Shown piece by piece: positions 1 to 64,000 of a stretch of 64,000 bases of DNA. Both the position numbers and the translations under genes were made by a program. The stretch spans positions 6,701,049 to 6,765,048 of the forward strand of contig JAXGYF010000001.1 of NCBI GenBank assembly GCA_040772385.1. Reading direction: 5' to 3'. The notes below the pieces were generated by a model. That model was not told the DNA's origin and made no database searches. It was given only the letters and a program-made list of their open reading frames with translations. Origin of the DNA: Candidatus Vecturithrix sp. Lineage in GTDB: Bacteria; Moduliflexota; Moduliflexia; Moduliflexales; Moduliflexaceae. Within the stretch, counting starts at the first letter, position 1; each line of letters opens with the position of its first letter.

Positions 1-574
1 TGAAGTCTTGAAAAAAGGAGAACAGGTCCAGGCCGTCTTGCTAAATATTGATGTTGAACATGAACGACTCTCATTAGGCATCAAGCAATTGCAGACAAAT
101 CCCTGGGAAGGCATTGCCAATTCCATCTCAGTTGGCGATAACGTGACCGGCAAAGTCGTGCGTCTGACCGATTTTGGTGCGTTCATCGAATTGGAAAACG
201 GCATTGAAGGCTTATTGCACGTGTCGGAAATTTCCCACCAGCATGTTAAAAAACCTGAAGATGTGCTGTCGGTTGGGCAGGAAATTACGGCGAAAGTGAT
301 TAAACTGGACGAAGAAAATCGCCGCATTGGATTGAGCATTAAAGCCTATGACGAAGAAATGGGTAAAGGCGCAGAAGGTGAAGCTGAAGCTGCTGAAGAA
401 GGTCAGGAATTACCTGAAACACCTGAAACTGAAGCTGCGGAACCACAGATTGAAGAAACGCCTGTTGAAAAACCCGAACAAGCTGAAGCTGAAGCTCCGG
501 CAGAATCAGAGGCTGCAGGTGAAACTCTCACAGAACCCGAGCAAGAAGACTCCAAACAAGATGCTGCTCAGTAA
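1..574 (+). CDS. rpsA: 30S ribosomal protein S1, C-terminal portion (5' end outside window)
   Basis: ORF 8..574 is open to the window edge. S1-domain repeat signatures (GKVVRLTDFGAFIEL, GLLHVSEISHQHV) are followed by an acidic E/A/P-rich tail. Confidence 0.8.
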   Translation, partial: EVLKKGEQVQAVLLNIDVEHERLSLGIKQLQTNPWEGIANSISVGDNVTGKVVRLTDFGAFIELENGIEGLLHVSEISHQHVKKPEDVLSVGQEITAKVIKLDEENRRIGLSIKAYDEEMGKGAEGEAEAAEEGQELPETPETEAAEPQIEETPVEKPEQAEAEAPAESEAAGETLTEPEQEDSKQDAAQ

Positions 575-642
575 GTGTTAATTCTGTGACGTATCAAAAC
601 CCGCTTTCATCGTGAAAACAGGTTTTTTCATAAAATGTAGCC

Positions 643-680
643 AAAAAAAACCGGGTTTTTTCAAAAAACCCGGTTTTTCT
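643..680. terminator. Palindromic hairpin AAAAAACCGGGTTTTTTCAAAAAACCCGGTTTTT between convergent rpsA and ATPase genes; this copy has A-run/T-run flanks consistent with a bidirectional terminator
   Basis: Perfect inverted repeat read from sequence, located between convergent stops at 574 and 692; member of a 13+ copy family. Confidence 0.6.
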
Positions 681-691
681 CTCTAAAAATA

Positions 692-3628
692 TCACTTTTC
701 ATTCTTCTTCCGCTGTATCCACCGCCAGCCTTCACCAGCCCATAACACAACAGAGGTTCCTAAAATAATCAGAACCCATTCTTGCAAGGCAAGCGGAACA
801 GTTCGGAAAGCCGTTCCTCCGACCTGGATGATAAAAATCTGCCCGATAAAAATAGCGGAAGCGATCGCAACGAAACCTTTGTTTTCCATGAGACGATCAA
901 AGGCAGAATGCGTTAAACTAAGACAACGCGCATTAAACATATTCCAAAACTGACACATCACGAATATCGTGAAAAAGATGGTCAGTTCATGAGTACTGAC
1001 AACGCCATCACGCTGGATATAAATGAGTAGTCCCACAAAGAAAATCAGAAAAGCGGAAGCGACCGTTAAAATATTTTTCGTCATGGCTTTTGTGAGAATA
1101 AAATCGTGTGGGTCGCGCGGCGGACGTTTCATCACATCCCAATGCGGCGGTTCTGTGGCTAAGGCTAAGGCTGCAAAGGTATCCATAATCAAATTCACCC
1201 ACAACATTTGCGTCACCGTAAGCGGAATTTTCACTCCAATAAACGGACCAAGGAGCGCAATGCCTAAAGCTGCGACATTGATCGTTAATTGGAAAAGAAT
1301 AAAACGCTGAATATTTTCATATAACGACCGTCCCCACATCACGCCTTTGACAATGCTGGAAAAGGAATCATCCAACAGCACAATGTCGCTCGCTTCTTTC
1401 GCGACTGAAGTCCCGGTTTTGCCCATTGAAAGTCCGACATTCGCGTAATTCAAGGCAGGAGCATCATTCGTGCCGTCGCCTGTAACGGCAACGACCTGTT
1501 TACGCTTCTGGAGTAATTTGACCAGACGCATTTTATCTAAAGGCCGCGCGCGTGAGAGCACTTTCAAATTTGTCACAACCTGTTCAGCGTCTTCATCGGA
1601 TAGCTGCTCGAATTCCCGTCCTGTGAGATGGCGATCGCCCGTATCGCTTTCCTCCCATAAGTGAATCTGCCGTGCAATCTCTTTCGCCGTCTCCGAATTG
1701 TCGCCAGTGACAATCGTCACCTTAATCCCGGCGTTGCGACAGGTTTGAATGGCTTCCGGAACTTCAGGCCGGATCGGATCCGCAATCGCGACAAAGCCAA
1801 GCCAGATCATGTCACGGGTAATCTCTTCGATCTCAGTATGATCGGCAGGCGCATCATGATAGGCAAACGCCAGGGTACGCATTCCGCGTTGCTGATACCT
1901 GTGTAGTTTGGATTCAATATCAGCTTTTTCTGCTTCCCGGAAAGCTTGTTCACCTTCTGGCGTCAGAATACGGGTACAGTGACTCAGAATAATTTCAGGC
2001 GCGCCTTTAATGTGCAGAATACGGGTATTTGTACTTGACGATATTCCCAGGGTTGCCATATACTTCCGATCTGTCGAAAATGTCCACTGATAGCTGACCG
2101 GAAACTCATCGCGCTGCAGCACATAATCAATCCCCAGATTCTCAAGCCAGAGTAACAGCGCGCCTTCAGTCGGATTTCCAAGCGGCAGAGAGGTTCCAGA
2201 ACTGCGATCCAGGTGCGCGGTCGTATTTGCAGCAATCGCCTCGACAATCAGGCGTTCTCCTTGAGTTTGTTGTTCTTTGGTAAGCGTTGAATTTTCGCCA
2301 AGACAAGGAAAACTCACTTCATGGACCTGCATTTGATTGAGTGTTAAGGTTCCGGTTTTATCAGAACAGATCACGGTTGCCGCGCCAATAGTTTCACAGG
2401 CATGCATCCGGCGCACCAGGTTGTTGGCTGCCGTCATTTTACGCATACTGTACGCCAGACTCAGGGTGACGCTCATAGCCAAGCCTTCAGGCACAGCCAC
2501 AACAATAATGGTCACGGCGATCATAAAATAGGTCAGAAAATTTCGCCCGATCTCCGCCGGTATCCAGCTTTCTGAAGTTCCGGGCGTGAGACCAACCAGA
2601 TATCCGAAAAACGTGCCAATGAGCAGAATCCCCAGTCCAATGCCAGCCGTTTTGGCCCAACCGATTAAGCTATCATTCTCAAGCCAGTCTGGAGCTTGCA
2701 GTTCTTTGCCGAACAATTCAAATCCGTCGTAAAGAATGGGCAGCCATACCCGCACCAGAGCGATGATAACCGCGATTTTCAACACACCGACAAAATACCA
2801 TTGATGCAAACTTAACTGTAATTCTCCGGTGAATATATCACGAATGACAAGAGCGATATAAATTAACGCTGCCACAGTAAAGCCCACCACGCCGATTAAC
2901 TTGCTCAGGCGTTCGAGTTGGATATTCAGCGGAGTTTCTTCTTCAGTCTCCTCGGCGGCAGTCCGCGCGGTTTTTCCAACTTCGGTCGTATCGCCGACCG
3001 CCGAGATTTGCATGATGCCGTGTCCATCGGCTACCATTGTTCCCCGATATAACCTGTCGCGAGCGTAGGCAGTTTCCTCAATCGGCTGTATAGCGACTTC
3101 TTCACGCGATACCTTCTGGACCGGAATTGACTCACCGGTTAAACACGCTTCGTTGACATGAAAAGAGACCGCTTCCAAAATCTGACCGTCGGCCGGAATC
3201 TCTTCTCCTAATTCCACCAGAACAATATCACCCACAACCAAATCTTTTTTGGGCACTGTTGTAATGTTACCATCGCGAATCACTTTCACAGGCACTTCAT
3301 CGTTCACCTGATTCAGGATATCAAATTCCTTATTTGCCTTATATTCATTTAAAAACGCTAAGGTCGTCGCCAGCAAAATCGCAAGAATAATGCCGATGCC
3401 TTCAGCATATTTTCCATCAGCGATACCCACGCCAACCGCAATAATTGCGGCAATAATCAGAATACGAATGACGGGATCGTCGAATTTTTCCAATAAAAGT
3501 TTCCACCAGGGATCACGTTCCGGCGGAGTCAGGATATTACTGCCGTATTTTTGACGACTGGCTTCAACCTCAGCCGAGGTTAAACCTTTAAAACGCCCTG
3601 TGAGCTGCTTGTGACTTGTTTCTGCCAT
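692..3628 (-). CDS. P-type cation-transporting ATPase (type II, Ca2+/Mg2+-like)
   Basis: Motifs CSDKTGTLT, VTGDNSETA and VTGDGTNDAPAL are present, with about 10 TM segments. Start placed at MAETSHKQL behind GGAGAA; the longer ORF (to 3751) reads through the upstream palindrome, translating it as EKPGFWEKPGFF. Confidence 0.85.
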   Translation of the reverse strand: MAETSHKQLTGRFKGLTSAEVEASRQKYGSNILTPPERDPWWKLLLEKFDDPVIRILIIAAIIAVGVGIADGKYAEGIGIILAILLATTLAFLNEYKANKEFDILNQVNDEVPVKVIRDGNITTVPKKDLVVGDIVLVELGEEIPADGQILEAVSFHVNEACLTGESIPVQKVSREEVAIQPIEETAYARDRLYRGTMVADGHGIMQISAVGDTTEVGKTARTAAEETEEETPLNIQLERLSKLIGVVGFTVAALIYIALVIRDIFTGELQLSLHQWYFVGVLKIAVIIALVRVWLPILYDGFELFGKELQAPDWLENDSLIGWAKTAGIGLGILLIGTFFGYLVGLTPGTSESWIPAEIGRNFLTYFMIAVTIIVVAVPEGLAMSVTLSLAYSMRKMTAANNLVRRMHACETIGAATVICSDKTGTLTLNQMQVHEVSFPCLGENSTLTKEQQTQGERLIVEAIAANTTAHLDRSSGTSLPLGNPTEGALLLWLENLGIDYVLQRDEFPVSYQWTFSTDRKYMATLGISSSTNTRILHIKGAPEIILSHCTRILTPEGEQAFREAEKADIESKLHRYQQRGMRTLAFAYHDAPADHTEIEEITRDMIWLGFVAIADPIRPEVPEAIQTCRNAGIKVTIVTGDNSETAKEIARQIHLWEESDTGDRHLTGREFEQLSDEDAEQVVTNLKVLSRARPLDKMRLVKLLQKRKQVVAVTGDGTNDAPALNYANVGLSMGKTGTSVAKEASDIVLLDDSFSSIVKGVMWGRSLYENIQRFILFQLTINVAALGIALLGPFIGVKIPLTVTQMLWVNLIMDTFAALALATEPPHWDVMKRPPRDPHDFILTKAMTKNILTVASAFLIFFVGLLIYIQRDGVVSTHELTIFFTIFVMCQFWNMFNARCLSLTHSAFDRLMENKGFVAIASAIFIGQIFIIQVGGTAFRTVPLALQEWVLIILGTSVVLWAGEGWRWIQRKKNEK

Positions 3629-3656
3629 AATGTTGTTTTCTCCTTCTCTGTCGTTA

Positions 3657-3692
3657 AAGAAACCGGGTTTTTCCCAAAAACCCGGTTTCTCT
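3657..3692. repeat. PRE-family palindrome GAAACCGGGTTTTTCCCAAAAACCCGGTTTC, about 30 nt 5' of the ATPase RBS
   Basis: Inverted repeat read directly; same core as the other copies. Confidence 0.6.
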
Positions 3693-3696
3693 GTCA

Positions 3697-4224
3697 TTAC
3701 ATTGAACTGATAAGCCATCTTGCCAATCCTATTTTGGGGCCAAGCCACCATAAACCATACATCACAAGAACCGCATACACTGAACTGACGAGATCATCAA
3801 GTAAAATTCCCCAAGCGCCGTGAATTTGTTGATCGACCTGTCTGGCAGGCGGAATTTTGATAATGTCAAATATTCTGAATAACAAAAATCCCCAGAGCGC
3901 AACCTGCCAGAGCTGTCCTTGATGAAAAAGAAGCGGTACGAGTAAATACCCGGCCACTTCATCCAACACAAAATGTCCCGGATCTTCTTGCTGCCAATAG
4001 GCCACAGCCCAGGGCGTCAACCAGTTATTCGCCGCACAGACCAGAAAAAATACCACGAGAAGTGCGGGCCATTGCAGACTGAAAGGCAAAGTCAATACAA
4101 TCACAACATGCAGGATAACCCCTAATAATGTGCCGAACGTTCCGGGAGCAAAGGGCATCAAACCAAGTCCGAAAGCCGAACCAATAAGAAGGTACGCATA
4201 ATAGTTCTTTTGTTGTTTTTCCAT
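3697..4224 (-). CDS. pgpA: phosphatidylglycerophosphatase A
   Basis: About 175 aa polytopic protein with PGTFGTL and DIIKIPPA signatures typical of PgpA. Confidence 0.75.
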   Translation of the reverse strand: MEKQQKNYYAYLLIGSAFGLGLMPFAPGTFGTLLGVILHVVIVLTLPFSLQWPALLVVFFLVCAANNWLTPWAVAYWQQEDPGHFVLDEVAGYLLVPLLFHQGQLWQVALWGFLLFRIFDIIKIPPARQVDQQIHGAWGILLDDLVSSVYAVLVMYGLWWLGPKIGLARWLISSM

Positions 4225-4249
4225 AAGTGGTTTTCTTTTCGACAGGTTC

Positions 4250-4298
4250 GTAGTTCCGCCTTCAGGCGGAAGAACTCGCTAAAGCGAGAACTACAACC
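4250..4298. repeat. Compound hairpin repeat GTAGTTC-[CCGCcttcaGGCGG]-[CGCTaaaGCGAG]-AACTAC
   Basis: Read from sequence; one of 4 copies (also 10310, 11058, 62143). Confidence 0.5.
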
Positions 4299-4352
4299 CT
4301 GACAATTTCACTGTGATTATATAGCGATTATCCCATCTCTTCAACTCGAATC

Positions 4353-5960
4353 TTAAAAAACTTTTTTCCCATCCAGTATCATCTTACAGAAACGATCAAG
4401 CATGACATTCTGTCCAGGGGTTAACGGTGTCAAGTCATCGAATGTAAACTGTGTGATCGGATTGCCTACGCCATGATCCGCAAAAAATGGAAGCGTAATG
4501 TGTCGTCGAAAAAAATAATGATAGGCATATTTAAGGGCCAGATCCGTGGTATCAGGAGATGGCAGCATCGCCGTTCCGTATGTCTGCTTATGTTGTTTTT
4601 GGGCATGTACCTGAGCGATCTGCTCGAAGTACTCCTCTTTTGTTAACGGATCATACGTGACCCCCTTTCCTCTGTAAAATGCTTCTCCGGCCACAACCAC
4701 CGGAATGCCTCGCGCAGCAAATTCAAGTCCGATCTTGCTGGAATACACTACTGCCATATCGATCAGTTCACTCAAAGTATAGGTACTCACATCATTTTCA
4801 GCCGGAATGATCGTAATATGCGGCGGCAGTTCAGGAAAGGCTGAACGGATGACATCGGCAATTTTTTCACGGGTCTGACTTTTACGACGAACTTCGGCCG
4901 GATGACAGCGAATAATCAGTTGTACCTCCGGATGCTCAAGCCCCCATCGAAGGGTTTCCACGATCCAACTGATCATATCCGGAAACGCTGCACCTCGAAA
5001 CAGCACCGCCGCATCCCAGGCCAGGTTCGTAAATATCCCGATTGTTGGCCGCGACGGATCAAGAGTGAACTGTTGAATAACCGCCTGACAGTTCACCTGC
5101 GGATGCGGTGAATAGGAAATCCAATCTAACCCACCATTGACGCGAGAGTGCAAATACTGTATGATTTCCTTGCGCTGGGCGTCGGTGAATGGCCGCTCGC
5201 GCCAGTTTGCCGTTGGCTCAATCAATAGATCATGATGATAGGTGCGGCCCTGGGATACGAGCAAAGAATTTTTACGATAACCATAGCCATAGACCGTCAC
5301 TCGAATTCCTTGCTGTCGCGCATAATCTGCCAATACGCCCCAGGTGACATATAAGCCGTGCGAGATCAACAGCGCATCCGGTTGCAAGTGATTTATTAAA
5401 TTGCGGCTCATATCCGCCATCATCATGGCCGTGACAAGAAATTGGTGAAATTTCTGCCAATGATGTTCCTGGCTGAGCCGTCCTCGTAAATAATGCCGCA
5501 AAGTTGAACTATAGGCGATCTGCCCGACCCGAATCCCCAGGTATTCCATTTCCAGCCAGGTTTCTCTGGGATGGGACCTCAGCAGCGCATTGATCTCAGT
5601 CCTGCAAGTTTTGTCAAGAAATTCGCTCACACAACATAAGGGTAAGTCCGTTGCTGAAAATAATGAGTGGGCATGATGCCAGCAAGCGGTGCAGGTTTCA
5701 GGCGTATCCGTATCAATGCTGCGATGATCGCAAACTGGCATCACCTGATCGCACAGCAAGACGTCAACTCGCACCTTGTGCAAGCGCAGCGCATTCGCCA
5801 ACACCAGATCAATGGCACTGCCGAGATAATGTTGACGCATTGCGCCAACCAGCACGCGCGGTCGCGTCGTTTGCGCCAGATTCCTGCGCAATGGGGATGG
5901 CGTGCGGGCAAATATCTCTGCGGCCTGCCGGGTGAGATCTTCAGGAAGAGGTGTCATCAT
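4353..5960 (-). CDS. capsule-polysaccharide-biosynthesis-like protein (KpsC/KpsS-type, tentative)
   Basis: 535 aa soluble protein whose start overlaps the neuA stop by 4 nt; general resemblance to capsule synthesis (Capsule_synth-type) proteins. Assignment not verifiable without profile search. Confidence 0.4.
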   Translation of the reverse strand: MMTPLPEDLTRQAAEIFARTPSPLRRNLAQTTRPRVLVGAMRQHYLGSAIDLVLANALRLHKVRVDVLLCDQVMPVCDHRSIDTDTPETCTACWHHAHSLFSATDLPLCCVSEFLDKTCRTEINALLRSHPRETWLEMEYLGIRVGQIAYSSTLRHYLRGRLSQEHHWQKFHQFLVTAMMMADMSRNLINHLQPDALLISHGLYVTWGVLADYARQQGIRVTVYGYGYRKNSLLVSQGRTYHHDLLIEPTANWRERPFTDAQRKEIIQYLHSRVNGGLDWISYSPHPQVNCQAVIQQFTLDPSRPTIGIFTNLAWDAAVLFRGAAFPDMISWIVETLRWGLEHPEVQLIIRCHPAEVRRKSQTREKIADVIRSAFPELPPHITIIPAENDVSTYTLSELIDMAVVYSSKIGLEFAARGIPVVVAGEAFYRGKGVTYDPLTKEEYFEQIAQVHAQKQHKQTYGTAMLPSPDTTDLALKYAYHYFFRRHITLPFFADHGVGNPITQFTFDDLTPLTPGQNVMLDRFCKMILDGKKVF

Positions 5961-6661
5961 CTTTTCGCTCGCGTGAGAAAATATTCTGCGGCCTGGAGGT
6001 CCTCGATACTGTCAATATTCACTGAAACATCCGGCGACATGGTGTAAGCGAAAGGATGTAAGCCATATAGTGTGTGTTGTTCCTGGATAAGCTGTCTTCG
6101 AGCAACATACACCGCTCCATTTCTGTAATACGCCGGCGGTAAAAGCTGGCGGCGCGGATAACGCTGCGGTCCGCCGCGTTCATCAAAAGGCTGCATGATA
6201 TGCGCCTCGTTCAGCGCAAACGCCCAGTAAGGATGATAATGCGCTGGGATCGGCGAGACACTGACGACGGCCTCTGCGTTCTGCTGCAGGAGCAATCGGA
6301 CAGCCTCGTCAATATGGCATCCCTGGCGCAATGGGGCGGTCGGTTGCAACAGCACAATCACATCAGGAACAAAATCCTTCGCCAGCGCATGCAAAGCATG
6401 TTGAATCACAGCCAGACTGGGCGTTTCATCTTGCGCCAGTTCCAGCGGCCGCATAAAAGGGACCTCTATGCCTTGCTGCATAGCATATTGAGCGATCTCC
6501 TGATCCTCGGTTGTCAGAATCGTGCGCGTTAACACCATACTGGCGCGGACAGCCTGAAATGTGTACCAGATCAGCGGTTGCCCTGCCAGGGGATACAAAT
6601 TTTTACGTAGAATCCCTTTGGAGCCTCCACGCGCCGGAATAATACCTAGAATATTTTTCAT
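5957..6661 (-). CDS. neuA: acylneuraminate (nonulosonic acid) cytidylyltransferase
   Basis: N-terminal GIIPARGGSKGI nucleotide-binding motif of the CMP-sugar synthetase family. Confidence 0.75.
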   Translation of the reverse strand: MKNILGIIPARGGSKGILRKNLYPLAGQPLIWYTFQAVRASMVLTRTILTTEDQEIAQYAMQQGIEVPFMRPLELAQDETPSLAVIQHALHALAKDFVPDVIVLLQPTAPLRQGCHIDEAVRLLLQQNAEAVVSVSPIPAHYHPYWAFALNEAHIMQPFDERGGPQRYPRRQLLPPAYYRNGAVYVARRQLIQEQHTLYGLHPFAYTMSPDVSVNIDSIEDLQAAEYFLTRAKR

Positions 6662-6664
6662 TCT

Positions 6665-7831
6665 TTATAAGGATAGCGTTTTCTGCAAGTTTATTTTGGC
6701 ATGAGCTAATATATCAGCAATCCGCTGACTGGCGTGACCGTCGCCGTACATCAGATCACGCGCATAACGGCCATGCGTCAACTGTTTGCGCACCGCCGTA
6801 ACAATCTCATCGCAGACATACTCCACATCGATCACATTCGGACTTCGTTCACGTCCGGCCTGACGATTGCCGACGCAAACCACCGGCGTACCTAAAAAGG
6901 ACCCCTCCCGCAACGCGCTGCTGGAATTTCCGATAAAACAGGCAGCTCCGGCAAGAATACGGATATAGTCTTCAGGAACGAAATTGGTAAAAAGATACAA
7001 AAATTCCGGGTGATAGGCGTGATAAAAGTCCTCAATCTGCTGCGCCATCGCCTGTCCGCCAGCGTCAACATTCGGTTTCAACAGAATCGTTGGCATCTGT
7101 AATTCAAGCAAGGCATGCAGCGTACATTCAATCTGGCTGGCAGCCGCTTGCTGCTCGGTCGTGACCGGGTGTTGCGCCGCTAATAAATAGGGTTGCGTGA
7201 GATCAAAAGCGGGTCGCTTTTGTCCTTGATGTGTTCCGTTGAGCGGAAGTGTGGTTAAAGGAATGTGTGCAACGTTATGCGCCAGATCAAGTGACGGACA
7301 ACCAACACAATAGACGGTTTCCGGCGGTTCCCCCATTTTTATCAAGCGTTCCGCGCTTAACCGGGTCGCCGGAAAATGAAGATGAGCCAGGCGAGTGATG
7401 GCATGGCGCACACTTTCATCAATCGAACCGGAGACTTCGCCGCCTTGCAAATGGGCGACCGGAATGTTCATATACGCTGCTGCAACCGCTGCCGACAGAG
7501 CGTCGTAGCGATCGGCAATCACAAAGACGATATCAGGCCGGAGGTTCTCAAATACCGTCGCCAGTTCAATAATTCCCAATCCCGCGCTAATCGCCATTGT
7601 CGCCGGAGTCTGCCCCTCTACCACAAAATTGACGCGCGCATGAATTGAAAAGCCATCTTCCTGGACAATATTGACTGCCTCGCCAAAACGCGGCAGCAAC
7701 ATTGACGATCCGACCACCAATTGTAATTCTAAACCAGGATGTTCTTGAATTGCCTGTAATACTGACTTGACTCGTCCATAATTCGCCCGGTTAATCACGA
7801 CTACACAGATTTTTCGCGTTTCCATGCTCAC
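6665..7831 (-). CDS. neuC: UDP-N-acetylglucosamine 2-epimerase (hydrolysing, NeuC-like)
   Basis: Epimerase_2 family features (ICVVVINRANYGRV, DRYDALSAAVAA, HLQGGE). Confidence 0.75.
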   Translation of the reverse strand: MSMETRKICVVVINRANYGRVKSVLQAIQEHPGLELQLVVGSSMLLPRFGEAVNIVQEDGFSIHARVNFVVEGQTPATMAISAGLGIIELATVFENLRPDIVFVIADRYDALSAAVAAAYMNIPVAHLQGGEVSGSIDESVRHAITRLAHLHFPATRLSAERLIKMGEPPETVYCVGCPSLDLAHNVAHIPLTTLPLNGTHQGQKRPAFDLTQPYLLAAQHPVTTEQQAAASQIECTLHALLELQMPTILLKPNVDAGGQAMAQQIEDFYHAYHPEFLYLFTNFVPEDYIRILAGAACFIGNSSSALREGSFLGTPVVCVGNRQAGRERSPNVIDVEYVCDEIVTAVRKQLTHGRYARDLMYGDGHASQRIADILAHAKINLQKTLSL

Positions 7832-7844
7832 GTCTGCTTGCCTT

Positions 7845-8645
7845 TCATCTATTATCGCCCCACTTTCCGATGTAGATTTTCCGTAAATCCATTTCCTGTT
7901 CGCTCAAACCGGGATGCGGCTCACCCATCACCCGTTCGACTTGTACTGCATAGTCTGCTAATTCGTGAATTTCATACGGTTCGGCTGAGATTGCCTGATC
8001 TTTGCCTGGTAATTCGCGGCTCAAGGTAAAATGCTTTTCCAGATAAACTGCACCTCTGGCAATTGCCAGTTTTCCAGCAGCAGTTCCCAACGTATGATCG
8101 CTAAATCCCACGGAAGGGGTAAATTGCCGCAGCCACTCCATGCGGACCAGATTGACTCGTTCTAATGGGGCAGGATACAGTGAGAGACAGTGTAAAAATG
8201 TATAAGGAGTGTTGTCCAATAATTTGGCTGTCTGCTGAATCTCTTCATCATACGACATACCGGTCGAAATAATGAGATGCTCAAAGCGTTCACGCAATTT
8301 CCGAATCATCGTGTGACTTCCCAGGTCAGGGCTGGCAATTTTGATGGTATTCAGCCCCAGTCCCGCTAAAAACTCTATACGCCCGATATCAAAACAGGTA
8401 GTCAGAAACTTGATATGATTGACTTTACAAGCCCGGATCAACTGGTGATGAGCTTCGTCTGATAACTCGGCTTTGGCATGGCGTTCAAAATTCAGGTCCC
8501 CGGGCTTCAGATTTTTCGCCTGCCAGGACTGAAATTTGACCCAATCGGCTCCAGCCTGGGCCGCTGCCTCGATCATCTTGATCGCAAGTTCAACGTCGCC
8601 GCCATGATTGGCCCCAACCTCTGCAATAATTTGTGTACGCGCCAT
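7845..8645 (-). CDS. neuB: N-acetylneuraminate / nonulosonate synthase
   Basis: IIAEVGANHGGDVELA and WVKFQSW signatures of the NeuB family; a GC-rich hairpin lies in its 5' UTR (8688-8740). Confidence 0.8.
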   Translation of the reverse strand: MARTQIIAEVGANHGGDVELAIKMIEAAAQAGADWVKFQSWQAKNLKPGDLNFERHAKAELSDEAHHQLIRACKVNHIKFLTTCFDIGRIEFLAGLGLNTIKIASPDLGSHTMIRKLRERFEHLIISTGMSYDEEIQQTAKLLDNTPYTFLHCLSLYPAPLERVNLVRMEWLRQFTPSVGFSDHTLGTAAGKLAIARGAVYLEKHFTLSRELPGKDQAISAEPYEIHELADYAVQVERVMGEPHPGLSEQEMDLRKIYIGKWGDNR

Positions 8646-8834
8646 TTTTCAACCCCGCCCCTGGCCCATCCCAAGAGAAAACGAGAAAATTCTCCCCCTC
8701 TCCTCTGGGGATGGAGCGGGGGAGGGGTTTTTCAAGAAATTTTAGCATAAGCTACTCAGGCATTGTATTAATACTCTTTAAAGTAATCAAGTTTTGTCAG
8801 GATATTTCGGTTCTTGTCAACATATTTTTCATTC

Positions 8835-8870
8835 TCCCGTGTAGAAGAAACCGGGTTTTTCACAAAAATC
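8835..8870. repeat. PRE-family palindrome GAAACCGGGTTTTTCACAAAAATCCGGTTTC
   Basis: Read from sequence; downstream of the 8877 gene stop and upstream of the neuB promoter region. Confidence 0.6.
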
Positions 8871-8876
8871 CGGTTT

Positions 8877-10223
8877 CTATTCCTGACGTTCGATCATCTG
8901 CCGCAAAATATTGACGATCCGTTCAGTAGCATGTCCATCGCAACGAATATACTCCTGTAAAAACGCCTGTCGTTCTGCCTCCAATTTGCTGCGAAGGGCA
9001 GAATCTTCAAGCACCCGACGTACAGAGGGGAGCAAATCGGACTGTCGGATCACATGCCAGGTTCCTCCGGCCTTTGCCCACATATCATAACCGGGAGTCT
9101 GGTAATAATCAAAGGTCAGCGTGGGTGTTCCTAAAATATGAGCATCAAACACAATAGTTGATCCCTGGCAGATCAACAGATCGCTGATGGCAATCAGTTT
9201 AGCGGTTTCATACCGGCGAATCACTGTAAAAGTCCCGGAATGATCTTGTAAATATGGTAAAGCCTCAGATTCATCACGTGGATGAACTTTGACCAGTAAA
9301 TGAAATGCCTCATTCAGGCTGAGTAATTGGGCGATGGTCTCGTGCAAATAAGCGTTCATCTGATCCATCGTAACATGTCCGGCCCGTGTACCAGCTTTAA
9401 TATGAGAAACAGGCGGCGCACCGAGCAACAGTAATCGCCTTTCCGCTGGTGCGCCGATCGCCTGGCAGATCTGTTCGCGCTCTGTGATTTTCCACTGCAC
9501 TCCGTTTTGAATCACCAGATCATGCCGCGGATGTCCTGTCGTCAGAATTTTGACAGGGTTCACTCCAGCCTTTAACAAGATACGCCGGTAATGTTCACCT
9601 GTGACCGCAACATAATCAGCCTGTCCACCGCCTAGAATCCAGGGATTTTCGGGATAGTTGGCAAACAGACGCATTCCTAAAATTGCTGAAGGCGGCTGCC
9701 AGAATACCGGTTGACCATCAACATGCTTGACGGCCTGAGGCGCAAGCCATGCAGCGCTGCGCCGCAAAATTTGTTCCGAGAATGATAGGCTGTGATGATT
9801 ACTCCGCTTCTGCCGCCAGGTCAGCATGGTTTCGGCATCATACGTTGCCGCCCACATAAGGACCAACGAGGGGATGCGACGCTCTTTGGCCTGGCTGACC
9901 AGAAAGGCTTCGACGTAGCGGCGATCATCGGTCAACACAAAGGCTGAGGGGTGAATTTCGTCGCAGAATTGCTGCGCAAAACGGCGCAGACCCCAGTTTT
10001 CTCGGAGAAATTGGAGCACGCCGCCAGTGAGATGCTGTCCCCATAAAAAATGCGGCATGCGCCGGGCAGGCAGATCAAATTCTGCACATACCGACCCGCA
10101 GGTCTGATCATTGGACGGCAAAAGAAAAAGAGGCTCGTCTCCCGAAGCCCGGAGTTGCTCAGCAATCGGCACGAACGTGCGAATCGCCTCATGATAATGA
10201 GGCATAAACACAATTATTCCCAT
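8877..10223 (-). CDS. capsule/glycan biosynthesis protein (second KpsC/KpsS-like or glycosyltransferase, tentative)
   Basis: 448 aa soluble protein adjacent to the nonulosonate cluster; family not verifiable by eye. Confidence 0.35.
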   Translation of the reverse strand: MGIIVFMPHYHEAIRTFVPIAEQLRASGDEPLFLLPSNDQTCGSVCAEFDLPARRMPHFLWGQHLTGGVLQFLRENWGLRRFAQQFCDEIHPSAFVLTDDRRYVEAFLVSQAKERRIPSLVLMWAATYDAETMLTWRQKRSNHHSLSFSEQILRRSAAWLAPQAVKHVDGQPVFWQPPSAILGMRLFANYPENPWILGGGQADYVAVTGEHYRRILLKAGVNPVKILTTGHPRHDLVIQNGVQWKITEREQICQAIGAPAERRLLLLGAPPVSHIKAGTRAGHVTMDQMNAYLHETIAQLLSLNEAFHLLVKVHPRDESEALPYLQDHSGTFTVIRRYETAKLIAISDLLICQGSTIVFDAHILGTPTLTFDYYQTPGYDMWAKAGGTWHVIRQSDLLPSVRRVLEDSALRSKLEAERQAFLQEYIRCDGHATERIVNILRQMIERQE

Positions 10224-10309
10224 GTTCTATCTGTTCAGCCACAAATCCGTTGCTTTTGAACATTCATCCAGAGTGGTGTTTCCATGTTATCCTCTGAAAA
10301 TACCCGTTC

Positions 10310-10350
10310 GTAGTTCCCGCTTTAGCGGGCTGCCTGAAGGCAGAACTACA
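10310..10350. repeat. GTAGTTC-[CCGCtttaGCGG]-[CTGCCtgaaGGCAG]-AACTAC compound hairpin, 3' of the TerD-like gene
   Basis: Read from sequence. Confidence 0.5.
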
Positions 10351-10368
10351 AGCATTACGACTCTTTTT

Positions 10369-10935
10369 TTATCCGATCAGAGCGTTGGCTCCTGGAATTT
10401 TGTTGACGAATGTCCCTAAATCCATGATCTCATTCATGTTCACTAATTTTGCGCCCATAGGACTGGTGTTATCAATTTTGCATATAACAGCCACATGGCC
10501 TTTTTCACTGGCATTCAACGGCACTTCCACTTCTTCGCCGCGGTCGTTCATCACGATAACCGAGCCATCATAGGAGCCGAAAGCCGAGGCGATTTTTTTT
10601 GAGGCGTCGGTATAATTCAGGGCCACGATATAGAGTTCAGCTAGATCGTCTAATTTTGTAATTCGCAAAATTTCCTGATTATCCCCGCCTTTGGCGCCGA
10701 CGCCGGCATCGCCGCTTAGTTCAATAAAGGGGAAACTATTCAAGCTCCCCATTGAGCCGCCCGGATACCCGTCTGAAAATATTCCGCCGGGCTGACCGGT
10801 TTTGCTTTTGTAAAAGGCCATCAAATCCAGATCAACATCGGCCGTCCAGCGTAAGGTCACCATCAATTGTTTAACGGATACATACGCTTCTTCCCCTTTT
10901 TTATTCAATGTCACTTTGCGTTTAATTTCTGCCAT
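10369..10935 (-). CDS. TerD-family (Ca-binding stress protein-like) protein, paralog 1
   Basis: About 189 aa. Aligns by eye to the TerD pattern (VTL.K, LRWTADVDLDLMAF, SGDAGVGAKGGDNQEIL, FGSYDGS). Start MAEIKRKV chosen by homology to the paralogs at 18397 and 20436. Confidence 0.65.
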   Translation of the reverse strand: MAEIKRKVTLNKKGEEAYVSVKQLMVTLRWTADVDLDLMAFYKSKTGQPGGIFSDGYPGGSMGSLNSFPFIELSGDAGVGAKGGDNQEILRITKLDDLAELYIVALNYTDASKKIASAFGSYDGSVIVMNDRGEEVEVPLNASEKGHVAVICKIDNTSPMGAKLVNMNEIMDLGTFVNKIPGANALIG

Positions 10936-11057
10936 AATAGTTCTGAGTTCGCTCAACAATGTCTCTGAACAGACACAGATAACGGTTCAGCGAACATTTT
11001 CCTCCTTTGGAAATCATCAAACAACTCAGACGTGTCCGACAAAGTCCGACAAGTCCT

Positions 11058-11082
11058 GTACCGCCTGAAGGCGGAACTACAA
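11058..11082. repeat. Partial copy of the GTAGTTC-family hairpin (CCGCCTGAAGGCGGAACTACAA)
   Basis: Read from sequence. Confidence 0.4.
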
Positions 11083-11113
11083 ACTCATACAAATTTCTGT
11101 CCCAGCGTGATAA

Positions 11114-12625
11114 TTATGTATAATTCAGAATCGCAGATTTCTGCTGGCCTTCGGCCACCACCGTGACCGAAAGCATTTGTTCCTCATCTATTTTAAACGT
11201 CACTTCCACGTCCAACTTGCCGGCCGGCCTGGGAGGTAAGTCGGGAATGGAAATAGTACCAATATGAGAATGAGTATCTCTTCTAATCACCGGTCCGGCG
11301 CCTTGATAAATATCAATATCGAGAAAAGGTACATTATCCTGATATGTGGTAAACACTTGTTTAACTATACAGGGCGTACGATGATTGGCGGGGATCAGTT
11401 CTTTAAAATTACGCCCCTCTCGTTTGACGGTTTTAATACCAAGCGCATGACAGGTGCGGGTATAGATAGCGATCTCTTTATCAAAAAAGTTGCGATTATC
11501 CAAATACGCTGCGTACATGGCTGCGCCCTCGGCAATACTGGTTGAAGGGTTCGCGTTACTCCAGACTTTGGATTCACCGATGACATCGTCTAACAAGGCT
11601 TTCATACACGGAATCGCGCTTGAGCCTCCGACGCGAATGATGCGATCGACCTGAGAAGGCTTAATCCCGGATTTCGTCCAGAGATTGTGAATGATCTCTT
11701 TAATTTTTCTGACATAATGCTGAATCGATGCTTCAAACTCTTCCCGCGTCATTTCGCAATCAATATTTTTATCCGGGGGAATGATAAACGGCACAGATAC
11801 CCAACATTCGGTTGTGCTGCTGAGGGTTTTTTTAGCATCAATCGTAGCTTCCATCAATTTCTGACGCGATTGATTGAACTGAACCGGCGCCAGGCCATCT
11901 AACGAAAGTCGGTTCTTCTGCAAAATCAGTTCGGCAAAACAGGTATCAAAATCCATGCCGCCGAGCCGGTCGTCCCCACCCGTGCCCAACACTTCAAAAT
12001 TCAAACTTTTTCTGGTCTGCTCCAGACGAAAGAGAGTCAGATCAAAGGTTCCGCCGCCGAGATCGAACACCAAAATATTCTCGCTAAACTCTTTTTCAGG
12101 ATATTCTTCACTGAGCTGGTAGGCATAACATAAGGAAGCGGCAATCGGTTCCTGAATGACACCGATACAATTGATATTCGCCTTATCAGCCGCGATACGC
12201 GTGTTCTCGATCTGGTGCGCTTTAAAGTAAAAAGGAACTGTCACCACGCTTCCGCGACTGCTAAACACTCCTTTAGGAAATTTTGATTTGGCATCTTCAT
12301 AAATTTTTTCTAAAATAATCGCAGAAATTTCTACCGGACTGAATTCTTTACCGCCGAGCTTGACTTTTTGATTGACATCATCCATCAGGCGCTTGACGCC
12401 GACGATCATGTTTTCAGGCATGATCAAGCCCCTGCGATAGGCGATTTGCCCGACAATATATTCCTCTTTTTCAGGATTGTAATAGACGACCGATTGAGTG
12501 GTATCCTGCCCGGTTTTATTTTGAATGATGCGCGGCCCGCGGCCGTCAATCCAGCGGGCCAGAGCGCTGAACGTGGTTCCCAAATCAAAGCCTAGCACCG
12601 GATTCTTTTCGCTGTCAACAGCCAT
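11114..12625 (-). CDS. Hsp70-family ATPase, lid-less paralog A (503 aa)
   Basis: LGFDLGTTFS phosphate-1 motif and VFDLGGGTFD motif; NBD plus beta-sandwich SBD with no helical lid. RBS GGAGGAGAGG precedes the ATG. Confidence 0.85.
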   Translation of the reverse strand: MAVDSEKNPVLGFDLGTTFSALARWIDGRGPRIIQNKTGQDTTQSVVYYNPEKEEYIVGQIAYRRGLIMPENMIVGVKRLMDDVNQKVKLGGKEFSPVEISAIILEKIYEDAKSKFPKGVFSSRGSVVTVPFYFKAHQIENTRIAADKANINCIGVIQEPIAASLCYAYQLSEEYPEKEFSENILVFDLGGGTFDLTLFRLEQTRKSLNFEVLGTGGDDRLGGMDFDTCFAELILQKNRLSLDGLAPVQFNQSRQKLMEATIDAKKTLSSTTECWVSVPFIIPPDKNIDCEMTREEFEASIQHYVRKIKEIIHNLWTKSGIKPSQVDRIIRVGGSSAIPCMKALLDDVIGESKVWSNANPSTSIAEGAAMYAAYLDNRNFFDKEIAIYTRTCHALGIKTVKREGRNFKELIPANHRTPCIVKQVFTTYQDNVPFLDIDIYQGAGPVIRRDTHSHIGTISIPDLPPRPAGKLDVEVTFKIDEEQMLSVTVVAEGQQKSAILNYT

Positions 12626-12637
12626 GTCCTCTCCTCC

Positions 12638-12738
12638 TGGGAAACTACAGGGATTTCACATAATTCAGGGATAAAACATCCTTGCTTATGAGAAATCCTT
12701 GTAGTTTCATTGCGTCGGGTGAGCGCCCGTTCATGACA
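12638..12738 (-). promoter_or_regulatory. Conserved structured leader (family L) immediately 5' of the Hsp70-A RBS
   Basis: Nested inverted repeats GAAACTACAAGGATTTCTCATAAGCAAGGAT...ATCCCTGTAGTTTC plus the upstream TCATGAACGGGCGCTCA repeat that overlaps the grpE-like stop codon; 6 copies in the window. Confidence 0.55.
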
Positions 12739-13714
12739 ACTCCTGTGTTTCACTCTCATTCTTCACAACAACGACCTGAGCGGCTCGAAGTACCAGACGT
12801 TCACCGCGATACGCCATATAATCGTAGCCTTTTCTGGCGACCTCTTTAATCTGATCATTTTCCATATTGGGATCCGGCTCAACGGCTAATGGCTCATGGC
12901 GTTCAAAGTCAACTACGGTTCCCGGAGCAACATCCATCTCATGCACGTCAATTTGCTCAAAAACCCGTTCGAGTTCAGCACCAAGTTTCTGGTAAGTCTC
13001 ATACCAGACTGCCAGCGCCTCGGCATTTTCCGCATAGCGCTGCCGGAATTCTTCAATGCGCGGAGGCATCAGTTTCTGGCCGTCATAGATGCCATCAAGA
13101 ATGGGCAGCACTTGTTTTTCGAGGAAAGATAAAATCTGGTCTCTGCGATTTTTCACCAGATCGTTTGACAGGGAAACAATTTTGTAATTGTCTTTTCCGA
13201 TGGTCTTAAGCGTTTGCTGCATTTTTTGCAGCGCGAGGTCTTTTTCTGTCGTTTCCTCAAACAGCGTTCGCCATTGTTCTGCTTCTATCACACGTAACTC
13301 GCCAGGGCTCTCAAGATCCTCAGCCAGTTTTTTTAAACGCTCTCCTGGTGTGACCAGACGTTCCAGCATTCTACCGATAATTTCCAGCCCTTCTTGATGG
13401 TTTTTAATCTCTTTTTGCAACTCCTCAGGCCATGCCGCGACAAGATTTTGACTTTCAGCAATCATTGCTTTGGCTGCATTGGCTGCGCATTCGATTTCGG
13501 GCACTAATTTTTTCCCATAGGTTTCCCAATAACAGGCTTCTTCAAAATTCGCGTCATATAGCTGTCGATCTTCTTCGAGTTGCGCTTCCTCACTTTTTTT
13601 AGCGCTGGCAACTAATTCGTCAAGATCAAATTCAAACGGACGTTCCGGCGTCTCCTGCTTTTCTAAAATCGTCGGTTCTTCTTGAGCAGGAACCTGTGCT
13701 TCTGATGTTGTCAT
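12731..13714 (-). CDS. GrpE-like nucleotide exchange factor, elongated (327 aa)
   Basis: C-terminal FERHEPLAV...KGYDYMAYRGERLVLRAAQVVVV matches the GrpE beta-domain pattern (FDP.xHxAx ... KGY.L.GR.LRPA.V.V); a long acidic coiled-coil-like N-terminus; AGGAGG RBS. Confidence 0.6.
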   Translation of the reverse strand: MTTSEAQVPAQEEPTILEKQETPERPFEFDLDELVASAKKSEEAQLEEDRQLYDANFEEACYWETYGKKLVPEIECAANAAKAMIAESQNLVAAWPEELQKEIKNHQEGLEIIGRMLERLVTPGERLKKLAEDLESPGELRVIEAEQWRTLFEETTEKDLALQKMQQTLKTIGKDNYKIVSLSNDLVKNRRDQILSFLEKQVLPILDGIYDGQKLMPPRIEEFRQRYAENAEALAVWYETYQKLGAELERVFEQIDVHEMDVAPGTVVDFERHEPLAVEPDPNMENDQIKEVARKGYDYMAYRGERLVLRAAQVVVVKNESETQELS

Positions 13715-13741
13715 AGCACTTTCCTCCTGATAATAAGGCAG

Positions 13742-15322
13742 TTATGATTCTTTGATTTCCAATTCTTCCGAAGAGCCTGAACTACTCGCTCTGACTCTGA
13801 GTAAATTTTGCTGATCAATCTCAAATTTGACGGTAATCCGTTCCTGACCGCGAGGTTTCGGCGGGATGCCGCTCAAGAAAAATTCTCCGATACATTTGAC
13901 GCCTTCTGAGGAGACATATTCGACGTCATCAAGAGATTGATACACCCGAATCGCCAGTTCAGTCATATTATCGCGGGGGGTGCTGTAATCTTTTGTAGCA
14001 ACCACTGGTTGATCCGCCGGAATATCAATGCCTTTTCGGATAAGGCAGCTAAATCTGCCGCCGACCACTTCAATTCCCAGGTTGTGCGTCACTTTATCGT
14101 GTAATTCGATCTTAAACGCCGGGATATCATCAACTTCTTTCGGCACAAAATCAGCGTCTTGCGGCAGGTTCATGGTCGCTCCCAGAATTGCGGCCCCACG
14201 CGCAATCGCCGTATCCGGATCGATATCCGAATACGGTTCTCTGCCAAACATCTCCTGAAGCATCTCTTTGACCAGAGGCACTTTGGTCGAGCCGCCGACC
14301 AGAATGATGCGATCAACATCTCGAATCGTAAATTGAGCGGCATCCAGGGCCTTTTGCACAGCTTCTCTGGTGTCCATCACCAGATCGCGAATGACCTCAT
14401 TAAACTGTTCGCGCGTCACTTCCATCTCAACGTGATAAGGCGTGCCGCTTTCATCGTGAATAATATTGGGAATATGAATGCTGGCGCTCGAAGCTTCAGT
14501 AAGTTCGTGTTTGGCCTCCATCACGGCCTCTTTCAGTTTTTGCTGGGCGTTGCGGAGTTTATTTTCATTGATCCCCTGATCTTTTTTCAGATCGAGGATA
14601 TCAACGCCGGATTGTTCGCGTAACGTGCTGGCAACAATCGCCATCAGCCGTTCATCAAAGTCATCGCCGCCTAACTCCGAGATACCTTCTTTGGCCAGGA
14701 CGCTGAAGGATTTTTGATCATCTTGAGTCGAGTTGACCTGGAGAATCGAAACGTCAAAAGTACCGCCGCCGAGATCATAGACCAGAATCGTCTGATCGCG
14801 TTCTTTTTCCAGGGCATACGCATACGCGGCCGCCACCGGTTCTTCCAGCAGACGGAGTACCTCCAGATTCGCAAGTTCTGCGGCTTTCCTGGTGGCCTTC
14901 TTTTTGGCGTCGTCAAAATTGGCAGGAACACAGATGACTGCGTATTTGGGAAGACCGCCGAGTTCAAAGGCTTCATACTGCTGCACGCCTGCCGCGACTT
15001 TTGAGAGAATTTCGGCGGCAATATCGGCGGGGGTATAGACTCGCTCCGGCTGCCCGTCAAAAACTTTGGTCCAGGCTTCTCCCATTTTGCGTTTGATGGA
15101 GACCACTGTATTTTCAGGATCGATGATACTGCGCGATTTTGCCTGCTGTCCGACAAGGACGTCGCCATTCCTCAACACCGACACCACAGAAGGCAGCGTC
15201 TTGGCCCCATAAATTGGAATAATTTCAGACTGTCCGGCTTTATACACCGCAACAGCAGTATTGGTAGTGCCTAAATCGATTCCAAGAACATAGCCGCTAT
15301 AGGTTTCTTTTGTCTGACTCAT
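13742..15322 (-). CDS. Hsp70-family ATPase, lid-less paralog B (526 aa)
   Basis: LGIDLGTTNTAVAV and VYDLGGGTFDVS motifs. Confidence 0.85.
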   Translation of the reverse strand: MSQTKETYSGYVLGIDLGTTNTAVAVYKAGQSEIIPIYGAKTLPSVVSVLRNGDVLVGQQAKSRSIIDPENTVVSIKRKMGEAWTKVFDGQPERVYTPADIAAEILSKVAAGVQQYEAFELGGLPKYAVICVPANFDDAKKKATRKAAELANLEVLRLLEEPVAAAYAYALEKERDQTILVYDLGGGTFDVSILQVNSTQDDQKSFSVLAKEGISELGGDDFDERLMAIVASTLREQSGVDILDLKKDQGINENKLRNAQQKLKEAVMEAKHELTEASSASIHIPNIIHDESGTPYHVEMEVTREQFNEVIRDLVMDTREAVQKALDAAQFTIRDVDRIILVGGSTKVPLVKEMLQEMFGREPYSDIDPDTAIARGAAILGATMNLPQDADFVPKEVDDIPAFKIELHDKVTHNLGIEVVGGRFSCLIRKGIDIPADQPVVATKDYSTPRDNMTELAIRVYQSLDDVEYVSSEGVKCIGEFFLSGIPPKPRGQERITVKFEIDQQNLLRVRASSSGSSEELEIKES

Positions 15323-15335
15323 GATTGTTCTCCTC

Positions 15336-15412
15336 TGAAACTACAAGGATGACTCATAAGCAAGGATTTTTATCCCTGATTACCTGATTATGTGAAAATC
15401 CTTGTAGTACAT
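15336..15412 (-). promoter_or_regulatory. Family-L structured leader 5' of Hsp70-B
   Basis: GAAACTACAAGGATGACTCATAAGCAAGGATTTTTATCCCTG...GAAAATCCTTGTAG, nearly identical to the copies at 22343 and 12638. Confidence 0.55.
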
Positions 15413-15434
15413 GATTTCAGAAATAACGAGACAG

Positions 15435-15472
15435 GAGAAACCAGGTTTTCAGGAAAAAACCTGGTTTCTTCG
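15435..15472. repeat. PRE-family palindrome (variant GAAACCAGGTTTTCAGGAAAAAACCTGGTTTC) between Hsp70-C and the Hsp70-B leader
   Basis: Read from sequence. Confidence 0.6.
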
Positions 15473-15487
15473 TCGCGCCTCGACTCT

Positions 15488-17026
15488 TTATGTTGTCATC
15501 CTCACCTGCACGGTTTTAGATTTGGCGTCCCCATAGTTCAACATGTCATCTACTGTCGGCAGATCCAGGTCTCCATTGTGCGTTGCAGCATAGTTGATAA
15601 TCGGCAGAAGTTTTTCGCTGATCGGAAATTGGACGGCAGTAAAATGAATGATGCCGTCAGCGTCTAATTCGAAAATTGCCCCGACCGGGACAAGATTTTC
15701 CTGCGGCGGTGAAATGGGCAATTCGAGTTCTCCCAAATAGTGATTTTGCAGCGGATTAGGTTGTTCTCCTCGAAAGACGCGCATTTTTACAACTGGCTGT
15801 CCTGGATACCCGGTAGATCCAAGAAATCCGCCGCGACACGGATAACTGGTTTGGCGCGGAATAATTGCCCGAAACATCAACTGCTGCTGTTCGTTCAAGG
15901 CATCTATGCCGAGTGAGTGCCCGGTCACATCGGAAATTTCAATCGGCAGAGCTTCTTCCGCGGGTAAAAAGAGATTCGCCGCCACAATAGATGCGCCGTG
16001 TGATACGACCTCATCAACCCGATCGGCAATATACGGATCTTTGATCTGCTGGGCAATCACCTCGCGCACGGCCTTATTTTTGGTTGATCCGCCGACTAAA
16101 ATCACCCGGTCAATGTCGCGCGGCGTCAGGTTTGCGTCGCGCAAGACGGCTTTCATCGCCTGAATCGTACGTTGCAGCAGCGGATCGATCAGGCGGTTAT
16201 ATTCAGACAGCGAAATTTCGAGGCTCAAGGGATAGCCTAAACAGTCAGGAAGATTGATAAAGGCGCTTTCGGATTCTGACAATTCAATTTTGGCAGTTTC
16301 AGCGGCTTCTTTCAAACGTTGTTGGGCGATACGACCTTCCCGGGTGGTATTATTCAGCACATCAACCCCGGTTTTTTTTCTGAACGCTGCTGCCGCCCAA
16401 TTAATGATGGCCTGGTCAAAATCGTCGCCGCCGAGACGGCTGTCGCCGCCAACGGCCTTGACGTTAAAGTTATTCCCGCGAATTTCCAGAATCGAAACGT
16501 CAAACGTACCGCCGCCCAGGTCATAGACCATAATCGTCTGATCGCGCTCCTTATCCAACCCATAGGCAATTGCGGCGGCCGTTGGTTCGGGGAGCAGACG
16601 CAGAACGTTCAATCCGGCTTCTTCCCCGGCTTTTTTCGTATCTTCGCGCTGAGCCTCGGTAAAATAGGCCGGCACCGTAATGACCGCATCCCAGATTTCT
16701 TCTTTCAGCACGCTTTGCGCGCTTTCAACCAATTGTTTTAAGATCATACTGGCAATGTTGACCGGCGTCAGCGTTTTAAAGCGGATACGATAGGATTTGC
16801 TGCGATCGCCCATAAAGCGTTTTGATGAAAAAATCGTATTCTCCGGATCAATCAACATTCTGGATTTGGCGGCCTGACCGATAAGCACATCCCCCTCTTC
16901 ACGAAATGAGATGACCGAGGGCATGGTTGTGCGTCCTTTGATGAGAAGCGTCTCAGCAACCCCGCGCCGATAAATAGACACCACAGAATTGGTAGTGCCA
17001 AGATCAATCCCCACTGCGTAAGCCAT
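15488..17026 (-). CDS. Hsp70-family ATPase, lid-less paralog C (about 512 aa)
   Basis: Start at MAYAVGIDLGTTNS behind AAAGGAGAA; VYDLGGGTFDVS motif. Confidence 0.85.
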   Translation of the reverse strand: MAYAVGIDLGTTNSVVSIYRRGVAETLLIKGRTTMPSVISFREEGDVLIGQAAKSRMLIDPENTIFSSKRFMGDRSKSYRIRFKTLTPVNIASMILKQLVESAQSVLKEEIWDAVITVPAYFTEAQREDTKKAGEEAGLNVLRLLPEPTAAAIAYGLDKERDQTIMVYDLGGGTFDVSILEIRGNNFNVKAVGGDSRLGGDDFDQAIINWAAAAFRKKTGVDVLNNTTREGRIAQQRLKEAAETAKIELSESESAFINLPDCLGYPLSLEISLSEYNRLIDPLLQRTIQAMKAVLRDANLTPRDIDRVILVGGSTKNKAVREVIAQQIKDPYIADRVDEVVSHGASIVAANLFLPAEEALPIEISDVTGHSLGIDALNEQQQLMFRAIIPRQTSYPCRGGFLGSTGYPGQPVVKMRVFRGEQPNPLQNHYLGELELPISPPQENLVPVGAIFELDADGIIHFTAVQFPISEKLLPIINYAATHNGDLDLPTVDDMLNYGDAKSKTVQVRMTT

Positions 17027-17035
17027 AATATTCTC

Positions 17036-17118
17036 CTTTAAAACTACAGGAATTGATCTATAAGCAAGAATCATTCCGAAGAGCATTCTTGCTTATAGAT
17101 CAATTCCTGTAGTTTCAT
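17036..17118 (-). promoter_or_regulatory. Family-L leader 5' of Hsp70-C (long near-perfect palindrome CTACAGGAATTGATCTATAAGCAAGAAT...ATTCTTGCTTATAGATCAATTCCTGTAG)
   Basis: Read from sequence; ends with GTAGTTTTAAAGGAG at the RBS. Confidence 0.55.
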
Positions 17119-17127
17119 ACCCTCTTG

Positions 17128-17826
17128 TCACTCTACAACTGTAAATTCACGTGCGCGTTGTAATTTGATCCTCAATTGTGAGGCAAAAGCAAAAATATAT
17201 CTGAGCGCAATCGCAAAACCTAACCCTTGCGCATGTTCAATGGAAATCATACTGTTCGCCACGCCAATCACCTCGCCGTTCTCGTTCAGAATGGGGCCGC
17301 CGCTATTCCCCGGATTGAGCGCCACATCTGTCTGAATAAAACTTGCGCCCTGAATCAGGCGATTACGGTTGCTGATAATGCCTTGCGACACGGTAAAATC
17401 TAAACCGAGAGGATGGCCGAGCGCGTACACTCGCTGACCCGTCTGAATCGAAATCGGATCTGCAAAGGTCAGGCAGGGCGCCTGAAGTTGAGGGATTTGA
17501 AGCATCGCCAGATCATGTAACGGATCTTGCGCCAGCACTGGCGATTGCCAGATTTCACCACTGGAAGAGACAAGCTCAATCGTTTCTGAATGAATCACAT
17601 GGCGACATGTGAGAAGATGACCATCCGAACTCACAACAAACCCGGTTCCAATCCCATGAGCGCTGCGTAAAAGGAAAACAGCGTCTTCTGCACTTCGGAG
17701 AACGTCTTCGATTGATCTTCCAGATGTCATCATCACATTGCCCCTCTCGGAAATAGCCTCCGGAATTCCAGCATATTTGTGAGCAACTCCAGAGTCAAGG
17801 CGATAGAGCAGGTATATTTTATGCAT
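17128..17826 (-). CDS. trypsin-like (S1 family) serine protease, no PDZ domain
   Basis: TCRHVI (His), DLAML (Asp) and GNSGGP (Ser) catalytic signatures. The start ATG overlaps the TerD-2 stop (ATGCATAA). Confidence 0.7.
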   Translation of the reverse strand: MHKIYLLYRLDSGVAHKYAGIPEAISERGNVMMTSGRSIEDVLRSAEDAVFLLRSAHGIGTGFVVSSDGHLLTCRHVIHSETIELVSSSGEIWQSPVLAQDPLHDLAMLQIPQLQAPCLTFADPISIQTGQRVYALGHPLGLDFTVSQGIISNRNRLIQGASFIQTDVALNPGNSGGPILNENGEVIGVANSMISIEHAQGLGFAIALRYIFAFASQLRIKLQRAREFTVVE

Positions 17827-18397
17827 TCACAATTAAATGCGCACCGGGAATCGTCTCAGCAAATTTAGCAAGATCCATAATATCATTCTTATTAATCAAC
17901 TTAGCCCCCATGGGGCTGGTATTATCAATTTTACAAATCACAGCGACATGCCCTTTATCCCGAGAATTCAAGAGTACTTCGACCGCATCGCCCTTATCAT
18001 TCGTCACGGTGACAGAGCCGTCATAATTGCTAAACGTTGAGGATTTATTATCAACCGCGTCGTCATAATTAATGGTGACAATATACAATTCAGCCATGTC
18101 ATCCAATTTGGTGATACGAATAATCTCTTCATTTTCGCTTTGGGCGTCTTTATTATCATCAAATCCTTCATCGCCGCTGAGTTCAATAAAGGGAAAACTG
18201 TTTAAACTCCCTAAATCACCGCCTGGATAATTGTCTGAAAACACACCGCCAGTTCGCCCATCTTTGGTTTTATAGAAAGTCATCAGATCAAGATCCACCG
18301 CCGCAGTCCACTTCAACGACACCATGAGTTGTTTTACTGAAACATACGCTTCTTCATCTTTGGTGGTGAGTGTCACCTTACGTTTCAAGGTTGCCAT
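17819..18397 (-). CDS. TerD-family protein, paralog 2
   Basis: MATLKRKVTL...VDLDLMTF...SGDEGFDDNKDAQSENEEII; GGAGG RBS before the ATG at 18397. Confidence 0.65.
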   Translation of the reverse strand: MATLKRKVTLTTKDEEAYVSVKQLMVSLKWTAAVDLDLMTFYKTKDGRTGGVFSDNYPGGDLGSLNSFPFIELSGDEGFDDNKDAQSENEEIIRITKLDDMAELYIVTINYDDAVDNKSSTFSNYDGSVTVTNDKGDAVEVLLNSRDKGHVAVICKIDNTSPMGAKLINKNDIMDLAKFAETIPGAHLIVNA

Positions 18398-18413
18398 ATT
18401 TTTCCTCCAAACA

Positions 18414-18462
18414 GGAGTGCGAAAGCTCTGCTTTCGCAACGAAAGCAGAGCTTTCGCACTCC
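18414..18462. repeat. Family-S perfect hairpin GGAGTGCGAAAGCTCTGCTTTCG-caa-CGAAAGCAGAGCTTTCGCACTCC
   Basis: 23-bp perfect arms read from sequence, between the vWA and TerD-2 genes. Confidence 0.6.
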
Positions 18463-18470
18463 TATATTCT

Positions 18471-19244
18471 TTAATATAACTTTTTGTGCCTGGCTTCTCG
18501 TAACCAGGACGGAAACTCTGTCAGCATGCGCTTATACAGTTCATCGTCTGAAATACTGCCAATATCGTTTAAGGCAAAAAAATTAGCATTGTCAATAAAG
18601 CGGCCCGACATCGTGTCTAATTTTTCAAGAAAGCTGAATTTTCCTTTACCAATGCCGACAAACTGCCAGAAAATCGGAGATTTGGAGGCCTGTACAATAG
18701 CCTTCTCAGCTTCCGGCGGGTCATGATTATCCCCATCCGTGACAAATAGCACATACGCCGGGTCACCCGGTTCGGTGGTATATTTTGTGACAATCCGGTG
18801 AAGAACGCCGGCATAATTTGTGCTGCCTTCAAGCCGGTAGTGGCTGGTAATTTCTCGTTCGACAAACTCGAAAAAATTTTGTTCCGATAACTCGCCAACT
18901 TCATAGTCATCCTTGCCAAACAAAAAAATATCAACCGCGCCGTTATCGTCGAATTTCACTCCCAGGGCCAATAAGCGTTCGCAGACTTCCTGGACAATGC
19001 CTTGTTCGAACATTTTACGCATTGAAACCGAAATATCCAGGGCCAAAGCCACCCGCGCCCGTTGCCCTTCTAATCCGGCGTTTTTTACGGCAAGTGTCAC
19101 TTTCTTTTTTAAGTGCACCAGGTGTTCTTCAGCTTTTTTTCGTTTGAGCTGCACCGTTTGACTCATCTTTTGTTTCTTGCACCCATCGAACATACCGTTA
19201 TGATCCAAACGCCCATGTTTTCCGGGCAGCAAGACTCCTTTCAT
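18471..19244 (-). CDS. von Willebrand factor A domain protein, TerF/TerY-like
   Basis: MIDAS motif LALDISVSM, FVTDGDNHD, WQFVGIG; Lys-rich N-terminal segment. The start is uncertain (19244, 19166 or 19304). Confidence 0.6.
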   Translation of the reverse strand: MKGVLLPGKHGRLDHNGMFDGCKKQKMSQTVQLKRKKAEEHLVHLKKKVTLAVKNAGLEGQRARVALALDISVSMRKMFEQGIVQEVCERLLALGVKFDDNGAVDIFLFGKDDYEVGELSEQNFFEFVEREITSHYRLEGSTNYAGVLHRIVTKYTTEPGDPAYVLFVTDGDNHDPPEAEKAIVQASKSPIFWQFVGIGKGKFSFLEKLDTMSGRFIDNANFFALNDIGSISDDELYKRMLTEFPSWLREARHKKLY

Positions 19245-19248
19245 CGGC

Positions 19249-20436
19249 TTAATCTTTTTTGCCGGCGACCCATTGCAGTCCCCATTTATAGGCTTGATCG
19301 ACATCCTGATGACCGCGGAAATATTGAACGATCTTAGTCACCTTAAAAACATCATGCACATTTTCCAACAACGCAATGGCGCACATAGGCATCCCATCGC
19401 GGGGATCGTCGAGGTGTACGAGAATATCGGGCGAGCCGGCTTGTTTGATCGTCACCACGCCATCAGCCTGCGACCAGTTTGCCACACCTTCATAGATGTA
19501 CGAATAGACCAGAATTCGCTTGAATTCCTGCATGTAATCACCGTTAATACGCAAATTTTCTCCTTCAGCCTGAGCGCCGGTGCGGTCATCACCGCAGTGA
19601 AAAATATAGGGCGGTTGGTTATACGCGCCAAAGGTTTTCCCCAGAGGTTGTACCGCAGATTTGATGCCGTTTCTCAATTCAAAAAGACAGCCCAGATCAA
19701 GATCAATCGCCTGCCCGCCGCCGCCGAACATTTTAGAGAGTAAGCCGCCAGATGGTTTCGGCTGAGGACGCTGATTCCAATTCAGATTGACTAAGATTTC
19801 TCCGACTTTCCCGCCGCTTTTCGGTTTGAGTGTGACCGATTCGCCTTTTTTCTTCAGCACAATTTTCGAGGCTAAGTTCAGGTGATTGGCTCCCGGAATG
19901 TTCGCTTGAAATTCCGCCATGCTCATAATCCGGTTTTCATTAACCAATTTTGCGCCCATAAATCCGGAATTATCAATTTTGGCAATCACCGCCACAACGC
20001 CAGACTGAGAAGAATCCAGAGGCACGGACACATTTTCCCCTTTATCATCAACGACCGTGACTTGCGCATCGTACTTGCTGAAACGCGATTCTTGCCCCTG
20101 ACTGGCATCAGTAAAATTAATTGTGCAAATATAGACCTCGGCCATATCATCTAATTGCGTAATACGGATCACCTCTTCATTTTGACCGCCGGTAGCGCCA
20201 ACGCCGGCATCTGCGCTGAGTTGGATAAAAGGAAAGGTGTTCAAACTGCCCATATCGCCGCCCGCATAATTGTCGGAAAAAATGCCGCCCATACGTCCAT
20301 CTTTGGTTTTATAAAAGGCCATCAGGTCGAGGTCAACAGAAGCAGTCCATTGGAGGGAGACCATCAACTGTTTGACAGAGACATACGCTTCCTCGCCTTT
20401 AGTCTTCAGCGTGACCTTTGGTTTTAACGTTGCCAT
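19249..20436 (-). CDS. tandem TerD-family protein (diverged N-terminal TerD-like domain + canonical C-terminal TerD domain)
   Basis: N-domain MATLKPKVTL...VDLDLMAF is paralogous to the 10369 and 17819 genes. C-domain carries AIDLDLGCLF and the Ca-site-like GDDRTGAQAEGENLRI. AGGAGG RBS. Confidence 0.65.
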   Translation of the reverse strand: MATLKPKVTLKTKGEEAYVSVKQLMVSLQWTASVDLDLMAFYKTKDGRMGGIFSDNYAGGDMGSLNTFPFIQLSADAGVGATGGQNEEVIRITQLDDMAEVYICTINFTDASQGQESRFSKYDAQVTVVDDKGENVSVPLDSSQSGVVAVIAKIDNSGFMGAKLVNENRIMSMAEFQANIPGANHLNLASKIVLKKKGESVTLKPKSGGKVGEILVNLNWNQRPQPKPSGGLLSKMFGGGGQAIDLDLGCLFELRNGIKSAVQPLGKTFGAYNQPPYIFHCGDDRTGAQAEGENLRINGDYMQEFKRILVYSYIYEGVANWSQADGVVTIKQAGSPDILVHLDDPRDGMPMCAIALLENVHDVFKVTKIVQYFRGHQDVDQAYKWGLQWVAGKKD

Positions 20437-20658
20437 GCTCTTGCCTCCTGTTATAATCGCTGTGAAGTTTTGAAGTATGGATAAAAAATCTACAAACTTT
20501 TTACTCAACAGAACGGGTTTGTCAAGTACTTTTTTCACAGGAGAATAAATCGGAATGTGCCGCGTTTTTTCTTGACAGTTCATTCCAGTGAAACGTATTT
20601 GAGTAACTACTGTTCTGGGACACAAGTTTTTACGAGCGCTCTACAACGGAGTTTTATA

Positions 20659-20786
20659 GGAGTGGCAAAGCTCGGCTTTGCCATCTGGCGAAGCGTTCAG
20701 CGAGCCGGGTACGCCGGTGCGGCGATGGCTCGGTTCGCTGAATGTTTCGCCTGCTACCACCCGCCAAAGCCGAGCTTTGGCACCCC
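20659..20786. repeat. Family-S compound palindrome (GGAGTGGCAAAGCTCGGCTTTG ... CAAAGCCGAGCTTTGGCACCC with an inner GGCGAAGCGTTCAGCGAGCC/GGTTCGCTGAATGTTTCGCC repeat) in the divergent promoter region
   Basis: Read from sequence. Confidence 0.5.
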
Positions 20787-20860
20787 TGGGTTCTCGTACA
20801 AATAAAAAGGGATTTGTGAATATTGCCTGAGAATAATGGAGAGGAGGAACACGACGATTC

Positions 20861-21700
20861 ATGAAAAAATCATCAACATTTGGCAAGATTGTTCGAGGCA
20901 TTCTGGGAAAAGATGAAAAACGGGCGCGCCTGGAAAAAGAGATCGTGAAACTGGCGCAGCGCAAAGGAGGACGCCTGTCCATCCTTGAAATTGTCGCTGA
21001 AACGTCCATGAATACCAAAGAAGCAGATGCGATTCTGGAAGAAATGACCGTCAAAGGCTATGTCATGATGGATGTGACCGACTCAGGCGCCATACTCTAT
21101 ACTTTTCCCGGCATCGTTGAAAAAGCGCAGCAGGAAAAACAGGAGTGGTTCAAACACGAAGTGACTAGAGAGACAGGTCCCTCGCAGCCGCCGAAACCTC
21201 AGCCGTCTGACGGGCAAAGGTCCACCATCCGGCATGATGCTTCCGGCAGCCGCCCTCCTTTTCCTCTCCCTGAGCAAAGGCCGCAGCGCGCCGAGCCTGC
21301 CCCGCCTCTCAACCCCAGAGTGATGCCTAAAATAGAGACTCAGGGGTTTAGCTTTGAACTCCAGGAGTGCAAACGCTCAGGAAACAACATCCTCTGTATT
21401 TTCCAGGTGAAGAGCAAGAAACAGCAAAAAAAACTGGCTGTTCGTCCCGGCGCAAGGGTGCTCGACCAAGCTGGCAAGGAATATACAGCGCGAGTCCAGG
21501 TCATCAGCGGCGAGGCAGAAGATACAATTGAATACTTCTGGCTGTCCTTCCGCGCCTGGATTGCTTTGAGATTCCAGGTGACGATTCATATGGGAGCGGC
21601 CTGGCACATCAAAACCCTCGCGCTGCTTGAATTCTCCTGTAAAGATGACATTCTCGGCCCGGAGTTTACCGTGCCGTTTCGCGATCTTCCTCTCTCATAA
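20861..21700 (+). CDS. hypothetical protein; possible winged-helix N-terminus, Pro-rich linker, beta-rich C-domain
   Basis: Divergently transcribed from the TerD/Hsp70 block; GAGGAGGAA RBS; no recognisable catalytic motif. Confidence 0.5.
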   Translation: MKKSSTFGKIVRGILGKDEKRARLEKEIVKLAQRKGGRLSILEIVAETSMNTKEADAILEEMTVKGYVMMDVTDSGAILYTFPGIVEKAQQEKQEWFKHEVTRETGPSQPPKPQPSDGQRSTIRHDASGSRPPFPLPEQRPQRAEPAPPLNPRVMPKIETQGFSFELQECKRSGNNILCIFQVKSKKQQKKLAVRPGARVLDQAGKEYTARVQVISGEAEDTIEYFWLSFRAWIALRFQVTIHMGAAWHIKTLALLEFSCKDDILGPEFTVPFRDLPLS

Positions 21701-21741
21701 CCCAACATCTGTCATTTACAAAATGAAGGTGTTATTTTACG

Positions 21742-21915
21742 GTGTTCCAGGGCACGTCAGTCATTAACTACGCCTACGATCATGACGGCATTCGCATCGG
21801 CAAGACCATCAACGGCACAGAGGTGGTACAGTACGTGGTGGACAAAAGCCGTTCTTACGCGCAGGTGCTTGAGGACACACACCCGAGGCGGCCCTCAGCC
21901 CTCCAGGGCTGTTAA
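21742..21915 (+). pseudogene. orphan YD-repeat (RHS-type) fragment
   Basis: A 57-codon frame translating VINYAYDHDGIRIGKTINGTEVVQYVVD...AQVLED, the typical terminal YD repeats of RHS cores. No start and no remainder of the gene. Confidence 0.35.
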
Positions 21916-21931
21916 GTTCTGCAACATATCG

Positions 21932-21977
21932 GACTGCCAAAGCTCTACTTTCGCCGCCAAAGCAGAGCTTTGGCACT
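21932..21977. repeat. Family-S hairpin GACTGCCAAAGCTCTAC...GCAGAGCTTTGGCACTC
   Basis: Read from sequence. Confidence 0.5.
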
Positions 21978-22093
21978 CTGGAACATCAAGAACTTCACAG
22001 CCCTGTCCCGTAAGCGGAGGGAAATGGATCGACATTCTCCACGCAGAAATGCACGTCATGGAGAAGTAAAGTACTCTTCTTTGTACTGGTTCA

Positions 22094-22330
22094 TTACCAG
22101 TTCTCAGGTTTGGCTTTTTCCCAAATCTCCCGTAATTTGGCTTTGATGTCTGCGACGGTCATATCGGACTTGACATCCTCTCGAGAAATGACGCTGACAA
22201 TCGCCTGCATATCTTCACGAATATTTTTTTGTCCTGCTGTTTCCCCTGCTGACGGTATCAACAGAGTATTATCCTGAATATATTCTTGAACGATCTCTTC
22301 AATTTTGTTGAATTTTTCCTGTACGGTCAT
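22094..22330 (-). CDS. small hypothetical protein (about 79 aa)
   Basis: Start MTVQEKFNKIEE lies behind GGAGGGGGAAGG. The longer ORF to 22531 reads through the leader element and is rejected. Confidence 0.5.
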   Translation of the reverse strand: MTVQEKFNKIEEIVQEYIQDNTLLIPSAGETAGQKNIREDMQAIVSVISREDVKSDMTVADIKAKLREIWEKAKPENW

Positions 22331-22342
22331 AATGTACCTTCC

Positions 22343-22447
22343 CCCTCCTGGGAAACTACAAGGATTCCTCATAAGCAAGGATTTTTTATCCCTGGTTATG
22401 TGAAATCCCTGTAGTTTCATCCAGGTGAGCCTACGCTCATGTGAACT
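22343..22447 (-). promoter_or_regulatory. Family-L structured leader 5' of the small ORF
   Basis: GGGAAACTACAAGGATTCCTCATAAGCAAGGATTTTTTATCCCTGG...GTAGTTTCATCCAGGTGAGCCTACGCTCATG. Confidence 0.55.
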
Positions 22448-22462
22448 CTTTTGAAACGACTG

Positions 22463-22495
22463 GCCGGTTTTTTCAAAAACCGAGTTTTTCTCACT
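22463..22495. repeat. Degenerate PRE-family palindrome (GGCCGGTTTTTTCAAAAACCGAGTTTTTC)
   Basis: Read from sequence. Confidence 0.45.
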
Positions 22496-22540
22496 CAAAA
22501 AAGAATTGTGTCCTTTTGAAGAAATTGTCAACAGGAATCT

Positions 22541-23332
22541 TTAGCGTTTTCCCCCTTTTAATTCAAACAAGTTGGCTTCTGTCGCAAAATATTCCTGTAA
22601 TTCTGTTTTGAAATGGTATAACAGCGGTTTAGTCATGCTTACGACCCTCGGGTTGACAGCGCAGAGTTTCTGCGTTTCTTCGATGCAATGCGTTTCAAAA
22701 TCTTTACGAGGCAAGATAGCTGTAATTAACCCTAGTTCTAGGGCCTGTTCGGCAGGAATTTCTCCGCCTTCCAGCAATAATTTGACTGCAAGGCTTTGCG
22801 GCAGATAGCGTGGCAAAAAAAATGCTAAGGCGCCGTTGGGATGTAATCCGTACCTGGCATGAGTCAGGGAAAACCGCATATCTTCCGTGGCAAAGCGGAA
22901 ATCTGCCGCCAGACTCAATCCAAAAAACGGCGTTACGACTGTGCCCTGCAAGCCGGAAATGCAGATTTTTTGAAAACTCAGCATTTTCATGACCAGACGT
23001 TGCAACACCCGAATTTCTCTGGCGCGAAAAATCCATTTATCAAATTCGAGAAAATTTTGTAGATTATCCGACGTTCCCTCTTTCCCGGCAATTTCCGATA
23101 GAAATTCACGATACGCTTCTTCCCCGAAAATTCCGTGTTCGTTGACGACGACCAGGGCATTCACATTGGTATCTTCTTCTAAGAGATCATAATACGAAAA
23201 ATTCTCTTCAACTGTTTCCAGATCAGTCATGCCTCCAAACACGTTGCCTTTCAATTTAATCACGGCAACGTTCTCCCGCATGTAACGCATGACCTCGCCG
23301 TCTTCATACTCAAACGTCAGTTTCTTTGTCAT
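22541..23332 (-). CDS. enoyl-CoA hydratase/isomerase (crotonase) family protein
   Basis: Crotonase-fold length and motif pattern (ALVVVNEHG..., ISGLQGTVVTPFFGLSLAADFRFA). Confidence 0.65.
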   Translation of the reverse strand: MTKKLTFEYEDGEVMRYMRENVAVIKLKGNVFGGMTDLETVEENFSYYDLLEEDTNVNALVVVNEHGIFGEEAYREFLSEIAGKEGTSDNLQNFLEFDKWIFRAREIRVLQRLVMKMLSFQKICISGLQGTVVTPFFGLSLAADFRFATEDMRFSLTHARYGLHPNGALAFFLPRYLPQSLAVKLLLEGGEIPAEQALELGLITAILPRKDFETHCIEETQKLCAVNPRVVSMTKPLLYHFKTELQEYFATEANLFELKGGKR

Positions 23333-23337
23333 AGCTT

Positions 23338-23412
23338 TCTCCCATGTAAATGAAATATCTCTTCGTACGTGTCAGAAACCGGGTTTTTTGAAAAAACCCG
23401 GTTTCTATGCTT
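23338..23412. repeat. Extended PRE cassette: palindrome + CTGACACG + ..TATTTCATTTACATGGGAG (RBS) directly 5' of the crotonase gene
   Basis: Near-identical to the cassettes at 60022 and 59533. Confidence 0.6.
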
Positions 23413-23422
23413 GACTCCTGGA

Positions 23423-26400
23423 TTACTTTTTCCAATATTTCAGCCGCGTGAACAAGGTTTTAAGATCATGCCCGATCAGATAGAGACACGGGAGCAGAAT
23501 TAAGGTAATTGGCGTGGCAAACAGCAATCCATACCCTAATGACATTGCCATCGGAGTCATAAAAATATCCTCGCCGCCGATGCCATAGACTAAGGGCAAT
23601 AATCCGGCCACAGTGGTAAAGGTTGTCAGAATAATTGGGCGCAGGCGGCTTGCTGTACCTGCGGCGATTAATTCGGCGATGTGTTCAGCGCCGCCGCGCT
23701 GAATCAGATTATTGAGATGATCCACGAGCACGAGCGCGTCATTCACCACTACGCCGGCCATACCGATCACCCCGGTCATAGCAAGAAAGGTCATGGGTTC
23801 GTTGTGTAAGGCAAATGCAATAATCACTCCGGCCAACCCAAAGGGGATGGAGAGAATCACCATAAAAGGCTGCGACACTGAATTAAAGAGCAGCATAAGC
23901 AGAAAATAAATGCCGAGGGCTGCCAGCCCGAATGACACGATCAATTCGATCATCGCTTTCTGCGATTCTTCCGCTTCTCCTCCAACATGCAATTGCATGC
24001 CAGGATAATCCCGATTCAGGTGAAAACGATTGAGAACCGCATTAGTTACCTGAATCGGGGTGATCTTTTTCTGATCCACTTCGCCCGTAATCGTAATGGC
24101 CCGATCACCGTCGTAATGCTGAAAGGCCGACGTGCCTGGCTCAAGTTCCAAAGAAGAGACCTCTTCCAGGGCGATCAACTCTCCTTGTGAATTTGGAATT
24201 CTCAGGCTTTTTAAATAATCAAATCGTTGCCGGAAATCCTCCTGGACAATAACGCGAAATTCCACATCTTCATCGCCATACCGGACGCTGGTCACGATCT
24301 GGCCATCGTAGGCAATCCTGACATTCTGAGCAATATCGGACACAGTCAGTCCGTAACGAGCCAAACGTTCATAATTGATAGTGATATTGATTTCATCTTT
24401 CCCGGGTTTATCGTCACGATCAAGATCTTTCGTCCCTTCAATCGTTTTCAGATAGGCGATCACATCGTTCGCTAATTGGGTTCGCAGATAATCATCAGAA
24501 CCAACGACGCGAATTTCAATTGGTTTTCCGGTCGGAGGACCTCCCGACTCAAGATAAAAGGTCAGGTGTTCAATCCCTTCAATTTGCTGAAGCTGAGCGC
24601 GCACATCTTCCACAATCTGATCCGCAAGACGCTTCCGTTGAGAAAATGGGGTTAAATCCACGGTAAAAAAAGCAACATGTTCGCTTTCCACATTGATAAT
24701 ATCTGTACTGCTTGCGCCGATACGTGAGGTATAGGCTTCCAGTTCGCTTTCTGGCAGCGAGTGAATTACCGCTTCCACTTCTTGCATCTTATCAGCAGTA
24801 GCTTGTAACGATGTTCCGATCGGCAATTCAACAATCATAAAAAACTTTTCGACTCCCTTAGAGGCAAACAGCACAAAATCCATTGAGGTCGCCGCATAGA
24901 TCAACGCTCCGGCTAAAAGCAACATTGCTCCGAGCAATATCAGGTAGCGCAATTTTAATAAAAAATAGATCAACTTTTTAAAGCGATCGCGAATCGGACG
25001 AAACCAGGTTCTGCCAAATGACCGTTTTTTCCCGCCGGCTTGAGCCATTAAACCAGGCAGGATATGGGCCGGCAGAATCAGCAGAGATTCGAACAGCGAG
25101 ACTGATAAAGCCAATGTAATGGTTAAAGGAATGACATACACAAATTTGCCCATCATCCCCTTCATCAAGAACATGGGTAAAAATGCCAGTAAGGTCGTTG
25201 TGACCGAAGCTACCACGGGCAGATAGACTTCATGCACGCCATTGACCGCGGCTTCCAGCGGAGCATCGCCTTTTTCGCGGCGTTGAAAAATATTTTCGCT
25301 GATCACAATGGCATCATCAACAATAATGCCGATCACGATCACCATCGCGGTCATGGTAATACTGTCGAGATCCACGTCAAACAAAGGCAAGAGAATCAGC
25401 ACGCCCAACATGGAAAAAGGGATGCCCAACGCGACCCAGAAGGAACTGCGAATATTTAAAAATGCAGAAAGTACGACCAGCACAAGAACAAGCCCCATGA
25501 TGCCGTTATTTTTGACAATGTCAAATTTATCGCGCACACTTATTGACACATCATTCGTATAAAGAAACGCTATCGTGTCGGGCAGGTTTTGTTTTTCCTC
25601 CTCAACTAAGGCTTTAATCGCCTCAACGGTGCGCACAATATCCGCATTTTCATCTTTCGTCATCACAAAGGAGATCGCTTTTTTACCGTTTATGCGCGGA
25701 ATAATGCGTTCTTCTTCAAAACTATCGTAAATGACAGCCAGATCTTTGATCCGAATGATCGCGCCATCCAACGTTGACCGCACAATTACATCCCCTACCT
25801 CCATAGGATCGCGAAACTGCGAAAGGGTGACGACATTTTTTTCACTGGTATAGGATTCTAAGGAACCGCCGGAAGCCCTGATATTTCTGGCTTGAATGGC
25901 AGCGATCACCTGACTGAGGGGCAGACGGTATTTCATGATGCTATCCGGTGAAATTTCCACGCGAATTTCCCGCGCCAGATAGCCATAGTTATCAACTTTG
26001 GCGACTCCGGGAACATTTTTTAATTTTTTCTCCAACCGACGGGCATATTCTCGTAAATCCGCGTAGGCCAGGGCCTCACTGGTCATTCCGACCTCAATTA
26101 CAGGCATCAGGGCGGTTTTGATTTCTGTCACGGTTGGCGTTTCCGTAACTTCGGCGGGTAAATCGGTCACACGGGCGACAGCTTCCCGGATCTCGGTTTG
26201 CACATCCTCTAAGTCAGACACCTCATCCGCAATCATAACGTCAATCAACGAACTGTTTTCCATCGAAGTCGAAGTAATCTGCTTGATGCCGGTGATCGTT
26301 TTCAATTCCTCTTCGATTTTATTGGTGACATTCAGTTCCACATCCTCTGCTGACGCTCCAGGATAGCGGGTCGTAATCACGACTTCACCAATATCCACTT

Positions 26401-26518
26401 TCGGAAGTTCACTGCGATTGAGATTCATGAGCGAGGCGATCCCCATCATGAACACCATGATTGTTATCAGGTTCGCCAGGAGATGCCGTTCTGCAAAAAA
26501 TTTGAAAAACGCTTTCAT
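23423..26518 (-). CDS. RND (AcrB/HAE1-type) efflux transporter
   Basis: 1031 aa with 12 TM segments and two large periplasmic loops, typical RND architecture. Confidence 0.85.
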   Translation of the reverse strand: MKAFFKFFAERHLLANLITIMVFMMGIASLMNLNRSELPKVDIGEVVITTRYPGASAEDVELNVTNKIEEELKTITGIKQITSTSMENSSLIDVMIADEVSDLEDVQTEIREAVARVTDLPAEVTETPTVTEIKTALMPVIEVGMTSEALAYADLREYARRLEKKLKNVPGVAKVDNYGYLAREIRVEISPDSIMKYRLPLSQVIAAIQARNIRASGGSLESYTSEKNVVTLSQFRDPMEVGDVIVRSTLDGAIIRIKDLAVIYDSFEEERIIPRINGKKAISFVMTKDENADIVRTVEAIKALVEEEKQNLPDTIAFLYTNDVSISVRDKFDIVKNNGIMGLVLVLVVLSAFLNIRSSFWVALGIPFSMLGVLILLPLFDVDLDSITMTAMVIVIGIIVDDAIVISENIFQRREKGDAPLEAAVNGVHEVYLPVVASVTTTLLAFLPMFLMKGMMGKFVYVIPLTITLALSVSLFESLLILPAHILPGLMAQAGGKKRSFGRTWFRPIRDRFKKLIYFLLKLRYLILLGAMLLLAGALIYAATSMDFVLFASKGVEKFFMIVELPIGTSLQATADKMQEVEAVIHSLPESELEAYTSRIGASSTDIINVESEHVAFFTVDLTPFSQRKRLADQIVEDVRAQLQQIEGIEHLTFYLESGGPPTGKPIEIRVVGSDDYLRTQLANDVIAYLKTIEGTKDLDRDDKPGKDEINITINYERLARYGLTVSDIAQNVRIAYDGQIVTSVRYGDEDVEFRVIVQEDFRQRFDYLKSLRIPNSQGELIALEEVSSLELEPGTSAFQHYDGDRAITITGEVDQKKITPIQVTNAVLNRFHLNRDYPGMQLHVGGEAEESQKAMIELIVSFGLAALGIYFLLMLLFNSVSQPFMVILSIPFGLAGVIIAFALHNEPMTFLAMTGVIGMAGVVVNDALVLVDHLNNLIQRGGAEHIAELIAAGTASRLRPIILTTFTTVAGLLPLVYGIGGEDIFMTPMAMSLGYGLLFATPITLILLPCLYLIGHDLKTLFTRLKYWKK

Positions 26519-26536
26519 TGTAGGTTTTTTTCCTTT

Positions 26537-28117
26537 CTATTTAAACGTCGCGGCGTCAAACATGAAAAATGATGGGGGGACTTCAAAATCTTCAAAGTTG
26601 GCGACGACTTGCCGCAATGGGGAGCCAAAAATCGCAAAGGGCCCATCATCCAGAATCTTGTCGGTAATCTGTTGATAGAGCGCCGTTCGCCGTTCGCCGT
26701 CCAGCGTATAGGCTGCTTCATCCACCAGGGCTGCGATTTCCGGATTGACGTATTGGTTTCTCCAGGCAAGGGATAAGACTTTGGCATCTTTGCCAATGCT
26801 GGTTGAGTGTGCAAAGGCTGTAGCATTATCATTCGGATCAGCATAATCCGATTGCCACTGTGCCAGTACCATCTGGTGCGCTTGATTCTGATACGTACGG
26901 TAGAGTTCCAGCCCTTCCATAAAGGTGAGTCTGACGCGAATCCCGATTTTCGCCAGATCGCTTTGCAGCTTGACCGCTATGGCTGACCAGGGATGCGACG
27001 GCGCGCAGAGCAGTTCGACTTCGAATCCCTCGGCATAACCTGCCTGATCCAATAAATTCCTGGCTTTTTCAAGATCAAACCTGTAGGGCGTCGCCGGATT
27101 ATAGCCAAAAATCCCCTGCGGAATGATTGTTTGGATTTTGATAGCAGCGCCTTGTAAAATTTCATGAATAATTGCGTCATAATCAATCGCATAACGCACG
27201 GCGTCGCGCACGCCTGATCTGCTCAACGGTTCATAACCCATGTTCATGCCGAGGTACATGATTGTAAATTCTGGGGTTTCAGAGACATGTAGATCAGGAT
27301 TATGATGAAGAAGTCGAATTTGTTCGGGCCGTAAATTCCAGGCTAAATCAATATCGCCTTTTTGCAGCATGATCATTTGCAGAAACGGATCCATATCTTT
27401 GACCGAGAGTTTGTTAAAAAAGGGTGTCCAGTTTTCCCAAAACCGTTCGCGCACGTTGAGCGTTAACTCCTGTCCGAGAGTCCATTGATCCAGGACAAAT
27501 GGGCCTGACCCGGCAGCATGAAAACGTAACCAGGCCGAACCAAGGTCGTTATTTTCCTCATGCTGCAACACAAGTGGTTGATCGAGAATGCATCCGACCG
27601 ACGGATACGCCAGACATGACAAAAAATGGTGCGGTGCATATTGACGTTTCAAGACAATTTGAACGGTGTACTCATCAAGCTTGCTGATGGATTCCGGGGT
27701 CACACCGAATTGGCTCAATCGCCTCGAGGGGGTTTCGGCAATCCGCAAGAGCCGTTGTAACGAAAACACCACATCATCGGCCGTCACCGGCTTGCCGCTG
27801 GCAAAAATCGCGTTGTGTTTGAGATGAAACACCCAGGTTTTGCCATCAGGGCCAATTTCCCAGGATTCGGCCAAATCGGGAACAATGCGCGTGCTATCGC
27901 CGAATTCAAAATCTACTAATTTATTATACAGATGGCTTAAAATGACCGTGGTGCCCTCGCCTTTGGTCCTGGCCGGATCAAGCGTCAACATGGCGCTGGT
28001 TTGTGCGCCGACGCGTAAGATGTCTTTTGGGGGCTGGGCATCTCCTGGCGCAGCCAATATGTGGAGCAGCATAATGATAAACAAAATCGACAGCATACCG
28101 TTGATTATATGTTTCAT
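26537..28117 (-). CDS. family-5 (peptide/nickel type) periplasmic solute-binding protein, embedded in the RND operon
   Basis: Signal peptide; LAESWEIGPDGKTWVFHLKHNAIFASGKPVTADDVVFSLQRLL signature of SBP_bac_5. Confidence 0.75.
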   Translation of the reverse strand: MKHIINGMLSILFIIMLLHILAAPGDAQPPKDILRVGAQTSAMLTLDPARTKGEGTTVILSHLYNKLVDFEFGDSTRIVPDLAESWEIGPDGKTWVFHLKHNAIFASGKPVTADDVVFSLQRLLRIAETPSRRLSQFGVTPESISKLDEYTVQIVLKRQYAPHHFLSCLAYPSVGCILDQPLVLQHEENNDLGSAWLRFHAAGSGPFVLDQWTLGQELTLNVRERFWENWTPFFNKLSVKDMDPFLQMIMLQKGDIDLAWNLRPEQIRLLHHNPDLHVSETPEFTIMYLGMNMGYEPLSRSGVRDAVRYAIDYDAIIHEILQGAAIKIQTIIPQGIFGYNPATPYRFDLEKARNLLDQAGYAEGFEVELLCAPSHPWSAIAVKLQSDLAKIGIRVRLTFMEGLELYRTYQNQAHQMVLAQWQSDYADPNDNATAFAHSTSIGKDAKVLSLAWRNQYVNPEIAALVDEAAYTLDGERRTALYQQITDKILDDGPFAIFGSPLRQVVANFEDFEVPPSFFMFDAATFK

Positions 28118-28150
28118 CGTTTTTCTCCTTGTTTTTTATAGAGCTCAATA

Positions 28151-28183
28151 AAAGCCGGGTTTTTTGAAAAAACCCGGCTTTTC
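28151..28183. repeat. PRE-family palindrome AAAGCCGGGTTTTTTGAAAAAACCCGGCTTT
   Basis: Read from sequence, between the MFP stop and the SBP start. Confidence 0.6.
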
Positions 28184-28188
28184 CTTGA

Positions 28189-29403
28189 TTATAACACTTT
28201 TACGCGAGCGTCGGGTTTTAACAGATGGGTGCCTTCAATGACAACCTGATCCTCTGACTGCAATTCATCTGCGGAGATCGCAGCGTTGACACCTTCGTCA
28301 TATCTCACCACTACCGCAATCTTTTGGACATTTGAATCAACCACCTTAAACACATAATAATTCTCGCCTTCTTTGACCAAAGCCTTCTTAGGGATGACTA
28401 AGGCGTCAGGGATATTTTCAATCTCGATATTAACGCGCGAAAACATGCCGGGTTTCACGACATAATTGGGATTTTTAACCAGGGCTTTTGCCAGAAAATT
28501 CCGATTTTGACGATCACCTTTGGGAACGATCCGTTCAATATTCCCGGAAAATTCCTGATCTTGCAGCGAATCAAAAAATACCTGCAACGTCATGTTCTCC
28601 TGAATCTGGCTGATATAGGATTCCGGAATTTCGACTTCAATATAGACGCGATCAATATCAATTAAATGAAAGATAATCTCGCCCGCGCTATAAATTTCGT
28701 GCAGATTGTAGTGTTTTTCATCAATAATTCCGCTGATAGGAGCGGTAATTTTTAAATCCTGCAGCTTATTTTGTAACAGCCTGATTTGCGCGTCTGTTTG
28801 TTTGACTGCTTCGAGCGACGTGTTTAACGCGGCTTGCGCGGCTTGCAATTGGTTATTGACTTCATCAACCTGCTGTTTAGGAACAAAACCTTCTTTCAAC
28901 AGTTCTTCATAGCGCGTGGCGTTCGTCCGAATGGTCTCAAAATTCGATTGTGCCTGATTCACATTTTGCAAAGCCGTGTTTTTGACCGTCACCATTTGTT
29001 GAATTTCGAGTTGTAAGTCGCTGTCATCAAATTCAACAATAACGTCCCCTTTGTTGACAAAATCGCCTTCTTTCCCTTTTAACAGCACGATTTCCCCGCC
29101 ATGCTTCCCCTGAACATTCGCTTCCGCATAGGGAACAGCAGTACCATAAAAGGTTTGGGTAACGTGAATATTTTCCTGTTTCACCGGGGCGACTTTCACG
29201 GGAATTCCCTGGCCTTCCTGGGAACTTTGAGGGGATTGAATCGGCGATGGACTGCTTTGAACGCCTTCCTGTGAGGCGGATTGTTTAACTGTCTGCGATT
29301 GAAACGATTGTTCCATGGATTTCTTGCCAAAAGAATATCCCAGATAGCCTCCGATTCCTAGCACAAGAATCGTTCCAACGACGAGTAGAATTTTTCTCTT
29401 CAT
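28189..29403 (-). CDS. RND efflux membrane fusion (periplasmic adaptor) protein
   Basis: N-terminal TM, long coiled-coil (QLQ.. repeats), beta-barrel/lipoyl-like segments of the HlyD_D23 type. Confidence 0.75.
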   Translation of the reverse strand: MKRKILLVVGTILVLGIGGYLGYSFGKKSMEQSFQSQTVKQSASQEGVQSSPSPIQSPQSSQEGQGIPVKVAPVKQENIHVTQTFYGTAVPYAEANVQGKHGGEIVLLKGKEGDFVNKGDVIVEFDDSDLQLEIQQMVTVKNTALQNVNQAQSNFETIRTNATRYEELLKEGFVPKQQVDEVNNQLQAAQAALNTSLEAVKQTDAQIRLLQNKLQDLKITAPISGIIDEKHYNLHEIYSAGEIIFHLIDIDRVYIEVEIPESYISQIQENMTLQVFFDSLQDQEFSGNIERIVPKGDRQNRNFLAKALVKNPNYVVKPGMFSRVNIEIENIPDALVIPKKALVKEGENYYVFKVVDSNVQKIAVVVRYDEGVNAAISADELQSEDQVVIEGTHLLKPDARVKVL

Positions 29404-29529
29404 GTATATCCCTCCGGGGTTGTGGTGTTATCTGTCTTTTTATTCATACTGAGCATATCTCTTGATCATGGCTTCATTAGGCCATCATGAACGAATGGTT
29501 AAAATCTTATGAAAAATTATTCAATCTTG

Positions 29530-30816
29530 TTACATTTTGGCGCCCGGGATCATGTCTTTGAGAAGAGCGTATTTTGTCCGCATCCGGTTTTGAAACGCCT
29601 CAATTTGCAACGCTGACTCAAGCCAGGGATATTTTTTCATTGCTGCCGCGAGATCAATTTTCGTAAAGCGCAGCATGATTACATCTGTCTTGGCCACGAC
29701 CGTTGCCGAACGAGGTTCGTCAGTCACTAAGGCTTGTTCGCCAAAAAAATCGCCACTCGTCAACGTGGCCAGCAAAAACGGTTCTGTCTTCTCACCATTT
29801 CCTTCATCAGTTAATGAAGCATAGACTCCGAGTTTTCCTGAGACGATAAAGAACATGCTGTCGCCCGGCTGCGCCTCGCGTACGATTTTGACGCCTGTTT
29901 TCGCTTTGACAGGCTTAAAATATTTGACAATCTTCTGGCGATCTTGCGGCGCAAGCTGACTGAAGAGGGGAACACGCGCCAGGGCCGTATCCAGCATGCG
30001 TCGCCTGTATAACGTTTTCAGAGATTCAGTGACAGAAGGACGGTTTTTGGCGAGTGTGAGCACCACGTCACGCGGAATTTCCAGAACGAGGCACGCCTGG
30101 TCAGCAATCACGGAAAGATTGGGATCAACGCGACCGAACAGGGCAAATTCGCCAAAGGACGATCCCGCTTCCAGAGTCGCAAGAAAGATGCCCTGTTGGT
30201 CTTTATCTTTGCCCATCACGGTGACATTGCCTTGTAAGATAATGAACAATGAGCGTCGCACATTTCCTCCGCGAATTACCGCTTCATTGGGTGCAAAATG
30301 TTTGAGGACGGAGTGATCCTGCATTCCTCGCAATTCGGATAAAGAAAGTTTCGTAAAGAGCGGAACCTGCTTCAGCGCAGTCAGCACATCAATCTCGGCT
30401 GCAGGCTGCTGCTCTGAGAGGTCGTTCTCTTCTTCAAGCAATTCGGACTCAGACGTTTCAGGATGCTCGCCTTGTAAAGCTTCGATGTGTTTTATAGATT
30501 CGTTATACTCATCCAATTGGACGTCGGAAATGGTCTTGCGTTGGAAATACAACTCGCCTAAACGTTCGAGTATCTCTTCGCGCTCAGGATCGATCCGCAC
30601 AATTAATTGGGCTGCAGCCATGGCTTTCATGATCTGTCCCTGATCCGCATAGAAGAGCGCGACTCTTGCAAACTCCTGGATCGCGTCTTCTTGCTGCCCG
30701 GCACGCTCATACAGTTTTCCAAGCGCCAGGCGCAGCGGAACGGTACGCGCTGACTCTCCCGACTGCGCTGCTAACAGAGCATGGTATTTTTCAATTTCCG
30801 CGTCAATATCGCTCAC
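29530..30816 (-). CDS. protein with TPR-like N-terminus and two cyclic-nucleotide-binding (CAP_ED) domains
   Basis: Two copies of the cNMP-binding pattern (FGEFALFG..., FGEQALVTDEPRSATVVA). Confidence 0.65.
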   Translation of the reverse strand: MSDIDAEIEKYHALLAAQSGESARTVPLRLALGKLYERAGQQEDAIQEFARVALFYADQGQIMKAMAAAQLIVRIDPEREEILERLGELYFQRKTISDVQLDEYNESIKHIEALQGEHPETSESELLEEENDLSEQQPAAEIDVLTALKQVPLFTKLSLSELRGMQDHSVLKHFAPNEAVIRGGNVRRSLFIILQGNVTVMGKDKDQQGIFLATLEAGSSFGEFALFGRVDPNLSVIADQACLVLEIPRDVVLTLAKNRPSVTESLKTLYRRRMLDTALARVPLFSQLAPQDRQKIVKYFKPVKAKTGVKIVREAQPGDSMFFIVSGKLGVYASLTDEGNGEKTEPFLLATLTSGDFFGEQALVTDEPRSATVVAKTDVIMLRFTKIDLAAAMKKYPWLESALQIEAFQNRMRTKYALLKDMIPGAKM

Positions 30817-31110
30817 TTTACATTTTAGAATACCCCTGATGTATCTTCCTATACGAAATGAACATACACAAACGGCATCCAGACTCTTTTCTGTTGGGTC
30901 ACTGACTGATATTTTTCACAAAACGAATTTCAAGTCAGCCCTTACATACACTATTCCTTCTGTCAAGAAAAGGTTCTGCATGATGAATGAAAATTTCAGA
31001 ATAAATCTTATTTCCAGAAACAACGATTTTTCCTTGACTTCACACAATGAGATGATAAAGATAAAAATGTAGGTGTACCCATGATGTAAACATCATAAGT
31101 AAAAAAAGGA

Positions 31111-31476
31111 GTGAATGATATGGCTTATCATGAACCTGTTGAAGAATTACAACCGATTGATCGCGATATTCACCGCGCGTTAAATTCGTTGAAAGAAGAG
31201 ATTGAAGCTGTTGATTGGTATCATCAGCGAGTGGTCACGGCTTCTGATCCGGAACTCAAAAGCCTGGTAGCTCACAATCGCGATGAAGAAATTGAACACG
31301 CCTGTATGGCGATTGAATGGCTGCGCCGTAATATGCCGGCCTGGGATGAGCAGTTACGCATGTATCTGTTCACCAACGCGCCTATTACAGAAATCGAAGA
31401 AGGCGCAGAAGGAGAAGGCGGTGAAGCCGCTGGCCCGGGGGGGCGTGGCGACCTTGGGATTGGAAGTTTGAAATAA
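31111..31476 (+). CDS. encapsulated ferritin-like protein (EncFtn/Flp cargo) with C-terminal targeting peptide
   Basis: EEIEHACMAIEWL ferroxidase-type motif; Gly-rich linker; C-terminal GDLGIGSLK matches the encapsulin cargo-loading peptide. Confidence 0.75.
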   Translation: MNDMAYHEPVEELQPIDRDIHRALNSLKEEIEAVDWYHQRVVTASDPELKSLVAHNRDEEIEHACMAIEWLRRNMPAWDEQLRMYLFTNAPITEIEEGAEGEGGEAAGPGGRGDLGIGSLK

Positions 31477-31511
31477 AGAACGAATGAAAATTTCACTTTC
31501 AAAGGAGTTGA

Positions 31512-31590
31512 CATGAGCAGGCTGCTCACCTGGTATGATGAAACTGGATGCAGAAAGCCTTGCTTATGGGTAACCCTTATAGTTTCACAG
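31512..31590 (+). promoter_or_regulatory. Family-L leader copy (CATGAGCAGGCTGCTCACCTG...ATGAAACTGG...CCTTGCTTATGGGTAACCCTTATAGTTTCA) directly 5' of the encapsulin RBS
   Basis: Shares the ordered modules of the Hsp70 leaders; read from sequence. Confidence 0.5.
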
Positions 31591-31601
31591 GAGGGAAAAT
31601 T

Positions 31602-32399
31602 ATGGATATGTTAAAGCGTTCTTTAGCGCCTATTACAGATGGTGCTTGGGCTGAAATTCAGGAGCAGGCGAAAAAATCATTGACCTCAACGTTAACCGCG
31701 CGAAAATTCGTTGACGTTGCTGGCCCCAAAGGGTGGGATTATACAGTTGTGCCGACCGGAAGATTGACGGTTGCCAAATCTCAGCCCAAAAATGGCGTTA
31801 AATACGGAATTTATCAGGTACAGCCGCTGATTGAAACCCGCATTCCTTTTGAATTAGACATCTGGGAACTTGATAATATTGTGCGCGGCGCGCGCGATAT
31901 TGAACTCCAGCCCGTGATTGATGCGGCTCGAAAGGCCGCGTTGTTCGAAGAACAGGCAATTTATCACGGATTCAAAGATGGGGCGATTGCCGGAATTCTT
32001 GCCTCAATCGAACATAAAGCGCTTCCTATGACCGATAATCCGGGTGGATTTCTGCAAGCTCTTGTGAAAGGAATTACAACATTAACCCAGGCATCAATTG
32101 ACGGACCTTATGCGCTCGTAGTCAACCCGGACATCTGGGCCGCAATGTCCGGATCTATTCAGGGCTATCCGCTCACAAAACGCGTTGAGAATATTACCGG
32201 TGGACCAACGATTCTCTGCCCGGCTATTCAGGATGCCTTCCTGGTATCTGTGCGCGGCGGCGATCTGGAATTGATCATCGGTCAGGATTTTTCGATTGGC
32301 TATGAGGCCCACGACGGCAAAAAGGTCACGCTCTTCTTGACCGAATCCTTTACCTTCAGAGTGCTTGATCCGAATGTACTTTTCCGATTCAGTAAATAG
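31602..32399 (+). CDS. family-1 encapsulin nanocompartment shell protein
   Basis: Strong by-eye alignment to T. maritima encapsulin (MDMLKRSLAPIT, KFVDVAGPKGWDY, LDIWELDN, GPYALVVNPDIWA, YPLTKRVE, GGDLELIIGQDFSIGYE, LFLTESFTFRVLDP); AGGAGGG RBS. Confidence 0.85.
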   Translation: MDMLKRSLAPITDGAWAEIQEQAKKSLTSTLTARKFVDVAGPKGWDYTVVPTGRLTVAKSQPKNGVKYGIYQVQPLIETRIPFELDIWELDNIVRGARDIELQPVIDAARKAALFEEQAIYHGFKDGAIAGILASIEHKALPMTDNPGGFLQALVKGITTLTQASIDGPYALVVNPDIWAAMSGSIQGYPLTKRVENITGGPTILCPAIQDAFLVSVRGGDLELIIGQDFSIGYEAHDGKKVTLFLTESFTFRVLDPNVLFRFSK

Positions 32400-32436
32400 A
32401 CTTCAGAAGAATTAATGTATCTCCCTCTCCCGCCTT

Positions 32437-33429
32437 TTGCGTTCTTGCAAGAGACAGGAGAGGGAGTTGTTCCGCAGTCACTTGCAGACCTATCTTCTTC
32501 AACGGCTGATCGCCGCGTGTGTGACAGTACTGATTGTGCTCACCGTCGTATTTGTGATTCTACGACTGATCCCTGGTGATCCGGCGCAACTTATTCTGGG
32601 GCTGGAGGCGCCGCAGGAACGGGTGCAGGAAGTTCGGCGTCTGTTAGGGATAGATCGCCCCATCATCCTTCAATATTTTACCTGGCTCAAAGATCTGTGT
32701 CTCGGTAATTTCGGGCAATCGCTCAGGTCGCAAGAACCTGTGTTCTCCTTACTTCTCAGCCGTCTGCCCGTCACATTCTGGCTCGCGACTCTTTCTCTCA
32801 TTATTTCCGTGTTCATTGCGTTTCCCCTGGGAATTTTCTCTGCACTGCGACCGTGGTCGTGGGTAGATTTCTTCAGCCTGTTTGCCGCACAGTTAGGATT
32901 AGCTATGCCCGATTTCTGGCTGGGTATTCTGTTGATGCTGTTCTTTGCCGTGAAACTCCAATGGCTGCCCTTGCTCGGGTACGTCAATTTCTCTGAAAGT
33001 CCCGTGCAATGGCTGCTTCATCTGCTTCTGCCGGCGTTTGCCCTGGGATGTATTCGCGCCGCCATTTTGACACGCATGATCCGCTTTTCATTATTAGACG
33101 AATTGGGTAAAGAATATGTCATAGCGGCCAGAGCTAAAGGACTTGCAGAACGTGTCGTGGTTCTGCACCATGCCATGAGAAATGCCCTATTTCCGGTCAT
33201 CACCATTTCCGGCTTACAATTCGGCTATTTACTCGGCGGCGCGATTATCATCGAACAGATTTTTGGGTTGCCCGGAATCGGTCGTCTATTACTGACTGCG
33301 ATCTCAGGGCGAGATTTTCCGGTAGTTCAGGGAGTGGTGGCATTTATTGCCGTCATCTTTACCGGGCTGAATCTGATCATTGATGTGGTCTATGGTCTTC
33401 TGAACCCCAAAATTTCTCTGCAATCATGA
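32437..33429 (+). CDS. ABC peptide/nickel-type transporter permease (DppB/OppB-like)
   Basis: 6 TM segments, LIPGDP N-terminal motif and EAA-loop region (YVIAARAKGL); the true start is probably a non-ATG codon. Confidence 0.7.
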   Translation: MRSCKRQERELFRSHLQTYLLQRLIAACVTVLIVLTVVFVILRLIPGDPAQLILGLEAPQERVQEVRRLLGIDRPIILQYFTWLKDLCLGNFGQSLRSQEPVFSLLLSRLPVTFWLATLSLIISVFIAFPLGIFSALRPWSWVDFFSLFAAQLGLAMPDFWLGILLMLFFAVKLQWLPLLGYVNFSESPVQWLLHLLLPAFALGCIRAAILTRMIRFSLLDELGKEYVIAARAKGLAERVVVLHHAMRNALFPVITISGLQFGYLLGGAIIIEQIFGLPGIGRLLLTAISGRDFPVVQGVVAFIAVIFTGLNLIIDVVYGLLNPKISLQS

Positions 33430-34310
33430 TACGACGGAATAAGGCTATCGTGGCTGGCATGACGATTTTGTCTCTCCTTTTGGCGTGCGCGATCTTCGCT
33501 CCGTGTTTGACAGCATTTCCGCCAGATCAGATGAATTACCAGAATCGCATAGAATTGCCCTCACGCCTCCACCTCTTTGGCACAGATTATTTTGGGCGCG
33601 ATATTTTTGCCCGGACGATTTATGGCAGCCGCATTGCCTTTTTAGTAGGTGTCCTTTCCGTATCATTCGGCGCGATTCCCGGACTCTTGCTGGGGCTGCT
33701 GGCTGGATATAAACAAGGCTGGATCGAGATGGTGATCATGCGCCTCATGGATGGATTTCTGGCCTTTCCTGCCCTGCTTTTAGCCATTGCCATGATCACC
33801 GTGCTCGGCCCTGGACATGTTCAAGCCACGCTCAGTATCGGCATTATCCTGCTGCCGGCCTTTACTCGCCTTGTGCGCGGACAGGTTTTAGCGATTCGGG
33901 CAGAAGAATACGTGCAGGCTGCAATTGCCCTGGGCGCCTCTGATCGCGGCATCATCTTGCGGCATATTCTGCCTAATGTGATGGGGCCGATGATCGTACA
34001 AACCACGGTCTCGTTTGCGAATGCGATTCTCATTGAAGCCGGACTCAGTTTTCTGGGACTCGGCACCCAGCCGCCGATCCCCAGTTGGGGGGCCATGCTG
34101 CAGGAAGCCAAAAATTTCATGGATTTACAGCCCTGGGCCGCGATTCTCCCTGGTCTGGCCATTGCCCTGGCCGTCATGGGCTTCAACTTATTTGGCGATG
34201 GCCTGCGCGATTGGCTTGACCCCCGCTTTCGCCATCGCAATCCCGCACCAATGTGGCCTGAGCGATCCAAACCATCGCAGAAGAAATCCAATTCATCGCC
34301 GGCACACTGA
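33426..34310 (+). CDS. ABC peptide/nickel-type transporter permease (DppC/OppC-like)
   Basis: BPD_transp_1 pattern with OppC-type N-terminus; 4-nt overlap with the upstream permease. Confidence 0.7.
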   Translation: MIRRNKAIVAGMTILSLLLACAIFAPCLTAFPPDQMNYQNRIELPSRLHLFGTDYFGRDIFARTIYGSRIAFLVGVLSVSFGAIPGLLLGLLAGYKQGWIEMVIMRLMDGFLAFPALLLAIAMITVLGPGHVQATLSIGIILLPAFTRLVRGQVLAIRAEEYVQAAIALGASDRGIILRHILPNVMGPMIVQTTVSFANAILIEAGLSFLGLGTQPPIPSWGAMLQEAKNFMDLQPWAAILPGLAIALAVMGFNLFGDGLRDWLDPRFRHRNPAPMWPERSKPSQKKSNSSPAH

Positions 34311-34369
34311 CAACCGCTTCAGCGATTTTGCCCCTCACCGGAAATCGCTGAATACGTTCTGAAAATTTC

Positions 34370-34418
34370 GGAGTGCCAAAGCTCTGCGTTGGTCGCGAAA
34401 GCAGAGCTTTGGCACTCC
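34370..34418. repeat. Family-S hairpin GGAGTGCCAAAGCTCTGC-gttggtcgcgaaa-GCAGAGCTTTGGCACTCC
   Basis: 18-bp perfect arms read from sequence, between convergent genes. Confidence 0.6.
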
Positions 34419-34473
34419 GATCGTCGAAAACTTCACAGTCCTGGGGAAATAAAGAGAAGGGGTAAGTATCGTT

Positions 34474-35289
34474 CTACAATTGTTCGGCCTGCTGCCGTTC
34501 CTGAACCACCTGTTTCAGAATAGTCGTCCCATTAATGGCGGCTGGAAATCCTGCATAGACTGACATTAACAGCATAATTTCTCGAATGTTCTCAACAGTC
34601 AGCCCAATATTTAACCCGGCATTGATATGAAATTTCAATTGCGGCTGCGCATTTCCTAATGCGGTGAGTGCCGCAATCGTTGCAACCTGCCGATGTGTTT
34701 TCGCTAAATTATTTCTGGCATAAATATCGGCATATCCGAATTCAAGGGTGAATTTCACAAGTTCCGAAGAAATGTCATAATACGCTTCTTTCAACCTTTC
34801 TACCTGCGCGCTATCTAATTGAGATAATTCAGCGACACCAATATCATACCGGGTTGCGTTGGTAAATTCATAGGTTGGAGGAATTCCCAGAGGATCATGG
34901 ATCCCGCGCTCATGCCGATCTCTCAACACCCCCTTCAAGGCATTCATAGCATTGATACAACCGGGAAAACCTGCATAGACTGACATTTGAAGAATCACTT
35001 CTTTGACTTCATTGATGGTGCAACCTACATTTAATGCGCCATTGAGATGGACATTCAATTGTGGGTATGCCGTTCCCATAGCAGTCAGTGCAGCAACTAC
35101 CGCAATTTCTTTTAATTTTAAGTCAAGTCCATCGCGTGCATAAATATCGCCAAACGAATATTCTATGATGAACCGCCCTAAATCTGGCGAAATATCGCGC
35201 AAACTGTTGATGACTTTCTCTCCGGCTTCTCCATCAATTTCTTTCAGTTTCTCCCATCCTCTTTGGTATCGTTCATTTTCTGTGCTCAT
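34474..35289 (-). CDS. tandem carboxymuconolactone decarboxylase (AhpD-like) family protein
   Basis: Two CMD-domain repeats with an internal duplication (YAGFPGCINAMNAL / YAGFPAAINGTTIL). Confidence 0.65.
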   Translation of the reverse strand: MSTENERYQRGWEKLKEIDGEAGEKVINSLRDISPDLGRFIIEYSFGDIYARDGLDLKLKEIAVVAALTAMGTAYPQLNVHLNGALNVGCTINEVKEVILQMSVYAGFPGCINAMNALKGVLRDRHERGIHDPLGIPPTYEFTNATRYDIGVAELSQLDSAQVERLKEAYYDISSELVKFTLEFGYADIYARNNLAKTHRQVATIAALTALGNAQPQLKFHINAGLNIGLTVENIREIMLLMSVYAGFPAAINGTTILKQVVQERQQAEQL

Positions 35290-35424
35290 TGGGCTTTCTC
35301 CTTGACATAGTACTTTTTCAGCACGTTGTTTCGACCATTTCTTTCTCCAGCAGATATAAATGCCTTGTCAAGATTTTTCAGATCGCTATCCCCTTAGAAA
35401 ATTTGTGACTTTGTTATTACAACA

Positions 35425-36783
35425 TTATTGTTCTTTGACGCTTTGCCAAAATGTTTCCCTGGCCGGAAACTGGTCAGTGAAGCCATCGAGTAACAGCACG
35501 TCGCTGTCGCGAAGCTCAAGTAAGACCTTTCCTGTTTCTGTCGTCCAGATCGCAACAGAGATGTGGTTATCAAGAACGCGATTTTCGAAATGTCCGGGAT
35601 AGCGTTTTGTAAGCATGGCGGTGTATGTTTCAAAAAATTCGCGGGCATCCTGAGGCGTATCCCAGGTGGTGTACCAGGCTAAAAAGAGGTTGCCGGTATC
35701 AGCGTGTTCGTACAGGCCAAAACGGTCGCCATCCCATCCTGCGGCGGCGAGCCGAGCCTGCTCTGCTGGCAGATACCCATCAAGCAGTAGGGATACATTA
35801 AATTCTCCTAAAGTATTCTGTTCGAGCAGCCTCCAGTCAACATGCATTGCTTCAACATCAGGCAATTCAATCATTGTGGGCCAGTCGCGTTCTTTGAAAT
35901 ATTTTTCAGGATGCAGAATGTGCTCGGTGGAGATCGGGAAATCGGTATAGGCTTGATTGATTGCTTCCCAATTCCCTTGCTGCTTCAGGGACAAGACAAA
36001 TTCGAATCCCTGAAGATAGGAAAACAGCAAATTATCCATAATATAGCGCGGTGTTGCTTGAAAAAGTCCTAACCCCCTAACCAACGGGCTGTTTGCCCAA
36101 CGCTGCATGGACTCGGCAATGTCAGGCACCTGAGTGGCGTCAAGACCTGCTTGCTGCTGAGCAAGGATATAATCAATCATCACCAGCGTTGCATCCCCTT
36201 CAATCAGTGCGCGGACAGCAGAAGCCAGATCTTCCTGGCCAAGATCTTCAAAAGGGAGCGAGAGTAAATCGAAATGCTGATCCTGCAACGCATGCGTCAA
36301 TTCATGAGCAAGTAAGATGGTATCTAACGAAAGCCCCAGACTTTGAGCAAACAAACGGCTCAGCATGTCTAGTGGCAGAAACGATGTTTGTTTGCCAGTT
36401 GTGTTCCCTTGAATTAAGGCCATCTTTTTCTCAAGCGGATCGTAATAGCCTGCGATTTGCTGCGAATATAACTGTGTGAACAGCGTATTCAGGCGAATCG
36501 GACTCACAATAAATCCGAATTTGAGCAACCGCTTTTCAAGAATGCGAAATGTTTCGCCCGGATACGTGCGTTCGATTTCACGGCGCAAGACGTCGAGGAA
36601 CTCCTCTGGCGATTGAAAAATCACTTCTATTTCCTGTAAAAACGGCAATTTTCTGATCTGAGCGACCTGAGGTTTAATCTGTTCGGTGAGTCTTTCTAAA
36701 GTCTGGGCGAAAGCCGGTTCGGACCAGATCACCAAAAAACAGGTTCCAATCAACAACAAGAGCAAACTTTTTTTATTTTTCAT
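35425..36783 (-). CDS. secreted hypothetical protein with HExxH (HELTH) motif, possible metallopeptidase
   Basis: Signal peptide ending AFAQ; LLAHELTHALQDQ. Confidence 0.4.
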   Translation of the reverse strand: MKNKKSLLLLLIGTCFLVIWSEPAFAQTLERLTEQIKPQVAQIRKLPFLQEIEVIFQSPEEFLDVLRREIERTYPGETFRILEKRLLKFGFIVSPIRLNTLFTQLYSQQIAGYYDPLEKKMALIQGNTTGKQTSFLPLDMLSRLFAQSLGLSLDTILLAHELTHALQDQHFDLLSLPFEDLGQEDLASAVRALIEGDATLVMIDYILAQQQAGLDATQVPDIAESMQRWANSPLVRGLGLFQATPRYIMDNLLFSYLQGFEFVLSLKQQGNWEAINQAYTDFPISTEHILHPEKYFKERDWPTMIELPDVEAMHVDWRLLEQNTLGEFNVSLLLDGYLPAEQARLAAAGWDGDRFGLYEHADTGNLFLAWYTTWDTPQDAREFFETYTAMLTKRYPGHFENRVLDNHISVAIWTTETGKVLLELRDSDVLLLDGFTDQFPARETFWQSVKEQ

Positions 36784-36866
36784 ACTGTTATGAACTCACC
36801 ATGGTTCGGACAGCTTTGAGTTCCTCCGCTCTATGGCTCAGATTGACCAAAGTCGTCAACCTTGAC

Positions 36867-39113
36867 TCATCGTAGTCTATAAGTAATCGGAATAATCCCC
36901 CATACGGGTTGATTTCCAGAAGAGAGCGGAGTAAATCGCCAACTTTTCAGGTATTGAATCGCGGCGCGTTCCAGGCGCACGTCTCCGCGTTGCAGAGGAA
37001 TAACCTCACCCACAGAACCATCAGGCAGTACCCAAAATTGTAAGCGAATTGTAACCTCAACATCCAGGTCAATTTCAGGTAAGTGTAATGGTTTAGAAAT
37101 CACCTGACGCATTGAAGCCGGCCCTTCAATCACTGCCGAGGCAGGGCCTTCTTCCGAAGTCTCCGTACTAATTCGCTGCAGCGCATCATCGAGTTGAATC
37201 GTTTTTTCAGGCAACCTGACATCAGGGGCAGAGACGTCTTTTCTGGCGAACATCCCAAAAGAAACAGGTTGCACAGACACAATCGCTGCGTCTCTTTCCG
37301 CGCCAAAGACGAAGGAGCGTTGTTCAGGTTCGAATGCCAGGATCTGCTTCGGAGCAGCAGCAAGATCGCTTTCCGGGCGCGACGTGAGTTTTTGAGGTCT
37401 TTGAAGCGTTTCAGGCGCTGTCTCTCTGACGTGTTGCTCCATAGATTGGGAGCGCCGAACAATCTTCACTTCCGGCTCCTGGATATCCTGCGCCTTTTTT
37501 TTCATCCCAAAGGCATCGTCAATAGCTGTCAGCATTTTCTCCGATGAGATGAAAGGGGTTAGGGCCGCCGACGTCAGGACATCCTGCGGCATCAACACCT
37601 GTCGTGTTCGCAAAACAGACGGCTCACGATCCGAAGATGGCTGTTGATGTTCTTCAATCCGAGTGACATCAGGTAATTGCAGTTTGGGAATCACGATCGC
37701 AAGATCCTCCTCATCGGATAAGGTTACCCGCTCTTGCTGTCCCGGATCAACCGCCATCACCAGGGCCGGAAACGTAGAATACGATTGGAATGCCGGGAAC
37801 ATTTTTTGTGAAGACTTTTCTTCCTGGACCGGGGCTTTCTTCTGGCGCAGAACATGCATTTTTCGTTCAATATTTTCAGTCAATGGCTCCGGGCTTCGGG
37901 GGTTTTTTGCCAATGATACAGGAGAATATATACGTTGCGGCGCACCAATTATTTGAGTCATGGCAGGCTTTGTGCTCTGGAGAAATTCGCGATCTTGTAA
38001 TTCAGCTATTGTTTCAAGCGAGCCAGTTCCTGATAGAGCCGGACGATCTATGTTTTCTGCATATCGAATCTGATCGTACACTATTGCAGGAATAGCTTTG
38101 CTGTCAGTCAACTGTTCCTCAAATCTGACATAAGTAGACTGTTTATCGGCTAGTAAGAGAAGGCTTTCCATTGCAGAGGTCGGACGATGAACAGATTTCA
38201 GCACAGGTTCGGACACATCAATTCTATCCTGGCTATGACTTGTGGGTAACAGCACTGCTTGCGCCGGCCGAAATTCTGGTTCGGTTTCCGCTGAAATCGT
38301 CATCGCTCTCGCCTCTACACGCATCTCAAAACCAGATAGAGTTGAAGCGCGTGCTTGTTCCGCAGGAAGATTCTGTGGCAGGACCTTTTCTTCAATCATT
38401 CTAAGAGGCGATCTTTCCTGAGAAGCGGGAATATCAGAGACAATTGAACGCTCAGGAATAGGCGCATCCGAATGAGTGGTTCGTTTCATGATCGGCTCTG
38501 CAGCAAGAAAAGGAATGTTTGCCTGCTCAAAAACCTCGGACAGTTGACTTCTTTTCAGATCCGGAAGCATTTCCTGGATAACCACAGAGTCGTTCTGCCC
38601 GACACGATCATAGGGCTGGTCGGCCGTCACGATCACCTCTGTGTTAAATTCTTGCAGGCGATGGGTTTCATTGACTGCCGTCTCCGGCTTTGTTTTGTCA
38701 AAGGCTCGTGCAGGAAGAACCACTACATCCATCGCAGGCAAATCTGCCTGTGTTGCTAATCTTTGAGGGTTGATGACAGTATTGACGTCTTCCAGGGTTT
38801 CAGGCAGCGTGAAATGCTGTTGGGGGATGAGAAGCGAATACGGCTGTTCCTGCTGTTTGTTGATCATCTCAGGCGCCAGGGGTTCATAATCGGATAACGG
38901 CGTCACTGCTTCTTCTTGTTGTTCCATATTTTCCGGCGGTAGTACCCCTTGTTCATCTCGCGGTTGTTCATCTTCCGATAAAATATCATGTTCTTCCGAC
39001 TCTATTAACACGGTTTCAATCTCAAAATACCGCAGAGAGGGTTGAGGCAGAAGATCGACCGAGGGAATCAGAGAAATAACGGCCGCATGCACCAGAAACG
39101 AGATCACGAGCAT
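36867..39113 (-). CDS. TonB-like energy-transducer family protein with a very long acidic/proline-rich linker
   Basis: N-terminal TM (MLVISFLVHAAVISLIP); the C-terminal about 90 aa resemble the TonB_C fold (LQFWVLPDGSVGEV...AAIQYLKSWRFTP). Start chosen at the TM-proximal ATG. Confidence 0.45.
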   Translation of the reverse strand: MLVISFLVHAAVISLIPSVDLLPQPSLRYFEIETVLIESEEHDILSEDEQPRDEQGVLPPENMEQQEEAVTPLSDYEPLAPEMINKQQEQPYSLLIPQQHFTLPETLEDVNTVINPQRLATQADLPAMDVVVLPARAFDKTKPETAVNETHRLQEFNTEVIVTADQPYDRVGQNDSVVIQEMLPDLKRSQLSEVFEQANIPFLAAEPIMKRTTHSDAPIPERSIVSDIPASQERSPLRMIEEKVLPQNLPAEQARASTLSGFEMRVEARAMTISAETEPEFRPAQAVLLPTSHSQDRIDVSEPVLKSVHRPTSAMESLLLLADKQSTYVRFEEQLTDSKAIPAIVYDQIRYAENIDRPALSGTGSLETIAELQDREFLQSTKPAMTQIIGAPQRIYSPVSLAKNPRSPEPLTENIERKMHVLRQKKAPVQEEKSSQKMFPAFQSYSTFPALVMAVDPGQQERVTLSDEEDLAIVIPKLQLPDVTRIEEHQQPSSDREPSVLRTRQVLMPQDVLTSAALTPFISSEKMLTAIDDAFGMKKKAQDIQEPEVKIVRRSQSMEQHVRETAPETLQRPQKLTSRPESDLAAAPKQILAFEPEQRSFVFGAERDAAIVSVQPVSFGMFARKDVSAPDVRLPEKTIQLDDALQRISTETSEEGPASAVIEGPASMRQVISKPLHLPEIDLDVEVTIRLQFWVLPDGSVGEVIPLQRGDVRLERAAIQYLKSWRFTPLSSGNQPVWGIIPITYRLR

Positions 39114-39446
39114 CTTGACTAATGTCGGACCGCTGTCGGAAGATCGCTGTTTCCTTAGTCTATTCACCGGAAATATGTGTTTCAGTGTGTAAGTACTTGC
39201 GAAAACCGTGAAACACTTAAACACGGAAACACCTGAGCACTTGAACACCAACCCATTGATCTAGAATAAATTAGGTATAGTTATAATCAATACCAAAATT
39301 CAGATTCTGTCAAGGAGTTAGATAGCATGTTTTTTTATAATCACATGTTTTTCATGTAACCAATGCAATTTTCCTTCGTCAACTCAACAAACGTTTATGT
39401 ATTATGTAAAATCTCCTATCAGATCGGCTGAAGGGAGGGGAGAATT

Positions 39447-39800
39447 ATGGGACTTGCAGTAGAACAACACTCTATGTTTGACAATGTAGAGTTTTTTCCA
39501 TATCAAAAACCATCGCTTCATGTGTGCTGGCAGCACCTGTTAGGAGTGAATGTCTTGAACCTCTACCGGCTTCTTGAGGAGAAAGGAGATTATCAGGCTA
39601 TGCAGTGGTTAGAGCATATTCAGTTGGATGATTATGTAGTTGAGGTGTCTTCTCTTCCCTGTCCGTACCGTGATAGAGAGCGTATTGGCAAAGTCATTGC
39701 CATTGGTCGGAATTACGTGCTGATTCAAACCGACGACGGTCAACGCGTGAAATGGGTGAATGGCAAACTTTTGAAGGTTCCTGAAACGGTCATGTATTGA
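39447..39800 (+). CDS. hypothetical protein (117 aa)
   Basis: GGGAGGGGAGAATT RBS precedes the ATG; no recognisable motif. Confidence 0.5.
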   Translation: MGLAVEQHSMFDNVEFFPYQKPSLHVCWQHLLGVNVLNLYRLLEEKGDYQAMQWLEHIQLDDYVVEVSSLPCPYRDRERIGKVIAIGRNYVLIQTDDGQRVKWVNGKLLKVPETVMY

Positions 39801-39878
39801 AAAGGCGAAGGAGGCGAAAGGGTTAGAAAAATTCTTCAACTTTAACTGTTCTGGTCCCCTAAGTCCCTTGAGTCACTT

Positions 39879-40307
39879 CTAAAACTGTTGTTCAAGGCGG
39901 CGTTTGACATCTTTGGAGGGATGTCTGCGCTGCCAATAACTCGCTGCCTGGGTGTCATACCGTTCATCAAGCATATCCGCTTTGAAAATTCTTGCAACCA
40001 GGCCGATGACCGTAAACATTAAATAGAACAGCAGAGACAGAATCACACGCGTCATGAAATACCCCAGCGTGATTGCAAACGTCATCCACCAGAGGTAAAT
40101 CTTTTTTAAGCCCTGCGGATATGTGACTCCTGCGCCATAAAACCCTAAAAATAATAAAAAGACCAGAGGAAAAACTGCGCTCATACGATAAAAAGCAATA
40201 AGAGTGAAGGTCCCAAACACCCATCCCATTGTTAGACCGAATGTGCGCAAACTTTGCTGATCAATGGGTAAATTTTTGACTTCTGCGGCAATTTCTTCTC
40301 GAATCAT
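39879..40307 (-). CDS. SxtJ-like small membrane protein
   Basis: 3-4 TM protein immediately downstream of a carbamoyltransferase, the arrangement seen for SxtJ-family genes. Confidence 0.45.
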   Translation of the reverse strand: MIREEIAAEVKNLPIDQQSLRTFGLTMGWVFGTFTLIAFYRMSAVFPLVFLLFLGFYGAGVTYPQGLKKIYLWWMTFAITLGYFMTRVILSLLFYLMFTVIGLVARIFKADMLDERYDTQAASYWQRRHPSKDVKRRLEQQF

Positions 40308-40320
40308 AGCGTTTTCTCCC

Positions 40321-42138
40321 TTAGTCCAGTTCGAATTCGTTTAACCAATCCGTATCTTTGTCAAGCGGTTGTTGTTCTTTCTTGGTGAGCAGACAGGTTC
40401 CCATGATCAAATAATCCATGTTGGTCCGCATAAAACAGAGGTAAGCGTCCTGAGGTGTACACACGATCGGTTCTCCACGCACATTAAAGGAGGTGTTAAT
40501 GATCACGGCGCAGCCGTATTTTTCATGAAATTTGCTGATCATGGCATGATAGATCGGATTCGTCTCTTTACTTACGGTTTGCACCCGGGCCGAGTAATCA
40601 ACATGGGTAATCGCTGGAATTGTTGATCTGACCAGGTTCAATTTTTGCAAGCCAAAATAGCTCTGTTCTTCCACGCTCATTTCCCGGCACAATTCTTTTT
40701 TGACTGGGGCTACCAACAGCATATAGGGGCTTTTGCGATCGAGTTCGAAATAATTTGAAACCTCTTCTTCAATCACAGACGGCGCAAACGGGCGAAAACT
40801 TTCTCTGAATTTGATTTTCAAATTCATGGTTTCTTGCATTTTGGGCGAACGAGCGTCGCCGAGGATGCTGCGGCTGCCTAGGGCGCGCGGGCCAAATTCC
40901 ATTCTACCCTGAAACCACCCGACGACATGCTCAGTGGCAATCAGATCGGCAATTTTTTCAGGCAGCTCTGCCGCTGTTAATTTCGTATAAGGGTAACCGT
41001 GTTCGGTGAGATAGGCTTCAATTTCCTGATCAGAAAAAGCAGGTCCCAAATAGGATCCTTGTTGAACATCATTGCGATTATCCGCATAACGCGGCTTCTC
41101 CAGGTACCTGTGCCAGACCATTAAGGCCGCGCCCAACGCACCGCCGGCATCCCCGGCTGCCGGTTGAATCCAGAGATCTTCAAACGGACCTTCTCGTAAA
41201 ATTCGTCCATTACCGACACAGTTTAACGCTACCCCCCCCGCCAGACAAAGGTATTTCTGTCCGGTTTCCTGGTGAATATGGCGCGCCATGCGTAGCATCA
41301 CTTCTTCGGTGACATCCTGCACCGATCGCGCTAAATCCATCTCGCGCTGCGTCAGCTTCGCTTCAGGTTGACGCGGCGGACCACCGAATAAGGTATGAAA
41401 TTTTTCATTGGTCATTGTCAGACCGGCGCAATAATCAAAATATGCCATGTTCATCTTAAATGATCCGTCGTCTTTCAAATCCATCAGATGCTCCAGAATC
41501 AGATCCACGTATTTCGGTTCGCCATAAGGCGCCAGTCCCATCACCTTGTATTCGCCGGAATTAACTTTAAATCCGGTATAATACGTAAAAGCAGTGTATA
41601 ATAATCCTAGCGAATGGGGGAATTTGATCTCGGAGAGCAGTTCAATCTGGTTCTCTTTACCGACACCAAAACTGGCCGTGGTCCATTCGCCGACCCCGTC
41701 AATCGTCAAAAATGCCGCTTCCTGAAACGGTGAAGGGAAAAATGCTGAGGCTGCATGGGATTCATGGTGCTCAGGGAAGAGAATCTTGCCTTTGTATCCC
41801 ACATCATTCGCAATCAACTCTTTAATCCACAACTTTTGTTTCACCCACAGCGGCATTGATTTGATAAAGGATTTGATACCGCGCGGCGCATAAGCCAGAT
41901 ACGTCTCCAAAATCCGCTCAAACTTCACAAAAGGCTTATCATAAAACGCCACAAAATCCAGGTCTTCAGGAGTTAGTCCTTTCTCTTTGAGGCAATAGGC
42001 TACCGCGTTTTTCGGGAATGAATGATCGTGCTTCTTGCGAGTAAACCGCTCTTCCTGAGCAGCGGCGACAATTTTGCCGTCCTGGACAAGACAGGCCGCG
42101 CTGTCGTGATAAAAGGCTGAAATCCCAAGAATATTCAT
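40321..42138 (-). CDS. carbamoyltransferase (NodU/CmcH family)
   Basis: N-terminal ILGISAFYHDSAACLV and C-terminal carbamoyltransferase domain pattern; 605 aa. Confidence 0.8.
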   Translation of the reverse strand: MNILGISAFYHDSAACLVQDGKIVAAAQEERFTRKKHDHSFPKNAVAYCLKEKGLTPEDLDFVAFYDKPFVKFERILETYLAYAPRGIKSFIKSMPLWVKQKLWIKELIANDVGYKGKILFPEHHESHAASAFFPSPFQEAAFLTIDGVGEWTTASFGVGKENQIELLSEIKFPHSLGLLYTAFTYYTGFKVNSGEYKVMGLAPYGEPKYVDLILEHLMDLKDDGSFKMNMAYFDYCAGLTMTNEKFHTLFGGPPRQPEAKLTQREMDLARSVQDVTEEVMLRMARHIHQETGQKYLCLAGGVALNCVGNGRILREGPFEDLWIQPAAGDAGGALGAALMVWHRYLEKPRYADNRNDVQQGSYLGPAFSDQEIEAYLTEHGYPYTKLTAAELPEKIADLIATEHVVGWFQGRMEFGPRALGSRSILGDARSPKMQETMNLKIKFRESFRPFAPSVIEEEVSNYFELDRKSPYMLLVAPVKKELCREMSVEEQSYFGLQKLNLVRSTIPAITHVDYSARVQTVSKETNPIYHAMISKFHEKYGCAVIINTSFNVRGEPIVCTPQDAYLCFMRTNMDYLIMGTCLLTKKEQQPLDKDTDWLNEFELD

Positions 42139-42172
42139 TATGTCCTTCTCCTATATGTGTAAGAAACCGGGT

Positions 42173-42203
42173 TTTTAGCAAAAACCCGGTTTCTCTGCAA
42201 AAG
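42173..42203. repeat. PRE-family palindrome GAAACCGGGTTTTTAGCAAAAACCCGGTTTC, about 35 nt 5' of the carbamoyltransferase start, followed by the TTACAC..GGAGAAGG module
   Basis: Read from sequence. Confidence 0.6.
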
Positions 42204-42231
42204 CTCCGATTTCTTGGCCTGAGTTTTCACC

Positions 42232-43266
42232 TTACAAAATCAACATCGCATCACCATAGCTATAGAACCTGTAACGGTGATCAATCGCTTCCTGATAGGC
42301 TCTGCGCATCAATTCCATCCCCCCGAAAGCTGAAACCAACATCAACAGCGACGACTTCGGCAAATGAAAGTTTGTAATCAGGGCGTTTGTAACGCGAAAT
42401 TGAAACCCGGGATAGATAAAAATATCCGCCCAGCCACTGCCTGATGACAGCGATCCGTATTGAGCATAGACTGCTTCGATTAAGCGTGTACTGGTGGTGC
42501 CGACACTCATAATCCGGCGTCCCTGGGTAACAGCACAATTCAAGCGTTCTGCGGTATATTCGCAAAGCTCATACCATTCCGGAGCAATCTGGTGTTCTTC
42601 GACATGTTCGACTTTTACTGGTTGAAATGTCCCGATACCGACGTGTAGAGTGACAGAAACAATCTCGATCCCTTTTTCCCTGATCGCATCAAGGAGTTGT
42701 TCCGAGAAGTGTAATCCTGCGGTAGGAGCGGCAACAGCCCCTTCATGCCGGGCATACACGGTCTGGTAGCGATCGTGATCCTCCGGGAACATCCCTTCAT
42801 CTCGATGAATGTATGGCGGTAAAGGCGTTTCTCCTAAGCGGTAAAGCGTCGCTTTTAAATCTGCCCGCGGTTCAAAAACAACGATGCCTTTGCCTGCCCC
42901 TCCTTTTTCCTGAATTATTCCCGTAAGCTCGCCTGCGCCAAACTCCACACGAGTTCCCGGCCGGACTTTACCGCCGATCAAAATTTCCCACACCGTCTCC
43001 TCGCGCTGTCGCAAAAGAAAGATTTCCACTTTGCCGCCGCCGGGGAATTTTCGCCCATGAAGCCTGGCCGGAATCACTCGCGTATCATTGACAACCAGCA
43101 CGTCAGACGGAAGCAGCCAGTCCGGAATTCGAGCAAAAATGGTATGCGTAATTTTTCCGCTTGCTCTTTCCACAACCATCAGGCGCGAGTGTTCGCGCAC
43201 TTTCGCGGGATATTGGGCAATCAATTCGGAAGGAAGCGCGTAATCAAAATCTGCCACCTGCATCAT
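42232..43266 (-). CDS. queA: S-adenosylmethionine:tRNA ribosyltransferase-isomerase
   Basis: FDYALPSELIAQYP N-terminus and overall QueA pattern. Confidence 0.8.
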   Translation of the reverse strand: MMQVADFDYALPSELIAQYPAKVREHSRLMVVERASGKITHTIFARIPDWLLPSDVLVVNDTRVIPARLHGRKFPGGGKVEIFLLRQREETVWEILIGGKVRPGTRVEFGAGELTGIIQEKGGAGKGIVVFEPRADLKATLYRLGETPLPPYIHRDEGMFPEDHDRYQTVYARHEGAVAAPTAGLHFSEQLLDAIREKGIEIVSVTLHVGIGTFQPVKVEHVEEHQIAPEWYELCEYTAERLNCAVTQGRRIMSVGTTSTRLIEAVYAQYGSLSSGSGWADIFIYPGFQFRVTNALITNFHLPKSSLLMLVSAFGGMELMRRAYQEAIDHRYRFYSYGDAMLIL

Positions 43267-43823
43267 TCAAGCATCCCTATGCGCGTGACCGGCCAGAACC
43301 GAAAAATAATTTTGGCCTCAACGTTCGCCGCCGGCAGAAAGCCCCACACGTGCCCATCCGCGCTGTTATTGCGGTTATCACCTAACACAAACAATTTTCC
43401 ATCCGGAACTTTGATCGCAGGAATGCGATAAAGTGGACTGGAAGCATAAGGTTCCTGCCTCGGTTCTCCGTTGATATAGACCATCCCGTTCTTCACTTCA
43501 ACGATATCGCCTTCAACCGCGACCACCCGTTTTACAAAACGTGAGACGTCGGCCTCGGCCTGCGGCGGCGGTTCAAAAACAACAATATCACCAGCCTTCG
43601 GCTCGGTAAACCAATAGAGAAATTTACATCCTAATAAACGGTCACCAATTTCTATGGTCGGCTGCATTGACCCGGTTGGCACGTAGTACGCGCCAACAAT
43701 TGTCATTCTGATAATCAATGCAAAAAGAATTGACAAAATAATAGTTTTACTCCAATCAAACAATAACGTTTTATACTGCGTTGTTGATTTTTGTTCAGTT
43801 TCGTTTTCCACTCTATTTTCCAT
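43263..43823 (-). CDS. lepB: signal peptidase I
   Basis: GSMQPTI (Ser box) and GDNRNNSADGHVWGF (box E) motifs. Confidence 0.8.
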   Translation of the reverse strand: MENRVENETEQKSTTQYKTLLFDWSKTIILSILFALIIRMTIVGAYYVPTGSMQPTIEIGDRLLGCKFLYWFTEPKAGDIVVFEPPPQAEADVSRFVKRVVAVEGDIVEVKNGMVYINGEPRQEPYASSPLYRIPAIKVPDGKLFVLGDNRNNSADGHVWGFLPAANVEAKIIFRFWPVTRIGMLE

Positions 43824-44287
43824 AACATTTTTTACTTTACGTTGAATATTGCGTGTTCATATTTTGGGGTTAAACCATGAGTTCCTTAAATAATCCGATG
43901 ATTCTGTGTCAAGGAAGTTTTCTGAGTTTTTACGAAAATCCTCAAAAAAACGAACAAACATGACTACAGGAACCAACAACCCTGTATAGGGAACCAAAAG
44001 GATTTTTTATAAGCACGAATTTTCTGAATTGTACCTGTTTGTTACGCTTTTTCAAACAAAAGTTCCGTTGAAGAGAAAGTAAAAATCCAGCCAATTTTTC
44101 ATTGTCAGGCCCATACTTTGCGATCCCAATGCAGCCGTGACAGTTCGATTTGACTGCCTGAAAATCCTTGACAATGCTCAAAATTATCATAAATTTGTGT
44201 TGTAATGTTAAAATTTTCATAAACAACATATGCTGAATCGGATACACTCGTGAAGCGTGAATTCCACGAATATACCCGACGAAAAAG

Positions 44288-46714
44288 ATGGTTATTATTC
44301 TTCCGTTGAGTCATGAGCACATGGAGGCCCAGCGTTTTCCATACTTAACACTAGGAATAGTGCTCCTCAATGTCTTCTTCTATCTTATCACCCTGCTGAC
44401 AGCTCCTGCAACTCAGGAGGAACATGTTAGACATGAAATAGCGCTTGTTGAATATTATCTCTACCACCCGTATCTCGAACTACCTGATGAAACCTATCAG
44501 AAGCTTTCTCCGGGCAGCGCCCAGCAAATTGAAGTTATGAGACGCATGGAGCTTCCGGATACGCTCGGACAACTCAGCCAAAACCCGGCTCTTCTCAATG
44601 ACATTCTCCAGGATATGCAAGAAAATATGTGGAATGAAACTGAAGAAGAGCGGCAAGAACGTTTAGCCGAATTGCGCAGGCAAGAACAGGCCGAGCTTGA
44701 TCAACGGATTAAGGCCTTTGAACAGGCGTACCAAAATAGCTTTTATATCAAATATGGCTATATTCCCAGGCGAGGCGGCGTATTCACCATGTTCTCCTCC
44801 ATTTTTTTACATGGCGGCTTCTTTCATCTGCTTTTTAATATGCTCTTTCTCTGGCTTTCGGGTTGTAATATTGAAGATTTATGGGGGCGACTTGTTTATC
44901 CGATTTTTTATCTGACAGGGGGAATCCTGGCCACTCTGGCACATGGCATGATGTACCCGGAAAGTACGATACCTCTGATTGGCGCGTCAGGCGCGATTGC
45001 GGCCGCGATGGGCGCCTTTATGATTCGGATGTATGATACAAAAATTTATTTTGTCTATCTGATTTTTTTATTTCGTTTTATGAGAGGTCGCTTTAGTGCG
45101 CCAGCCTATATCATGCTGCCTTTATGGCTTTTGCAACAATTATGGGGTGTGGCAACCACCGGAGCATCAGGATCTGGTGTGGCGTTCTGGGCACATATTG
45201 GCGGTTTTATATTTGGTGCCTTTGTGGCCCTGTTGTTCAAAATGACCGGTTTTGAAGAAAAGATCCTGGCGCCAAACATTGAAAAGAAACTCACGGTGAT
45301 TGATGAACATCTGGCGGCCGGGATTGAAAAATTTCAAGAAGGCGATCTCGATGGTGCAATCAACGATCTCAAAACTACGTTACAACGTAACCCTGAAGAT
45401 CCGAATGCGTTGAGCGAACTCAGTAAGGCCTATTTTAAAAAGGGAGACCGCAAGCTCGCTATACGCGAATTCAAGCGCGCCGTCAATTTTTATATGAAAC
45501 GCGGTGAAATGGAAGAAGCCGTAGACCAATATCTGGAATTGAGCGCTGAAATGCCAGAACTGATGCTTGATCCTCCGCAGCAGATGAAAATCGCCAGCGC
45601 CCTGGAACAACGCGCCGTCAAAGAAGCTGATAAATACCCGGACACAAAAAAAACTCAGGGAAAAGAACACGACCTGTATGCTCAGGCGGCTTTAGCGTAT
45701 AGACAAATCGTGGCTCATTATCAACGCGGAGGAAAAGAGACCTTGAACCATCCTGACGCCATCAAGGCCTTGAGCCGTTATGGCGACCTTAATCTCTCTT
45801 TTCTGAAACAGCCCAAAGATGCCTGGAAAGCGTATCAGATCCTCATACGATCACCCCAACTCACTCCTGAACAAAAACAAAAAATACAGGCGCGAATTCA
45901 ATATGCGATGAAAATGGTCTCTGAGCAGGCCAAAGCCGAAGAACTCAAACAAGTGAAGCAAAAAATTGAAGCGACCCGGGCGCAACACGATCCGCAACAT
46001 GTCTCCCTCAAACCCCAAAATACCGCGCCAACGATCCCGATTCAAAAACGCCTGAAACTTGTGCCGGAAACCGATGCGCCTGCGAAGTATGATGTGCCTT
46101 CCGTAGCAGCCCTTGAAGCAAATAAAGTGCTCCCTGTTCCAGGCGGCATGGATTTAAAACGTTTATCAGAGCCGCCCCTGATGTTTGCTGATATTTACGT
46201 CATCTGCATCTTTCAACTCAAACAAGAAAGGCCCAAATCTGTTTCGACCTCCAGAAAAGGGAAAGGGAAACAAGAAACAAGTCTCTTCGTAAGTTCCCAG
46301 GAAATTTTGTTTGCCGATTTGTTTATGGCCGGAGAATCACGACCATATCGCATCGCGAGCAATCAAATTGTCTATCCCCAATTTTTGCGTAAACTTCATC
46401 GCAGTTCTCTGGATAATTTCCGCCAATTTATTTTTCACATTATCTCGCAATTATATTCGGTATATGTGGATCAGGCGACAATGGATTTCTTGCAATCAGG
46501 GAAAATCAAGGTATTTTCGGATCAAAACGAACTGGCCTTACATGAAAAGATTTTTTGGAAACAACTTAAAGGAGCAATCCGGTTTCAGTGTAATCACTGC
46601 GGCGAAGTGTACTGGATTGATGGCACGAAAATTCCCGCGGCCGGCGCCAAAACACAGTGCGTGCGCTGCCACAAATCGCTGTTTGTTACTCCCCCTGAGA
46701 AGACAACCGGATAA
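44288..46714 (+). CDS. rhomboid-family intramembrane protease fused to TPR-like repeats and a C-terminal CxxC...CxxC zinc ribbon
   Basis: GASGAIAAAMGAF (catalytic Ser) and HIGGFIFGAF (His); C-terminal CNHCGEVYWIDG...CVRCHKS. Confidence 0.65.
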   Translation: MVIILPLSHEHMEAQRFPYLTLGIVLLNVFFYLITLLTAPATQEEHVRHEIALVEYYLYHPYLELPDETYQKLSPGSAQQIEVMRRMELPDTLGQLSQNPALLNDILQDMQENMWNETEEERQERLAELRRQEQAELDQRIKAFEQAYQNSFYIKYGYIPRRGGVFTMFSSIFLHGGFFHLLFNMLFLWLSGCNIEDLWGRLVYPIFYLTGGILATLAHGMMYPESTIPLIGASGAIAAAMGAFMIRMYDTKIYFVYLIFLFRFMRGRFSAPAYIMLPLWLLQQLWGVATTGASGSGVAFWAHIGGFIFGAFVALLFKMTGFEEKILAPNIEKKLTVIDEHLAAGIEKFQEGDLDGAINDLKTTLQRNPEDPNALSELSKAYFKKGDRKLAIREFKRAVNFYMKRGEMEEAVDQYLELSAEMPELMLDPPQQMKIASALEQRAVKEADKYPDTKKTQGKEHDLYAQAALAYRQIVAHYQRGGKETLNHPDAIKALSRYGDLNLSFLKQPKDAWKAYQILIRSPQLTPEQKQKIQARIQYAMKMVSEQAKAEELKQVKQKIEATRAQHDPQHVSLKPQNTAPTIPIQKRLKLVPETDAPAKYDVPSVAALEANKVLPVPGGMDLKRLSEPPLMFADIYVICIFQLKQERPKSVSTSRKGKGKQETSLFVSSQEILFADLFMAGESRPYRIASNQIVYPQFLRKLHRSSLDNFRQFIFHIISQLYSVYVDQATMDFLQSGKIKVFSDQNELALHEKIFWKQLKGAIRFQCNHCGEVYWIDGTKIPAAGAKTQCVRCHKSLFVTPPEKTTG

Positions 46715-47108
46715 TTAGCGAGGGCTGTTAAGTTTTTGCCCCCTCAGTCCCCCGCAGGCGCTGATAAGGGTAGGTCTGTTTGCTGATGCCTCGCCCGCCC
46801 AGCCATCAATGGCCGATTTCACAGCTGAAGCAGGCTGAAGCCTGCGGCTGAATGTCAGAGGGCGCTTCTGCCTGGCAGACAGGTCAGCGTCCTGTCGCTT
46901 TGAGACTGGCGATTGATCGCCAGGAGACAGGGCACACGAGCTTGTCTCTCACGTTATACCTACCCCTCTCAGCCCCGCAGGCGGGGGAAGTCGATCCGCT
47001 TCCTCCACTTGCGGGGTGATTGAGTCAACTGTCCCTCCGAGACGAAATCCTTCGCTTGATGCGTATGGGATTGAGGGGGGTGCGTAACATGAGTTAGTTA
47101 CGCGTATC
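46715..47108. other. 394-bp GC-rich ORF-free convergent intergenic region with repeated CCCCTCAGTCCCC-GCAGGCG stem-loop motifs; possible structured ncRNA or repeat cluster
   Basis: No ORF of 60 aa or more in six frames; two copies of the CCCCTC(T)CAG(T)CCCCGCAGGCG motif (46741, 46963) plus a GCGTAAC...GTTACGC hairpin at 47070. Confidence 0.35.
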
Positions 47109-47723
47109 TTATTTTTTCACCAGTTTTGCCGCAATTGTGGCGACATGTTTGCCTTGAAATCTGGCTGCGGCAAGCTCAACCTCTGAGGGCTGGCGTTCGC
47201 CTTGCGCGCCTGCAATGGTTGATGCACCATAGGGCGAGCCGCCTTTGACTTCTTCAACCCCCATCTGCCCCTGGAAAGAGTAGGGTAAACCAACGATCAC
47301 CATTCCGTGGTGCAGCAAGGTAATATGGAATGAGAGAATCGTTGATTCCTGTCCGCCATGCTGTGTCGCACTGCTGGTGAACACGCTGCCGACTTTGCCA
47401 ACCAATGAGCCTTTGGCCCATAACTGACCGGTCGCGTCCAGAAATTGGCGCATTTGACCAATCATATTGCCGAAACGAGTCGGTGTGCCAAAGATGATCG
47501 CATCAGCCTGCGTCAGTTCGTCAACCGTACACTCCGGAATGTGCGCAAAAACTTTTTGCGCTTCAATGGCTCCCTGTTTCTGCAGAATATCTTGCGACAG
47601 GGTTTCCGGGGCTCGCCGCAGTTCAACCTCAGCTCCGGGAACTTCTTTCACACCTTCGGCGACCGCTTCGGCCATTTTGTAGATATGTCCATACGTCGAA
47701 TAAAAAACAATTAACACTTTCAT
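47109..47723 (-). CDS. wrbA: NAD(P)H:quinone oxidoreductase, WrbA-type flavodoxin-like protein
   Basis: [13 protein letters not shown] start behind AGGAGG; flavodoxin-like fold pattern. Confidence 0.75.
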
Positions 47724-47893
47724 ATTTCTGTTCCTCCTGGAAATAATGAGAACATGGACAGCCATCTTTAAGCTGGCTTTCATATACACTCAAATGTCGT
47801 CAATTCATTGCCAAAACAACAATCTTTGAAATCCTTGTTGTTATTTATGGCATCATTCCAGGCGACCGTTTGTCAAGAGCCGCTTTGCACTTT

Positions 47894-49738
47894 TCATGCG
47901 GCTAACTTCCGTTTATTGGCCTGGCGGCGAGCATATTCGTTAAGATCCTTTTTACGCAGACGGATATGTTTGGGCGTCACTTCCACCAGTTCGTCATCCT
48001 CAATAAATTCGAGGGCAAATTCCAGGGTAATGTCACGCACCGGGATAAGTTGAATCGCGTCATCTGATCCGGCCGCGCGGATATTCGTGAGTTTTTTCTC
48101 TCGCTGCGCATTGACGACCAGATCGTTCCCTTTGTTATTGACGCCGATAATCATGCCTTCATATAAATCCTCGCCGGGACGGATAAAAATTTCACCGCGA
48201 TCCTGAAGTCCCCACAACGCATAGGCGACTGCCGGCCCTTCCTGTTGGGAGATCATCACTCCAGGCTGGCGACGAGGGAGTTCCCCTTTATATTTCTGAT
48301 ATTTATAGAAGTTTTGATACATAATTCCTGTGCCGCGCGTCATGGTCAAAAACTCTCCGCGAAATCCGATTAAGGCGCGAGACGCTGCCAGAAATTCCAG
48401 GCGAATCGTACCAACTGTACTGACTTGCATGGTGCGCAATTCTGCCTGACGATTTCCCATCGCCTGAATAACCGCGCCCTGGTACCCCTGATCGACTTCA
48501 ATAAAGACCTCTTCAACTGGTTCGAGCACTTCATTGCTCATAATTTTTAAGATCACTTGTGGGCGGGAAACCTCCATTTCGTAACCTTCCCGACGCATGG
48601 TTTCAATCAAAATCGAAAGATGGAGTTCCCCACGGCCGGAGACTTTGAAACTCTCACGTCCTTCGAGTTCTTCGACCCTGATGCCGACATTCATCATGGC
48701 TTCATGCTGCAACCGGTCGCGTAAATGACGCGAAGTCAAGAAACGTCCGCCGTCTTTTCCGGCAAAGGGACTGGTATTGTGCGAGAAATTCATTGAAATC
48801 GTGGGTTCGTCAATGTTGATTGTTTTCAATGCAACCGGATTTTGGGCGGCTGCCAAGGTTTCTCCCACTTTCACATCGTCAATTCCGGCAATTGATACAA
48901 TATCGCCGGCTTCACCGCTTTCGGCCTCAATACGCCGGAGACCCTGGTATTTGAGAATTTTCGTGACGCGGCCACGCTTTACATCGCCGTTGCGTTTCAC
49001 CAACGCGATTGTCTCGCTGACTTTCACCCGTCCATGAACAATTCGACCGATAGAAATCCGGCCGATATAGGAATCGTAATCTAACATAGTGACTAACATT
49101 TGAAAAGGTTCGGCCGGATCAGCAACTGGCGGAAGAACACGGTGGATCATGGTTTCCAACAGGGGTTTCATATCTTGCGGCTCGTCATCCAGATCAAGAG
49201 TGGCTGTTCCGTCTTTTGCTGACGCAAACACAATAGGAAAATCAAGCTGCTCATCGGTGGCATTTAACTCGCAGAATAGATCAAAGGTCAAATCTACAAC
49301 TTCATGCGGACGTGCCTGGGGTCGATCGATCTTATTAACGACTAGAATCGGTTTCAGATGTAATTCCAGGGATTTTCGCAATACAAATTTTGTCTGCGGC
49401 ATCGGTCCTTCAAAGGCGTCTACCAAAAGGAGCACACCATCTACCATGCGTAAAATTCGTTCGACCTCGCTGCCGAAATCCGCGTGTCCCGGTGTGTCAA
49501 CAATATTAATCTGAATATCTTTATATTTCAAAGAGGCATTTTTCGAGAAAATGGTAATGCCTCGCTCCTTTTCTATCGGATTGGAATCCATAATCGTGGC
49601 TTCGCCGTCTTTAAAGTGGTATGCTCCTGTCTGTTTTAACAGAGCGTCAACCAGCGTGGTTTTGCCATGATCAACATGTGCAATAATCGCAATATTACGG
49701 ACATCTTTACGTCGTTTTTGGTTTGGCAAAGTTCTCAA
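47894..49738 (-). CDS. typA: translational GTPase TypA/BipA
   Basis: NIAIIAHVDHGKTTLVD, DTPGHADF, NKIDR G-motifs and overall BipA length. Confidence 0.85.
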   Translation of the reverse strand: MRTLPNQKRRKDVRNIAIIAHVDHGKTTLVDALLKQTGAYHFKDGEATIMDSNPIEKERGITIFSKNASLKYKDIQINIVDTPGHADFGSEVERILRMVDGVLLLVDAFEGPMPQTKFVLRKSLELHLKPILVVNKIDRPQARPHEVVDLTFDLFCELNATDEQLDFPIVFASAKDGTATLDLDDEPQDMKPLLETMIHRVLPPVADPAEPFQMLVTMLDYDSYIGRISIGRIVHGRVKVSETIALVKRNGDVKRGRVTKILKYQGLRRIEAESGEAGDIVSIAGIDDVKVGETLAAAQNPVALKTINIDEPTISMNFSHNTSPFAGKDGGRFLTSRHLRDRLQHEAMMNVGIRVEELEGRESFKVSGRGELHLSILIETMRREGYEMEVSRPQVILKIMSNEVLEPVEEVFIEVDQGYQGAVIQAMGNRQAELRTMQVSTVGTIRLEFLAASRALIGFRGEFLTMTRGTGIMYQNFYKYQKYKGELPRRQPGVMISQQEGPAVAYALWGLQDRGEIFIRPGEDLYEGMIIGVNNKGNDLVVNAQREKKLTNIRAAGSDDAIQLIPVRDITLEFALEFIEDDELVEVTPKHIRLRKKDLNEYARRQANKRKLAA

Positions 49739-49744
49739 GCGAGT

Positions 49745-49858
49745 TCAAGGGACTCAAAGGACTAAAGTTGAAGAAATTTATACGCGGCTAACGTTCGAGG
49801 AGAGATCTTCAACTTTCGCTCCTGGTGTCACTTGCGTCCTTTGTGTCCCTTGAACTGC
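49745..49858. repeat. Nested compound hairpin (AGTTCAAGGGACTCAAAGGAC...GTCCTTTGTGTCCCTTGAACT with inner AAGTTGAAGA...TCTTCAACTT) between deaD and typA; related copy at 39822-39878
   Basis: Read from sequence. Confidence 0.45.
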
Positions 49859-49859
49859 A

Positions 49860-51608
49860 CTACTTTTTCTTTCGGGATCGTTGACGATGAGAAGAAGGTT
49901 TTTGGTCTTTCTTCTTCGTGTTGTTTGATTGCAGGGAGGGATCTTCCTGAGCGATTTGGACAACTACCTCACGGCTATTATATTCAATGCCTTTGAATCC
50001 GGAGAGAATGGTATGCGTAAACCGTTCATCTGCCTCAAAAAAAGAAAAGGATTTCATAAGATCGATCCGGCCTATTTCAATATCACGTTTACGGGTACAA
50101 CGATTAATCAGACCGATCAGATCGCGCGGACTTACGCTGTCTTTAAAGCCCAAATTGATAAAGAAACGCGTAAATCCTTTTTCTGCTACGCGATTCTCAC
50201 TACGTCTGTCGCCACGCCTGTCTGTATGTTTATCGGAAAAATCTTTTTTCTTACGAGCTTTGCGCTCCTGGGGTTCTTCTGGCGGATTCAGATCTTTAAT
50301 ATCTTTGTAATAATCGAGAAAACGATTAAATTCCAGGGAAACAAAATGTTTCATCAGGTCCTCACGACTTAACCATGCAAGTTTTTCATAGACAGCCGGG
50401 AGAAATTTATCAATCGCCTTATGATCGACCTCGATTTTTTCCAATTTATCTACCAGGTACAGTACTTGTTTCTCACAGACTTCATCGCCGCTGGGAACTA
50501 TCTTCATGGTAAATTTCTTTTTGAGTTTGGCTTCAATGTGCTTGATTTTATATTTTTCTTTTAAATTGACGATGGCAATCGAGATTCCTTCCTGTCCGGC
50601 TCGTCCGGTACGTCCGCTGCGGTGGATATAAATATCGTTTTCATCAGGGAGATTATAGTTGATGATGTGGGTAATATCTTTCACGTCGAGTCCGCGCGCC
50701 GCAACATCCGTGGCAACAAGCATTTGCAAGTGTTTGATACGAAATTTGTGCATCACGGTTTCACGCTGGGCCTGCGACAGATCACCGTGCAATGCGTCAG
50801 CGTTATAACCATCTTGCATAAGTTTTTCCGCAATGTCTTTGGTTTCTTGTCGGGTGCGGCAAAAAATGATGCCGTAGATTTCCGGATGGATGTCCACAAT
50901 ACGTTTCAGGGCTAAGTAGCGGTCTTTAGAATGGACAGGATAACAGAAGTGTTCCACATTTTCCGCGCCCGCGTTGCGGGGACCAACGGCGATTTCACGC
51001 GGGTTGCGCATATAATTTTTGGAAATTCTCAGCACCTCGGCTGGCATGGTTGCGGAAAATAACAAAGTGTTTTTTGAGGGCGGCGTCTGTTCCAGAATCG
51101 CATCCAGTTCCTCTTTAAAGCCCATATCCAGCATTTCATCCGCTTCATCCAGCACGACGGTGCGCACATCATCAAGATGAACCGCTTTGCGTTTGTTGAG
51201 CAAATCGTTCATGCGCCCGGGGGTGGCCACAATAATATGTGCTCCTTTCTTCAGGGCTTTGCGCTGTCGTTCAATATCGGCACCGCCATAGACGGCCACA
51301 ATCTGAATATCTGGCAGATATTTGGCAAAATTTTTCAAATCACCGACAATTTGCAGACAAAGTTCCCGGGTTGGCGCAAGAATAAGGGCCTGAGGGGTTG
51401 TTTTGGCAGCATCAACCTGTTGGATGATGGGTAAGCCAAAGGCCGCCGTTTTGCCGGTGCCTGTCTGCGCAAGTCCAATCAAATCGCCTTCTGTCTCCAA
51501 TAACACAGGGATTACCTGTTCTTGAATGGGCATCGGCTCGTCAAAGCCAAGTTCCTGAATGCCCTTCATTACCTCGGGCATAATCCCGAGTTCCTCAAAT
51601 GTTCTCAT
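49860..51608 (-). CDS. deaD: DEAD-box ATP-dependent RNA helicase (DeaD/CsdA-like) with DbpA-type C-terminal domain and basic tail
   Basis: AQTGTGKTAAF, DEADEML, SAT and HRSGRTGRAG motifs. Confidence 0.85.
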   Translation of the reverse strand: MRTFEELGIMPEVMKGIQELGFDEPMPIQEQVIPVLLETEGDLIGLAQTGTGKTAAFGLPIIQQVDAAKTTPQALILAPTRELCLQIVGDLKNFAKYLPDIQIVAVYGGADIERQRKALKKGAHIIVATPGRMNDLLNKRKAVHLDDVRTVVLDEADEMLDMGFKEELDAILEQTPPSKNTLLFSATMPAEVLRISKNYMRNPREIAVGPRNAGAENVEHFCYPVHSKDRYLALKRIVDIHPEIYGIIFCRTRQETKDIAEKLMQDGYNADALHGDLSQAQRETVMHKFRIKHLQMLVATDVAARGLDVKDITHIINYNLPDENDIYIHRSGRTGRAGQEGISIAIVNLKEKYKIKHIEAKLKKKFTMKIVPSGDEVCEKQVLYLVDKLEKIEVDHKAIDKFLPAVYEKLAWLSREDLMKHFVSLEFNRFLDYYKDIKDLNPPEEPQERKARKKKDFSDKHTDRRGDRRSENRVAEKGFTRFFINLGFKDSVSPRDLIGLINRCTRKRDIEIGRIDLMKSFSFFEADERFTHTILSGFKGIEYNSREVVVQIAQEDPSLQSNNTKKKDQKPSSHRQRSRKKK

Positions 51609-51746
51609 GAATATATCCTTTTTGATCTGGCACAGTTCTTTCTTTCGAAAAATTCCAACTTATGTGGCGTTAATAACGGGGGGTGCAAAGAAAAGGGCAT
51701 CCCATCTTGTCCAGACGAGATGCCCCGGGTTCAGAAATGATAAAAA

Positions 51747-51947
51747 TTAGATCCGTTTTACGTTCTGGGCAGCAGGGCCTTTTTGGCCTGCCCCAACATC
51801 AAAACTGACACGATCACCCTCAGAAAGAGATTTAAACCCCGAATTCAGAATGGCGGAATAATGGACAAAAATGTCCTCCCCATTATCTTGTTCAATAAAC
51901 CCATACCCCTTTTGATCATTAAACCATTTTACTGTTCCTTGTGCCAC
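51747..51947 (-). CDS. cspA: cold-shock protein (CspA family)
   Basis: [15 protein letters not shown] and [12 protein letters not shown] motifs. Confidence 0.9.
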
Positions 51948-52205
51948 AATCGTACTCTCCTACAAAAAATGTCTATAATCTTACGTGACTTACAACAAAA
52001 AGCCTGCGTTTTTGAAAAGAGGGTGATCCTTCTGAACACCAGCAATTTACAAACAACTGACAAGCTATATTTTATTGATAAAATTATTATAAAAATTGTC
52101 AAGCAAAAAGAGATGAAGTTCTCACTATTTTCAATCAATAATGAAAAATCATTGTATTTCAGATAAATTCAGGCAAGTCAGATCAGAATAAACACAATTC
52201 TCTGT
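51948..52205 (-). promoter_or_regulatory. long AT-rich 5' region of the csp gene (candidate cold-shock-type 5' UTR/promoter)
   Basis: About 250 bp AT-rich, ORF-poor region upstream of cspA; inferred by analogy to long cspA leaders. Confidence 0.3.
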
Positions 52206-52357
52206 AGCTCGTAAAAACCGGGTTTTTGTTTTTTGAAAGAATTTGTCTGGACATACTGGACATTCTCATATTTGTTTTGCTTTTCCAATCAAATGCTGAT
52301 TTTTTCACAGTTTACCTTTACTACCCGTACTTGCCACAGGAGGAGCCATTCCTCATG

Positions 52358-53040
52358 CAAGGACAGCAGCACACTCCGGATTGGATTGGAGCCAGTACAT
52401 TGCTTTATGAGGCCCTGGATCAATATCGGCAACAGCAGCATTATGCTTCATTCCCCCGCGTTGTGGACGAGGTTTATCAACTATATTGAACGACATAGCG
52501 ATTGAATCCTTGCAGCCGGAACAGGAAGATGGCGCGGCGAACGTGATCGAACATATAGAAGAGCACATTTGTCAACGTCCGGCGTATGCCTTACAAACCG
52601 CCACGATGTTCTGTAAACCGGGTGGGTTCGGACAAATTTTATTCTGGTGGGGACTTGCGACGATGTCTTGCGCCTGGCAAAGATGGAGCTGGATTTTGCG
52701 ATAGCGCAACATTCTCCGAAGCTTATTGGAGACTCAGCGTTAAATTTCATAGCCCTGATCCATGCAAAACGGCGTAATTTTGATGAGACCGATCGCTATA
52801 TCGGCTTGTGTTTGGAGCAAAACATCACATTTCAAGATCCCTGGCTGAGTGCGCTCATTGATGCGACTCGCGGTTTTGTTTACCGCCGCCGAACTGCATT
52901 GCGAACTGGCTCTGGTTGAGCCTCTAGCCGGAAACAGGGAGCTGGCCTCTATGTATGACGAGAAATCCACCAGCATCTCCGAACAGCTTGGTATGACCCA
53001 CATCCTTTCCTCGTGCCATAGTTTTAAGATCATTCAATAG
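52358..53040 (+). pseudogene. possible frameshifted gene (four consecutive frame-switching ORFs, helical/TPR-like content)
   Basis: ORFs 52226-52489, 52486-52704, 52647-52919 and 52849-53040 abut or overlap in three different frames. AGGAGG RBS precedes the ATG at 52358. Confidence 0.3.
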
Positions 53041-53240
53041 ATGAAACAGCAAGGAACCTGGTGAATCTTACAATCAGAAGTTTACAGTTCATAACAGAAA
53101 AAGGAGTGATGCTCCAATGGAACGAATACAGGTTTTAGAACATGGATGTGAGTACATGTGAGGTTAAAGAACCTAGCGAATAGCTGATAAGAATTTTAAC
53201 TGGAATGACGAGAAAAGTCGAATCATTGAGTAGATAAATC

Positions 53241-54167
53241 CTACCCACCAATGTTTGCATGAAGGTTATAATCTTCGAATATTTCTGCCAGAGTTTTTAC
53301 CTCTGCTTCTGTCAGGCGTTGATACTGTTCCCAGGGATACGAGCGCTGTAAGGCCGCGTATTTGGGTTTGCCTAAGGTATGATAGGGGAGCAGATCAATA
53401 CGCTTTGCCGCGCCGGGTAGATGCCTTACAAATTCAGCCATTTGCGTGATACTCTCAATTGAAGCATTGAATCCGGGGATCAGCGGAATTCTGATCGTGA
53501 CCGGGGCATCGAGTTCGCTCAGGCGACGCAGATTGGCAAGAATGCGCTCATTGCTCACGCTCGTAAATTTGCGGTGAATGTCATCATCCACATGCTTCAG
53601 ATCCCATAAGATAGTATCAAGATAAGGTAACAGGCGTTCCAATGTCGGCCATTCGGCATAGCCGCAGGTTTCCATGGCTGTAGAGAGATGTTCTGCTTTT
53701 GCCAGACGTAACAAAGCCTCAGCCATCTGCGGCTGCATGGTTGGTTCGCCGCCGGTGAGAGTCAGGCCGCCGCCATCGCCGTAAAAGGGACGGTCACGCA
53801 GCACTTCCTGCATGATTTCGCCTGCGCTGCGGCGTTTGCCAATCCAATGGATTGCTTCGGTAGGGCATAGCGCAATTCTTTCCTGAAATACTTCGGTGCG
53901 CTCTTTTGATCCAACTTGCTGCCAGAGCACAGGACAGGACTCCGAAAATTGCCCGCAGTTGATGCACTGCCCGACAAACAGCGCGATTTCCGGCTGTGGA
54001 TACAGCGATTCAGGATTGGCGCACCAGCGACAGCGCAGCGGACAGCCTTTGAAAAAAACATTGGTGCGTAAACCAGGACCATCGTGAACGGAATAGCGTT
54101 GAATATCGAAAATAATACCTTCAATCTGTTCCAATTTTATGCGTTCTGAGAGAGTGAGTTGGTTCAT
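53241..54167 (-). CDS. glycyl-radical enzyme activating protein (radical SAM, with extra Cys-rich ferredoxin-like insert)
   Basis: CPLRCRWCANPES radical-SAM cluster motif, additional CINCGQFSESCP cluster, GGEPTMQ. Confidence 0.85.
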   Translation of the reverse strand: MNQLTLSERIKLEQIEGIIFDIQRYSVHDGPGLRTNVFFKGCPLRCRWCANPESLYPQPEIALFVGQCINCGQFSESCPVLWQQVGSKERTEVFQERIALCPTEAIHWIGKRRSAGEIMQEVLRDRPFYGDGGGLTLTGGEPTMQPQMAEALLRLAKAEHLSTAMETCGYAEWPTLERLLPYLDTILWDLKHVDDDIHRKFTSVSNERILANLRRLSELDAPVTIRIPLIPGFNASIESITQMAEFVRHLPGAAKRIDLLPYHTLGKPKYAALQRSYPWEQYQRLTEAEVKTLAEIFEDYNLHANIGG

Positions 54168-54175
54168 ACCACAAG

Positions 54176-54208
54176 AAAAACCAGGTTTCTTGAAGAAACC
54201 TGGTTTTT
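54176..54208. repeat. PRE-family palindrome (AAAAACCAGGTTTCTTGAAGAAACCTGGTTTTT) ending 8 nt before the activase start codon, in place of an SD
   Basis: Read from sequence. Confidence 0.6.
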
Positions 54209-54214
54209 AGGTCG

Positions 54215-54559
54215 TTACGAGGTTTGATACACGTCATAGGTGTCGGTGGCTTCTATTGGAAAGTCCATTACCAGGACGTTATCCGGGCTGCCATCGAGTA
54301 CCTTACGCATAAATTCCTGCGCTTTTTTATGCTCAGGATGAGGCAGATAAACGTCTCGCGTTTGCTCATCAGCAAAATCCATGGTAAATCCGTGCGTATA
54401 TCCTCTGGCCAAACCTTCAGGACTATTGTTTGCGCCTCCTTCAAACGCCAGAATGCCCGGAATATGTTCTTGTAAAGCGGCCAGGGCCGCAAACATCGCT
54501 TCAATATCCTTCTGTGACGCCTTTGCCTGGCATTTCATCAGCACGATATGTCGGATCAT
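54215..54559 (-). CDS. Dabb (stress-responsive dimeric alpha/beta barrel) domain protein
   Basis: About 114 aa; Dabb-like pattern (IRHIVLMK...FEGGAN...). Confidence 0.6.
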   Translation of the reverse strand: MIRHIVLMKCQAKASQKDIEAMFAALAALQEHIPGILAFEGGANNSPEGLARGYTHGFTMDFADEQTRDVYLPHPEHKKAQEFMRKVLDGSPDNVLVMDFPIEATDTYDVYQTS

Positions 54560-54584
54560 AATTCGTATTCTCCTTTGAAACTAT

Positions 54585-54682
54585 AGGAACGAAGATAAGC
54601 AAGAACCATATCTCAGGCACATTCTTGCTTATCTCCCTTCTTGTAGTTTCATTGTGTCAGGTGAGCGTTTCGCTCATGACAT
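54585..54682 (-). promoter_or_regulatory. Family-L structured leader 5' of the Dabb gene
   Basis: GAAACTATAGG...AAGCAAGAACC...GGTTCTTGCTT...CTTGTAGTTTCATTGTGTCAGGTGAGCGTTTCGCTCATGAC. Confidence 0.55.
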
Positions 54683-54689
54683 CTCCTAT

Positions 54690-54756
54690 AAACCTACAAG
54701 AATTGATATAGAAGCAAGCGATTCTTGCTTCTATATCAATTCTTGTAGGTTCATCT
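54690..54756. repeat. Second adjacent long palindrome CTACAAGAATTGATATAGAAGCAAG-cgat-CTTGCTTCTATATCAATTCTTGTAG (family-L core only)
   Basis: About 30-bp near-perfect arms read from sequence. Confidence 0.5.
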
Positions 54757-54769
54757 GGTCTGTCAAGTC

Positions 54770-55789
54770 TTAATTTTCCACAATCACTTTCATGGCCTGG
54801 CCGGAGCGCATCAATTCCACGCCGCGCATAAGTTCTGTCAGGGGCACGCGATGCGTAATCAGGGCTGAGGGATGAATACGTCCGCTTTGCAAGAGCTTGA
54901 TCGTCTGTTCGAAAGGTTTTAATCCTACAAACGCCCCGTGGACGGTCAAATCATAGCGGGTAATTGTATATTGATTCACCGCCGGATTATCATGCGGACG
55001 CAAACCAAAAAGCAGGACATTTCCGCCGCGCCGGACGAGTTTGATTGCGGTGTTGATCTGGTTTCCTACGGCGTCAATCACAATATCGGCCCCGATACCC
55101 GTGCTCTTTTTGACCTCCTTTGTTACATCAACAGCCGTAGGATTCAAAGCGGCGTCAACGCCGATTTTTTCGGCAACATCAAGCCGATAGGGAGAAATAT
55201 CTGCAACCAGAATTTTGCCTGCGCCCAGCGTACGGTACATCTCGGCAAAGAGCAAACCCATGGGGCCTGCGCCGATAATGGCGACCGCATCTCCGGCTTG
55301 AAAAGGGACGCGCGCGGTCGCGCCGACCACGCAGGAAAGGGGTTCAAAAAAGAGCGCATCATCAGAAGCGACGGTATCTCCGATTTTGTAAAATGCCTGC
55401 TGCGGCGCACGCACGTAAGGCGCAAAGGCCCCATCAATCGTGGTGCCGATCGTCTGATAATTGATGCACTGGTTATCTAACCCTTTGCGACAATACACGC
55501 ATTTCCCGCAAGTTAAGCGCGGGGCGATCACCACCCGGTCTCCGGGCTGCAAATCCCTGACAGCCTGGCCGATCTCTGCAACAGTGCCCACGCCTTCATG
55601 CCCGATAATGACGCCGGGCGTCGCCTTGTGCGCCGGCGGAACAGCAAGAATATTCATATCCGTGCCGCAAATCCCGCAGGCCTCAATTGTAACGAGCACC
55701 TCATCAGGCTGTGTGATTTGCGGAATCGGGCGATCTCCATACTCAATCTGCCCTTCGCCTTTAAAAATAGGAACATACATGGTATTCAT
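54770..55789 (-). CDS. zinc-dependent alcohol dehydrogenase (MDR family; threonine/sorbitol dehydrogenase-like)
   Basis: Structural and catalytic Zn motifs (CGICGTD, GHEGVG, CGKCVYCRKG), GAGPMG Rossmann motif; start at MNTMYV behind GGAGAG. Confidence 0.8.
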   Translation of the reverse strand: MNTMYVPIFKGEGQIEYGDRPIPQITQPDEVLVTIEACGICGTDMNILAVPPAHKATPGVIIGHEGVGTVAEIGQAVRDLQPGDRVVIAPRLTCGKCVYCRKGLDNQCINYQTIGTTIDGAFAPYVRAPQQAFYKIGDTVASDDALFFEPLSCVVGATARVPFQAGDAVAIIGAGPMGLLFAEMYRTLGAGKILVADISPYRLDVAEKIGVDAALNPTAVDVTKEVKKSTGIGADIVIDAVGNQINTAIKLVRRGGNVLLFGLRPHDNPAVNQYTITRYDLTVHGAFVGLKPFEQTIKLLQSGRIHPSALITHRVPLTELMRGVELMRSGQAMKVIVEN

Positions 55790-55802
55790 AAATTCTCTCC
55801 AT

Positions 55803-58241
55803 TTACACAGATTCAAATTCGGTTCGTCGGATAATTTCATTTTGTAATTCCTGATCCAGTTCGGTAAAATATGCGCTATAGCCTGCCACTCGTACGACCA
55901 GATGGCGATACTGTTCCGGGTGCGTCTGAGCCTCACGCAATGTAGCGGCGGAAACCACGTTGAATTGCACGTGCGGAATTTTCAGGGTACAAAATCCGCG
56001 TAACAGGGTCACAAATTTCTCTAGGGCGTACTTTCCCTCAAAAAAGGAGGGGAGAAATTTCATATTCAGCAAGGTTCCATTTGACGCCAGGCGCAGATTC
56101 ATTTTACTGACAGAACGCAGCACCGCGGTCGGACCTTTGCGGTCGCAGCCGGCCATGGGCGACACGCCGCCATCGGCTAAAGGTTCTCCGGCCAGACGAC
56201 CGTCAGGCGTTGCACCCACATTCGCACCCATCGGCACATGCGCTGACACCGTATAAAATCCGGGTTGATACACGCCGCCGCGCCTGGTTGGATGCTGCGC
56301 CACGAGTTCGCTGTAGCGGTCAGCCCATTTTTGTTCAAACTGGTCAACGCGGTCGTCGTCATTGCCATATTTGGGAACTCTGTGGATCAGGCGTTGGCGC
56401 AGGGTTTCCTGTCCGTCAAAATTCTTGCGCAGAGTGTCCAGCAATTCTCCGGCCGAAAGCCAGTGCTCCTCAAATAGCGATTGTTTTACCGCAGCCAGGC
56501 TGTCAGCCACATTCGCGATCTGTACTCCTTGTACCCCTGAAAAATTGTAACGCGCGCCGCCGGCGGTCACATCCAGGCCGTGTTCGATACAATCAGAGAT
56601 CACCAGCGACAGGAATGGGGAAGGCAGCATCTCAGCATGAATGCTGTCCACGATATTGCAGCCTTTGACCATCAGAGGCACAAAATAGGCGAGCTGTTTG
56701 TCGTAAGCCGTTTCTAATTCCTCAAAACTCGCCATCTGATCTAAGGACGGCGTTTCAAGTCCAATCTGTTGTTCGCTGTGCGGATCTTTTCCACCGAACA
56801 GGGTCAATTCCAGAATGCGGGTCAAATTAAACATCGAAGCGTCGCTCCACCCCAGAGCTTTACCAGGGGTGGAGAGTTCAACGCAGCCCACGACCGCGTA
56901 ATTAATGGCATCTTCAGGGGCAATGCCACGATTGATCTGTCCCGGAATAATCACCTCATCATTGAACACTTGCGGCATACCGCTGCCTTTGCTGATGACT
57001 TCCGAAGCGGCCAGTAAAAACTCCTGGGGACTGTTTTTATGGATACGAATCGAAAGATTGGGCTGTGTCAAACCGAGATCCGCCTGGGCGCGCAGACACA
57101 TATAACTGAGAAAGTTGGCCGCGTCGCTGCCATCCTGTTGCTGCCCGCCCAGGACGATGTTAAATCCAATCGGAAATCCGGCAAAATAACGCGCGCTGGA
57201 ACTGCTGCGCAATAAAACGATTTCATTAAATTTCAGCCAGAGATGTTCGAGCAAAATCTGCGCTTCGTCGAGCGTCAATTTGCCGCTTTCTACATCCTGT
57301 TCAAGATAGGGCAGCATGTATTGATCGAAACGCCCCGGTGAAAAACTGCTGGCGTTCGATTCGATTTGCAGGAGCACAAAGAGAAACCAGATCGCTTGCA
57401 GCGCGTCTCGAAAATCACGCGCCGGATGTTCGGAAAGCCATTCGCAGATTTCTGCCATCTGTTCCAATTCCTGCCGGCGCTGCTCACCTTTATGCTCTTC
57501 ACTTAGACGACGAGCAACATCAGCGTAACGCCGTATAAATTCCTGCGCGGCTTGTAAAGCGATGAATGCAGCGTCATAAAAATGTTGAATACCGGTATCA
57601 TGAGTTGCTGAGGCGCTAGCCTGTCTGGTTTTTTCTTGCAATCCGCGAATTCCGAGGCGTAACCAGCCTTCTACATCCGGTAGAATGTGCCCCTGAGCAT
57701 GATCGGTTTGATTCAAACTGAAGGCTTTACCTTTCACTGCCGTCATCACGTCCGCTGGGACGCGGGCCGCCACCGTATCTTCCAGGGTTTTCCCTCGCCA
57801 ATACGGGAAAATATGTTCTCGCAATTCCGCAATCTGTTCGGAGGTGATCTGAAATCTGTCTTGCGGTCGCGTGGGCAGAACTTCCAATTCCTTATCAATC
57901 CAATCCACCGCGCCTTCCGGGGCAATCACGCCCATTCTGGGCTTTAATGAACGATTGCCGACGATCAATTCATCCGCGTCAATCGTAATACTCATTTTGC
58001 GCGCAAGGTGTAATAACATCTTTGCGCGGCGAAGAGGCATTGGCTCGCCTTCAGTCTGCTGGTAACTTTCCGTGGTATAACGCGCGCGTTCGAGATCAAT
58101 TTCCCGCTCATTTCGAATAAGTCGGTCTTTGATCCGCGCAACCCGTTCACAAGGGCAGATTGCCTGTCGGTGTTCCTTTGTAAACGCGCTCTGCGGCTCT
58201 TGTCGCAATTGTGCTAAAAGTACTTTGGCATTCACTGTCAT
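55803..58241 (-). CDS. glycyl-radical enzyme (PFL-like fold; dehydratase/lyase clade, substrate unknown)
   Basis: C-terminal glycyl radical motif RVAGYSAYF; about 812 aa; the longer ORF to 58415 includes non-coding repeat sequence. Confidence 0.8.
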   Translation of the reverse strand: MTVNAKVLLAQLRQEPQSAFTKEHRQAICPCERVARIKDRLIRNEREIDLERARYTTESYQQTEGEPMPLRRAKMLLHLARKMSITIDADELIVGNRSLKPRMGVIAPEGAVDWIDKELEVLPTRPQDRFQITSEQIAELREHIFPYWRGKTLEDTVAARVPADVMTAVKGKAFSLNQTDHAQGHILPDVEGWLRLGIRGLQEKTRQASASATHDTGIQHFYDAAFIALQAAQEFIRRYADVARRLSEEHKGEQRRQELEQMAEICEWLSEHPARDFRDALQAIWFLFVLLQIESNASSFSPGRFDQYMLPYLEQDVESGKLTLDEAQILLEHLWLKFNEIVLLRSSSSARYFAGFPIGFNIVLGGQQQDGSDAANFLSYMCLRAQADLGLTQPNLSIRIHKNSPQEFLLAASEVISKGSGMPQVFNDEVIIPGQINRGIAPEDAINYAVVGCVELSTPGKALGWSDASMFNLTRILELTLFGGKDPHSEQQIGLETPSLDQMASFEELETAYDKQLAYFVPLMVKGCNIVDSIHAEMLPSPFLSLVISDCIEHGLDVTAGGARYNFSGVQGVQIANVADSLAAVKQSLFEEHWLSAGELLDTLRKNFDGQETLRQRLIHRVPKYGNDDDRVDQFEQKWADRYSELVAQHPTRRGGVYQPGFYTVSAHVPMGANVGATPDGRLAGEPLADGGVSPMAGCDRKGPTAVLRSVSKMNLRLASNGTLLNMKFLPSFFEGKYALEKFVTLLRGFCTLKIPHVQFNVVSAATLREAQTHPEQYRHLVVRVAGYSAYFTELDQELQNEIIRRTEFESV

Positions 58242-58298
58242 ATCGGAATTGCCCACGAAACACACGAAAGGACACGGAAAAAAGAAAATAATGGAGGG

Positions 58299-58359
58299 CT
58301 TACGCAATCCCCCCCTCAGTCCCCCCGCTTGCGGGGGGATAAAGGGGGGTGTGCGTAAG
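58299..58359. repeat. GC-rich hairpin CTTACGCA-ATCCCCCCTCAGTCCCCCC-GCTTGC-GGGGGGATAAAGGGGGG-TGTGCGTAAG, related to the motifs in 46715-47108
   Basis: Read from sequence. Confidence 0.45.
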
Positions 58360-58422
58360 TCCTGTAATGAATACTTTAGAACACTACACTGGATTTGAGA
58401 ATGGAGCAGACACACGTGAAAG

Positions 58423-58453
58423 AAACCGGGTTTTTCGAAAAAACCCGGTTTCT
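58423..58453. repeat. PRE-family palindrome GAAACCGGGTTTTTCGAAAAAACCCGGTTTC
   Basis: Read from sequence. Confidence 0.6.
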
Positions 58454-58570
58454 ATACTCGGTTCCTTTACATCCGTTGAATTCTTTCATCCGTTGTAGTG
58501 TTTGACAGGAGCCAGATTTTTCTTTTTTCCGTGTCTTTCCGGGTGTTTTGTGGGCCCCTCCCCAACTCTT

Positions 58571-59518
58571 TCAAGCAATGAGCTGCCGGGCTTGCCAGGC
58601 GCAGCCGAGAATCGGGCCATCCGTATCCAGTTCGGTCGCCACGATACGCACGCCGGGACCGACTGATTTGAAGGAATATTTAGGCACAATCTCGCGCGCT
58701 GGCTCCAGCAATACGTCGCCGGCTTTGGCAACGCTGCCGCCGATAACGTACAAGTCAATATTCAAAATCATGGCCAGCGAGGCAATCGTGATCCCCAGGG
58801 CCTCGCCGGCCCTGGTGATGACTTGCAGCGCCAGTTCATCACCTTGCGCGGCTAACTGCGCGACTAACGCCCCGCTGATTTCATCCTGGTTGACAGAGGG
58901 TACGCCGTTATGCTGCACAAGCGCGTTTTGATAATGTCGCGCCAACCAGGGGCCGCTTGTATAGGTCTCCACGCACCCTCTGGAACCGCAGGGACACAGG
59001 TTTCCCTGGGGATCAAGCGTGATATGCCCCACTTCCCCGGCAAAATTGTGCAGACCGCGATACACTTGTCCCTCAATAATAATTGCGGCGCCGACGCCCG
59101 TGCCCACGACAATATACACCATGCTTTGTTCTCCTTGACCTGCGCCGTAATAAAACTCGCCCAGGGCAGCGGCTTTGGCGTCGTGTTCCAGGTTGACCGG
59201 GATCTTCAGGCGATCTTCTAACAACTGTCGTAACGGCGTATGATGCAAGGCCTGGAGATTAGGCGGATCAAGCAGCATTCCGACTTGATGATCGACCGGA
59301 CCAGGTGAACAGATTCCCATCGCACCCAAACGTTGTCCCCCGGGAATTGTCTGTTCCAATTCCGTCACGCTTTGAGCAATGCGTTCAACTACCATCTGGG
59401 GACCGGAGTCACTTTCGGTCAGAATGCGCCGACGCGCAATAATCCGGTTTTCAGGATCGACCAGGCCTGCATCAATCTTGGTTGCACCTAAATCAATACC
59501 CACAACCCATTCAGACAT
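58571..59518 (-). CDS. ROK-family sugar kinase (glucokinase-like)
   Basis: VVGIDLGATK N-terminus and the ROK Zn-site CPCGSRGCVE; GGGAGG RBS. Confidence 0.75.
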   Translation of the reverse strand: MSEWVVGIDLGATKIDAGLVDPENRIIARRRILTESDSGPQMVVERIAQSVTELEQTIPGGQRLGAMGICSPGPVDHQVGMLLDPPNLQALHHTPLRQLLEDRLKIPVNLEHDAKAAALGEFYYGAGQGEQSMVYIVVGTGVGAAIIIEGQVYRGLHNFAGEVGHITLDPQGNLCPCGSRGCVETYTSGPWLARHYQNALVQHNGVPSVNQDEISGALVAQLAAQGDELALQVITRAGEALGITIASLAMILNIDLYVIGGSVAKAGDVLLEPAREIVPKYSFKSVGPGVRIVATELDTDGPILGCAWQARQLIA

Positions 59519-59532
59519 GTTTACCTCCCATG

Positions 59533-59598
59533 TAGATGAAATTTTCATTCGTGCGGACAAAAACCGAGTTTTTTCGGAAAAACTCGGGTTTTTCTGAC
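59533..59598. repeat. Extended PRE cassette (variant palindrome AAAAACCGAGTTTTTTCGGAAAAACTCGGGTTTTT + GTCCGCACGAATGAAAATTTCATCTACATGGGAGG) 5' of the ROK gene
   Basis: Read from sequence. Confidence 0.55.
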
Positions 59599-59602
59599 TG
59601 AC

Positions 59603-60016
59603 TCATTCTTCATTGATAATACTGACTCCTAACCGAGCCATTTTCATATCTTCCTGTTCCGGTAAACTGCTGACGCCAACCGCACCAATCACCTGACCTT
59701 GATACACAATCGGGACTCCGCCGCCCCAACTGGTATAACGCACATCCCCGAAATTGCTCATCGGGAATCCCTTGTCGCGGGAAGACTGTCCGATTTTTGC
59801 AGACTCTTTCCGTTCACGCGCGGCAGTAAAGGCCTTATTGATTGCAATATTGATGGATGGTAAACGACAGCCATCGGTGCGCAGAAAGGCTATCAATTCG
59901 CCCTGGGCATCCACGACAGCAACCGCGGCTCCTTTCTGACCTTTTTCCAGTTCTGCCTGAATCGCAGTAATAATTTTGAGTGCATCAGCATGTGAAAGCT
60001 GGTAACTCTGGTACAT
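59603..60016 (-). CDS. GlcG/DUF336-family (heme-binding-like) protein
   Basis: 137 aa with GlcG-like pattern (AAVAVVDAQGELIAF...GGGVPI...GAVGVSS). Confidence 0.6.
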   Translation of the reverse strand: MYQSYQLSHADALKIITAIQAELEKGQKGAAVAVVDAQGELIAFLRTDGCRLPSINIAINKAFTAARERKESAKIGQSSRDKGFPMSNFGDVRYTSWGGGVPIVYQGQVIGAVGVSSLPEQEDMKMARLGVSIINEE

Positions 60017-60021
60017 GAATC

Positions 60022-60095
60022 TTCTCCCATGTAAATGAAATATTCATTCCTGCGTGTAAGAAACCGGGTTTTTTGAAAAAACCCGGTTTCTATGC
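60022..60095. repeat. Extended PRE cassette (palindrome + TTACACGCAGGAATGAATATTTCATTTACATGGGAGAAG) immediately 5' of the GlcG-like start
   Basis: Read from sequence; near-identical to 23338-23412. Confidence 0.6.
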
Positions 60096-60162
60096 TTCAC
60101 TCCTTTGAATGTCGCGCGAGATTATATTTCACGCCCGCGAAACCGGAGTTTCGCGGGGACAT

Positions 60163-61005
60163 CTATCCTTTGACAGAACCTGCCATTAACCCGCGAATAA
60201 AGTACCGTCCAAGCAGCACATAGATGAGTGCGGTCGGCAAGGCTGTCACCACTGCGCCAGCCATCACCACATTCCAATCCACCGAAAAAGAACCGGAAAG
60301 ATTGTTCAGCGCAATGGTTACCGGTTGAGCTGCCGGATTCGGTACCACTGTTACGCCAAATAAAAAATCGTTCCAGATATTTGTAAACTGAAAAATGCCG
60401 ACAACAACAAAAGATGGAATCGAAAGCGGCAGCATGACATGCGTGAAGATTTTGAATACGCCTGCTCCATCAACCCGGGCGGCTTCTACCATTTCCGTTG
60501 GTACGCCCGCAAAGTAATTGCGAAAAATTAAGGTAGTAATTGGCAAACCATACACCACATGCACCAGAATCAAACCCGGAATCGTGCCGTATAATTTCAT
60601 CGCCTGTAAAAACCGAACCAGCGGGATCAGGATACTTTGATAGGGGATAAAAAAGCCGAAGAGCATCAGGGTAAAGAGAATATCGGAACCGCGAAATTTC
60701 CACTTTGAGAAGATATAACCGTTAATCGCTCCGAATAGGGAGGAAATAATGGTCGCCGGAATGACCATCTTCAGGCTGTTCAGCATGTTGGTCTGTAAAC
60801 GCTGCCAGGCTTCCACAAAACCGCCTCCGGAAAAGGTTTCCGGAAAATGCCACATAGTCGTTAAGCTCACACCCTGAGCTTCTTTGAGGCCATTGACGAT
60901 CATCACATACACCGGCATCAGATAGAAGAGCAACGCCAGGATCAGAGTGGTTATCATGAGCCAATGCGCGACATGCTCTTTTGAAACACGCGCTGTCTGT
61001 ACCAT
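60163..61005 (-). CDS. carbohydrate ABC transporter permease (MalG-like)
   Basis: 6 TM segments; EAA-loop region EAARVDGAGVFKIF. Confidence 0.75.
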   Translation of the reverse strand: MVQTARVSKEHVAHWLMITTLILALLFYLMPVYVMIVNGLKEAQGVSLTTMWHFPETFSGGGFVEAWQRLQTNMLNSLKMVIPATIISSLFGAINGYIFSKWKFRGSDILFTLMLFGFFIPYQSILIPLVRFLQAMKLYGTIPGLILVHVVYGLPITTLIFRNYFAGVPTEMVEAARVDGAGVFKIFTHVMLPLSIPSFVVVGIFQFTNIWNDFLFGVTVVPNPAAQPVTIALNNLSGSFSVDWNVVMAGAVVTALPTALIYVLLGRYFIRGLMAGSVKG

Positions 61006-61007
61006 AG

Positions 61008-62069
61008 TTAATCCTCCTTCCGCAGGCTGTGGAGCAGGTAAGGAATCATCACGACGCCCACGAAGACCAGCATGACCACAGAGGCCGCTGCTCCGAGATT
61101 ATAGCGCGTGGCCTTAAAAGTCATTTCAAACACAAAAATCGCCGGCACGTCCGTCGCAAAACCAGGCCCAACGCCGGACATGGTGAAGACCAGATCAAAA
61201 ATTTTCAATGACACGTGCAGTAAGATCACGGCCACGCTGATTGTCACCGGTTTGAGCATGGGAATAATTACATGCCAGTAAATTTGCCATTCGCTGGCCC
61301 CGTCAATCCGCGCAGCTTCGTGAACAGACTCCGGAATCGCGGCCATGCCTCCCAGATAGGTGGCCATTACAAAGCCTGAAAGCTGCCAGGTGGCTGCAAT
61401 GGCCACCGGAATCAATGCGGCCGGAATGCCTAATTTGACTTGAAAATCGGCTGCCGCCGGCCAGATGGTTGCCAATGCGCCATTAATATTGAACCAGATG
61501 GTCGGATCCGTGATCCAGCCTGGTTTAAGCGCCTCAAATCCCAGGAAAGTGAGCAGTTTATTGACGCCAAAAATATTGAAAAACAGATTAATTCCGGTTT
61601 CCGGGTTAAAAATCCACCGCCAGGCCACGCCTGTGACGACAAAGGAGAGGGCGTACGGAAAGAGATAGACATTCCGAAAAATCGCGCTTCCTTTCACATT
61701 CCGATCCAGGAAGATTGCCAGAATTAACCCCAGGCAAATCGCCATCGCCATGAATAATACTGTAAAGACAAGGGTATTACGCAAATCGGTTTGAAAGCGC
61801 GGCATCGAGAACATATCAACGTAGGTCTGGTAAAATGGCTCGCGGATGCTCAAATCACGTTTAAGTGAGCGCCAGTTAGAAATTGAAAAATAGAAGGTCA
61901 TGCCGATAAAGAGGTAGACAAAAATCGCGACGGCCACCAATGAAGGCGCAACCAGCAGAATGGCATGGAGGCATTCGGAATGAAACCGGCGTCGAGGCGG
62001 AGCCGTTTTTGATACGGCTGCAGCTCGTTCTGATGTGTGAGTTATTACTTCTGCTGCGATAGTTGACAT
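61008..62069 (-). CDS. carbohydrate ABC transporter permease (MalF-like)
   Basis: TM pattern and EAA-loop EAARIDGASEWQIY. Confidence 0.75.
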   Translation of the reverse strand: MSTIAAEVITHTSERAAAVSKTAPPRRRFHSECLHAILLVAPSLVAVAIFVYLFIGMTFYFSISNWRSLKRDLSIREPFYQTYVDMFSMPRFQTDLRNTLVFTVLFMAMAICLGLILAIFLDRNVKGSAIFRNVYLFPYALSFVVTGVAWRWIFNPETGINLFFNIFGVNKLLTFLGFEALKPGWITDPTIWFNINGALATIWPAAADFQVKLGIPAALIPVAIAATWQLSGFVMATYLGGMAAIPESVHEAARIDGASEWQIYWHVIIPMLKPVTISVAVILLHVSLKIFDLVFTMSGVGPGFATDVPAIFVFEMTFKATRYNLGAAASVVMLVFVGVVMIPYLLHSLRKED

Positions 62070-62142
62070 AATTGAATCGCCGTGGAGGGATCTGTCAGGT
62101 TTTCAAAACCTGACAGATCGTGTTAAAATCACCTGTTTGTCG

Positions 62143-62189
62143 TCGTTCTGGCTTCAGCCAGTTCTTCCCGCTGAAGCGGGAACTACGAG
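62143..62189. repeat. GTCGTTC-[TGGCttcaGCCA]-[CCCGCtgaaGCGGG]-AACTAC compound hairpin (GTAGTTC family)
   Basis: Read from sequence. Confidence 0.45.
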
Positions 62190-62199
62190 CATTGCATCC

Positions 62200-63468
62200 T
62201 TATTTCCCAAAGCCAGAAGACTGCGCGGCCTGCACCAGATTTTGTGAGAAGGCTTTGACGTTGCGATCGACCACAAAGCTTGTAACCGCATCGTTCACAG
62301 CCTGCTGAAAATCAGCCGGAGCAGCGGAACCGTGCACCAGGGTCGGCACGAGGATGTCTTTAGCAAAAGAGTCCATCGACCAGTTGTGATAGGCCCCGAA
62401 TTTTTCGCGGTCGCAATCGGTGCGAGCGCAGATCGAACCTTTCAGCGGATTAAAGGCTTCCTGGGCTTCCTTGCTCCCCAGGACACGCAGCCAGTTTTTG
62501 ACGTTCTCCGGATTAGGCGCGTTATTGGCTTGCACGAAACCATCCGCGCAGACTATAAAACTGCCCGCGCTTCCGGGATGGCTGACCCAACCGAAATCAA
62601 CGTTATCTTGCAATTTCGCATTGGCAAATTCACCATAGGCCCAGTCGCCCATCGAATTGAAAACACAAGATCCTTCAATCAGTTTTTTCACGGCCTGATC
62701 CCAGGAAAGAGCGGAATGATCGCTATTTTGATAATCTAACATGCGGCCATAGACCTCCATAGCCTTGATCACATCAGGATCGGCAAAAGAAACCGACCCA
62801 TTCCACAATCCCAGATATTTTTCAGGGCCGACAACGCCTAAGAGGGTATTTTCGAAGAGTTGAGCGGTGGTCCAGATACCTGAATCGCCCATGCACATTG
62901 GAGTAATGCCCGCTGCCTGCAATTTTTCGGCAATTTCAAAGAACTCATCAACACTCATTGTCTCGCCAACAGGAATTCCCTGCTCATCCAGAATTTTTTT
63001 GTTATACCAGAGGCCATTGCCGCGATGGACGCCAACCGTAATCTGGTACACGTCCTCACCGATTGACATCAGGTCGATCAACGCTTTCGGAGTCACGTCA
63101 AACCACCCTTCTTCCTTGTATAAATCGGTCAGCGACACAATGAATTCAGGTTCCACATACTGCCCGATCAGTTCAAATCCCGGATGTACCTGCCAGGTAT
63201 CAGGAGGAGTTCCACCTGCCAAGCGAGTTTGCAGAACACCACGCGCGGCCGAACCGCCGCCGCCAGCTACTGTGGCATTTACGATTTCAACGCCCGGATA
63301 GGCTGCGTTATACGCGCTAAATAAAGACTCAAGCGCCGCTGCCTCGCCGCCTGAGGTCCACCAGGAAAACACTTCCAATTGTCCTGCGGCCTGCGCCTGA
63401 ACTCCAATGACGCACATTCCAAGAAGCAATACACTCAACAGAACACTGAAACGCTTGAAAAATACCAT
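62200..63468 (-). CDS. extracellular solute-binding protein, family 1 (sugar ABC transporter)
   Basis: Signal peptide; SBP_bac_1-type pattern; lies upstream of the two sugar permeases. Confidence 0.75.
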   Translation of the reverse strand: MVFFKRFSVLLSVLLLGMCVIGVQAQAAGQLEVFSWWTSGGEAAALESLFSAYNAAYPGVEIVNATVAGGGGSAARGVLQTRLAGGTPPDTWQVHPGFELIGQYVEPEFIVSLTDLYKEEGWFDVTPKALIDLMSIGEDVYQITVGVHRGNGLWYNKKILDEQGIPVGETMSVDEFFEIAEKLQAAGITPMCMGDSGIWTTAQLFENTLLGVVGPEKYLGLWNGSVSFADPDVIKAMEVYGRMLDYQNSDHSALSWDQAVKKLIEGSCVFNSMGDWAYGEFANAKLQDNVDFGWVSHPGSAGSFIVCADGFVQANNAPNPENVKNWLRVLGSKEAQEAFNPLKGSICARTDCDREKFGAYHNWSMDSFAKDILVPTLVHGSAAPADFQQAVNDAVTSFVVDRNVKAFSQNLVQAAQSSGFGK

Positions 63469-64000
63469 ACAAGCCTCCTTTGATTAGGTGGTCCCATAGT
63501 TCGAAGTATCAGCTCGACCAGAGACCCCTGATTAACTGTAAACTGCTGAACCACGCAAAATTGTTTAACTTCTTCAATTTCTCTCATTTGAAGCATAAAT
63601 ATCTTTATTAGAAATAAAAATATCTTGTATTGAAGAAATTTAAACTTTCAAGTGAAAGTAGAATATATGTAAAATATGTCAAGAAAAATTTTTAATTTTT
63701 TATGTTGAAAGAATTTTGTCTGATTTACAGGTATTTCTGCACAGCTGCAAATGCGCCTGGGGATGGATATTATGTCATTGTGGAGGCTGATTCACGGTGC
63801 AATGAATCACTCTCACAGAGGGATACAGGACTCCTGGCGTTTTGTTTTCCTTCTCGCTGAGCTTATCCACGTCTCCAAGAGTGCGTAACATGGGGTATTT
63901 ATAAGTATTAACCTTCCTTATTCGTACCCCGGACAAGATCGTCCGGGGTACGGGTCTGTTCAAAGGCACATTAACTCAACTGAATAATGCTGTAATCGCC

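Follow-up and report, generated by a model that had tools for sequence, protein, structure and literature searches.

The window, i.e. the whole stretch of 64,000 nucleotides (64 kb) that was analysed, contains a block of genes for three Hsp70 paralogs and a GrpE-like protein, neighboured by genes for TerD-fold proteins, a protease and a vWA protein. The features are:

692..3751, minus strand: P-type Ca2+-ATPase, possibly associated gene
10369..10935, minus strand: TDL3, TerD-fold protein, 188 aa, 68% identity to TDL2
11114..12625, minus strand: Hsp70A, 503 aa, most diverged of the three paralogs
12731..13714, minus strand: long-GrpE family member, 327 aa, identified by PF01025 match and family alignment
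13742..15322, minus strand: Hsp70B, 526 aa, NBD, linker with acidic insertion, SBD-beta, no lid
15488..17026, minus strand: Hsp70C, 512 aa, NBD, SBD-beta, conserved tail of about 40 aa, no lid
17128..17826, minus strand: HtrA-like trypsin-fold serine protease, cytoplasmic, PDZ-less, probable start near 17733 (200 aa)
17819..18397, minus strand: TDL2, TerD-fold protein, 192 aa, assigned by AlphaFold2 and Foldseek
18415..18461, no strand: perfect palindrome, stem of 20 bp, located between TDL2 and the vWA gene
18471..19166, minus strand: TerF/copine-type vWA protein, MIDAS intact, PF10138 match
19249..20433, minus strand: two-domain TerD-like protein, 394 aa, N-terminal half of the TDL family, C-terminal half a more divergent TerD-like domain

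The original prediction of three Hsp70s of 503, 526 and about 512 aa at 11114-17026 on the minus strand was confirmed, as was the presence of the motifs FDLGTTFS and IDLGTTNTA. The Hsp70C ORF reaches 17086, but its orthologs are 512 aa long and 17026 was therefore taken as the start. The vWA ORF reaches 19304, its orthologs measure 231-247 aa and 19166 is the likely start. For the two-domain TerD-like protein, the start at 20433 is backed by orthologs of 394-395 aa in loci L001, L002 and L095. All block proteins are soluble. The palindrome belongs to a REP-like repeat family and might form an intra-operon hairpin.

Hsp70A, B and C match the Pfam HSP70 profile with E-values of 1.6e-83, 6.5e-113 and 1.3e-119, respectively, and these matches end at positions 491, 495 and 485 of 599. 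Hsp70B 79-523 was aligned to E. coli DnaK 97-499. In a MAFFT alignment, the terminus of Hsp70A corresponds to about DnaK 504 and that of Hsp70B to about 502 plus 4 aa; in Hsp70C the beta-sandwich is followed by the conserved tail of about 40 aa, which is far too short and, hence, is not a lid. All three proteins thus stop where the beta-sandwich substrate domain ends (DnaK ~502-504) and the alpha-helical lid is absent. The claim that the lid is missing and the beta-sandwich kept therefore held in Pfam, DnaK and MAFFT alignments, and the proposed refutation, a lid mis-judged from length, fails because its absence is real. The ATPase residues D8, K70, E171, D194, T199 and D201 do not vary among A, B, C, a fourth lineage (Hsp70D, see below) and the orthologs; every catalytic residue is retained, and ATPase activity is inferred from this. 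Mean identity across phyla is 50-55% for SBD-beta vs. 59-65% for the NBD, which indicates that SBD-beta is under constraint, and its pockets are conserved.

The canonical hydrophobic linker D-[VI]-[VL]-LLD is lost in A, B, C and D and replaced by lineage-specific sequences (IAIYT in Hsp70A). The J-domain contact residues are lost in Hsp70A and Hsp70B; in Hsp70A, R167/N170/T173 of the DnaK J-domain site are changed to G167, Q170 and I173. Hsp70C retains R167 and T173 and, hence, could still work with a J protein from another genomic locus. No block protein has a Pfam DnaJ match or an HPD motif, and a phmmer search with three J domains against all ORFs ≥ 50 aa of the window gave no match. The predicted lack of a DnaJ-like gene in the block thus held and extends to the whole window. 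One and the same scan found J domains in 27 of 28 canonical grpE-dnaK control operons, but in none of the 37 cassette loci; the cassette has no accompanying J protein.

The GrpE-like protein matches PF01025 over residues 151-318 (E=9.3e-11, 42 bits, cut-off 25.8), as do 13 of 14 long-GrpE family members in total. The family comprises 335 clusters at 50% identity among 1.84 billion representatives. Its C-terminal part carries four-helix-bundle and beta-domain motifs (LPxxD, F(D/E)xxxHE and GY...LR(P/A)AxV), and the acidic helical N-terminal region (~1-195) is specific to the family, in which the helical extension comprises about 160-450 aa. The acidic N-terminus of roughly 200 aa named in the original prediction was approximately correct: residues 1-195 have a net charge of -17 and were modelled as long helices (31-93 and 158-226). 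The view that 327 aa is unusually long failed; this protein is the shortest member of the family. The family profile matched no solved GrpE structure and confidence in the modelled beta-domain was low; homology to GrpE rests on the Pfam profile and the motifs only. Hsp70A always directly follows the long GrpE; this also holds for Desulfonema magnum, whose minimal locus consists of these two genes.

Pairwise identities are 32% (A-B), 28% (A-C) and 40% (B-C), and 31-39% to DnaK. In the tree, each of the four lineages (A-D) forms a monophyletic group across phyla, outside the canonical DnaK clade. Hence, A, B and C are ancient orthologous lineages and not recent copies; the inference against recent duplication held (separate lineages, 28-40% mutual identity). 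Hsp70D, which occurs elsewhere than in the window, carries a VWA domain in the lid position. A fixed order, [trypsin]-C-[D]-B-long GrpE-A, is shared by 37 loci, which represent at least six phyla (Modulibacteria, Cyanobacteria, Planctomycetota, Armatimonadota, Desulfobacterota and Bacillota), with unicellular Planctomycetota and Clostridium among the hosts, and Hsp70A is 53-70% identical across phyla. The cassette is a real gene unit conserved in multiple phyla. Its distribution is patchy and accessory, consistent with horizontal transfer; no relatives were found in PLSDB plasmids. No published description of the cassette was found in the literature searched, but coverage of Ter comparative genomics was incomplete, and work in that field may already describe the association.

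Of the accessory genes, vWA genes occur in 11/17 and trypsin-like genes in 10/17 evaluable loci. A version with a Ser/Thr kinase is commoner (17/24 loci) and TerD-type genes were found in only about 6/20 evaluable loci, so that the term 'Ter-type' may fit a sub-variant only. The cassette in the window is of the TerD-type version, with TerD-fold proteins in place of the kinase. The suggested TerD neighbours were partly confirmed, namely by structure and not by a Pfam TerD match. TDL2 has no Pfam match; its AlphaFold2 model (pLDDT 87.8) has the TerD structures 3ibz (E=1.7e-6), 2qz7 and 2qng as top Foldseek matches with probability 1.0, which shows a TerD fold as predicted by the model. Its relatives are labelled 'stress response protein' or TerA in the source databases. 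TDL3 is kept at the same position in L001, L002 and L007. The two-domain protein gave no Pfam or NCBIfam match; its N-terminal half aligns with the TDL family, and its C-terminal half matches C. bovifaecis L020:14345-14980, which also matches true PF02342 TerD.

The vWA protein matches PF10138 vWA-TerF-like (E=1.6e-68) and Copine (E=6e-10), and its MIDAS motif (DISVS...T...D) is intact and conserved in the alignment. The protease matches Trypsin_2 (E=1.2e-33) and reaches 152 bits with the DegP/HtrA model vs. a cut-off of 416; the H/D/S triad is kept in every ortholog and no transmembrane segment was predicted. In the window, the Ca2+-ATPase gene is split from the cassette by a sialic-acid/capsule insertion. 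In L012 and L013, an ortholog is located downstream of Hsp70A at a distance of about 3.5 kb or less, and L001 has one as well; the association is weak, since it was found in only 4/20 evaluable loci. TerD-fold genes occur together with vWA-TerF in the window, L001 and L002. Armatimonadota loci carry TDL genes, a weak TerB-like gene and vWA-like genes, the C. bovifaecis locus carries TerD and a vWA-TerF+TerD fusion, and a Desulfitobacteriaceae locus carries a kinase-TerD fusion, three further TerD genes, a TerD-like gene, PRTase_2, StiP/PELOTA and HAD. The Ter association is recurrent, but perhaps a trait of a sub-variant only.

The cassette resembles canonical DnaK-DnaJ-GrpE in its actin-like NBD with catalytic residues, its beta-sandwich SBD with hydrophobic pocket and its GrpE motifs. 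It differs by having no lid, no J protein and a replaced linker, three to four obligately co-inherited paralogs, a GrpE with a helical extension and scores below the equivalog cut-offs. Extra paralogs with shortened or missing lids, which do not serve as essential housekeeping chaperones, are also known among specialised bacterial Hsp70s and 'DnaK derivates' (E. coli HscA/HscC/YegD and 15 Myxococcus Hsp70s including SglK and StkA; PMC13580251, PMC8265645). The literature treats those as individual genes whose role is mostly unknown, whereas the cassette is an operon of several paralogs in fixed arrangement, has a GrpE of its own and is kept across phyla. HscA and HscC each have their own J proteins. 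HSP70 and GrpE also occur in GAP1-N2 GTPase-centric conflict systems (Kaur, Burroughs, Iyer, Aravind 2020; PMC7159879), sometimes with a second Hsp70 lacking the peptide-binding domain. These are likewise non-housekeeping, accessory multi-gene systems with vWA and kinase themes, but their defining components are GAP1-N2 GTPases and FNIII-repeat proteins with a DnaJ or TPR fusion; the cassette has no GAP1-N2 GTPases, FNIII-repeat fusions or J domain.

With Ter clusters and the TerY-P triad the cassette shares TerD-fold proteins and a TerF/TerY-type vWA with MIDAS, and related loci carry kinase, PRTase_2, StiP/PELOTA and HAD genes. However, TerC, TerB, TelA, PP2C and kinase are missing from the window, its TerD-like proteins fall outside Pfam TerD, and the literature searched does not describe an Hsp70/GrpE engine as part of the Ter system. 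MoxR-vWA 'ternary' systems similarly combine an NTPase chaperone and a MIDAS vWA adaptor, often with protease effectors, and the Hsp70D-VWA fusion makes such an NTPase-vWA pairing explicit; this remains an analogy, since the NTPase is an Hsp70 and not an AAA+ MoxR. As in the eukaryotic Hsp110-Hsp70 pair, a diverged paralog with altered linker and lost J-responsiveness works with another Hsp70, but Hsp110 has kept its lid and extended it and is itself the exchange factor, whereas here the lid is deleted and GrpE is present.

Among the alternative explanations, a function in anti-phage defence or conflict is possible. By analogy with MoxR-vWA, the Hsp70s and the vWA protein might form an NTP-dependent chaperone/co-chaperone 'thresholding' pair, which possibly restrains the cytoplasmic trypsin-like protease (as effector) or the kinase until infection releases it and abortive infection follows. 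Ter operons and TerY-P modules have been tied to phage resistance (PMC11090510), HSP70 and GrpE are already known from conflict systems (PMC7159879), the patchy cross-phylum distribution is consistent with horizontal transfer, and the protease matches the PADLOC RT-Protease and LmuA protease models. Furthermore, the cassette of Ca. Magnetomoraceae is followed by AAA_21, TIR and STAND/WD40 genes, and that of D. magnum lies amid an Eco57I-type methylase, ABC-ATPase pairs and a PD-(D/E)xK gene. On the other hand, no PADLOC system model was matched (Hsp70-PDC-M61B matches were weak with 26-33 bits, the vWA had none), the window and most loci lie outside defence islands, the conservation of Hsp70A is unusually high for an arms race, and the plasmid search found no relatives. 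An unlikely alternative is that the lid-less paralogs assist the housekeeping DnaK as co-chaperones, i.e., as Hsp110-like NBD partners or exchange factors for disaggregation under lifestyle-specific stress. Exactly this DnaK co-chaperone role was proposed for prokaryotic derivates with an NBD and shortened or deleted lids (2026 review, PMC13580251), and the diverged linker and lost J-responsiveness would fit. Against it, a cassette-encoded GrpE would be unnecessary for exchange factors, the SBD-beta pockets are conserved, and three to four lineages share their inheritance with genes for vWA proteins, protease and kinase, which suggests dedicated partners more than help for DnaK.

Control of the cell surface, exopolysaccharide or gliding is very unlikely. 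The Hsp70-like StkA and SglK of Myxococcus do regulate EPS and social motility (PMC4319316, PMC8265645), both the window and Vecturithrix have NeuB/NeuC/NeuA and capsule genes immediately downstream, and there are several filamentous gliding hosts including Vecturithrix, Desulfonema and Pseudanabaenaceae; however, polysaccharide genes adjoin the cassette in Modulibacteria only and are absent from the other loci, and the unicellular hosts named above do not fit. That the cassette is an unusually truncated housekeeping Hsp70/GrpE set can nearly be ruled out. The only support is that canonical dnaK, dnaJ and grpE are missing from the window, which was the only part of the genome inspected. The Hsp70s score 286-410 bits vs. 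the NCBIfam DnaK equivalog cut-off of 822.55 and 263-360 bits vs. 708.55 for HscA, the GrpE equivalog cut-off is also unmet, the paralogs fall outside the canonical DnaK clade and the cassette is accessory and patchy. According to PMC13580251, no DnaK derivative occurred without a bona fide DnaK among the genomes analysed. That this particular genome has further Hsp70/GrpE genes besides these is backed by indirect evidence only (patchy accessory distribution and that review). The predicted specialised machine in place of a housekeeping DnaK is supported by phylogeny, scores and fixed gene order; the 'clamp' part is a hypothesis without direct evidence.

The preferred reading, a self-contained chaperone engine, builds on three paralogs which would be ATPase-competent, lid-less and able to bind peptides by their beta-sandwich. 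The dedicated long GrpE would cycle them as nucleotide-exchange factor, an activity inferred here, and would probably also form a helical dimeric scaffold; Hsp70A is the most likely candidate for its obligate partner, a pairing which is inferred as well. ATP hydrolysis would presumably be set off by cassette partners and not by DnaJ, because the linker and the J-site residues of A and B are lost and the cassette carries no J protein. Without a lid, fast substrate exchange is expected and folded partners could be engaged. Putative clients are a small dedicated set encoded by the neighbours, namely TerD-fold modules of the Ca2+-binding type, the MIDAS vWA adaptor and the PDZ-less HtrA-like protease, which the machine would assemble, hold or release as part of a Ter-type reaction to phage or to stress (ions, membrane). 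The analysis shows the domain content, the missing lid and J proteins, the kept catalytic residues, the changes in linker and J site, the orthology and synteny, the TerD fold and the intact MIDAS motif and protease triad; clients and trigger are guesses from the gene neighbourhood, since there is no experiment and no modelled complex. The block may well be, with the odds neither for nor against it, one copy of a horizontally spread, self-contained, non-housekeeping Hsp70 cassette acting independently of J proteins on its own partners. Its function being inferred and not shown, the cassette would represent an apparently uncharacterised specialised chaperone machine.

The block consists of nine genes, all of which are co-oriented on the minus strand of the window (10369..20433):

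19249..20433, minus strand, two-domain TerD-like protein
18471..19166, minus strand, TerF/copine-type vWA protein
17819..18397, minus strand, TerD-like protein TDL2
17128..17826, minus strand, trypsin/HtrA-like protease without PDZ domain
15488..17026, minus strand, Hsp70C
13742..15322, minus strand, Hsp70B
12731..13714, minus strand, GrpE-like protein
11114..12625, minus strand, Hsp70A
10369..10935, minus strand, third TerD-like protein, TDL3

The coordinates and lengths originally predicted for the Hsp70/GrpE genes were confirmed. The nearest relatives of the block proteins belong to Candidatus Vecturithrix (KSB3/Modulibacteria; 72-97% identity), with which synteny covers the entire nine-gene block. 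The annotation of a Vecturithrix ortholog as 'DnaK7' was considered as a sign of many paralogs and rejected; the name was perhaps transferred.

All three paralogs belong to the Hsp70 superfamily according to PF00012 (HSP70; E=1.6e-83, 6.5e-113 and 1.3e-119), and their matches end at profile positions 485-495 of 599. None reached the cut-off of the equivalog models for DnaK (TIGR02350: 286, 397 and 410 bits, cut-off 822.55; NF001413: 284, 401 and 423 bits, cut-off 648) or HscA (TIGR01991: 263, 352 and 360 bits, cut-off 708.55). For alignment to E. coli DnaK, the register of the reference sequence was verified against PDB 2kho, residues 1-605. Residues 79-523 of Hsp70B (526 AA) align with DnaK 97-499. 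Hsp70A ends at a position equivalent to DnaK ~504 and Hsp70B at ~502; Hsp70C ends with the beta-sandwich and a conserved tail of ~40 AA. The alpha-helical lid (SBD-alpha) of E. coli DnaK spans approximately residues 508-602. The three proteins stop at or just past the beta-sandwich and, therefore, the lid is absent. Thus, the original prediction of lid-less Hsp70s held, and the DnaK alignment rules out a normal lid misjudged from length.

Residues for catalysis and phosphate binding (D8, K70, E171, D194, G196-198, T199 and D201) are invariant in the alignment, and the hydrophobic substrate pocket is mostly retained in the window paralogs. Within each lineage, conservation of the SBD-beta comes close to that of the NBD, which argues for a functional substrate domain. 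The canonical interdomain linker D-[VI]-[VL]-L-L-D is replaced by IAIYT in Hsp70A, by IELHD following an acidic insertion in Hsp70B and by IEISD in Hsp70C. It is replaced in all four lineages of the cassette (A, B, C and a lineage D found elsewhere only), whereas 12 of 12 canonical controls keep it. The J site of DnaK, R167/N170/T173, reads G/Q/I in lineage A; Hsp70C retains R167 and T173.

Pairwise identities are 28-40% among the paralogs and 31-39% to DnaK, i.e., the proteins are equally distant from each other and from DnaK. Reciprocal phmmer scores and a neighbour-joining tree place A, B and C in separate lineages, each monophyletic across phyla and outside the canonical DnaK clade. With this, the claim that mutual divergence argues against recent duplication is upheld. 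Lineage D, present in other phyla, is sister to C and carries a VWA domain at the lid position. The Hsp70A family is tight: its members are 495-506 AA long, fall into >120 clusters at 90% identity and share 53-94% identity with the window protein. They occur in Desulfonema, Ca. Magnetomoraceae, Armatimonadota, Cyanobacteria, Planctomycetota and Bacillota. PLSDB plasmids contained neither a long GrpE, i.e., a member of the family of the window's GrpE-like protein, nor a member of the Hsp70A family; only canonical DnaK was found, at ~33% identity.

A contig scan with the Hsp70A alignment was dominated by canonical DnaK, and cassette members made up 7 of 80 loci. When metagenomes were scanned with the long-GrpE alignment as seed, 21 further cassette loci were recovered, as well as 59 ordinary grpE-dnaK(-dnaJ) operons, which were taken as controls. 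Over 37 loci, the gene order is fixed as [vWA-like x2-3]-[trypsin]-C-[D]-B-long GrpE-A, and Hsp70A directly follows the long GrpE in every locus in which the sequence continues. The Desulfonema magnum locus is reduced to the GrpE-A pair.

Some loci show individual variations. Armatimonadota (L012:2310-4841, L095:1-1194) encode an Hsp70C with an N-terminal extension of 334 AA, which gives a weak zinc-ribbon match, and a further Hsp70-VWA fusion of 692 AA is located ~15 kb upstream of the cassette protease gene. In Clostridium bovifaecis (L020:11503-14004), Hsp70A is duplicated in tandem (A') and followed by a DUF4236+TPR protein, a possible alternative adaptor.

The GrpE-like protein (327 AA) matches PF01025 with 42.1 bits (gathering cut-off 25.8) over profile positions 16-165 of 165, and is hence assigned to the GrpE family. 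The match is confined to residues 151-318; 13 of 14 long-GrpE family members match PF01025, and the bundle and beta-domain motifs of GrpE are visible in the family alignment. The best score with the housekeeping GrpE equivalog models was 25.7 bits, below the cut-offs of 176-266. An acidic coiled-coil N-terminus of ~200 AA had been proposed from sequence alone; residues 1-195 are indeed acidic (net charge -17), and in the model, the N-terminal region consists of two helices, each 60-70 residues long, and some shorter ones. The beta-domain of the monomer model has low confidence. Among 1.84 billion representatives, the family accounts for ~335 clusters at 50% identity. Its matches cover almost all of the window protein and are located at the C-terminal end of proteins of 300-750 AA; thus, the window's GrpE corresponds to the core of the family and lacks the variable acidic extension. 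An exact-sequence look-up of the protein returned no record. Sequence searches of the PDB with the protein or the family profile did not retrieve a solved GrpE, only designed helical repeats, and Foldseek of the model against the PDB gave generic long-helix bundles only, which provide no assignment for the N-terminal region. Structure models and representative-library searches were built on shallower alignments without the locus-derived sequences.

That the block lacks a DnaJ-like gene was confirmed, and the absence of J domains extends to the entire 64-kb window. A J domain was detected in none of the 37 cassette loci, compared to 27 of 28 canonical control operons, which served as positive control. 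The E. coli reference sequences used for GrpE and the J domain recovered the corresponding genes in these control operons. A J protein encoded elsewhere in the genome remains possible and is not excluded.

The vWA protein was classified as vWA-TerF-like (PF10138, 231 bits, cut-off 29.4; similarity to copines) and its MIDAS motif (DxSxS...T...D) is intact. In the protease, the H/D/S triad is kept in all orthologs; neither a PDZ domain nor a signal peptide or TM segment was found. Its score with the DegP/HtrA model TIGR02037 was 152 bits (cut-off 416), and, without PDZ domain, it does not qualify as HtrA/DegP. The designation of the neighbours as 'TerD' failed at the Pfam sequence level but held at fold level, as judged from a predicted model: no match to Pfam TerD (PF02342) was obtained even at E≤10, and a PDB sequence search with TDL2 gave no match, whereas the TDL2 model (pLDDT 87.8) retrieved the TerD structures 3ibz, 2qz7 and 2qng as top Foldseek hits (probability 1.0, E=1.7e-6 to 1e-4). 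An hhalign comparison of the TerD-like family (TDL) with true TerD gave E=3e-4 at a probability of 39%, one bridging sequence matches both families, and source databases label TDL relatives TerA or 'stress response protein'.

Across the loci, the gene following Hsp70A encodes a Ser/Thr kinase with fused InlB-type repeats in 17 of 24 evaluable cases, and TerD-type genes are present in ~6 of 20 evaluable loci. Independent links to Ter genes were found in Armatimonadota (TDL genes, a weak TerB-like gene and vWA-like genes, all upstream of the cassette), in Clostridium bovifaecis (TerD and a vWA-TerF+TerD fusion) and on a Desulfitobacteriaceae contig (a kinase-TerD fusion, three further TerD, one TerD-like protein, PRTase_2, StiP/PELOTA and HAD).

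Further features were observed around the cassette. A P-type Ca2+-ATPase of 1019 AA (window 692-3751, minus strand) is one of four such genes near cassette loci; close orthologs lie ~2.4-3.6 kb downstream of the cassette in an armatimonadotal (L012) and a cyanobacterial locus (L013), the latter scoring 1216 bits. This neighbourhood may point to a connection with Ca2+, or a larger region may have been transferred together. A sialic-acid/capsule set (4353-10223, minus strand: NeuB, NeuC-like epimerase, CMP-NeuAc synthetase, capsule-synthesis protein and glycerophosphotransferase-like protein) separates the cassette from PgpA and the ATPase, an arrangement seen in Modulibacteria loci only. Directly after the cassette kinase of Ca. 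Magnetomoraceae, a multicellular magnetotactic bacterium, a defence-island-like neighbourhood (L099:12544-20274) contains an AAA_21/AAA_15 ATPase, a TIR protein, ParA/AAA_35 and a STAND-like AAA_35+WD40 protein of 1114 AA. A REP-like palindrome family with the core GCGAAAGCTCTGCTTTCG and its inverted copy has 8 matches in the window (0.11 expected), with copies at 18415-18461, 20764-20781, 21936-21974 and 34375-34413. The first, between the vWA and TDL2 genes, is a perfect hairpin whose stem is 20 bp long; it is possibly an intra-operon attenuator or RNA-stability element. The divergently transcribed gene at 20861-21700 (plus strand; 279 AA, Pro-rich middle, no Pfam match) has conserved counterparts next to the cassette in the two loci of Vecturithrix type, which score 508 and 478 bits; its product could be a local regulator. 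The window also encodes an encapsulin shell protein (31548-32399, plus strand; Linocin_M18, E=9.5e-84), a protein of 428 AA with two cNMP-binding domains (29530-30816, minus strand), a rhomboid protease of 808 AA with fused TPR repeats and a zinc ribbon at the C-terminus (44288-46714, plus strand), and a group resembling a GRE gene set (53241-58415, minus strand), i.e., a glycyl-radical enzyme of 870 AA (PFL-like + Gly_radical), a zinc alcohol dehydrogenase and a radical-SAM activase.

The block was compared with known systems. The TerY-P triad consists of a TerY-type vWA protein, a Ser/Thr kinase and a PP2C phosphatase; the window block has neither kinase nor PP2C and no TerY-P match in PADLOC, and related cassette loci have the kinase but none has PP2C. 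HSP70+GrpE pairs have been noted within GTPase-centric conflict systems (PMC7159879), in which a GAP1-N2 GTPase occurs with an FNIII-repeat protein fused to DnaJ or TPR; GTPase, FNIII and DnaJ domains are absent from the nine block genes. Hsp70-like domains also occur in CoCoNuT systems, where the ATPase motifs are degenerate (PMC11090510). Lid-less 'DnaK derivates' have been acknowledged yet remain unexplained (PMC13580251, PMC8265645). Neither the fixed multi-paralog long-GrpE cassette nor its coupling to Ter genes is described in the literature searched, which excludes a key paper on Ter comparative genomics (PMC4104200). The genes also receive no mention in the KSB3 genome paper and its supplements, the Desulfonema HGT paper or a sludge proteomics paper.

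Taken together, the genes form a conserved accessory cassette of lid-less Hsp70s with altered linkers, ATPase-competent as judged by their residues, with their own divergent GrpE and without a J protein, accompanied by genes for a MIDAS vWA protein, a protease and TerD-type proteins or a kinase; the presence of canonical dnaK/dnaJ/grpE elsewhere in the genome was not established. Very probably, this is a specialised, non-housekeeping and J-independent cassette, and the original prediction of a specialised machine instead of a housekeeping DnaK is supported. The more specific reading, remodelling of Ter-type partners, is much less certain and tentative, with doubts outweighing the support. The overall explanation, rated between these two readings as a compromise, may as well prove wrong as right. 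In the proposed mechanism, the long GrpE would be exchange factor and scaffold, with exchange activity and dimerisation being inferred only, and Hsp70A would be its obligate partner, which is inferred because the two are always adjacent. Hydrolysis would be triggered by cassette partners and not by DnaJ. Established work on DnaK indicates that truncation of the lid accelerates substrate exchange and allows folded partners to be bound. Putative clients would be the neighbouring TerD-like, vWA and protease proteins in a Ter-type stress or phage response. A bolder reading, which we consider unlikely, is a hetero-oligomeric machine of 3-4 obligately co-inherited lid-less paralogs on a long dimeric GrpE scaffold, in which metal-dependent partners (TerD-fold Ca2+ modules, MIDAS vWA, with one vWA fused at the lid position in D) or phosphorylation, instead of J proteins, would set off the ATPase. 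If true, it would constitute a new mode of Hsp70 operation and the first biochemical handle on TerD/TerF-type stress systems.

Among alternative explanations, a dedicated abortive-infection system is conceivable, as TIR/STAND and restriction-modification neighbours occur in two loci. Against it stand the strong sequence conservation, contexts outside islands and the absence of a system-level match in PADLOC-DB v2, in which only weak PDC-M61B matches (26-33 bits) for two Hsp70s and otherwise generic protease-domain matches were found. Were the paralogs Hsp110-like helpers of the housekeeping DnaK, their own GrpE and dedicated neighbours would be unexpected, and we regard this as improbable. Regulation of surface structures or EPS, suggested by analogy to Myxococcus, is even less credible, for the adjacency to capsule genes is specific to Modulibacteria. 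That the genes are merely truncated housekeeping genes is very unlikely, given equivalog scores below the cut-offs and their position outside the canonical DnaK clade.

Hsp70 biology is founded on three components, Hsp70, J protein and exchange factor, and on a lid trapping the substrate. The specialised cassette is a natural experiment across phyla, in which lid and J protein are gone and the allosteric linker is rewritten, while ATPase, peptide pocket and GrpE are kept. Knowing the trigger would put to the test the extent to which the Hsp70 cycle tolerates rewiring, and such work would give a role to many unexplained bacterial 'DnaK derivates'. Experiments could be eased by Clostridium bovifaecis BXX, which is cultured, has a complete genome and carries the TerD-type version. 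The repeated association of the cassette with TerD, TerF-vWA, StiP and PRTase genes also opens a way to study how Ter stress and phage-resistance systems work, a question that has long been unsolved.

What the first reader, a model, noticed from the sequence alone, without database searches (positions are those of the whole stretch)
12638..12738. Conserved ~90-nt structured leader (family L) immediately 5' of six stress-type genes: putative regulon-defining cis element
Copies are at 12638-12738 (Hsp70-A), 15336-15412 (Hsp70-B), 17036-17118 (Hsp70-C), 22343-22447 (small ORF), 54585-54682 plus 54690-54756 (Dabb) and 31512-31590 (encapsulin). Each has the same module order in the gene direction: a short inverted repeat TCATGAGCG-n-CGCTCACCTGA (absent in two copies), then ATGAAACTACAAGG, then a long palindrome built on CTCATAAGCAAG / CTTGCTTATGAG-type arms, then CCTTGTAGTTTC abutting the Shine-Dalgarno (for example GTAGTTTCCCAGGAGG, GTAGTTTCAAAGGAG). 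Arm sequences co-vary between copies while pairing is kept, which indicates selection on structure (an RNA leader, for example a thermometer or attenuator) and/or a palindromic operator for one regulator. It matches neither CIRCE, HAIR nor CtsR boxes. The gene set (Hsp70s, Dabb, encapsulin) looks like a stress regulon.
Basis: seen in the sequence. Interest (0 to 1): 0.75.

Follow-up and report, generated by a model that had tools for sequence, protein, structure and literature searches.

The report
Dispersed hairpin repeat in gene leaders
The repeated ~70-100-nt hairpin in front of the Hsp70, Dabb and encapsulin genes is real, but it is a copy-and-spread intergenic repeat found all over related genomes, in front of unrelated genes, and not a switch that defines a stress regulon.

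Summary
The window has six full copies and one decayed copy of a long hairpin (arms GAAACTACAAGG..ATAAGCAAG / CTTGCTTAT..CCTTGTAGTTTC). Each ends 2-3 nt before an AGGAG on the gene strand, and pairing is kept by compensatory changes. The stress-regulon reading does not hold.

- **Dispersal:** The family is scattered across the genome of the close relative Ca. Vecturithrix granuli (UASB270), with at least 28 full hairpins in 24 sampled 8-kb chunks. There it precedes unrelated metabolic and transport genes.
- **Wider range:** Copies also occur in Ca. Moduliflexus. The 28-nt arm occurs as single, inverted-pair and tandem copies in giant sulfur bacteria (Beggiatoaceae).
- **Turnover:** At orthologous sites in sister genomes the element is absent, swapped for another subfamily, or replaced by a different repeat (a GTAG-tagged REP dimer). 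More distant homologous operons have 20-70-nt spacers.
- **Strand:** The element is an almost perfect DNA palindrome that scores equally on both strands.
- **Architecture:** It is modular, with a leader plus SD, a small hairpin starting at ATG, the long hairpin, then an SD. It is often tandem.

Best reading: a REP/BIME-, TIR- or MITE-like mosaic repeat that carries its own ribosome-binding site and sits in co-transcribed leaders and operon spacers. How it moves was not found. It is a new family of a known kind, of modest interest.

The parts
12626..12745 (-). Copy A composite. SD1 (AGGAG, 12740-12744); ATGA overlapping the stop of the GrpE-like gene (12731-12734); small hairpin M1 (12711-12734); long hairpin M2 (12641-12708); SD2 (12628-12640). 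Hsp70-A starts at 12625.
   Evidence: (I10)
15329..15411 (-). Copy B. Long hairpin 15337-15411 with an eroded left arm, SD 15330-15334, Hsp70-B start at 15322. No M1. It lies just downstream of a terminator-like hairpin at 15434-15471.
17030..17118 (-). Copy C. Perfect 31-bp-arm hairpin 17040-17116 with loop GCTCTTCGGAATG, SD 17033-17037, Hsp70-C start at 17026. No M1.
   Evidence: (I2)
22341..22452 (-). Copy D composite. SD1-like AAGAG (~22448-22452), M1 22419-22442, long hairpin 22352-22418, SD2 22341-22351. The 78-aa ORF starts at 22330.
   Evidence: (I3)
54567..54687 (-). Copy E1 composite. SD1 54683-54687 (also the 3' SD of E2), M1 54651-54679, long hairpin 54577-54650 (subfamily with a conserved internal mismatch), SD2 54570-54574. 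Dabb starts at 54559.
   Evidence: (I4)
54690..54752 (-). Copy E2. A 63-nt near-perfect palindrome with a minimal loop, in tandem upstream of E1. The orthologous copy in a Vecturithrix MAG (L112:2799-2875) keeps a 13-nt loop.
   Evidence: (I1)
31487..31595 (+). Copy F, decayed, in the EncFtn-encapsulin intercistronic spacer. Leader M0 31487-31502, SD1 31503-31507, M1 31513-31533, degenerate left arm 31540-31558, intact right arm 31559-31586, SD2 31589-31594. Encapsulin starts at 31602.
63700..63725 (.). Site without an element. Ca. V. granuli has a full element here (L052:30-104), whereas the window keeps only TGATTTACAGGTATT. This is a presence/absence polymorphism.

Best explanation
Family L is a modular, dispersed, hairpin-forming intergenic repeat of Moduliflexota genomes (Ca. 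Vecturithrix and Ca. Moduliflexus). Its 28-nt arm is shared with Beggiatoaceae. It is not a gene-set-specific regulatory leader.

**Shown.** The full unit reads, in the gene direction:
- a leader M0 ending in AGGAG;
- 5 nt;
- ATGA opening a small hairpin (M1);
- ATG opening a 63-87-nt hairpin (M2), made of two inverted 28-31-nt arms with constant ends (A)AACTAC / GTAGTT(T) and inner boxes ATAAGCAAG / CTTGCTTAT;
- then A/C-N-AGGAG.

Units occur alone, truncated to the SD-proximal arm, or in tandem. They are gained, lost and exchanged between close relatives, and the hairpin is kept by compensatory change.

**Inferred.**
- Copies spread or are exchanged as DNA through a structure-dependent route. 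The most likely agent is a tyrosine (HUH) transposase of the RAYT/TIRYT kind acting on single-stranded hairpins, or recombination between copies.
- Because the unit ends in its own Shine-Dalgarno, insertion just upstream of a start codon leaves translation intact. Copies therefore survive mainly in leaders and operon spacers.
- There they are co-transcribed and form a stable stem-loop directly 5' of a free RBS. Any effect on mRNA processing, stability or translation would be a generic by-product that may be exploited locally.
For: **Dispersal**
Hits lie on nine scaffolds of Ca. V. granuli.
- There are at least 28 full hairpins plus solo arms in 24 chunks of 8 kb.
- Assemblies carrying the identical encapsulin gene break exactly at the element.
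- Seven copies with the same M1-M2-SD layout (in six loci) occur in metagenomes.

**Unrelated downstream genes:**

**Turnover at orthologous sites**
- L106 (Hsp70-C 96% identical) has GTAG-REP dimers at sites A, B and C and no element at D.
- The model finds no L copy in L106-L111 or L114.
- Operons at 72-74% identity have 20-70-nt spacers.
- At the Dabb site, E2 is orthologous in L112 but E1 is replaced by another subfamily. More distant orthologues lack both.
- UASB270 has a copy where the window has none.
- M. flocculans has a diverged copy between GRE and ADH, where the window and L112 have a 10-nt spacer.

**Family behaviour**
- Subfamilies, chimeric arms and flipped loops are present.
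- The element is a DNA-level palindrome. 792 of 952 arm positions are Watson-Crick paired, and model scores are equal on both strands.
- The arm occurs single, in inverted pairs and in tandem in Thiomargarita, Marithrix and Parabeggiatoa, scoring 60-78 bits.

**SD belongs to the unit**
- The spacing to the hairpin foot is a constant 2-3 nt, and the SD is on exactly one side in 26 of 36 copies, never on both.
- Partial SD-like remnants (ACAGGC, AAAGGG, AAAAGAG) follow some copies that are not next to a gene; I read these as decayed SDs.
- SD-proximal solo arms are retained in front of genes (copy F in the window, L005, L093, L105 and the solo arm in L112).

**Published analogues:** singles, dimers and clusters of TIR or REP units tied to tyrosine transposases are described in PMC3733652.
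Against: - No transposase was linked to the arms. The only Y1 gene seen is an IS200-type pseudogene that an L-like arm truncates. That shows co-occurrence, not cause.
- No target-site duplication is visible at any junction.
- GTAG lies inside the stem, not as an unpaired tag, so L is not a canonical REP.
- About 70% of copies abut a gene start or another unit. This is the opposite of the 3'-of-gene bias reported for REPs (PMC3733652) and would also fit a selected leader function.
- G.U exceeds A.C on the gene strand by about 2:1 (50:30:20). This leans towards RNA-level selection, although most of the excess comes from one subfamily.
- No transcript data were available.
- Whole-genome copy number is unknown because the scan was truncated.
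Confidence: 0.75

Rival explanations
1. Generic, host-selected leader element. The hairpin-plus-SD module is kept because it serves expression of whatever gene follows. Possible roles are a 5' stem-loop that protects the downstream cistron after processing, an RNase III site that uncouples operon cistrons, or an insulator that keeps the RBS unstructured. The upstream SD-ATG (M1) would act like the first cistron of a bicistronic design.
For: - Strong 5'-end and orientation bias.
- The SD is left unpaired in most folds.
- Sites A, B and C carry some structured repeat in both sister genomes, L in one and Y in the other.
- E2 is kept at the orthologous site.
- SD-N5-ATG is conserved at the 5' side of M1.
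- The G.U excess on the gene strand is about 2:1.
- Copies sit in operon spacers such as EncFtn-encapsulin and ADH-Dabb, so they are very probably transcribed.
Against: - Site D and the GRE-ADH site function without any element in relatives.
- Distant homologous operons have none.
- Upstream ORFs from the M1 ATG are 2-92 codons long with stops at unrelated places, so no coupling design is conserved.
- Solo arms and decayed copies such as F still precede intact genes.
- Ten of 36 copies have no SD on either side and some lie far from a start, for example L052, about 250 nt upstream.
- Both strands score alike.
Confidence: 0.25
2. One reading: a regulon-defining cis element. It would be either an RNA thermometer or attenuator, or a palindromic operator for one regulator of a stress regulon (Hsp70s, Dabb, encapsulin).
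For: Within the window all seven copies precede genes that carry stress-sounding annotations. The hairpin co-varies. In copy D the stem can extend over CCAGG of the SD.
Against: - The gene set is heterogeneous in the relative.
- Elements are replaced or absent at orthologous sites.
- The loop varies from 2 to more than 30 nt and the arm centres vary, which is incompatible with a fixed dimeric operator.
- The SD is outside the helix in 5 of 7 folds.
- There is no Rfam match. The only weak hits are a plant microRNA precursor model and GcvB, both far below threshold.
- No CIRCE, HAIR or CtsR box is present.
- The three Hsp70s belong to a vWA/TerD/trypsin cluster whose homologues have up to five Hsp70 paralogues. 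This is not a dnaK heat-shock operon.
Confidence: 0.05
3. A classical MITE. This would be a deletion derivative of a DDE-type insertion sequence whose 28-31-nt terminal inverted repeats are the arms, mobilised in trans by that transposase.
For: - Long terminal inverted repeats with constant termini, two direct sub-repeats per arm (CAAGGAT twice), subfamilies, presence/absence polymorphism, and distribution across phyla.
- Thiomargarita is reported to carry a long-hairpin, Correia-like MITE present on more than 100 contigs (PMC4853749).
Against: - No target-site duplication is seen at any of about 40 junctions.
- The variable centre of the arms stays complementary within a copy, which transposase binding to two separate ends does not require.
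- Solo and head-to-tail tandem arms occur.
- No full-length element with these ends was seen in about 0.5 Mb of related sequence.
- The Thiomargarita paper's supplementary consensus sequences do not contain the arm.
Confidence: 0.15

Closest known systems
REP / BIME / REPIN elements and the TIR repeats of tyrosine transposases (RAYT, TIRYT)
   Same: Short extragenic units occur as singles, inverted dimers that fold into a longer hairpin, and clusters. There are several families per genome and mosaic combinations with other motifs. The hairpin is kept by compensatory change and there is no target duplication. The GTAG/CTAC tetranucleotide is conserved at the unit end. A bona fide GTAG-tagged REP dimer family (Y) coexists in the same genomes and alternates with L at the same sites (PMC3733652).
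   Different: GTAG is paired inside the stem, not an unpaired tag next to a short palindrome. Each arm is not itself a palindrome. Copies lie mainly 5' of genes and carry an SD, whereas REPs are mainly 3' of genes. No RAYT or TIRYT gene flanked by the arms has been found.
Correia (CREE) and ERIC-type elements (bacterial MITE-like repeats that are co-transcribed with neighbouring genes)
   Same: Palindromic repeats of 70-150 bp in intergenic and intercistronic positions. They are co-transcribed, form long stem-loops that could be RNase III substrates, supply expression signals to the adjacent gene, and are polymorphic between strains (PMC2649163; otherwise own knowledge).
   Different: Correia elements duplicate TA and create promoters. 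L shows no duplication and supplies an SD. No promoter-like site was predicted in it. There is no sequence similarity.
MIRU (mycobacterial interspersed repetitive units)
   Same: Oriented with the flanking genes, located in operon spacers, often tandem. Units begin and end with translation signals. In copy A the unit's ATG overlaps the stop of the upstream gene as ATGA. The MIRU properties are from my own knowledge (Supply et al. 1997), not checked here.
   Different: MIRUs are direct repeats without a long hairpin, and their small ORFs overlap both neighbours consistently. In L the upstream ORFs are not conserved in length or frame.
RNA thermometers (ROSE, fourU) and heat-shock operators (CIRCE/HrcA, HAIR/HspR, CtsR box)
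   Same: A structured or palindromic sequence just upstream of chaperone genes.
   Different: The SD and AUG are not sequestered. There is no match to the Rfam families or to the operator consensus sequences. The element is not restricted to chaperone genes.

Membership tests
REP / REPIN (RAYT-mobilised) | Many extragenic copies occurring as singles, inverted dimers and clusters | tested here: met
   Solo arms, inverted pairs and tandem arms (L061), plus tandem composites.
REP / REPIN (RAYT-mobilised) | Unpaired GTAG (or CGTC) tag next to a short imperfect palindrome (PMC3733652) | tested here: not met
   GTAG is conserved, but it pairs with CTAC in the long stem, and a single arm is not a palindrome. 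The co-resident family Y does meet this feature.
REP / REPIN (RAYT-mobilised) | A RAYT (Y1/HUH) gene flanked by the repeat units in the same genome | not testable with these tools
   Only 8-kb chunks of the relative's genome were available.
REP / REPIN (RAYT-mobilised) | Predominant location downstream of coding regions | tested here: not met
   26 of 36 copies carry an SD on one side, and 23 of these lead into a gene start or the next unit.
MITE (DDE-transposon derivative) | Terminal inverted repeats enclosing a short non-coding core, in many copies | tested here: met
   Arms of 28-31 nt with 2-30-nt cores, seen in dozens of sampled copies; total per genome unknown.
MITE (DDE-transposon derivative) | Target-site duplication flanking each copy | tested here: not met
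   No recurrent direct repeat at the junctions. The upstream AGGAG lies inside the composite, not at its edge.
MITE (DDE-transposon derivative) | Presence/absence polymorphism at orthologous sites | tested here: met
   Site D, the L052 site, the GRE-ADH site and the Dabb site.
MITE (DDE-transposon derivative) | Autonomous partner element with the same ends | not tested
   This needs whole genomes. None was seen in the loci held.
RNA thermometer (ROSE / fourU) | SD and/or start codon base-paired in the regulatory hairpin | tested here: not met
   The SD lies 2-3 nt 3' of the helix and is unpaired in 5 of 7 minimum-energy folds. It is partly paired only in D. There is no Rfam hit.
Operator of a heat-shock repressor (CIRCE, HAIR, CtsR box) | Match to the consensus with fixed half-site spacing, restricted to the regulon's promoters | tested here: not met
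   No matches near the elements. Spacing between half-sites varies from 2 to more than 30 nt. Downstream genes are unrelated.
MIRU-like intercistronic repeat | Small ORF in the unit whose start and stop overlap those of the flanking genes | tested here: inconclusive
   The ATGA overlap with the upstream stop occurs in copy A only. ORFs from the M1 ATG are 2-92 codons long and end at varied positions.

The most novel reading that the evidence does not exclude
L, and the co-resident Y units, may be mobile 'ribosome-binding-site cassettes'. Each would be a structured mini-cistron bounded by ATG at its 5' end and by SD plus spacer at its 3' end. It would be inserted or exchanged precisely at start codons by a hairpin-recognising HUH enzyme, so that it never breaks translation. 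The host would then use them to set cistron-by-cistron mRNA stability and translation in operons. The system would be shared horizontally among filamentous bacteria of different phyla (Moduliflexota, Beggiatoaceae).
Probability: 0.15. Interest if true: 0.65.

Novelty: new member of a known kind. Interest (0 to 1): 0.3.

Why it matters
The result removes a false lead. Nothing here supports a new heat-shock or stress regulatory motif.

It also documents an undescribed repeat family, with no Rfam match and no sequence match in the papers searched, in the candidate phylum responsible for anaerobic sludge bulking. Three features are unusual for REP- or MITE-like repeats:
- a built-in Shine-Dalgarno;
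- a strong bias to gene 5' ends;
- interchange with other repeat families at the same spacers.

Practical consequences follow. These repeats break metagenome assemblies exactly at gene starts. They create spurious N-terminal extensions in ORF calls, for example 31548 for encapsulin and 22531 for the 78-aa gene. They can be mistaken for regulons by motif finders.

The shared arm in Beggiatoaceae adds a non-coding marker to the reported gene exchange among filamentous bacteria (PMC6390638).

Tried and rejected
- **Sigma-54 and sigma-70 promoter inside the element.** By-eye spacing checks were inconsistent between copies. The scan gave no promoter-like site on the gene strand at any element, and there was only one sigma-54-like site in the window, elsewhere.
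- **Conserved leader peptide.** The frames and lengths of ORFs from the M1 and M2 ATGs are not conserved.
- **Target-site duplication of AGGAG.** Rejected, because the alignment shows the upstream AGGAG is internal, preceded by a conserved leader M0.
- **CRISPR array.** Tandem arms in L061 have no spacers.
- **Rfam.** Nothing at gathering thresholds. At E of 1 or less there were only meaningless hits to a plant miRNA hairpin model and to GcvB.
- **Viral contigs.** Essentially chance matches, with one possible solo arm.
- **Thiomargarita MITE paper.** The supplementary consensus sequences do not contain the arm. MacGregor 2013 is not held.
- **Link to IS200.** The last protein search returned only short or truncated IS200-type TnpA proteins on short contigs, with no usable context.
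- **G.U versus A.C strand test.** Only about 2:1 and dominated by one subfamily, so it does not decide between RNA and single-stranded DNA.
Full report
**1. The observation**

Reading the seven stated places shows the described modules in the stated order on the strand of the downstream gene.

- Six copies are full hairpins: A 12641-12708, B 15337-15411, C 17040-17116, D 22352-22418, E1 54577-54650 and E2 54690-54752, all on the - strand.
- The seventh, F (31540-31586, + strand), keeps only the right arm.
- Arm complementarity is 84-100% over 23-42 nt.
- Predicted folds are -31 to -55 kcal/mol with z-scores from -3.4 to -13.3. F is not significant at z -1.6.
- The 3'-arm pattern occurs 8 times against 0 expected.
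- A covariance model with filters off finds exactly these six hairpins and nothing else below E = 0.05 in 64 kb.
- In all seven copies the hairpin foot is followed after 2-3 nt by AGGAG, then by the start codon or, for E2, by the next unit.
- The small upstream hairpin (CATGAGCG-n-CGCTCACCYG) is present in A, D, E1 and F and absent in B, C and E2.

The downstream genes are three Hsp70-family genes, a 78-aa ORF, a Dabb protein and an encapsulin.

**2. Structure is under constraint, but not visibly as RNA**

I aligned 27 copies from the window and from a related genome.

- 93.7% of cells form a standard pair, and 13 of 28 pairs show changes on both sides.
- 67 cells are double-changed against 21.4 +/- 3.8 in shuffles (0 of 500 shuffles reach this).
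- Sliding the 3' partner by 1-3 columns drops pairing to 37-46%.

However, the element is close to a perfect DNA palindrome. 792 of 952 arm positions are Watson-Crick paired, and the model scores both strands about equally, for example 82.1 against 75.7 bits for C.

The only strand-specific signal is the ratio of G.U to A.C. It is 50:30, or 43:20 counted, in favour of the gene strand. Most of that excess comes from one subfamily descended from a common master, so it does not separate an RNA hairpin from a single-stranded DNA hairpin.

**3. The family is dispersed and its neighbours are unrelated genes**

About a quarter of the returned stretches came from 'Bacterium UASB270', which is Ca. Vecturithrix granuli (8.4 Mb, 84% coding). 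The hits lie on nine of its scaffolds.

The window comes from a relative of that organism:
- window 55591-63722 aligns to UASB270 scaffold 2 at about 86% nucleotide identity;
- the best Dabb homologue is annotated as Ca. Vecturithrix sp..

In the 24 UASB270 chunks of 8 kb there are at least 28 full hairpins plus solo arms. The genes they precede include an M20-peptidase-like protein, an FGGY sugar kinase, alanine dehydrogenase, a TctB-like transporter subunit, a B3/4-domain-like protein, lipoproteins and unknowns. No window orthologues appear among them. These gene names were assigned by eye from the translations, not by a family search. That is not a stress regulon.

A second, very specific two-arm pattern found 17 metagenome loci. 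The seven copies (in six loci) that carry the small hairpin again end in AGGAG. Five of them are followed by a likely gene start.

**4. Orthologous sites show gain, loss and replacement**

*Hsp70 cluster.*
- A metagenome scaffold (L106) encodes an Hsp70-C that is 96% identical and has the same order: trypsin-like, Hsp70-C, Hsp70-B, GrpE-like, Hsp70-A.
- The model finds no L copy in it.
- Its three spacers instead carry a different repeat, CGTAGT-[hairpin]-[hairpin]-ACTACG. This is a GTAG-tagged REP dimer, here called family Y. It is followed by a leader ending in GGGAG.
- In front of the 78-aa gene, L106 has no repeat at all. Homology to the window resumes at GGGGGA(A)GGTACATTATG.
- Operons whose Hsp70 is 72-74% identical have spacers of 20-70 nt.

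*Dabb site.*
- A Vecturithrix MAG (L112, Dabb 93% identical) keeps E2 at the orthologous position, with a 13-nt loop that the window copy has lost.
- In place of E1 it carries a hairpin of another subfamily.
- It also has a solo arm in front of the next gene, where the window has only a remnant.
- Orthologues at 76% and 68% identity have no L element there.

*Other sites.*
- UASB270 has a full element at L052:30-104, where the window (about 63700-63725) has only TGATTTACAGGTATT.
- Ca. Moduliflexus flocculans has a diverged copy between the glycyl-radical enzyme and ADH genes, where the window and L112 have a 10-nt spacer.

A gene-specific regulatory leader would be conserved with its gene. These elements are not.

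**5. Architecture**

Aligning the 5' flanks of 22 copies shows that conservation extends about 60 nt upstream of the long hairpin. The parts, in order, are:
- a leader M0 (..AATTTCGCGCTACATTTTCA or GAATGAAAATTTCATTGACAT);
- AGGAG;
- 5 nt;
- (C/T)ATGA opening the small hairpin M1;
- ATG opening the long hairpin M2;
- A/C-N-AGGAG.

Units are frequently tandem, with the SD of one unit followed after 5 nt by the ATG of the next. The leader also occurs without hairpins, directly between a near-identical terminator and a start codon (window 23336-23419 and 60024-60105).

The hairpins fall into subfamilies:
- 67-nt D type;
- 77-nt C type, with loop GCTCTTCGGAATG present in both orientations;
- 75-nt E1 type, with a conserved internal mismatch;
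- an 87-nt type.

Some copies are chimeras of two subfamilies.

Among 36 full hairpins, an SD-like motif lies within 4 nt of the foot on exactly one side in 26, on both sides in none, and on neither in 10. Of the 26, 16 lead into an ORF of at least 60 codons within 30 nt and 7 into another unit. Some copies away from genes show partial SD-like remnants (ACAGGC, AAAGGG, AAAAGAG); I read these as decayed SDs. Solo arms that persist in front of genes are the SD-proximal ones (copy F in the window, L005, L093, L105, L112).

I therefore take the SD to be part of the unit. It is used by the gene when the unit lies at the right distance.

**6. Context in the window**

The copies lie in what look like operon spacers:
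- EncFtn (31111-31476) to encapsulin;
- ADH to Dabb, inside a cluster of glycyl-radical enzyme, ADH, Dabb and activase;
- GrpE-like to Hsp70-A, and trypsin-like to Hsp70-C, inside a vWA-TerF / TerD / trypsin / Hsp70 cluster.

Co-transcription is thus likely, but this is inferred and not shown. Copies B and D follow terminator-like hairpins. No sigma-70-like promoter is predicted in any element. Where their transcripts start is unknown.

**7. Relatives outside the phylum**

The same 28-nt arm, with the same constant blocks, occurs in Ca. Thiomargarita nelsonii, Ca. Marithrix, Ca. Parabeggiatoa, a Thiotrichaceae MAG and one deltaproteobacterial MAG.
- It appears as inverted pairs of 63-122 nt, as solo arms and as head-to-tail triplets.
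- The model scores the inverted-pair copies in Thiomargarita, Marithrix and Parabeggiatoa at 45-78 bits, most of them as high as the window copies.
- These copies have no adjacent SD.

Gene exchange among filamentous Beggiatoaceae, cyanobacteria, Desulfonema and KSB3 has been reported (PMC6390638). Thiomargarita is reported to carry abundant long-hairpin, Correia-like MITEs (PMC4853749). I could not match our arm to that paper's supplementary sequences.

**8. How it most likely works**

*Shown:* it is a multi-copy, modular, structurally constrained repeat that turns over between close relatives, carries an SD at its 3' end and sits mostly at gene 5' ends.

*Inferred, about mobility:*
- No target duplication is seen.
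- Singles, inverted dimers and clusters all occur.
- The arms' variable centre stays complementary.
- Loops are found flipped.
- The GTAGTT/AACTAC end is shared with the co-resident GTAG-REP family Y.

Together these point to a mechanism that reads a folded single strand. This is the case for REPs with RAYTs and for the TIR repeats of TIRYT tyrosine transposases (PMC3733652). Recombination between copies may add to this. I rate that route at about 0.35 and a DDE-type MITE at about 0.15. The rest is undecided.

The only Y1 gene seen is an IS200-type pseudogene in UASB270 that is cut off exactly by GAGAAATCCTTGTAGTTAT. This is suggestive of co-residence only.

*Inferred, about position:* a unit that ends in its own SD can land between an upstream gene and a start codon without silencing the downstream gene. 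Purifying selection then leaves copies in leaders.

*Inferred, about the RNA:* a 25-31-bp stem directly 5' of a free SD would be expected to act as an RNase III target and/or a 5' stabiliser. This follows established knowledge of REP, ERIC and Correia elements. It was not tested here.

**9. Comparison with known families**

- **REP/REPIN.** L meets the organisation criteria but fails the 'unpaired GTAG tag plus short palindrome' criterion and the '3' of genes' tendency. The RAYT criterion could not be tested.
- **MITE.** L meets the TIR, copy-number and polymorphism criteria but fails target duplication.
- **MIRU.** L resembles MIRUs in orientation, tandem arrangement and ATG/SD-bounded units. 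In copy A the ATGA overlaps the GrpE-like stop. The upstream ORFs are not conserved.
- **Thermometers and heat-shock operators.** L fails every tested criterion for RNA thermometers and for CIRCE, HAIR and CtsR operators.

**10. Verdict**

The sequence observation is correct and well above chance. The structural inference is correct. The regulon, thermometer and operator interpretations are not supported.

What is there is a previously undescribed family of a known kind of element: a dispersed palindromic intergenic repeat. It has an unusual SD-bearing, 5'-of-gene habit and a cross-phylum distribution. Interest is modest (0.3).

The most novel reading still open is that these are mobile RBS cassettes that the host uses to tune operons. 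I rate that at about 0.15.

Noticed in passing
window 4249-4295 and 10309-10350; L106 3691-3739, 5079-5127, 5307-5355; L103 292-340: A second repeat family ('Y'): CGTAGTT-[5-6-bp hairpin]-[5-6-bp hairpin]-AACTACR. This is a GTAG-tagged REP dimer, usually followed by a leader ending in GGAG/GGGAG and a start codon. In the sister scaffold L106 it occupies the very spacers that hold family L in the window.
   Followed up: partly
window 18413-18463, 20658-20787, 21932-21978, 34368-34420 (also L052, L056, L095): A third palindromic repeat family, AGGAGTGCGAAAGCTCTGCTTTCG and its inverse, 88-94% identical between the window and Ca. V. granuli. At 18413-18463 it sits where L106 has a family-Y element.
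   Followed up: no
window 646-678, 3658-3690, 23374-23406, 28150-28182, 42162-42194, 54176-54208, 58421-58453, 60059-60091: Near-identical bidirectional terminator hairpins, AGAAACCGGGTTTTT(n)AAAAACCCGGTTTCT. Two of them (23336-23419 and 60024-60105) are followed by the same roughly 35-nt leader ending in GGGAG plus 6-7 nt plus ATG. That leader is itself a dispersed repeat shared with UASB270 (82-93% identity).
   Followed up: partly
window 10369-20625 (- strand): The three Hsp70 genes belong to a cluster with a GrpE-like protein, a trypsin-like peptidase, vWA-TerF and unannotated paralogues, and TerD genes appear in the orthologue L106. Homologous clusters have up to five Hsp70 paralogues in a row. 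They occur in cyanobacteria, Desulfobacterales and KSB1. This looks like an accessory or conflict-type system, not the housekeeping dnaK-grpE operon.
   Followed up: partly
window 31111-32399: EncFtn (encapsulated ferritin-like cargo) and encapsulin shell form a two-gene operon, and copy F is its 125-nt spacer. The mechanical ORF call 31548-32399 extends encapsulin into the repeat. The likely start is 31602.
   Followed up: partly
L012 2850-3270 (Ca. V. granuli scaffold 6): An IS200-type tnpA pseudogene with a frameshift at the start, and an inverted repeat seen by eye just upstream of it, possibly its left-end hairpin. It is truncated after the HUH motif exactly where an L-arm-like GAGAAATCCTTGTAGTTAT begins.
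   Followed up: partly
L115 1779-1846 (Ca. Moduliflexus flocculans): A diverged L-like hairpin (AAAAACTACATCGAAT...ATTCGTTGTAGTTTTT) directly abutting the ADH start codon without an SD. The family therefore spans two classes of Moduliflexota.
   Followed up: partly
window 49742-49856: Nested inverted repeats (27- and 29-nt arms, 76-89% complementary) in the spacer upstream of the gene at 47894-49738. They are unrelated to family L and unexplained.
   Followed up: no
window 32421-32466, 58310-58349; L115 around 2900-3000 and 3330-3480: GC-rich palindromes of the CCCCTCCC / GGGAGGGG type. Similar ones flank the Dabb gene in Ca. M. flocculans where Vecturithrix has family L.
   Followed up: no
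L001-L004, and many 0.5-1-kb contigs: Public assemblies of this lineage break at these repeats, with contig ends 23-85 nt upstream of encapsulin. Close Dabb homologues mostly sit on contigs under 1 kb. The repeats are therefore a practical obstacle to assembly and binning.
   Followed up: no

Follow-up and report, generated by a model that had tools for sequence, protein, structure and literature searches.

REP/BIME sequences are short extragenic palindromes, present in hundreds of copies, which attenuate transcription and protect upstream mRNA. The Correia (NEMIS) elements of Neisseria are co-transcribed intergenic inverted repeats whose hairpins affect mRNA processing or termination. The SDRs of Nostocaceae, described by Elhai et al., are reportedly mobile repeats far below MITE size and occur in a hairpin context. 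In the account of them given in PMC5861425 they are 21–27 nt long and confined to Nostocaceae, and they are also cited in PMC3116915, which concerns the REPIN/RAYT system.

The DNA analysed here, referred to as the window, is a 64-kb stretch from the filamentous wastewater bacterium Candidatus Vecturithrix sp. (KSB3/Moduliflexota). Candidatus Vecturithrix is placed in Candidatus Moduliflexota, formerly KSB3. Ca. V. granuli ("Bacterium UASB270") is a filamentous bacterium from a bulking UASB reactor with a genome of 8.4 Mb and 47.2% GC (PMC4312070), a value with which the GC content of the window agrees. The window carries a family of palindromes which, on balance, we consider to be very small (~33 bp) non-autonomous REP/MITE-like elements, perfect in symmetry and mobile, and putatively acting as partial terminators and 3′-end protectors that tune neighbouring cistrons. 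A literature search with the sequence returned one irrelevant plant paper, and no description of the palindrome or of the family was found in work on repeats of Anaerolineae and Vecturithrix, on mobile elements of Beggiatoa and cyanobacteria or on in-frame palindromic elements.

The palindrome family in the window

The palindrome follows the consensus AGAAACC-N-GGTTTTT / loop / AAAAACC-N′-GGTTTCT and occurs in 13 copies in the 64-kb window, 11 of them intact. Its half-site, AAACCGGGTTTTTT, is matched 37 times with at most two mismatches against an expectation of 1.04, a count that was not reached in any of 100 shuffles. In an inverted-repeat scan nearly all of these matches pair as perfect inverted repeats with arms of 15–16 nt and loops of 1–4 nt, single unpaired half-sites being almost absent from the window. 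The unit is thus a perfect palindrome of about 33 bp, found roughly once per 5 kb. The intact copies have their centres at 662, 3674, 8862, 15452, 23390, 28166, 42178, 54192, 58437, 59576 and 60075, with a degenerate copy at about 22483 and a half copy at about 52230. The half-site and inverted-repeat searches re-found all 13 copies within about 10 nt of the positions given in an initial annotation of the window, which had also described them as always intergenic and spaced by about 5 kb; this holds for every window copy, since two assignments "inside an ORF" are artefacts of an ORF extension and of a spurious opposite-strand ORF.

Almost all genes of the window lie on the minus strand and, read in that direction, each palindrome comes after a stop codon and before the next gene. 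The distance from stop codon to palindrome has a median of 18.5 nt (n = 24). The palindromes themselves are symmetric and are given without strand. The copy at 646–678, of an AAAAACC..GGTTTTT subtype followed by T8, is placed between convergent genes, an S1-domain gene (8–574, plus strand) and a P-type ATPase gene (692–3646, minus strand). That at 3658–3690 lies 6 nt past the PgpA stop codon; CTTTAACGACAGAGAAGGAG comes next, and then the P-type ATPase ATG. The copy at 8846–8878 abuts the TAG stop codon of the gene at 8877–10223 and carries one uncompensated change (CCGGA/CCCGG), while that at 15436–15469, between two Hsp70-family genes, is a compensated CCAGG/CCTGG variant. A degenerate, truncated copy (22468–22500) retains a CTCGG arm and part of the second arm. 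At 28150–28182, 6 nt past the stop codon of an HlyD-family gene, is a compensated AAGCC/GGCTT variant. A short form (42162–42194) with CGGAG.. upstream and ..CTTACACATATAGGAG downstream precedes the carbamoyltransferase ATG, and a second short form is found at 58421–58453. The copy at 54176–54208, between a Dabb gene and a radical-SAM activase gene, has CCAGG/CCTGG and a stem pair changed from U-A to C-G; as the initial annotation stated, its hairpin ends 8 nt ahead of the activase ATG with no Shine-Dalgarno (SD) sequence.

Several other palindromes are present in the window. One at 596–627 (AAAACCCGC..GAAAACAGGTTTTT) adjoins the first copy between the same convergent genes and has the same architecture as another at 62089–62119 (GATCTGTCAGGTTTT.AAAACCTGACAGATC), in which a GC core surrounds a centre of T-run and A-run. 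At 18413–18463 there is a member of a different palindrome family, whose perfect arms measure 24 nt (AGGAGTGCGAAAGCTCTGCTTTCG and its reverse complement). This family is also found in Ca. V. granuli, at loci L023, L048 and L052, and in L048 it immediately follows the focal palindrome.

Three window copies form part of a longer cassette, GGAG-TSAAGCATAG, palindrome, CTTACACG-N3-GAATGAAWATTTCATYTACATGGGAG, of 76–77 nt. The conserved cassette of about 70 nt noted at these sites in the initial annotation is real, with three occurrences in the window (23339–23363, 59525–59549 and 60024–60048) against none expected; it is found twice more in a syntenic contig of a relative (L105, below), and Ca. V. 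granuli has three or more examples. The cassette at 23339–23418 (minus strand) reads GGAG-TCAAGCATAG, palindrome (23374–23406), CTGACACG.., TTTCATTTACATGGGAG and, 6 nt further on, the ATG with which an enoyl-CoA hydratase gene starts; the two others, at 59525–59605 and 60024–60103, are described with their alleles below. No match to a sigma-70-like promoter was obtained in a promoter scan of the cassette, and a promoter within it was rejected on this ground.

The cassette had been proposed to supply the ribosome-binding site (RBS) of the downstream gene. This appears to be so usually, although not always: GGGAG lies 8–9 nt ahead of an ATG in five of seven long cassettes, which largely supports the proposal, whereas in the remaining two (L046 and L105-2527) no start codon follows GGGAG at SD distance, and the gene in L046 has its own SD (AAAGGAG) some 40 nt further downstream. 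In the two cases that were resolved (sites A and B, below), the long form is located exactly at the SD GGAG belonging to the downstream gene and has a GGAG of its own at its end, so that the gene retains an RBS. Such spacing, together with the length and perfection of the duplex, is what might be expected if the hairpin were a processing site at which RNase III or RNase E cut and so gave the downstream cistron a new 5′ end, the cassette then acting as a portable 5′ UTR. Correia elements offer a precedent for this. Nevertheless, a stem of 15–16 bp is short for RNase III and two of the cassettes are without a suitably placed start codon. Moreover, the AT-rich second palindrome proposed within the cassette (GAATGAA(A/T)ATTTCAT) has no support from covariation, its pairing being broken in the 23339 copy. 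Judged from these sequence features, a processing site seems improbable.

In an alignment of the 11 intact copies, the palindrome helix of 16 pairs has 96.6% of its cells paired, and six of the 16 pairs are changed on both sides (G-C to A-U, A-U to G-C and U-A to C-G), a figure that no shuffle in 500 matches; when the partner is slid by one column, pairing in the same alignment falls to about 70%. The compensatory changes between arms that had been noted earlier are therefore genuine, while the stem length of 9–13 bp given with them was too short, the measured value being 15–16 bp. The changes are strictly Watson-Crick, with almost no wobble pairs. In a wider sample, the CCNGG centre is free to vary and yet remains complementary (CCGGG/CCCGG, CCCGG/CCGGG, CCAGG/CCTGG and CCGAG/CTCGG). 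In RNA folding the copies adopt the expected stem-loop, at z-scores between −3 and −5. Rfam gave no match in the window at gathering score, and in a permissive scan the cassette produced chance-level matches only (E ≥ 0.4, far below gathering).

Perfect dyad symmetry of this type could also be that of an operator for a dimeric DNA-binding regulator, or of paired DNA-uptake signals as in Neisseria and Haemophilus, and the palindrome is indeed common to bacteria reported to exchange genes (PMC6390638). However, the genes flanking the copies are functionally unrelated (P-type ATPase, PgpA, NeuB, Hsp70 paralogues, HlyD/AcrB, QueA, carbamoyltransferase, ABC permeases, an HbpS-like protein, ROK, and a glycyl-radical enzyme with its activase), so that the palindrome does not mark a regulon and a regulon operator is unlikely. 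Changes compensated on two arms are not expected of a protein half-site. Unpaired half-sites are almost absent, while most uptake sequences occur singly and often within genes. We regard both proposals as extremely unlikely.

Alleles with and without the palindrome

The ROK protein of the window is 97% identical to that of a Candidatus Vecturithrix sp. MAG, whose contig JAVEVG010000146.1 (L105) is syntenic with the window from 48.3 to 60.9 kb at 90–95% nucleotide identity; exact-protein look-up with three other flanking genes returned no record. Comparison with this contig and with assembled Logan contigs provides the presence/absence test among related strains that the initial annotation had called for, and both filled and empty alleles were obtained, between strains 99.5% identical and between relatives at 92% amino-acid identity.

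The first site (A, 60075) lies between a permease gene and the HbpS-like gene. Here the cassette at 60024–60103 (minus strand) is bounded by GGAG (60100–60103) and GGGAG (60024–60028), with the palindrome at 60059–60091. Three Logan contigs (L001–L003), with flanks 99.5% identical to the window, are without both palindrome and cassette, while a fourth (L004) carries the palindrome and terminates within it. The alleles differ by a further 20-nt rearrangement, and the difference is not a clean insertion. Just past the permease stop codon, at 60130–60155, the window has a hairpin, CCCGCGAAAC-TCCG-GTTTCGCGGG, which is swapped in the 99.5%-identical strains for a variant, GTCGCGCGAAAC-TCCA-GTTTCATGCGAC, with a 20-nt difference.

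The second site (B, 59576) lies between the HbpS-like and ROK genes, where a 77-nt insert is present in the window, in L105 and in L002. The window cassette (59525–59605, minus strand) begins with TGAG, contains the palindrome at 59559–59592 (CCGAG/CTCGG) and continues with GAATGAAAATTTCATCTACATGGGAGG to the ROK ATG. In relatives with 92% amino-acid identity (L111–L113), HbpS and ROK overlap by ATGAGTAA and the RBS, GAAGGAGG, lies inside HbpS. Single-gap alignments place the insert at both A and B exactly at the Shine-Dalgarno GGAG, each insert ending in GGAG; at B the left GGAG is now TGAG and provides the new HbpS stop codon. More distant HbpS–ROK neighbours are separated by gaps of 23–58 nt and have no palindrome, which makes insertion, rather than deletion, the likely direction of change at this site. 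In one relative with 75% amino-acid identity (L110, a 6.5-Mb ENA contig), the locus has neither an HbpS gene nor the focal palindrome, and a spacer of 930 nt (L110:9073–10000) is filled with other GC-rich hairpin repeats.

Further differences are seen along the syntenic region. The Dabb/activase spacer (54192) is 47 nt long with the palindrome in the window and an unrelated 185 nt without it in L105. At 52230, a full palindrome in L105 corresponds to a collapsed half in the window (52212–52228), from which the centre is deleted. In the ROK/PFL spacer, L105 has the long form where the window has the short form at 58421–58453, the latter being without a 28-nt module, AATGAAAATTTCATTTACATGGGAGAAA; this 3′ module thus varies independently of the palindrome. 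Two other repeats were observed in these spacers. A sequence ACTACAACGGATGAAAGAAT(T/A)(C/G)AACGGAT is shared by the ROK/PFL spacer of the window (58471–58499) and the Dabb/activase spacer of L105 (L105:6695–6723). An insertion of about 75 nt (58290–58365) that is absent from L105 contains a hairpin with G/C runs (CCCCCC..GGGGGG). Its ends are inverted repeats, GGRCTTACGCA, and CATTA flanks it on either side, so that it looks like a separate small MITE.

These alleles support the view that the palindrome family behaves as mobile or indel-polymorphic DNA. The earlier designation as a "MITE/Correia-like mobile hairpin" can consequently be kept in its first part, as a mobile or indel-polymorphic dispersed repeat; membership of the Correia elements does not stand, given a unit of 33 bp against 100–155 bp and no TA duplication. 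MITEs are 50–500 bp long with terminal inverted repeats, whereas the 33-bp unit is made up of inverted repeats alone. As to a target-site duplication such as MITEs produce, GGAG is found on both sides of the 76–77-nt long form in the two filled/empty comparisons, where it may itself belong to the element. No related autonomous IS with the same termini was found in 100 loci. Clustering of the ORFs from these 100 loci returned only common families such as WD40, kinases and ABC transporters, with no transposase shared between copies. Among 148 neighbouring ORFs scanned against Pfam there were PIN and Uma2 domains and no transposase, and no RAYT was found near copies in the 64 kb of the window genome or in 8-kb pieces of the others. 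Uma2 was considered as an associated enzyme and rejected, the geometry of the four Uma2 genes being inconsistent; their occurrence near copies is presumably no commoner than expected from the abundance of Uma2 in cyanobacteria. Candidate ways of spread would be the action in trans of a hairpin-specific enzyme, or recombination at GGAG microhomology.

The palindromes also have a practical consequence, in that they fragment short-read de Bruijn assemblies: Logan contigs of the species break inside them, at the end of L004 and at the start of L002 (window 60074 and 58424).

Copies in other phyla and within genes

Among the matches listed in a genome scan, at least 17 palindrome loci belong to Ca. 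V. granuli, at least 34 are labelled Chloroflexota (mostly Anaerolineae, some on contigs of more than 1 Mb) and at least 24 are labelled cyanobacteria (Microcoleus, Oscillatoria, Microseira, Rivularia and Stigonema). The same matches include HIP1-rich "uncultured bacterium" MAGs and at least one Desulfococcaceae MAG, and the palindrome is letter-for-letter identical in at least three other phyla among them; none is from Pseudomonadota, Bacillota or Bacteroidota. The palindrome is absent from 21 kb of the L110 control (the 75% amino-acid identity relative), from 36 unrelated metagenome loci and from viral contigs (0 matches), and a scan of JGI metagenomes for the long cassette gave 0 matches. 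The cyanobacterial copies lie inside a more extensive inverted repeat, ..ACAATACCTTCGCC..GAGATTTAAG-palindrome-CTGGCGGGCGA..GGCGAAGGTATTGT.., and sometimes form tandem arrays with a period of 59–60 and identical spacers (L065:4011–4230, L103:7472–7640 and other loci). The identity of the spacers led us to reject a CRISPR assignment for these arrays.

In high-GC Anaerolineales MAGs the palindrome occurs in frame within genes for IorA, ADP-forming acetyl-CoA synthetase, a xanthine-dehydrogenase-family protein and isoaspartyl peptidase (L047:1186–1215 and 4084–4113; L053:3249–3278; L054:6656–6685; L063:3933–3962; IorA in L189 and L190). The consensus is stop-free in every frame and the encoded peptide is ETGFFGKNPVS, RNRVFSEKPGF or KPGFSEKTRFL. 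Such in-frame, stop-free copies within ORFs were found in the Anaerolineae relatives only, the window having no intragenic copy. Comparison with PDB homologues places the in-ORF copies in variable loops; it was the close orthologues, unlike the PDB homologues, that settled whether these copies are insertions. In IorA, the loop concerned reads LPIPEDLFQG in most of 120 homologues and the palindrome-encoded peptide in a subset, and an orthologue 79% identical (L191) is without the palindrome, though its genome carries it elsewhere. Three IorA orthologues have CCGGG/CCCGG (G/P), CCTGG/CCAGG (W/Q) and CCAGG/CCTGG (R/L) at the same codon position. As read from these sequences, either the structure may be kept at the expense of the protein sequence or repeated insertions may have struck the site. 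In-frame copies which keep their complementarity at the cost of amino acids would be rare cases in which a nucleic-acid structure visibly overrides a protein sequence.

The host set matches the filamentous lineages that have been proposed to exchange genes (PMC6390638). A broader proposal, which we put forward as speculative and rather unlikely, is that a sequence-specific hairpin element, more than a REP confined to one lineage, has spread horizontally between filamentous bacteria belonging to four or more phyla (Moduliflexota, Chloroflexota/Anaerolineae, filamentous Cyanobacteriota and Desulfococcaceae), with its structure maintained even within genes and with preferential insertion at the SD GGAG. 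If true, this would imply a trans-acting factor, for example a hairpin-specific nuclease/transposase or a termination factor, travelling with the palindrome. The palindrome would offer a compact marker, and perhaps a vehicle, of exchange among the filamentous lineages of PMC6390638.

Possible roles and related systems

Every 3′ arm consists of a CCNGG clamp followed by T3–8 (TTTCTT, TTTTTC, TTTTTTTT), and one subtype of the palindrome in the genus ends in T5–8. The Us of the putative terminator pair with the 5′ A-run of the same palindrome. The initial annotation had argued that most copies have no 3′ U-tract and are not simple terminators; this is doubtful, since it depends on counting these Us as stem, and the clamp with T3–8 in every copy makes terminator or attenuator activity plausible. 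An intrinsic terminator that works in both directions would have this shape, although most copies have an interrupted U-tract (UUUCUU). Only two copies were flagged by a simple terminator scan, no sense-side T enrichment was detected in the flanks of the palindromes, and sense-strand transition mismatches (12 G-U against 6 A-C) do not differ significantly, so that a role at the RNA level is no more than plausible. A strong terminator between the formerly coupled HbpS and ROK genes would silence the downstream genes, which suggests that termination is at most partial.

The layout of A-run, GC clamp and T-run, the location downstream of genes and the copy between convergent genes might equally be produced by ordinary intrinsic terminators that have come to resemble each other by convergent selection for one bidirectional design, without any repeat family or mobility. 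Yet conservation extends into the flanks beyond the stem (GGAGTSAAGCATAG upstream, CTTACACG.. downstream), and a 76-nt cassette is common to the window and Ca. V. granuli. The C of TTTCT is invariant even though T would suit a terminator better, in-frame coding copies exist, and sites are polymorphic for presence and absence. Shared flanks and polymorphism have already largely refuted convergence, which we consider very unlikely.

A more serious possibility, although one that we think less than probable, is that the palindromes are purely selfish and are tolerated in spacers with no effect on the transcript, their complementarity being kept by the copying mechanism or by repair of one arm from the other when the DNA forms a hairpin or cruciform. 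Their fast turnover between close strains, the full symmetry of the element with no sense-strand bias in its tails or in G-U versus A-C mismatches, the strictly Watson-Crick changes with few wobble pairs and the copies within ORFs of other lineages would all be consistent with this. However, copies sit tightly just past stop codons, in-ORF copies stay complementary across orthologues at about 75% amino-acid identity, which suggests that something maintains the structure, and a GC-clamped mRNA hairpin of 15 bp cannot be physically neutral.

We favour a mobile palindrome with an effect on its transcript. A transcribed copy would fold into a stem-loop of 15–16 bp (about −20 to −25 kcal/mol) some 18 nt past the upstream stop codon, and the CCNGG clamp followed by U3–8 would form a symmetric, probably partial, intrinsic terminator and 3′-end protector. 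As such, the hairpin would tune rather than abolish expression between adjacent cistrons. If this role holds, a tiny palindrome reshapes the operons of an uncultured bulking bacterium, and its insertion has split a translationally coupled gene pair, giving a new stop codon and RBS context.

Among known systems, the family most resembles REP/BIME of Enterobacteria and Pseudomonas, which are mobilised by RAYT (TnpA-REP): these are also extragenic palindromes of 20–40 nt located after stop codons inside operons, with compensatory stem changes, and the 13 intergenic copies in 64 kb with arms of 15–16 nt agree with REP in size and placement. Unlike REP and REPIN, the present palindrome has perfect full symmetry (AGAAACC...GGTTTCT), no asymmetric GTAG-type head and no REPIN doublets in the window; no RAYT was found near its copies, it is shared by four phyla and it also occurs in frame within genes. 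Correia/NEMIS elements, the analogy chosen in the initial annotation, are likewise intergenic, hairpin-forming inverted repeats; however, they measure 100–155 bp, carry terminal repeats of 26 bp and an IHF site and show a TA duplication, whereas the present unit is 33 bp long, or 76 nt as the long cassette, with junctions at GGAG. Rickettsia palindromic elements (RPE) are, like the Anaerolineae copies, in-frame stop-free palindromes within coding genes, but they are 100–150 bp long and restricted to Rickettsia, and the window copies are all outside genes. SDRs, likened here by description only, share with the palindrome a mobile, sub-MITE nature and cyanobacterial hosts. Inverted DUS/USS pairs serving as terminators similarly place the same short inverted repeat downstream of many genes, whereas single half-sites, nearly absent here, distinguish those systems. 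By analogy, the palindrome would work like REP/BIME and, in coding regions, like RPE, while belonging to none of the REP, Correia or RPE families; its spread across phyla and its compensated coding copies set it apart from an ordinary REP family.
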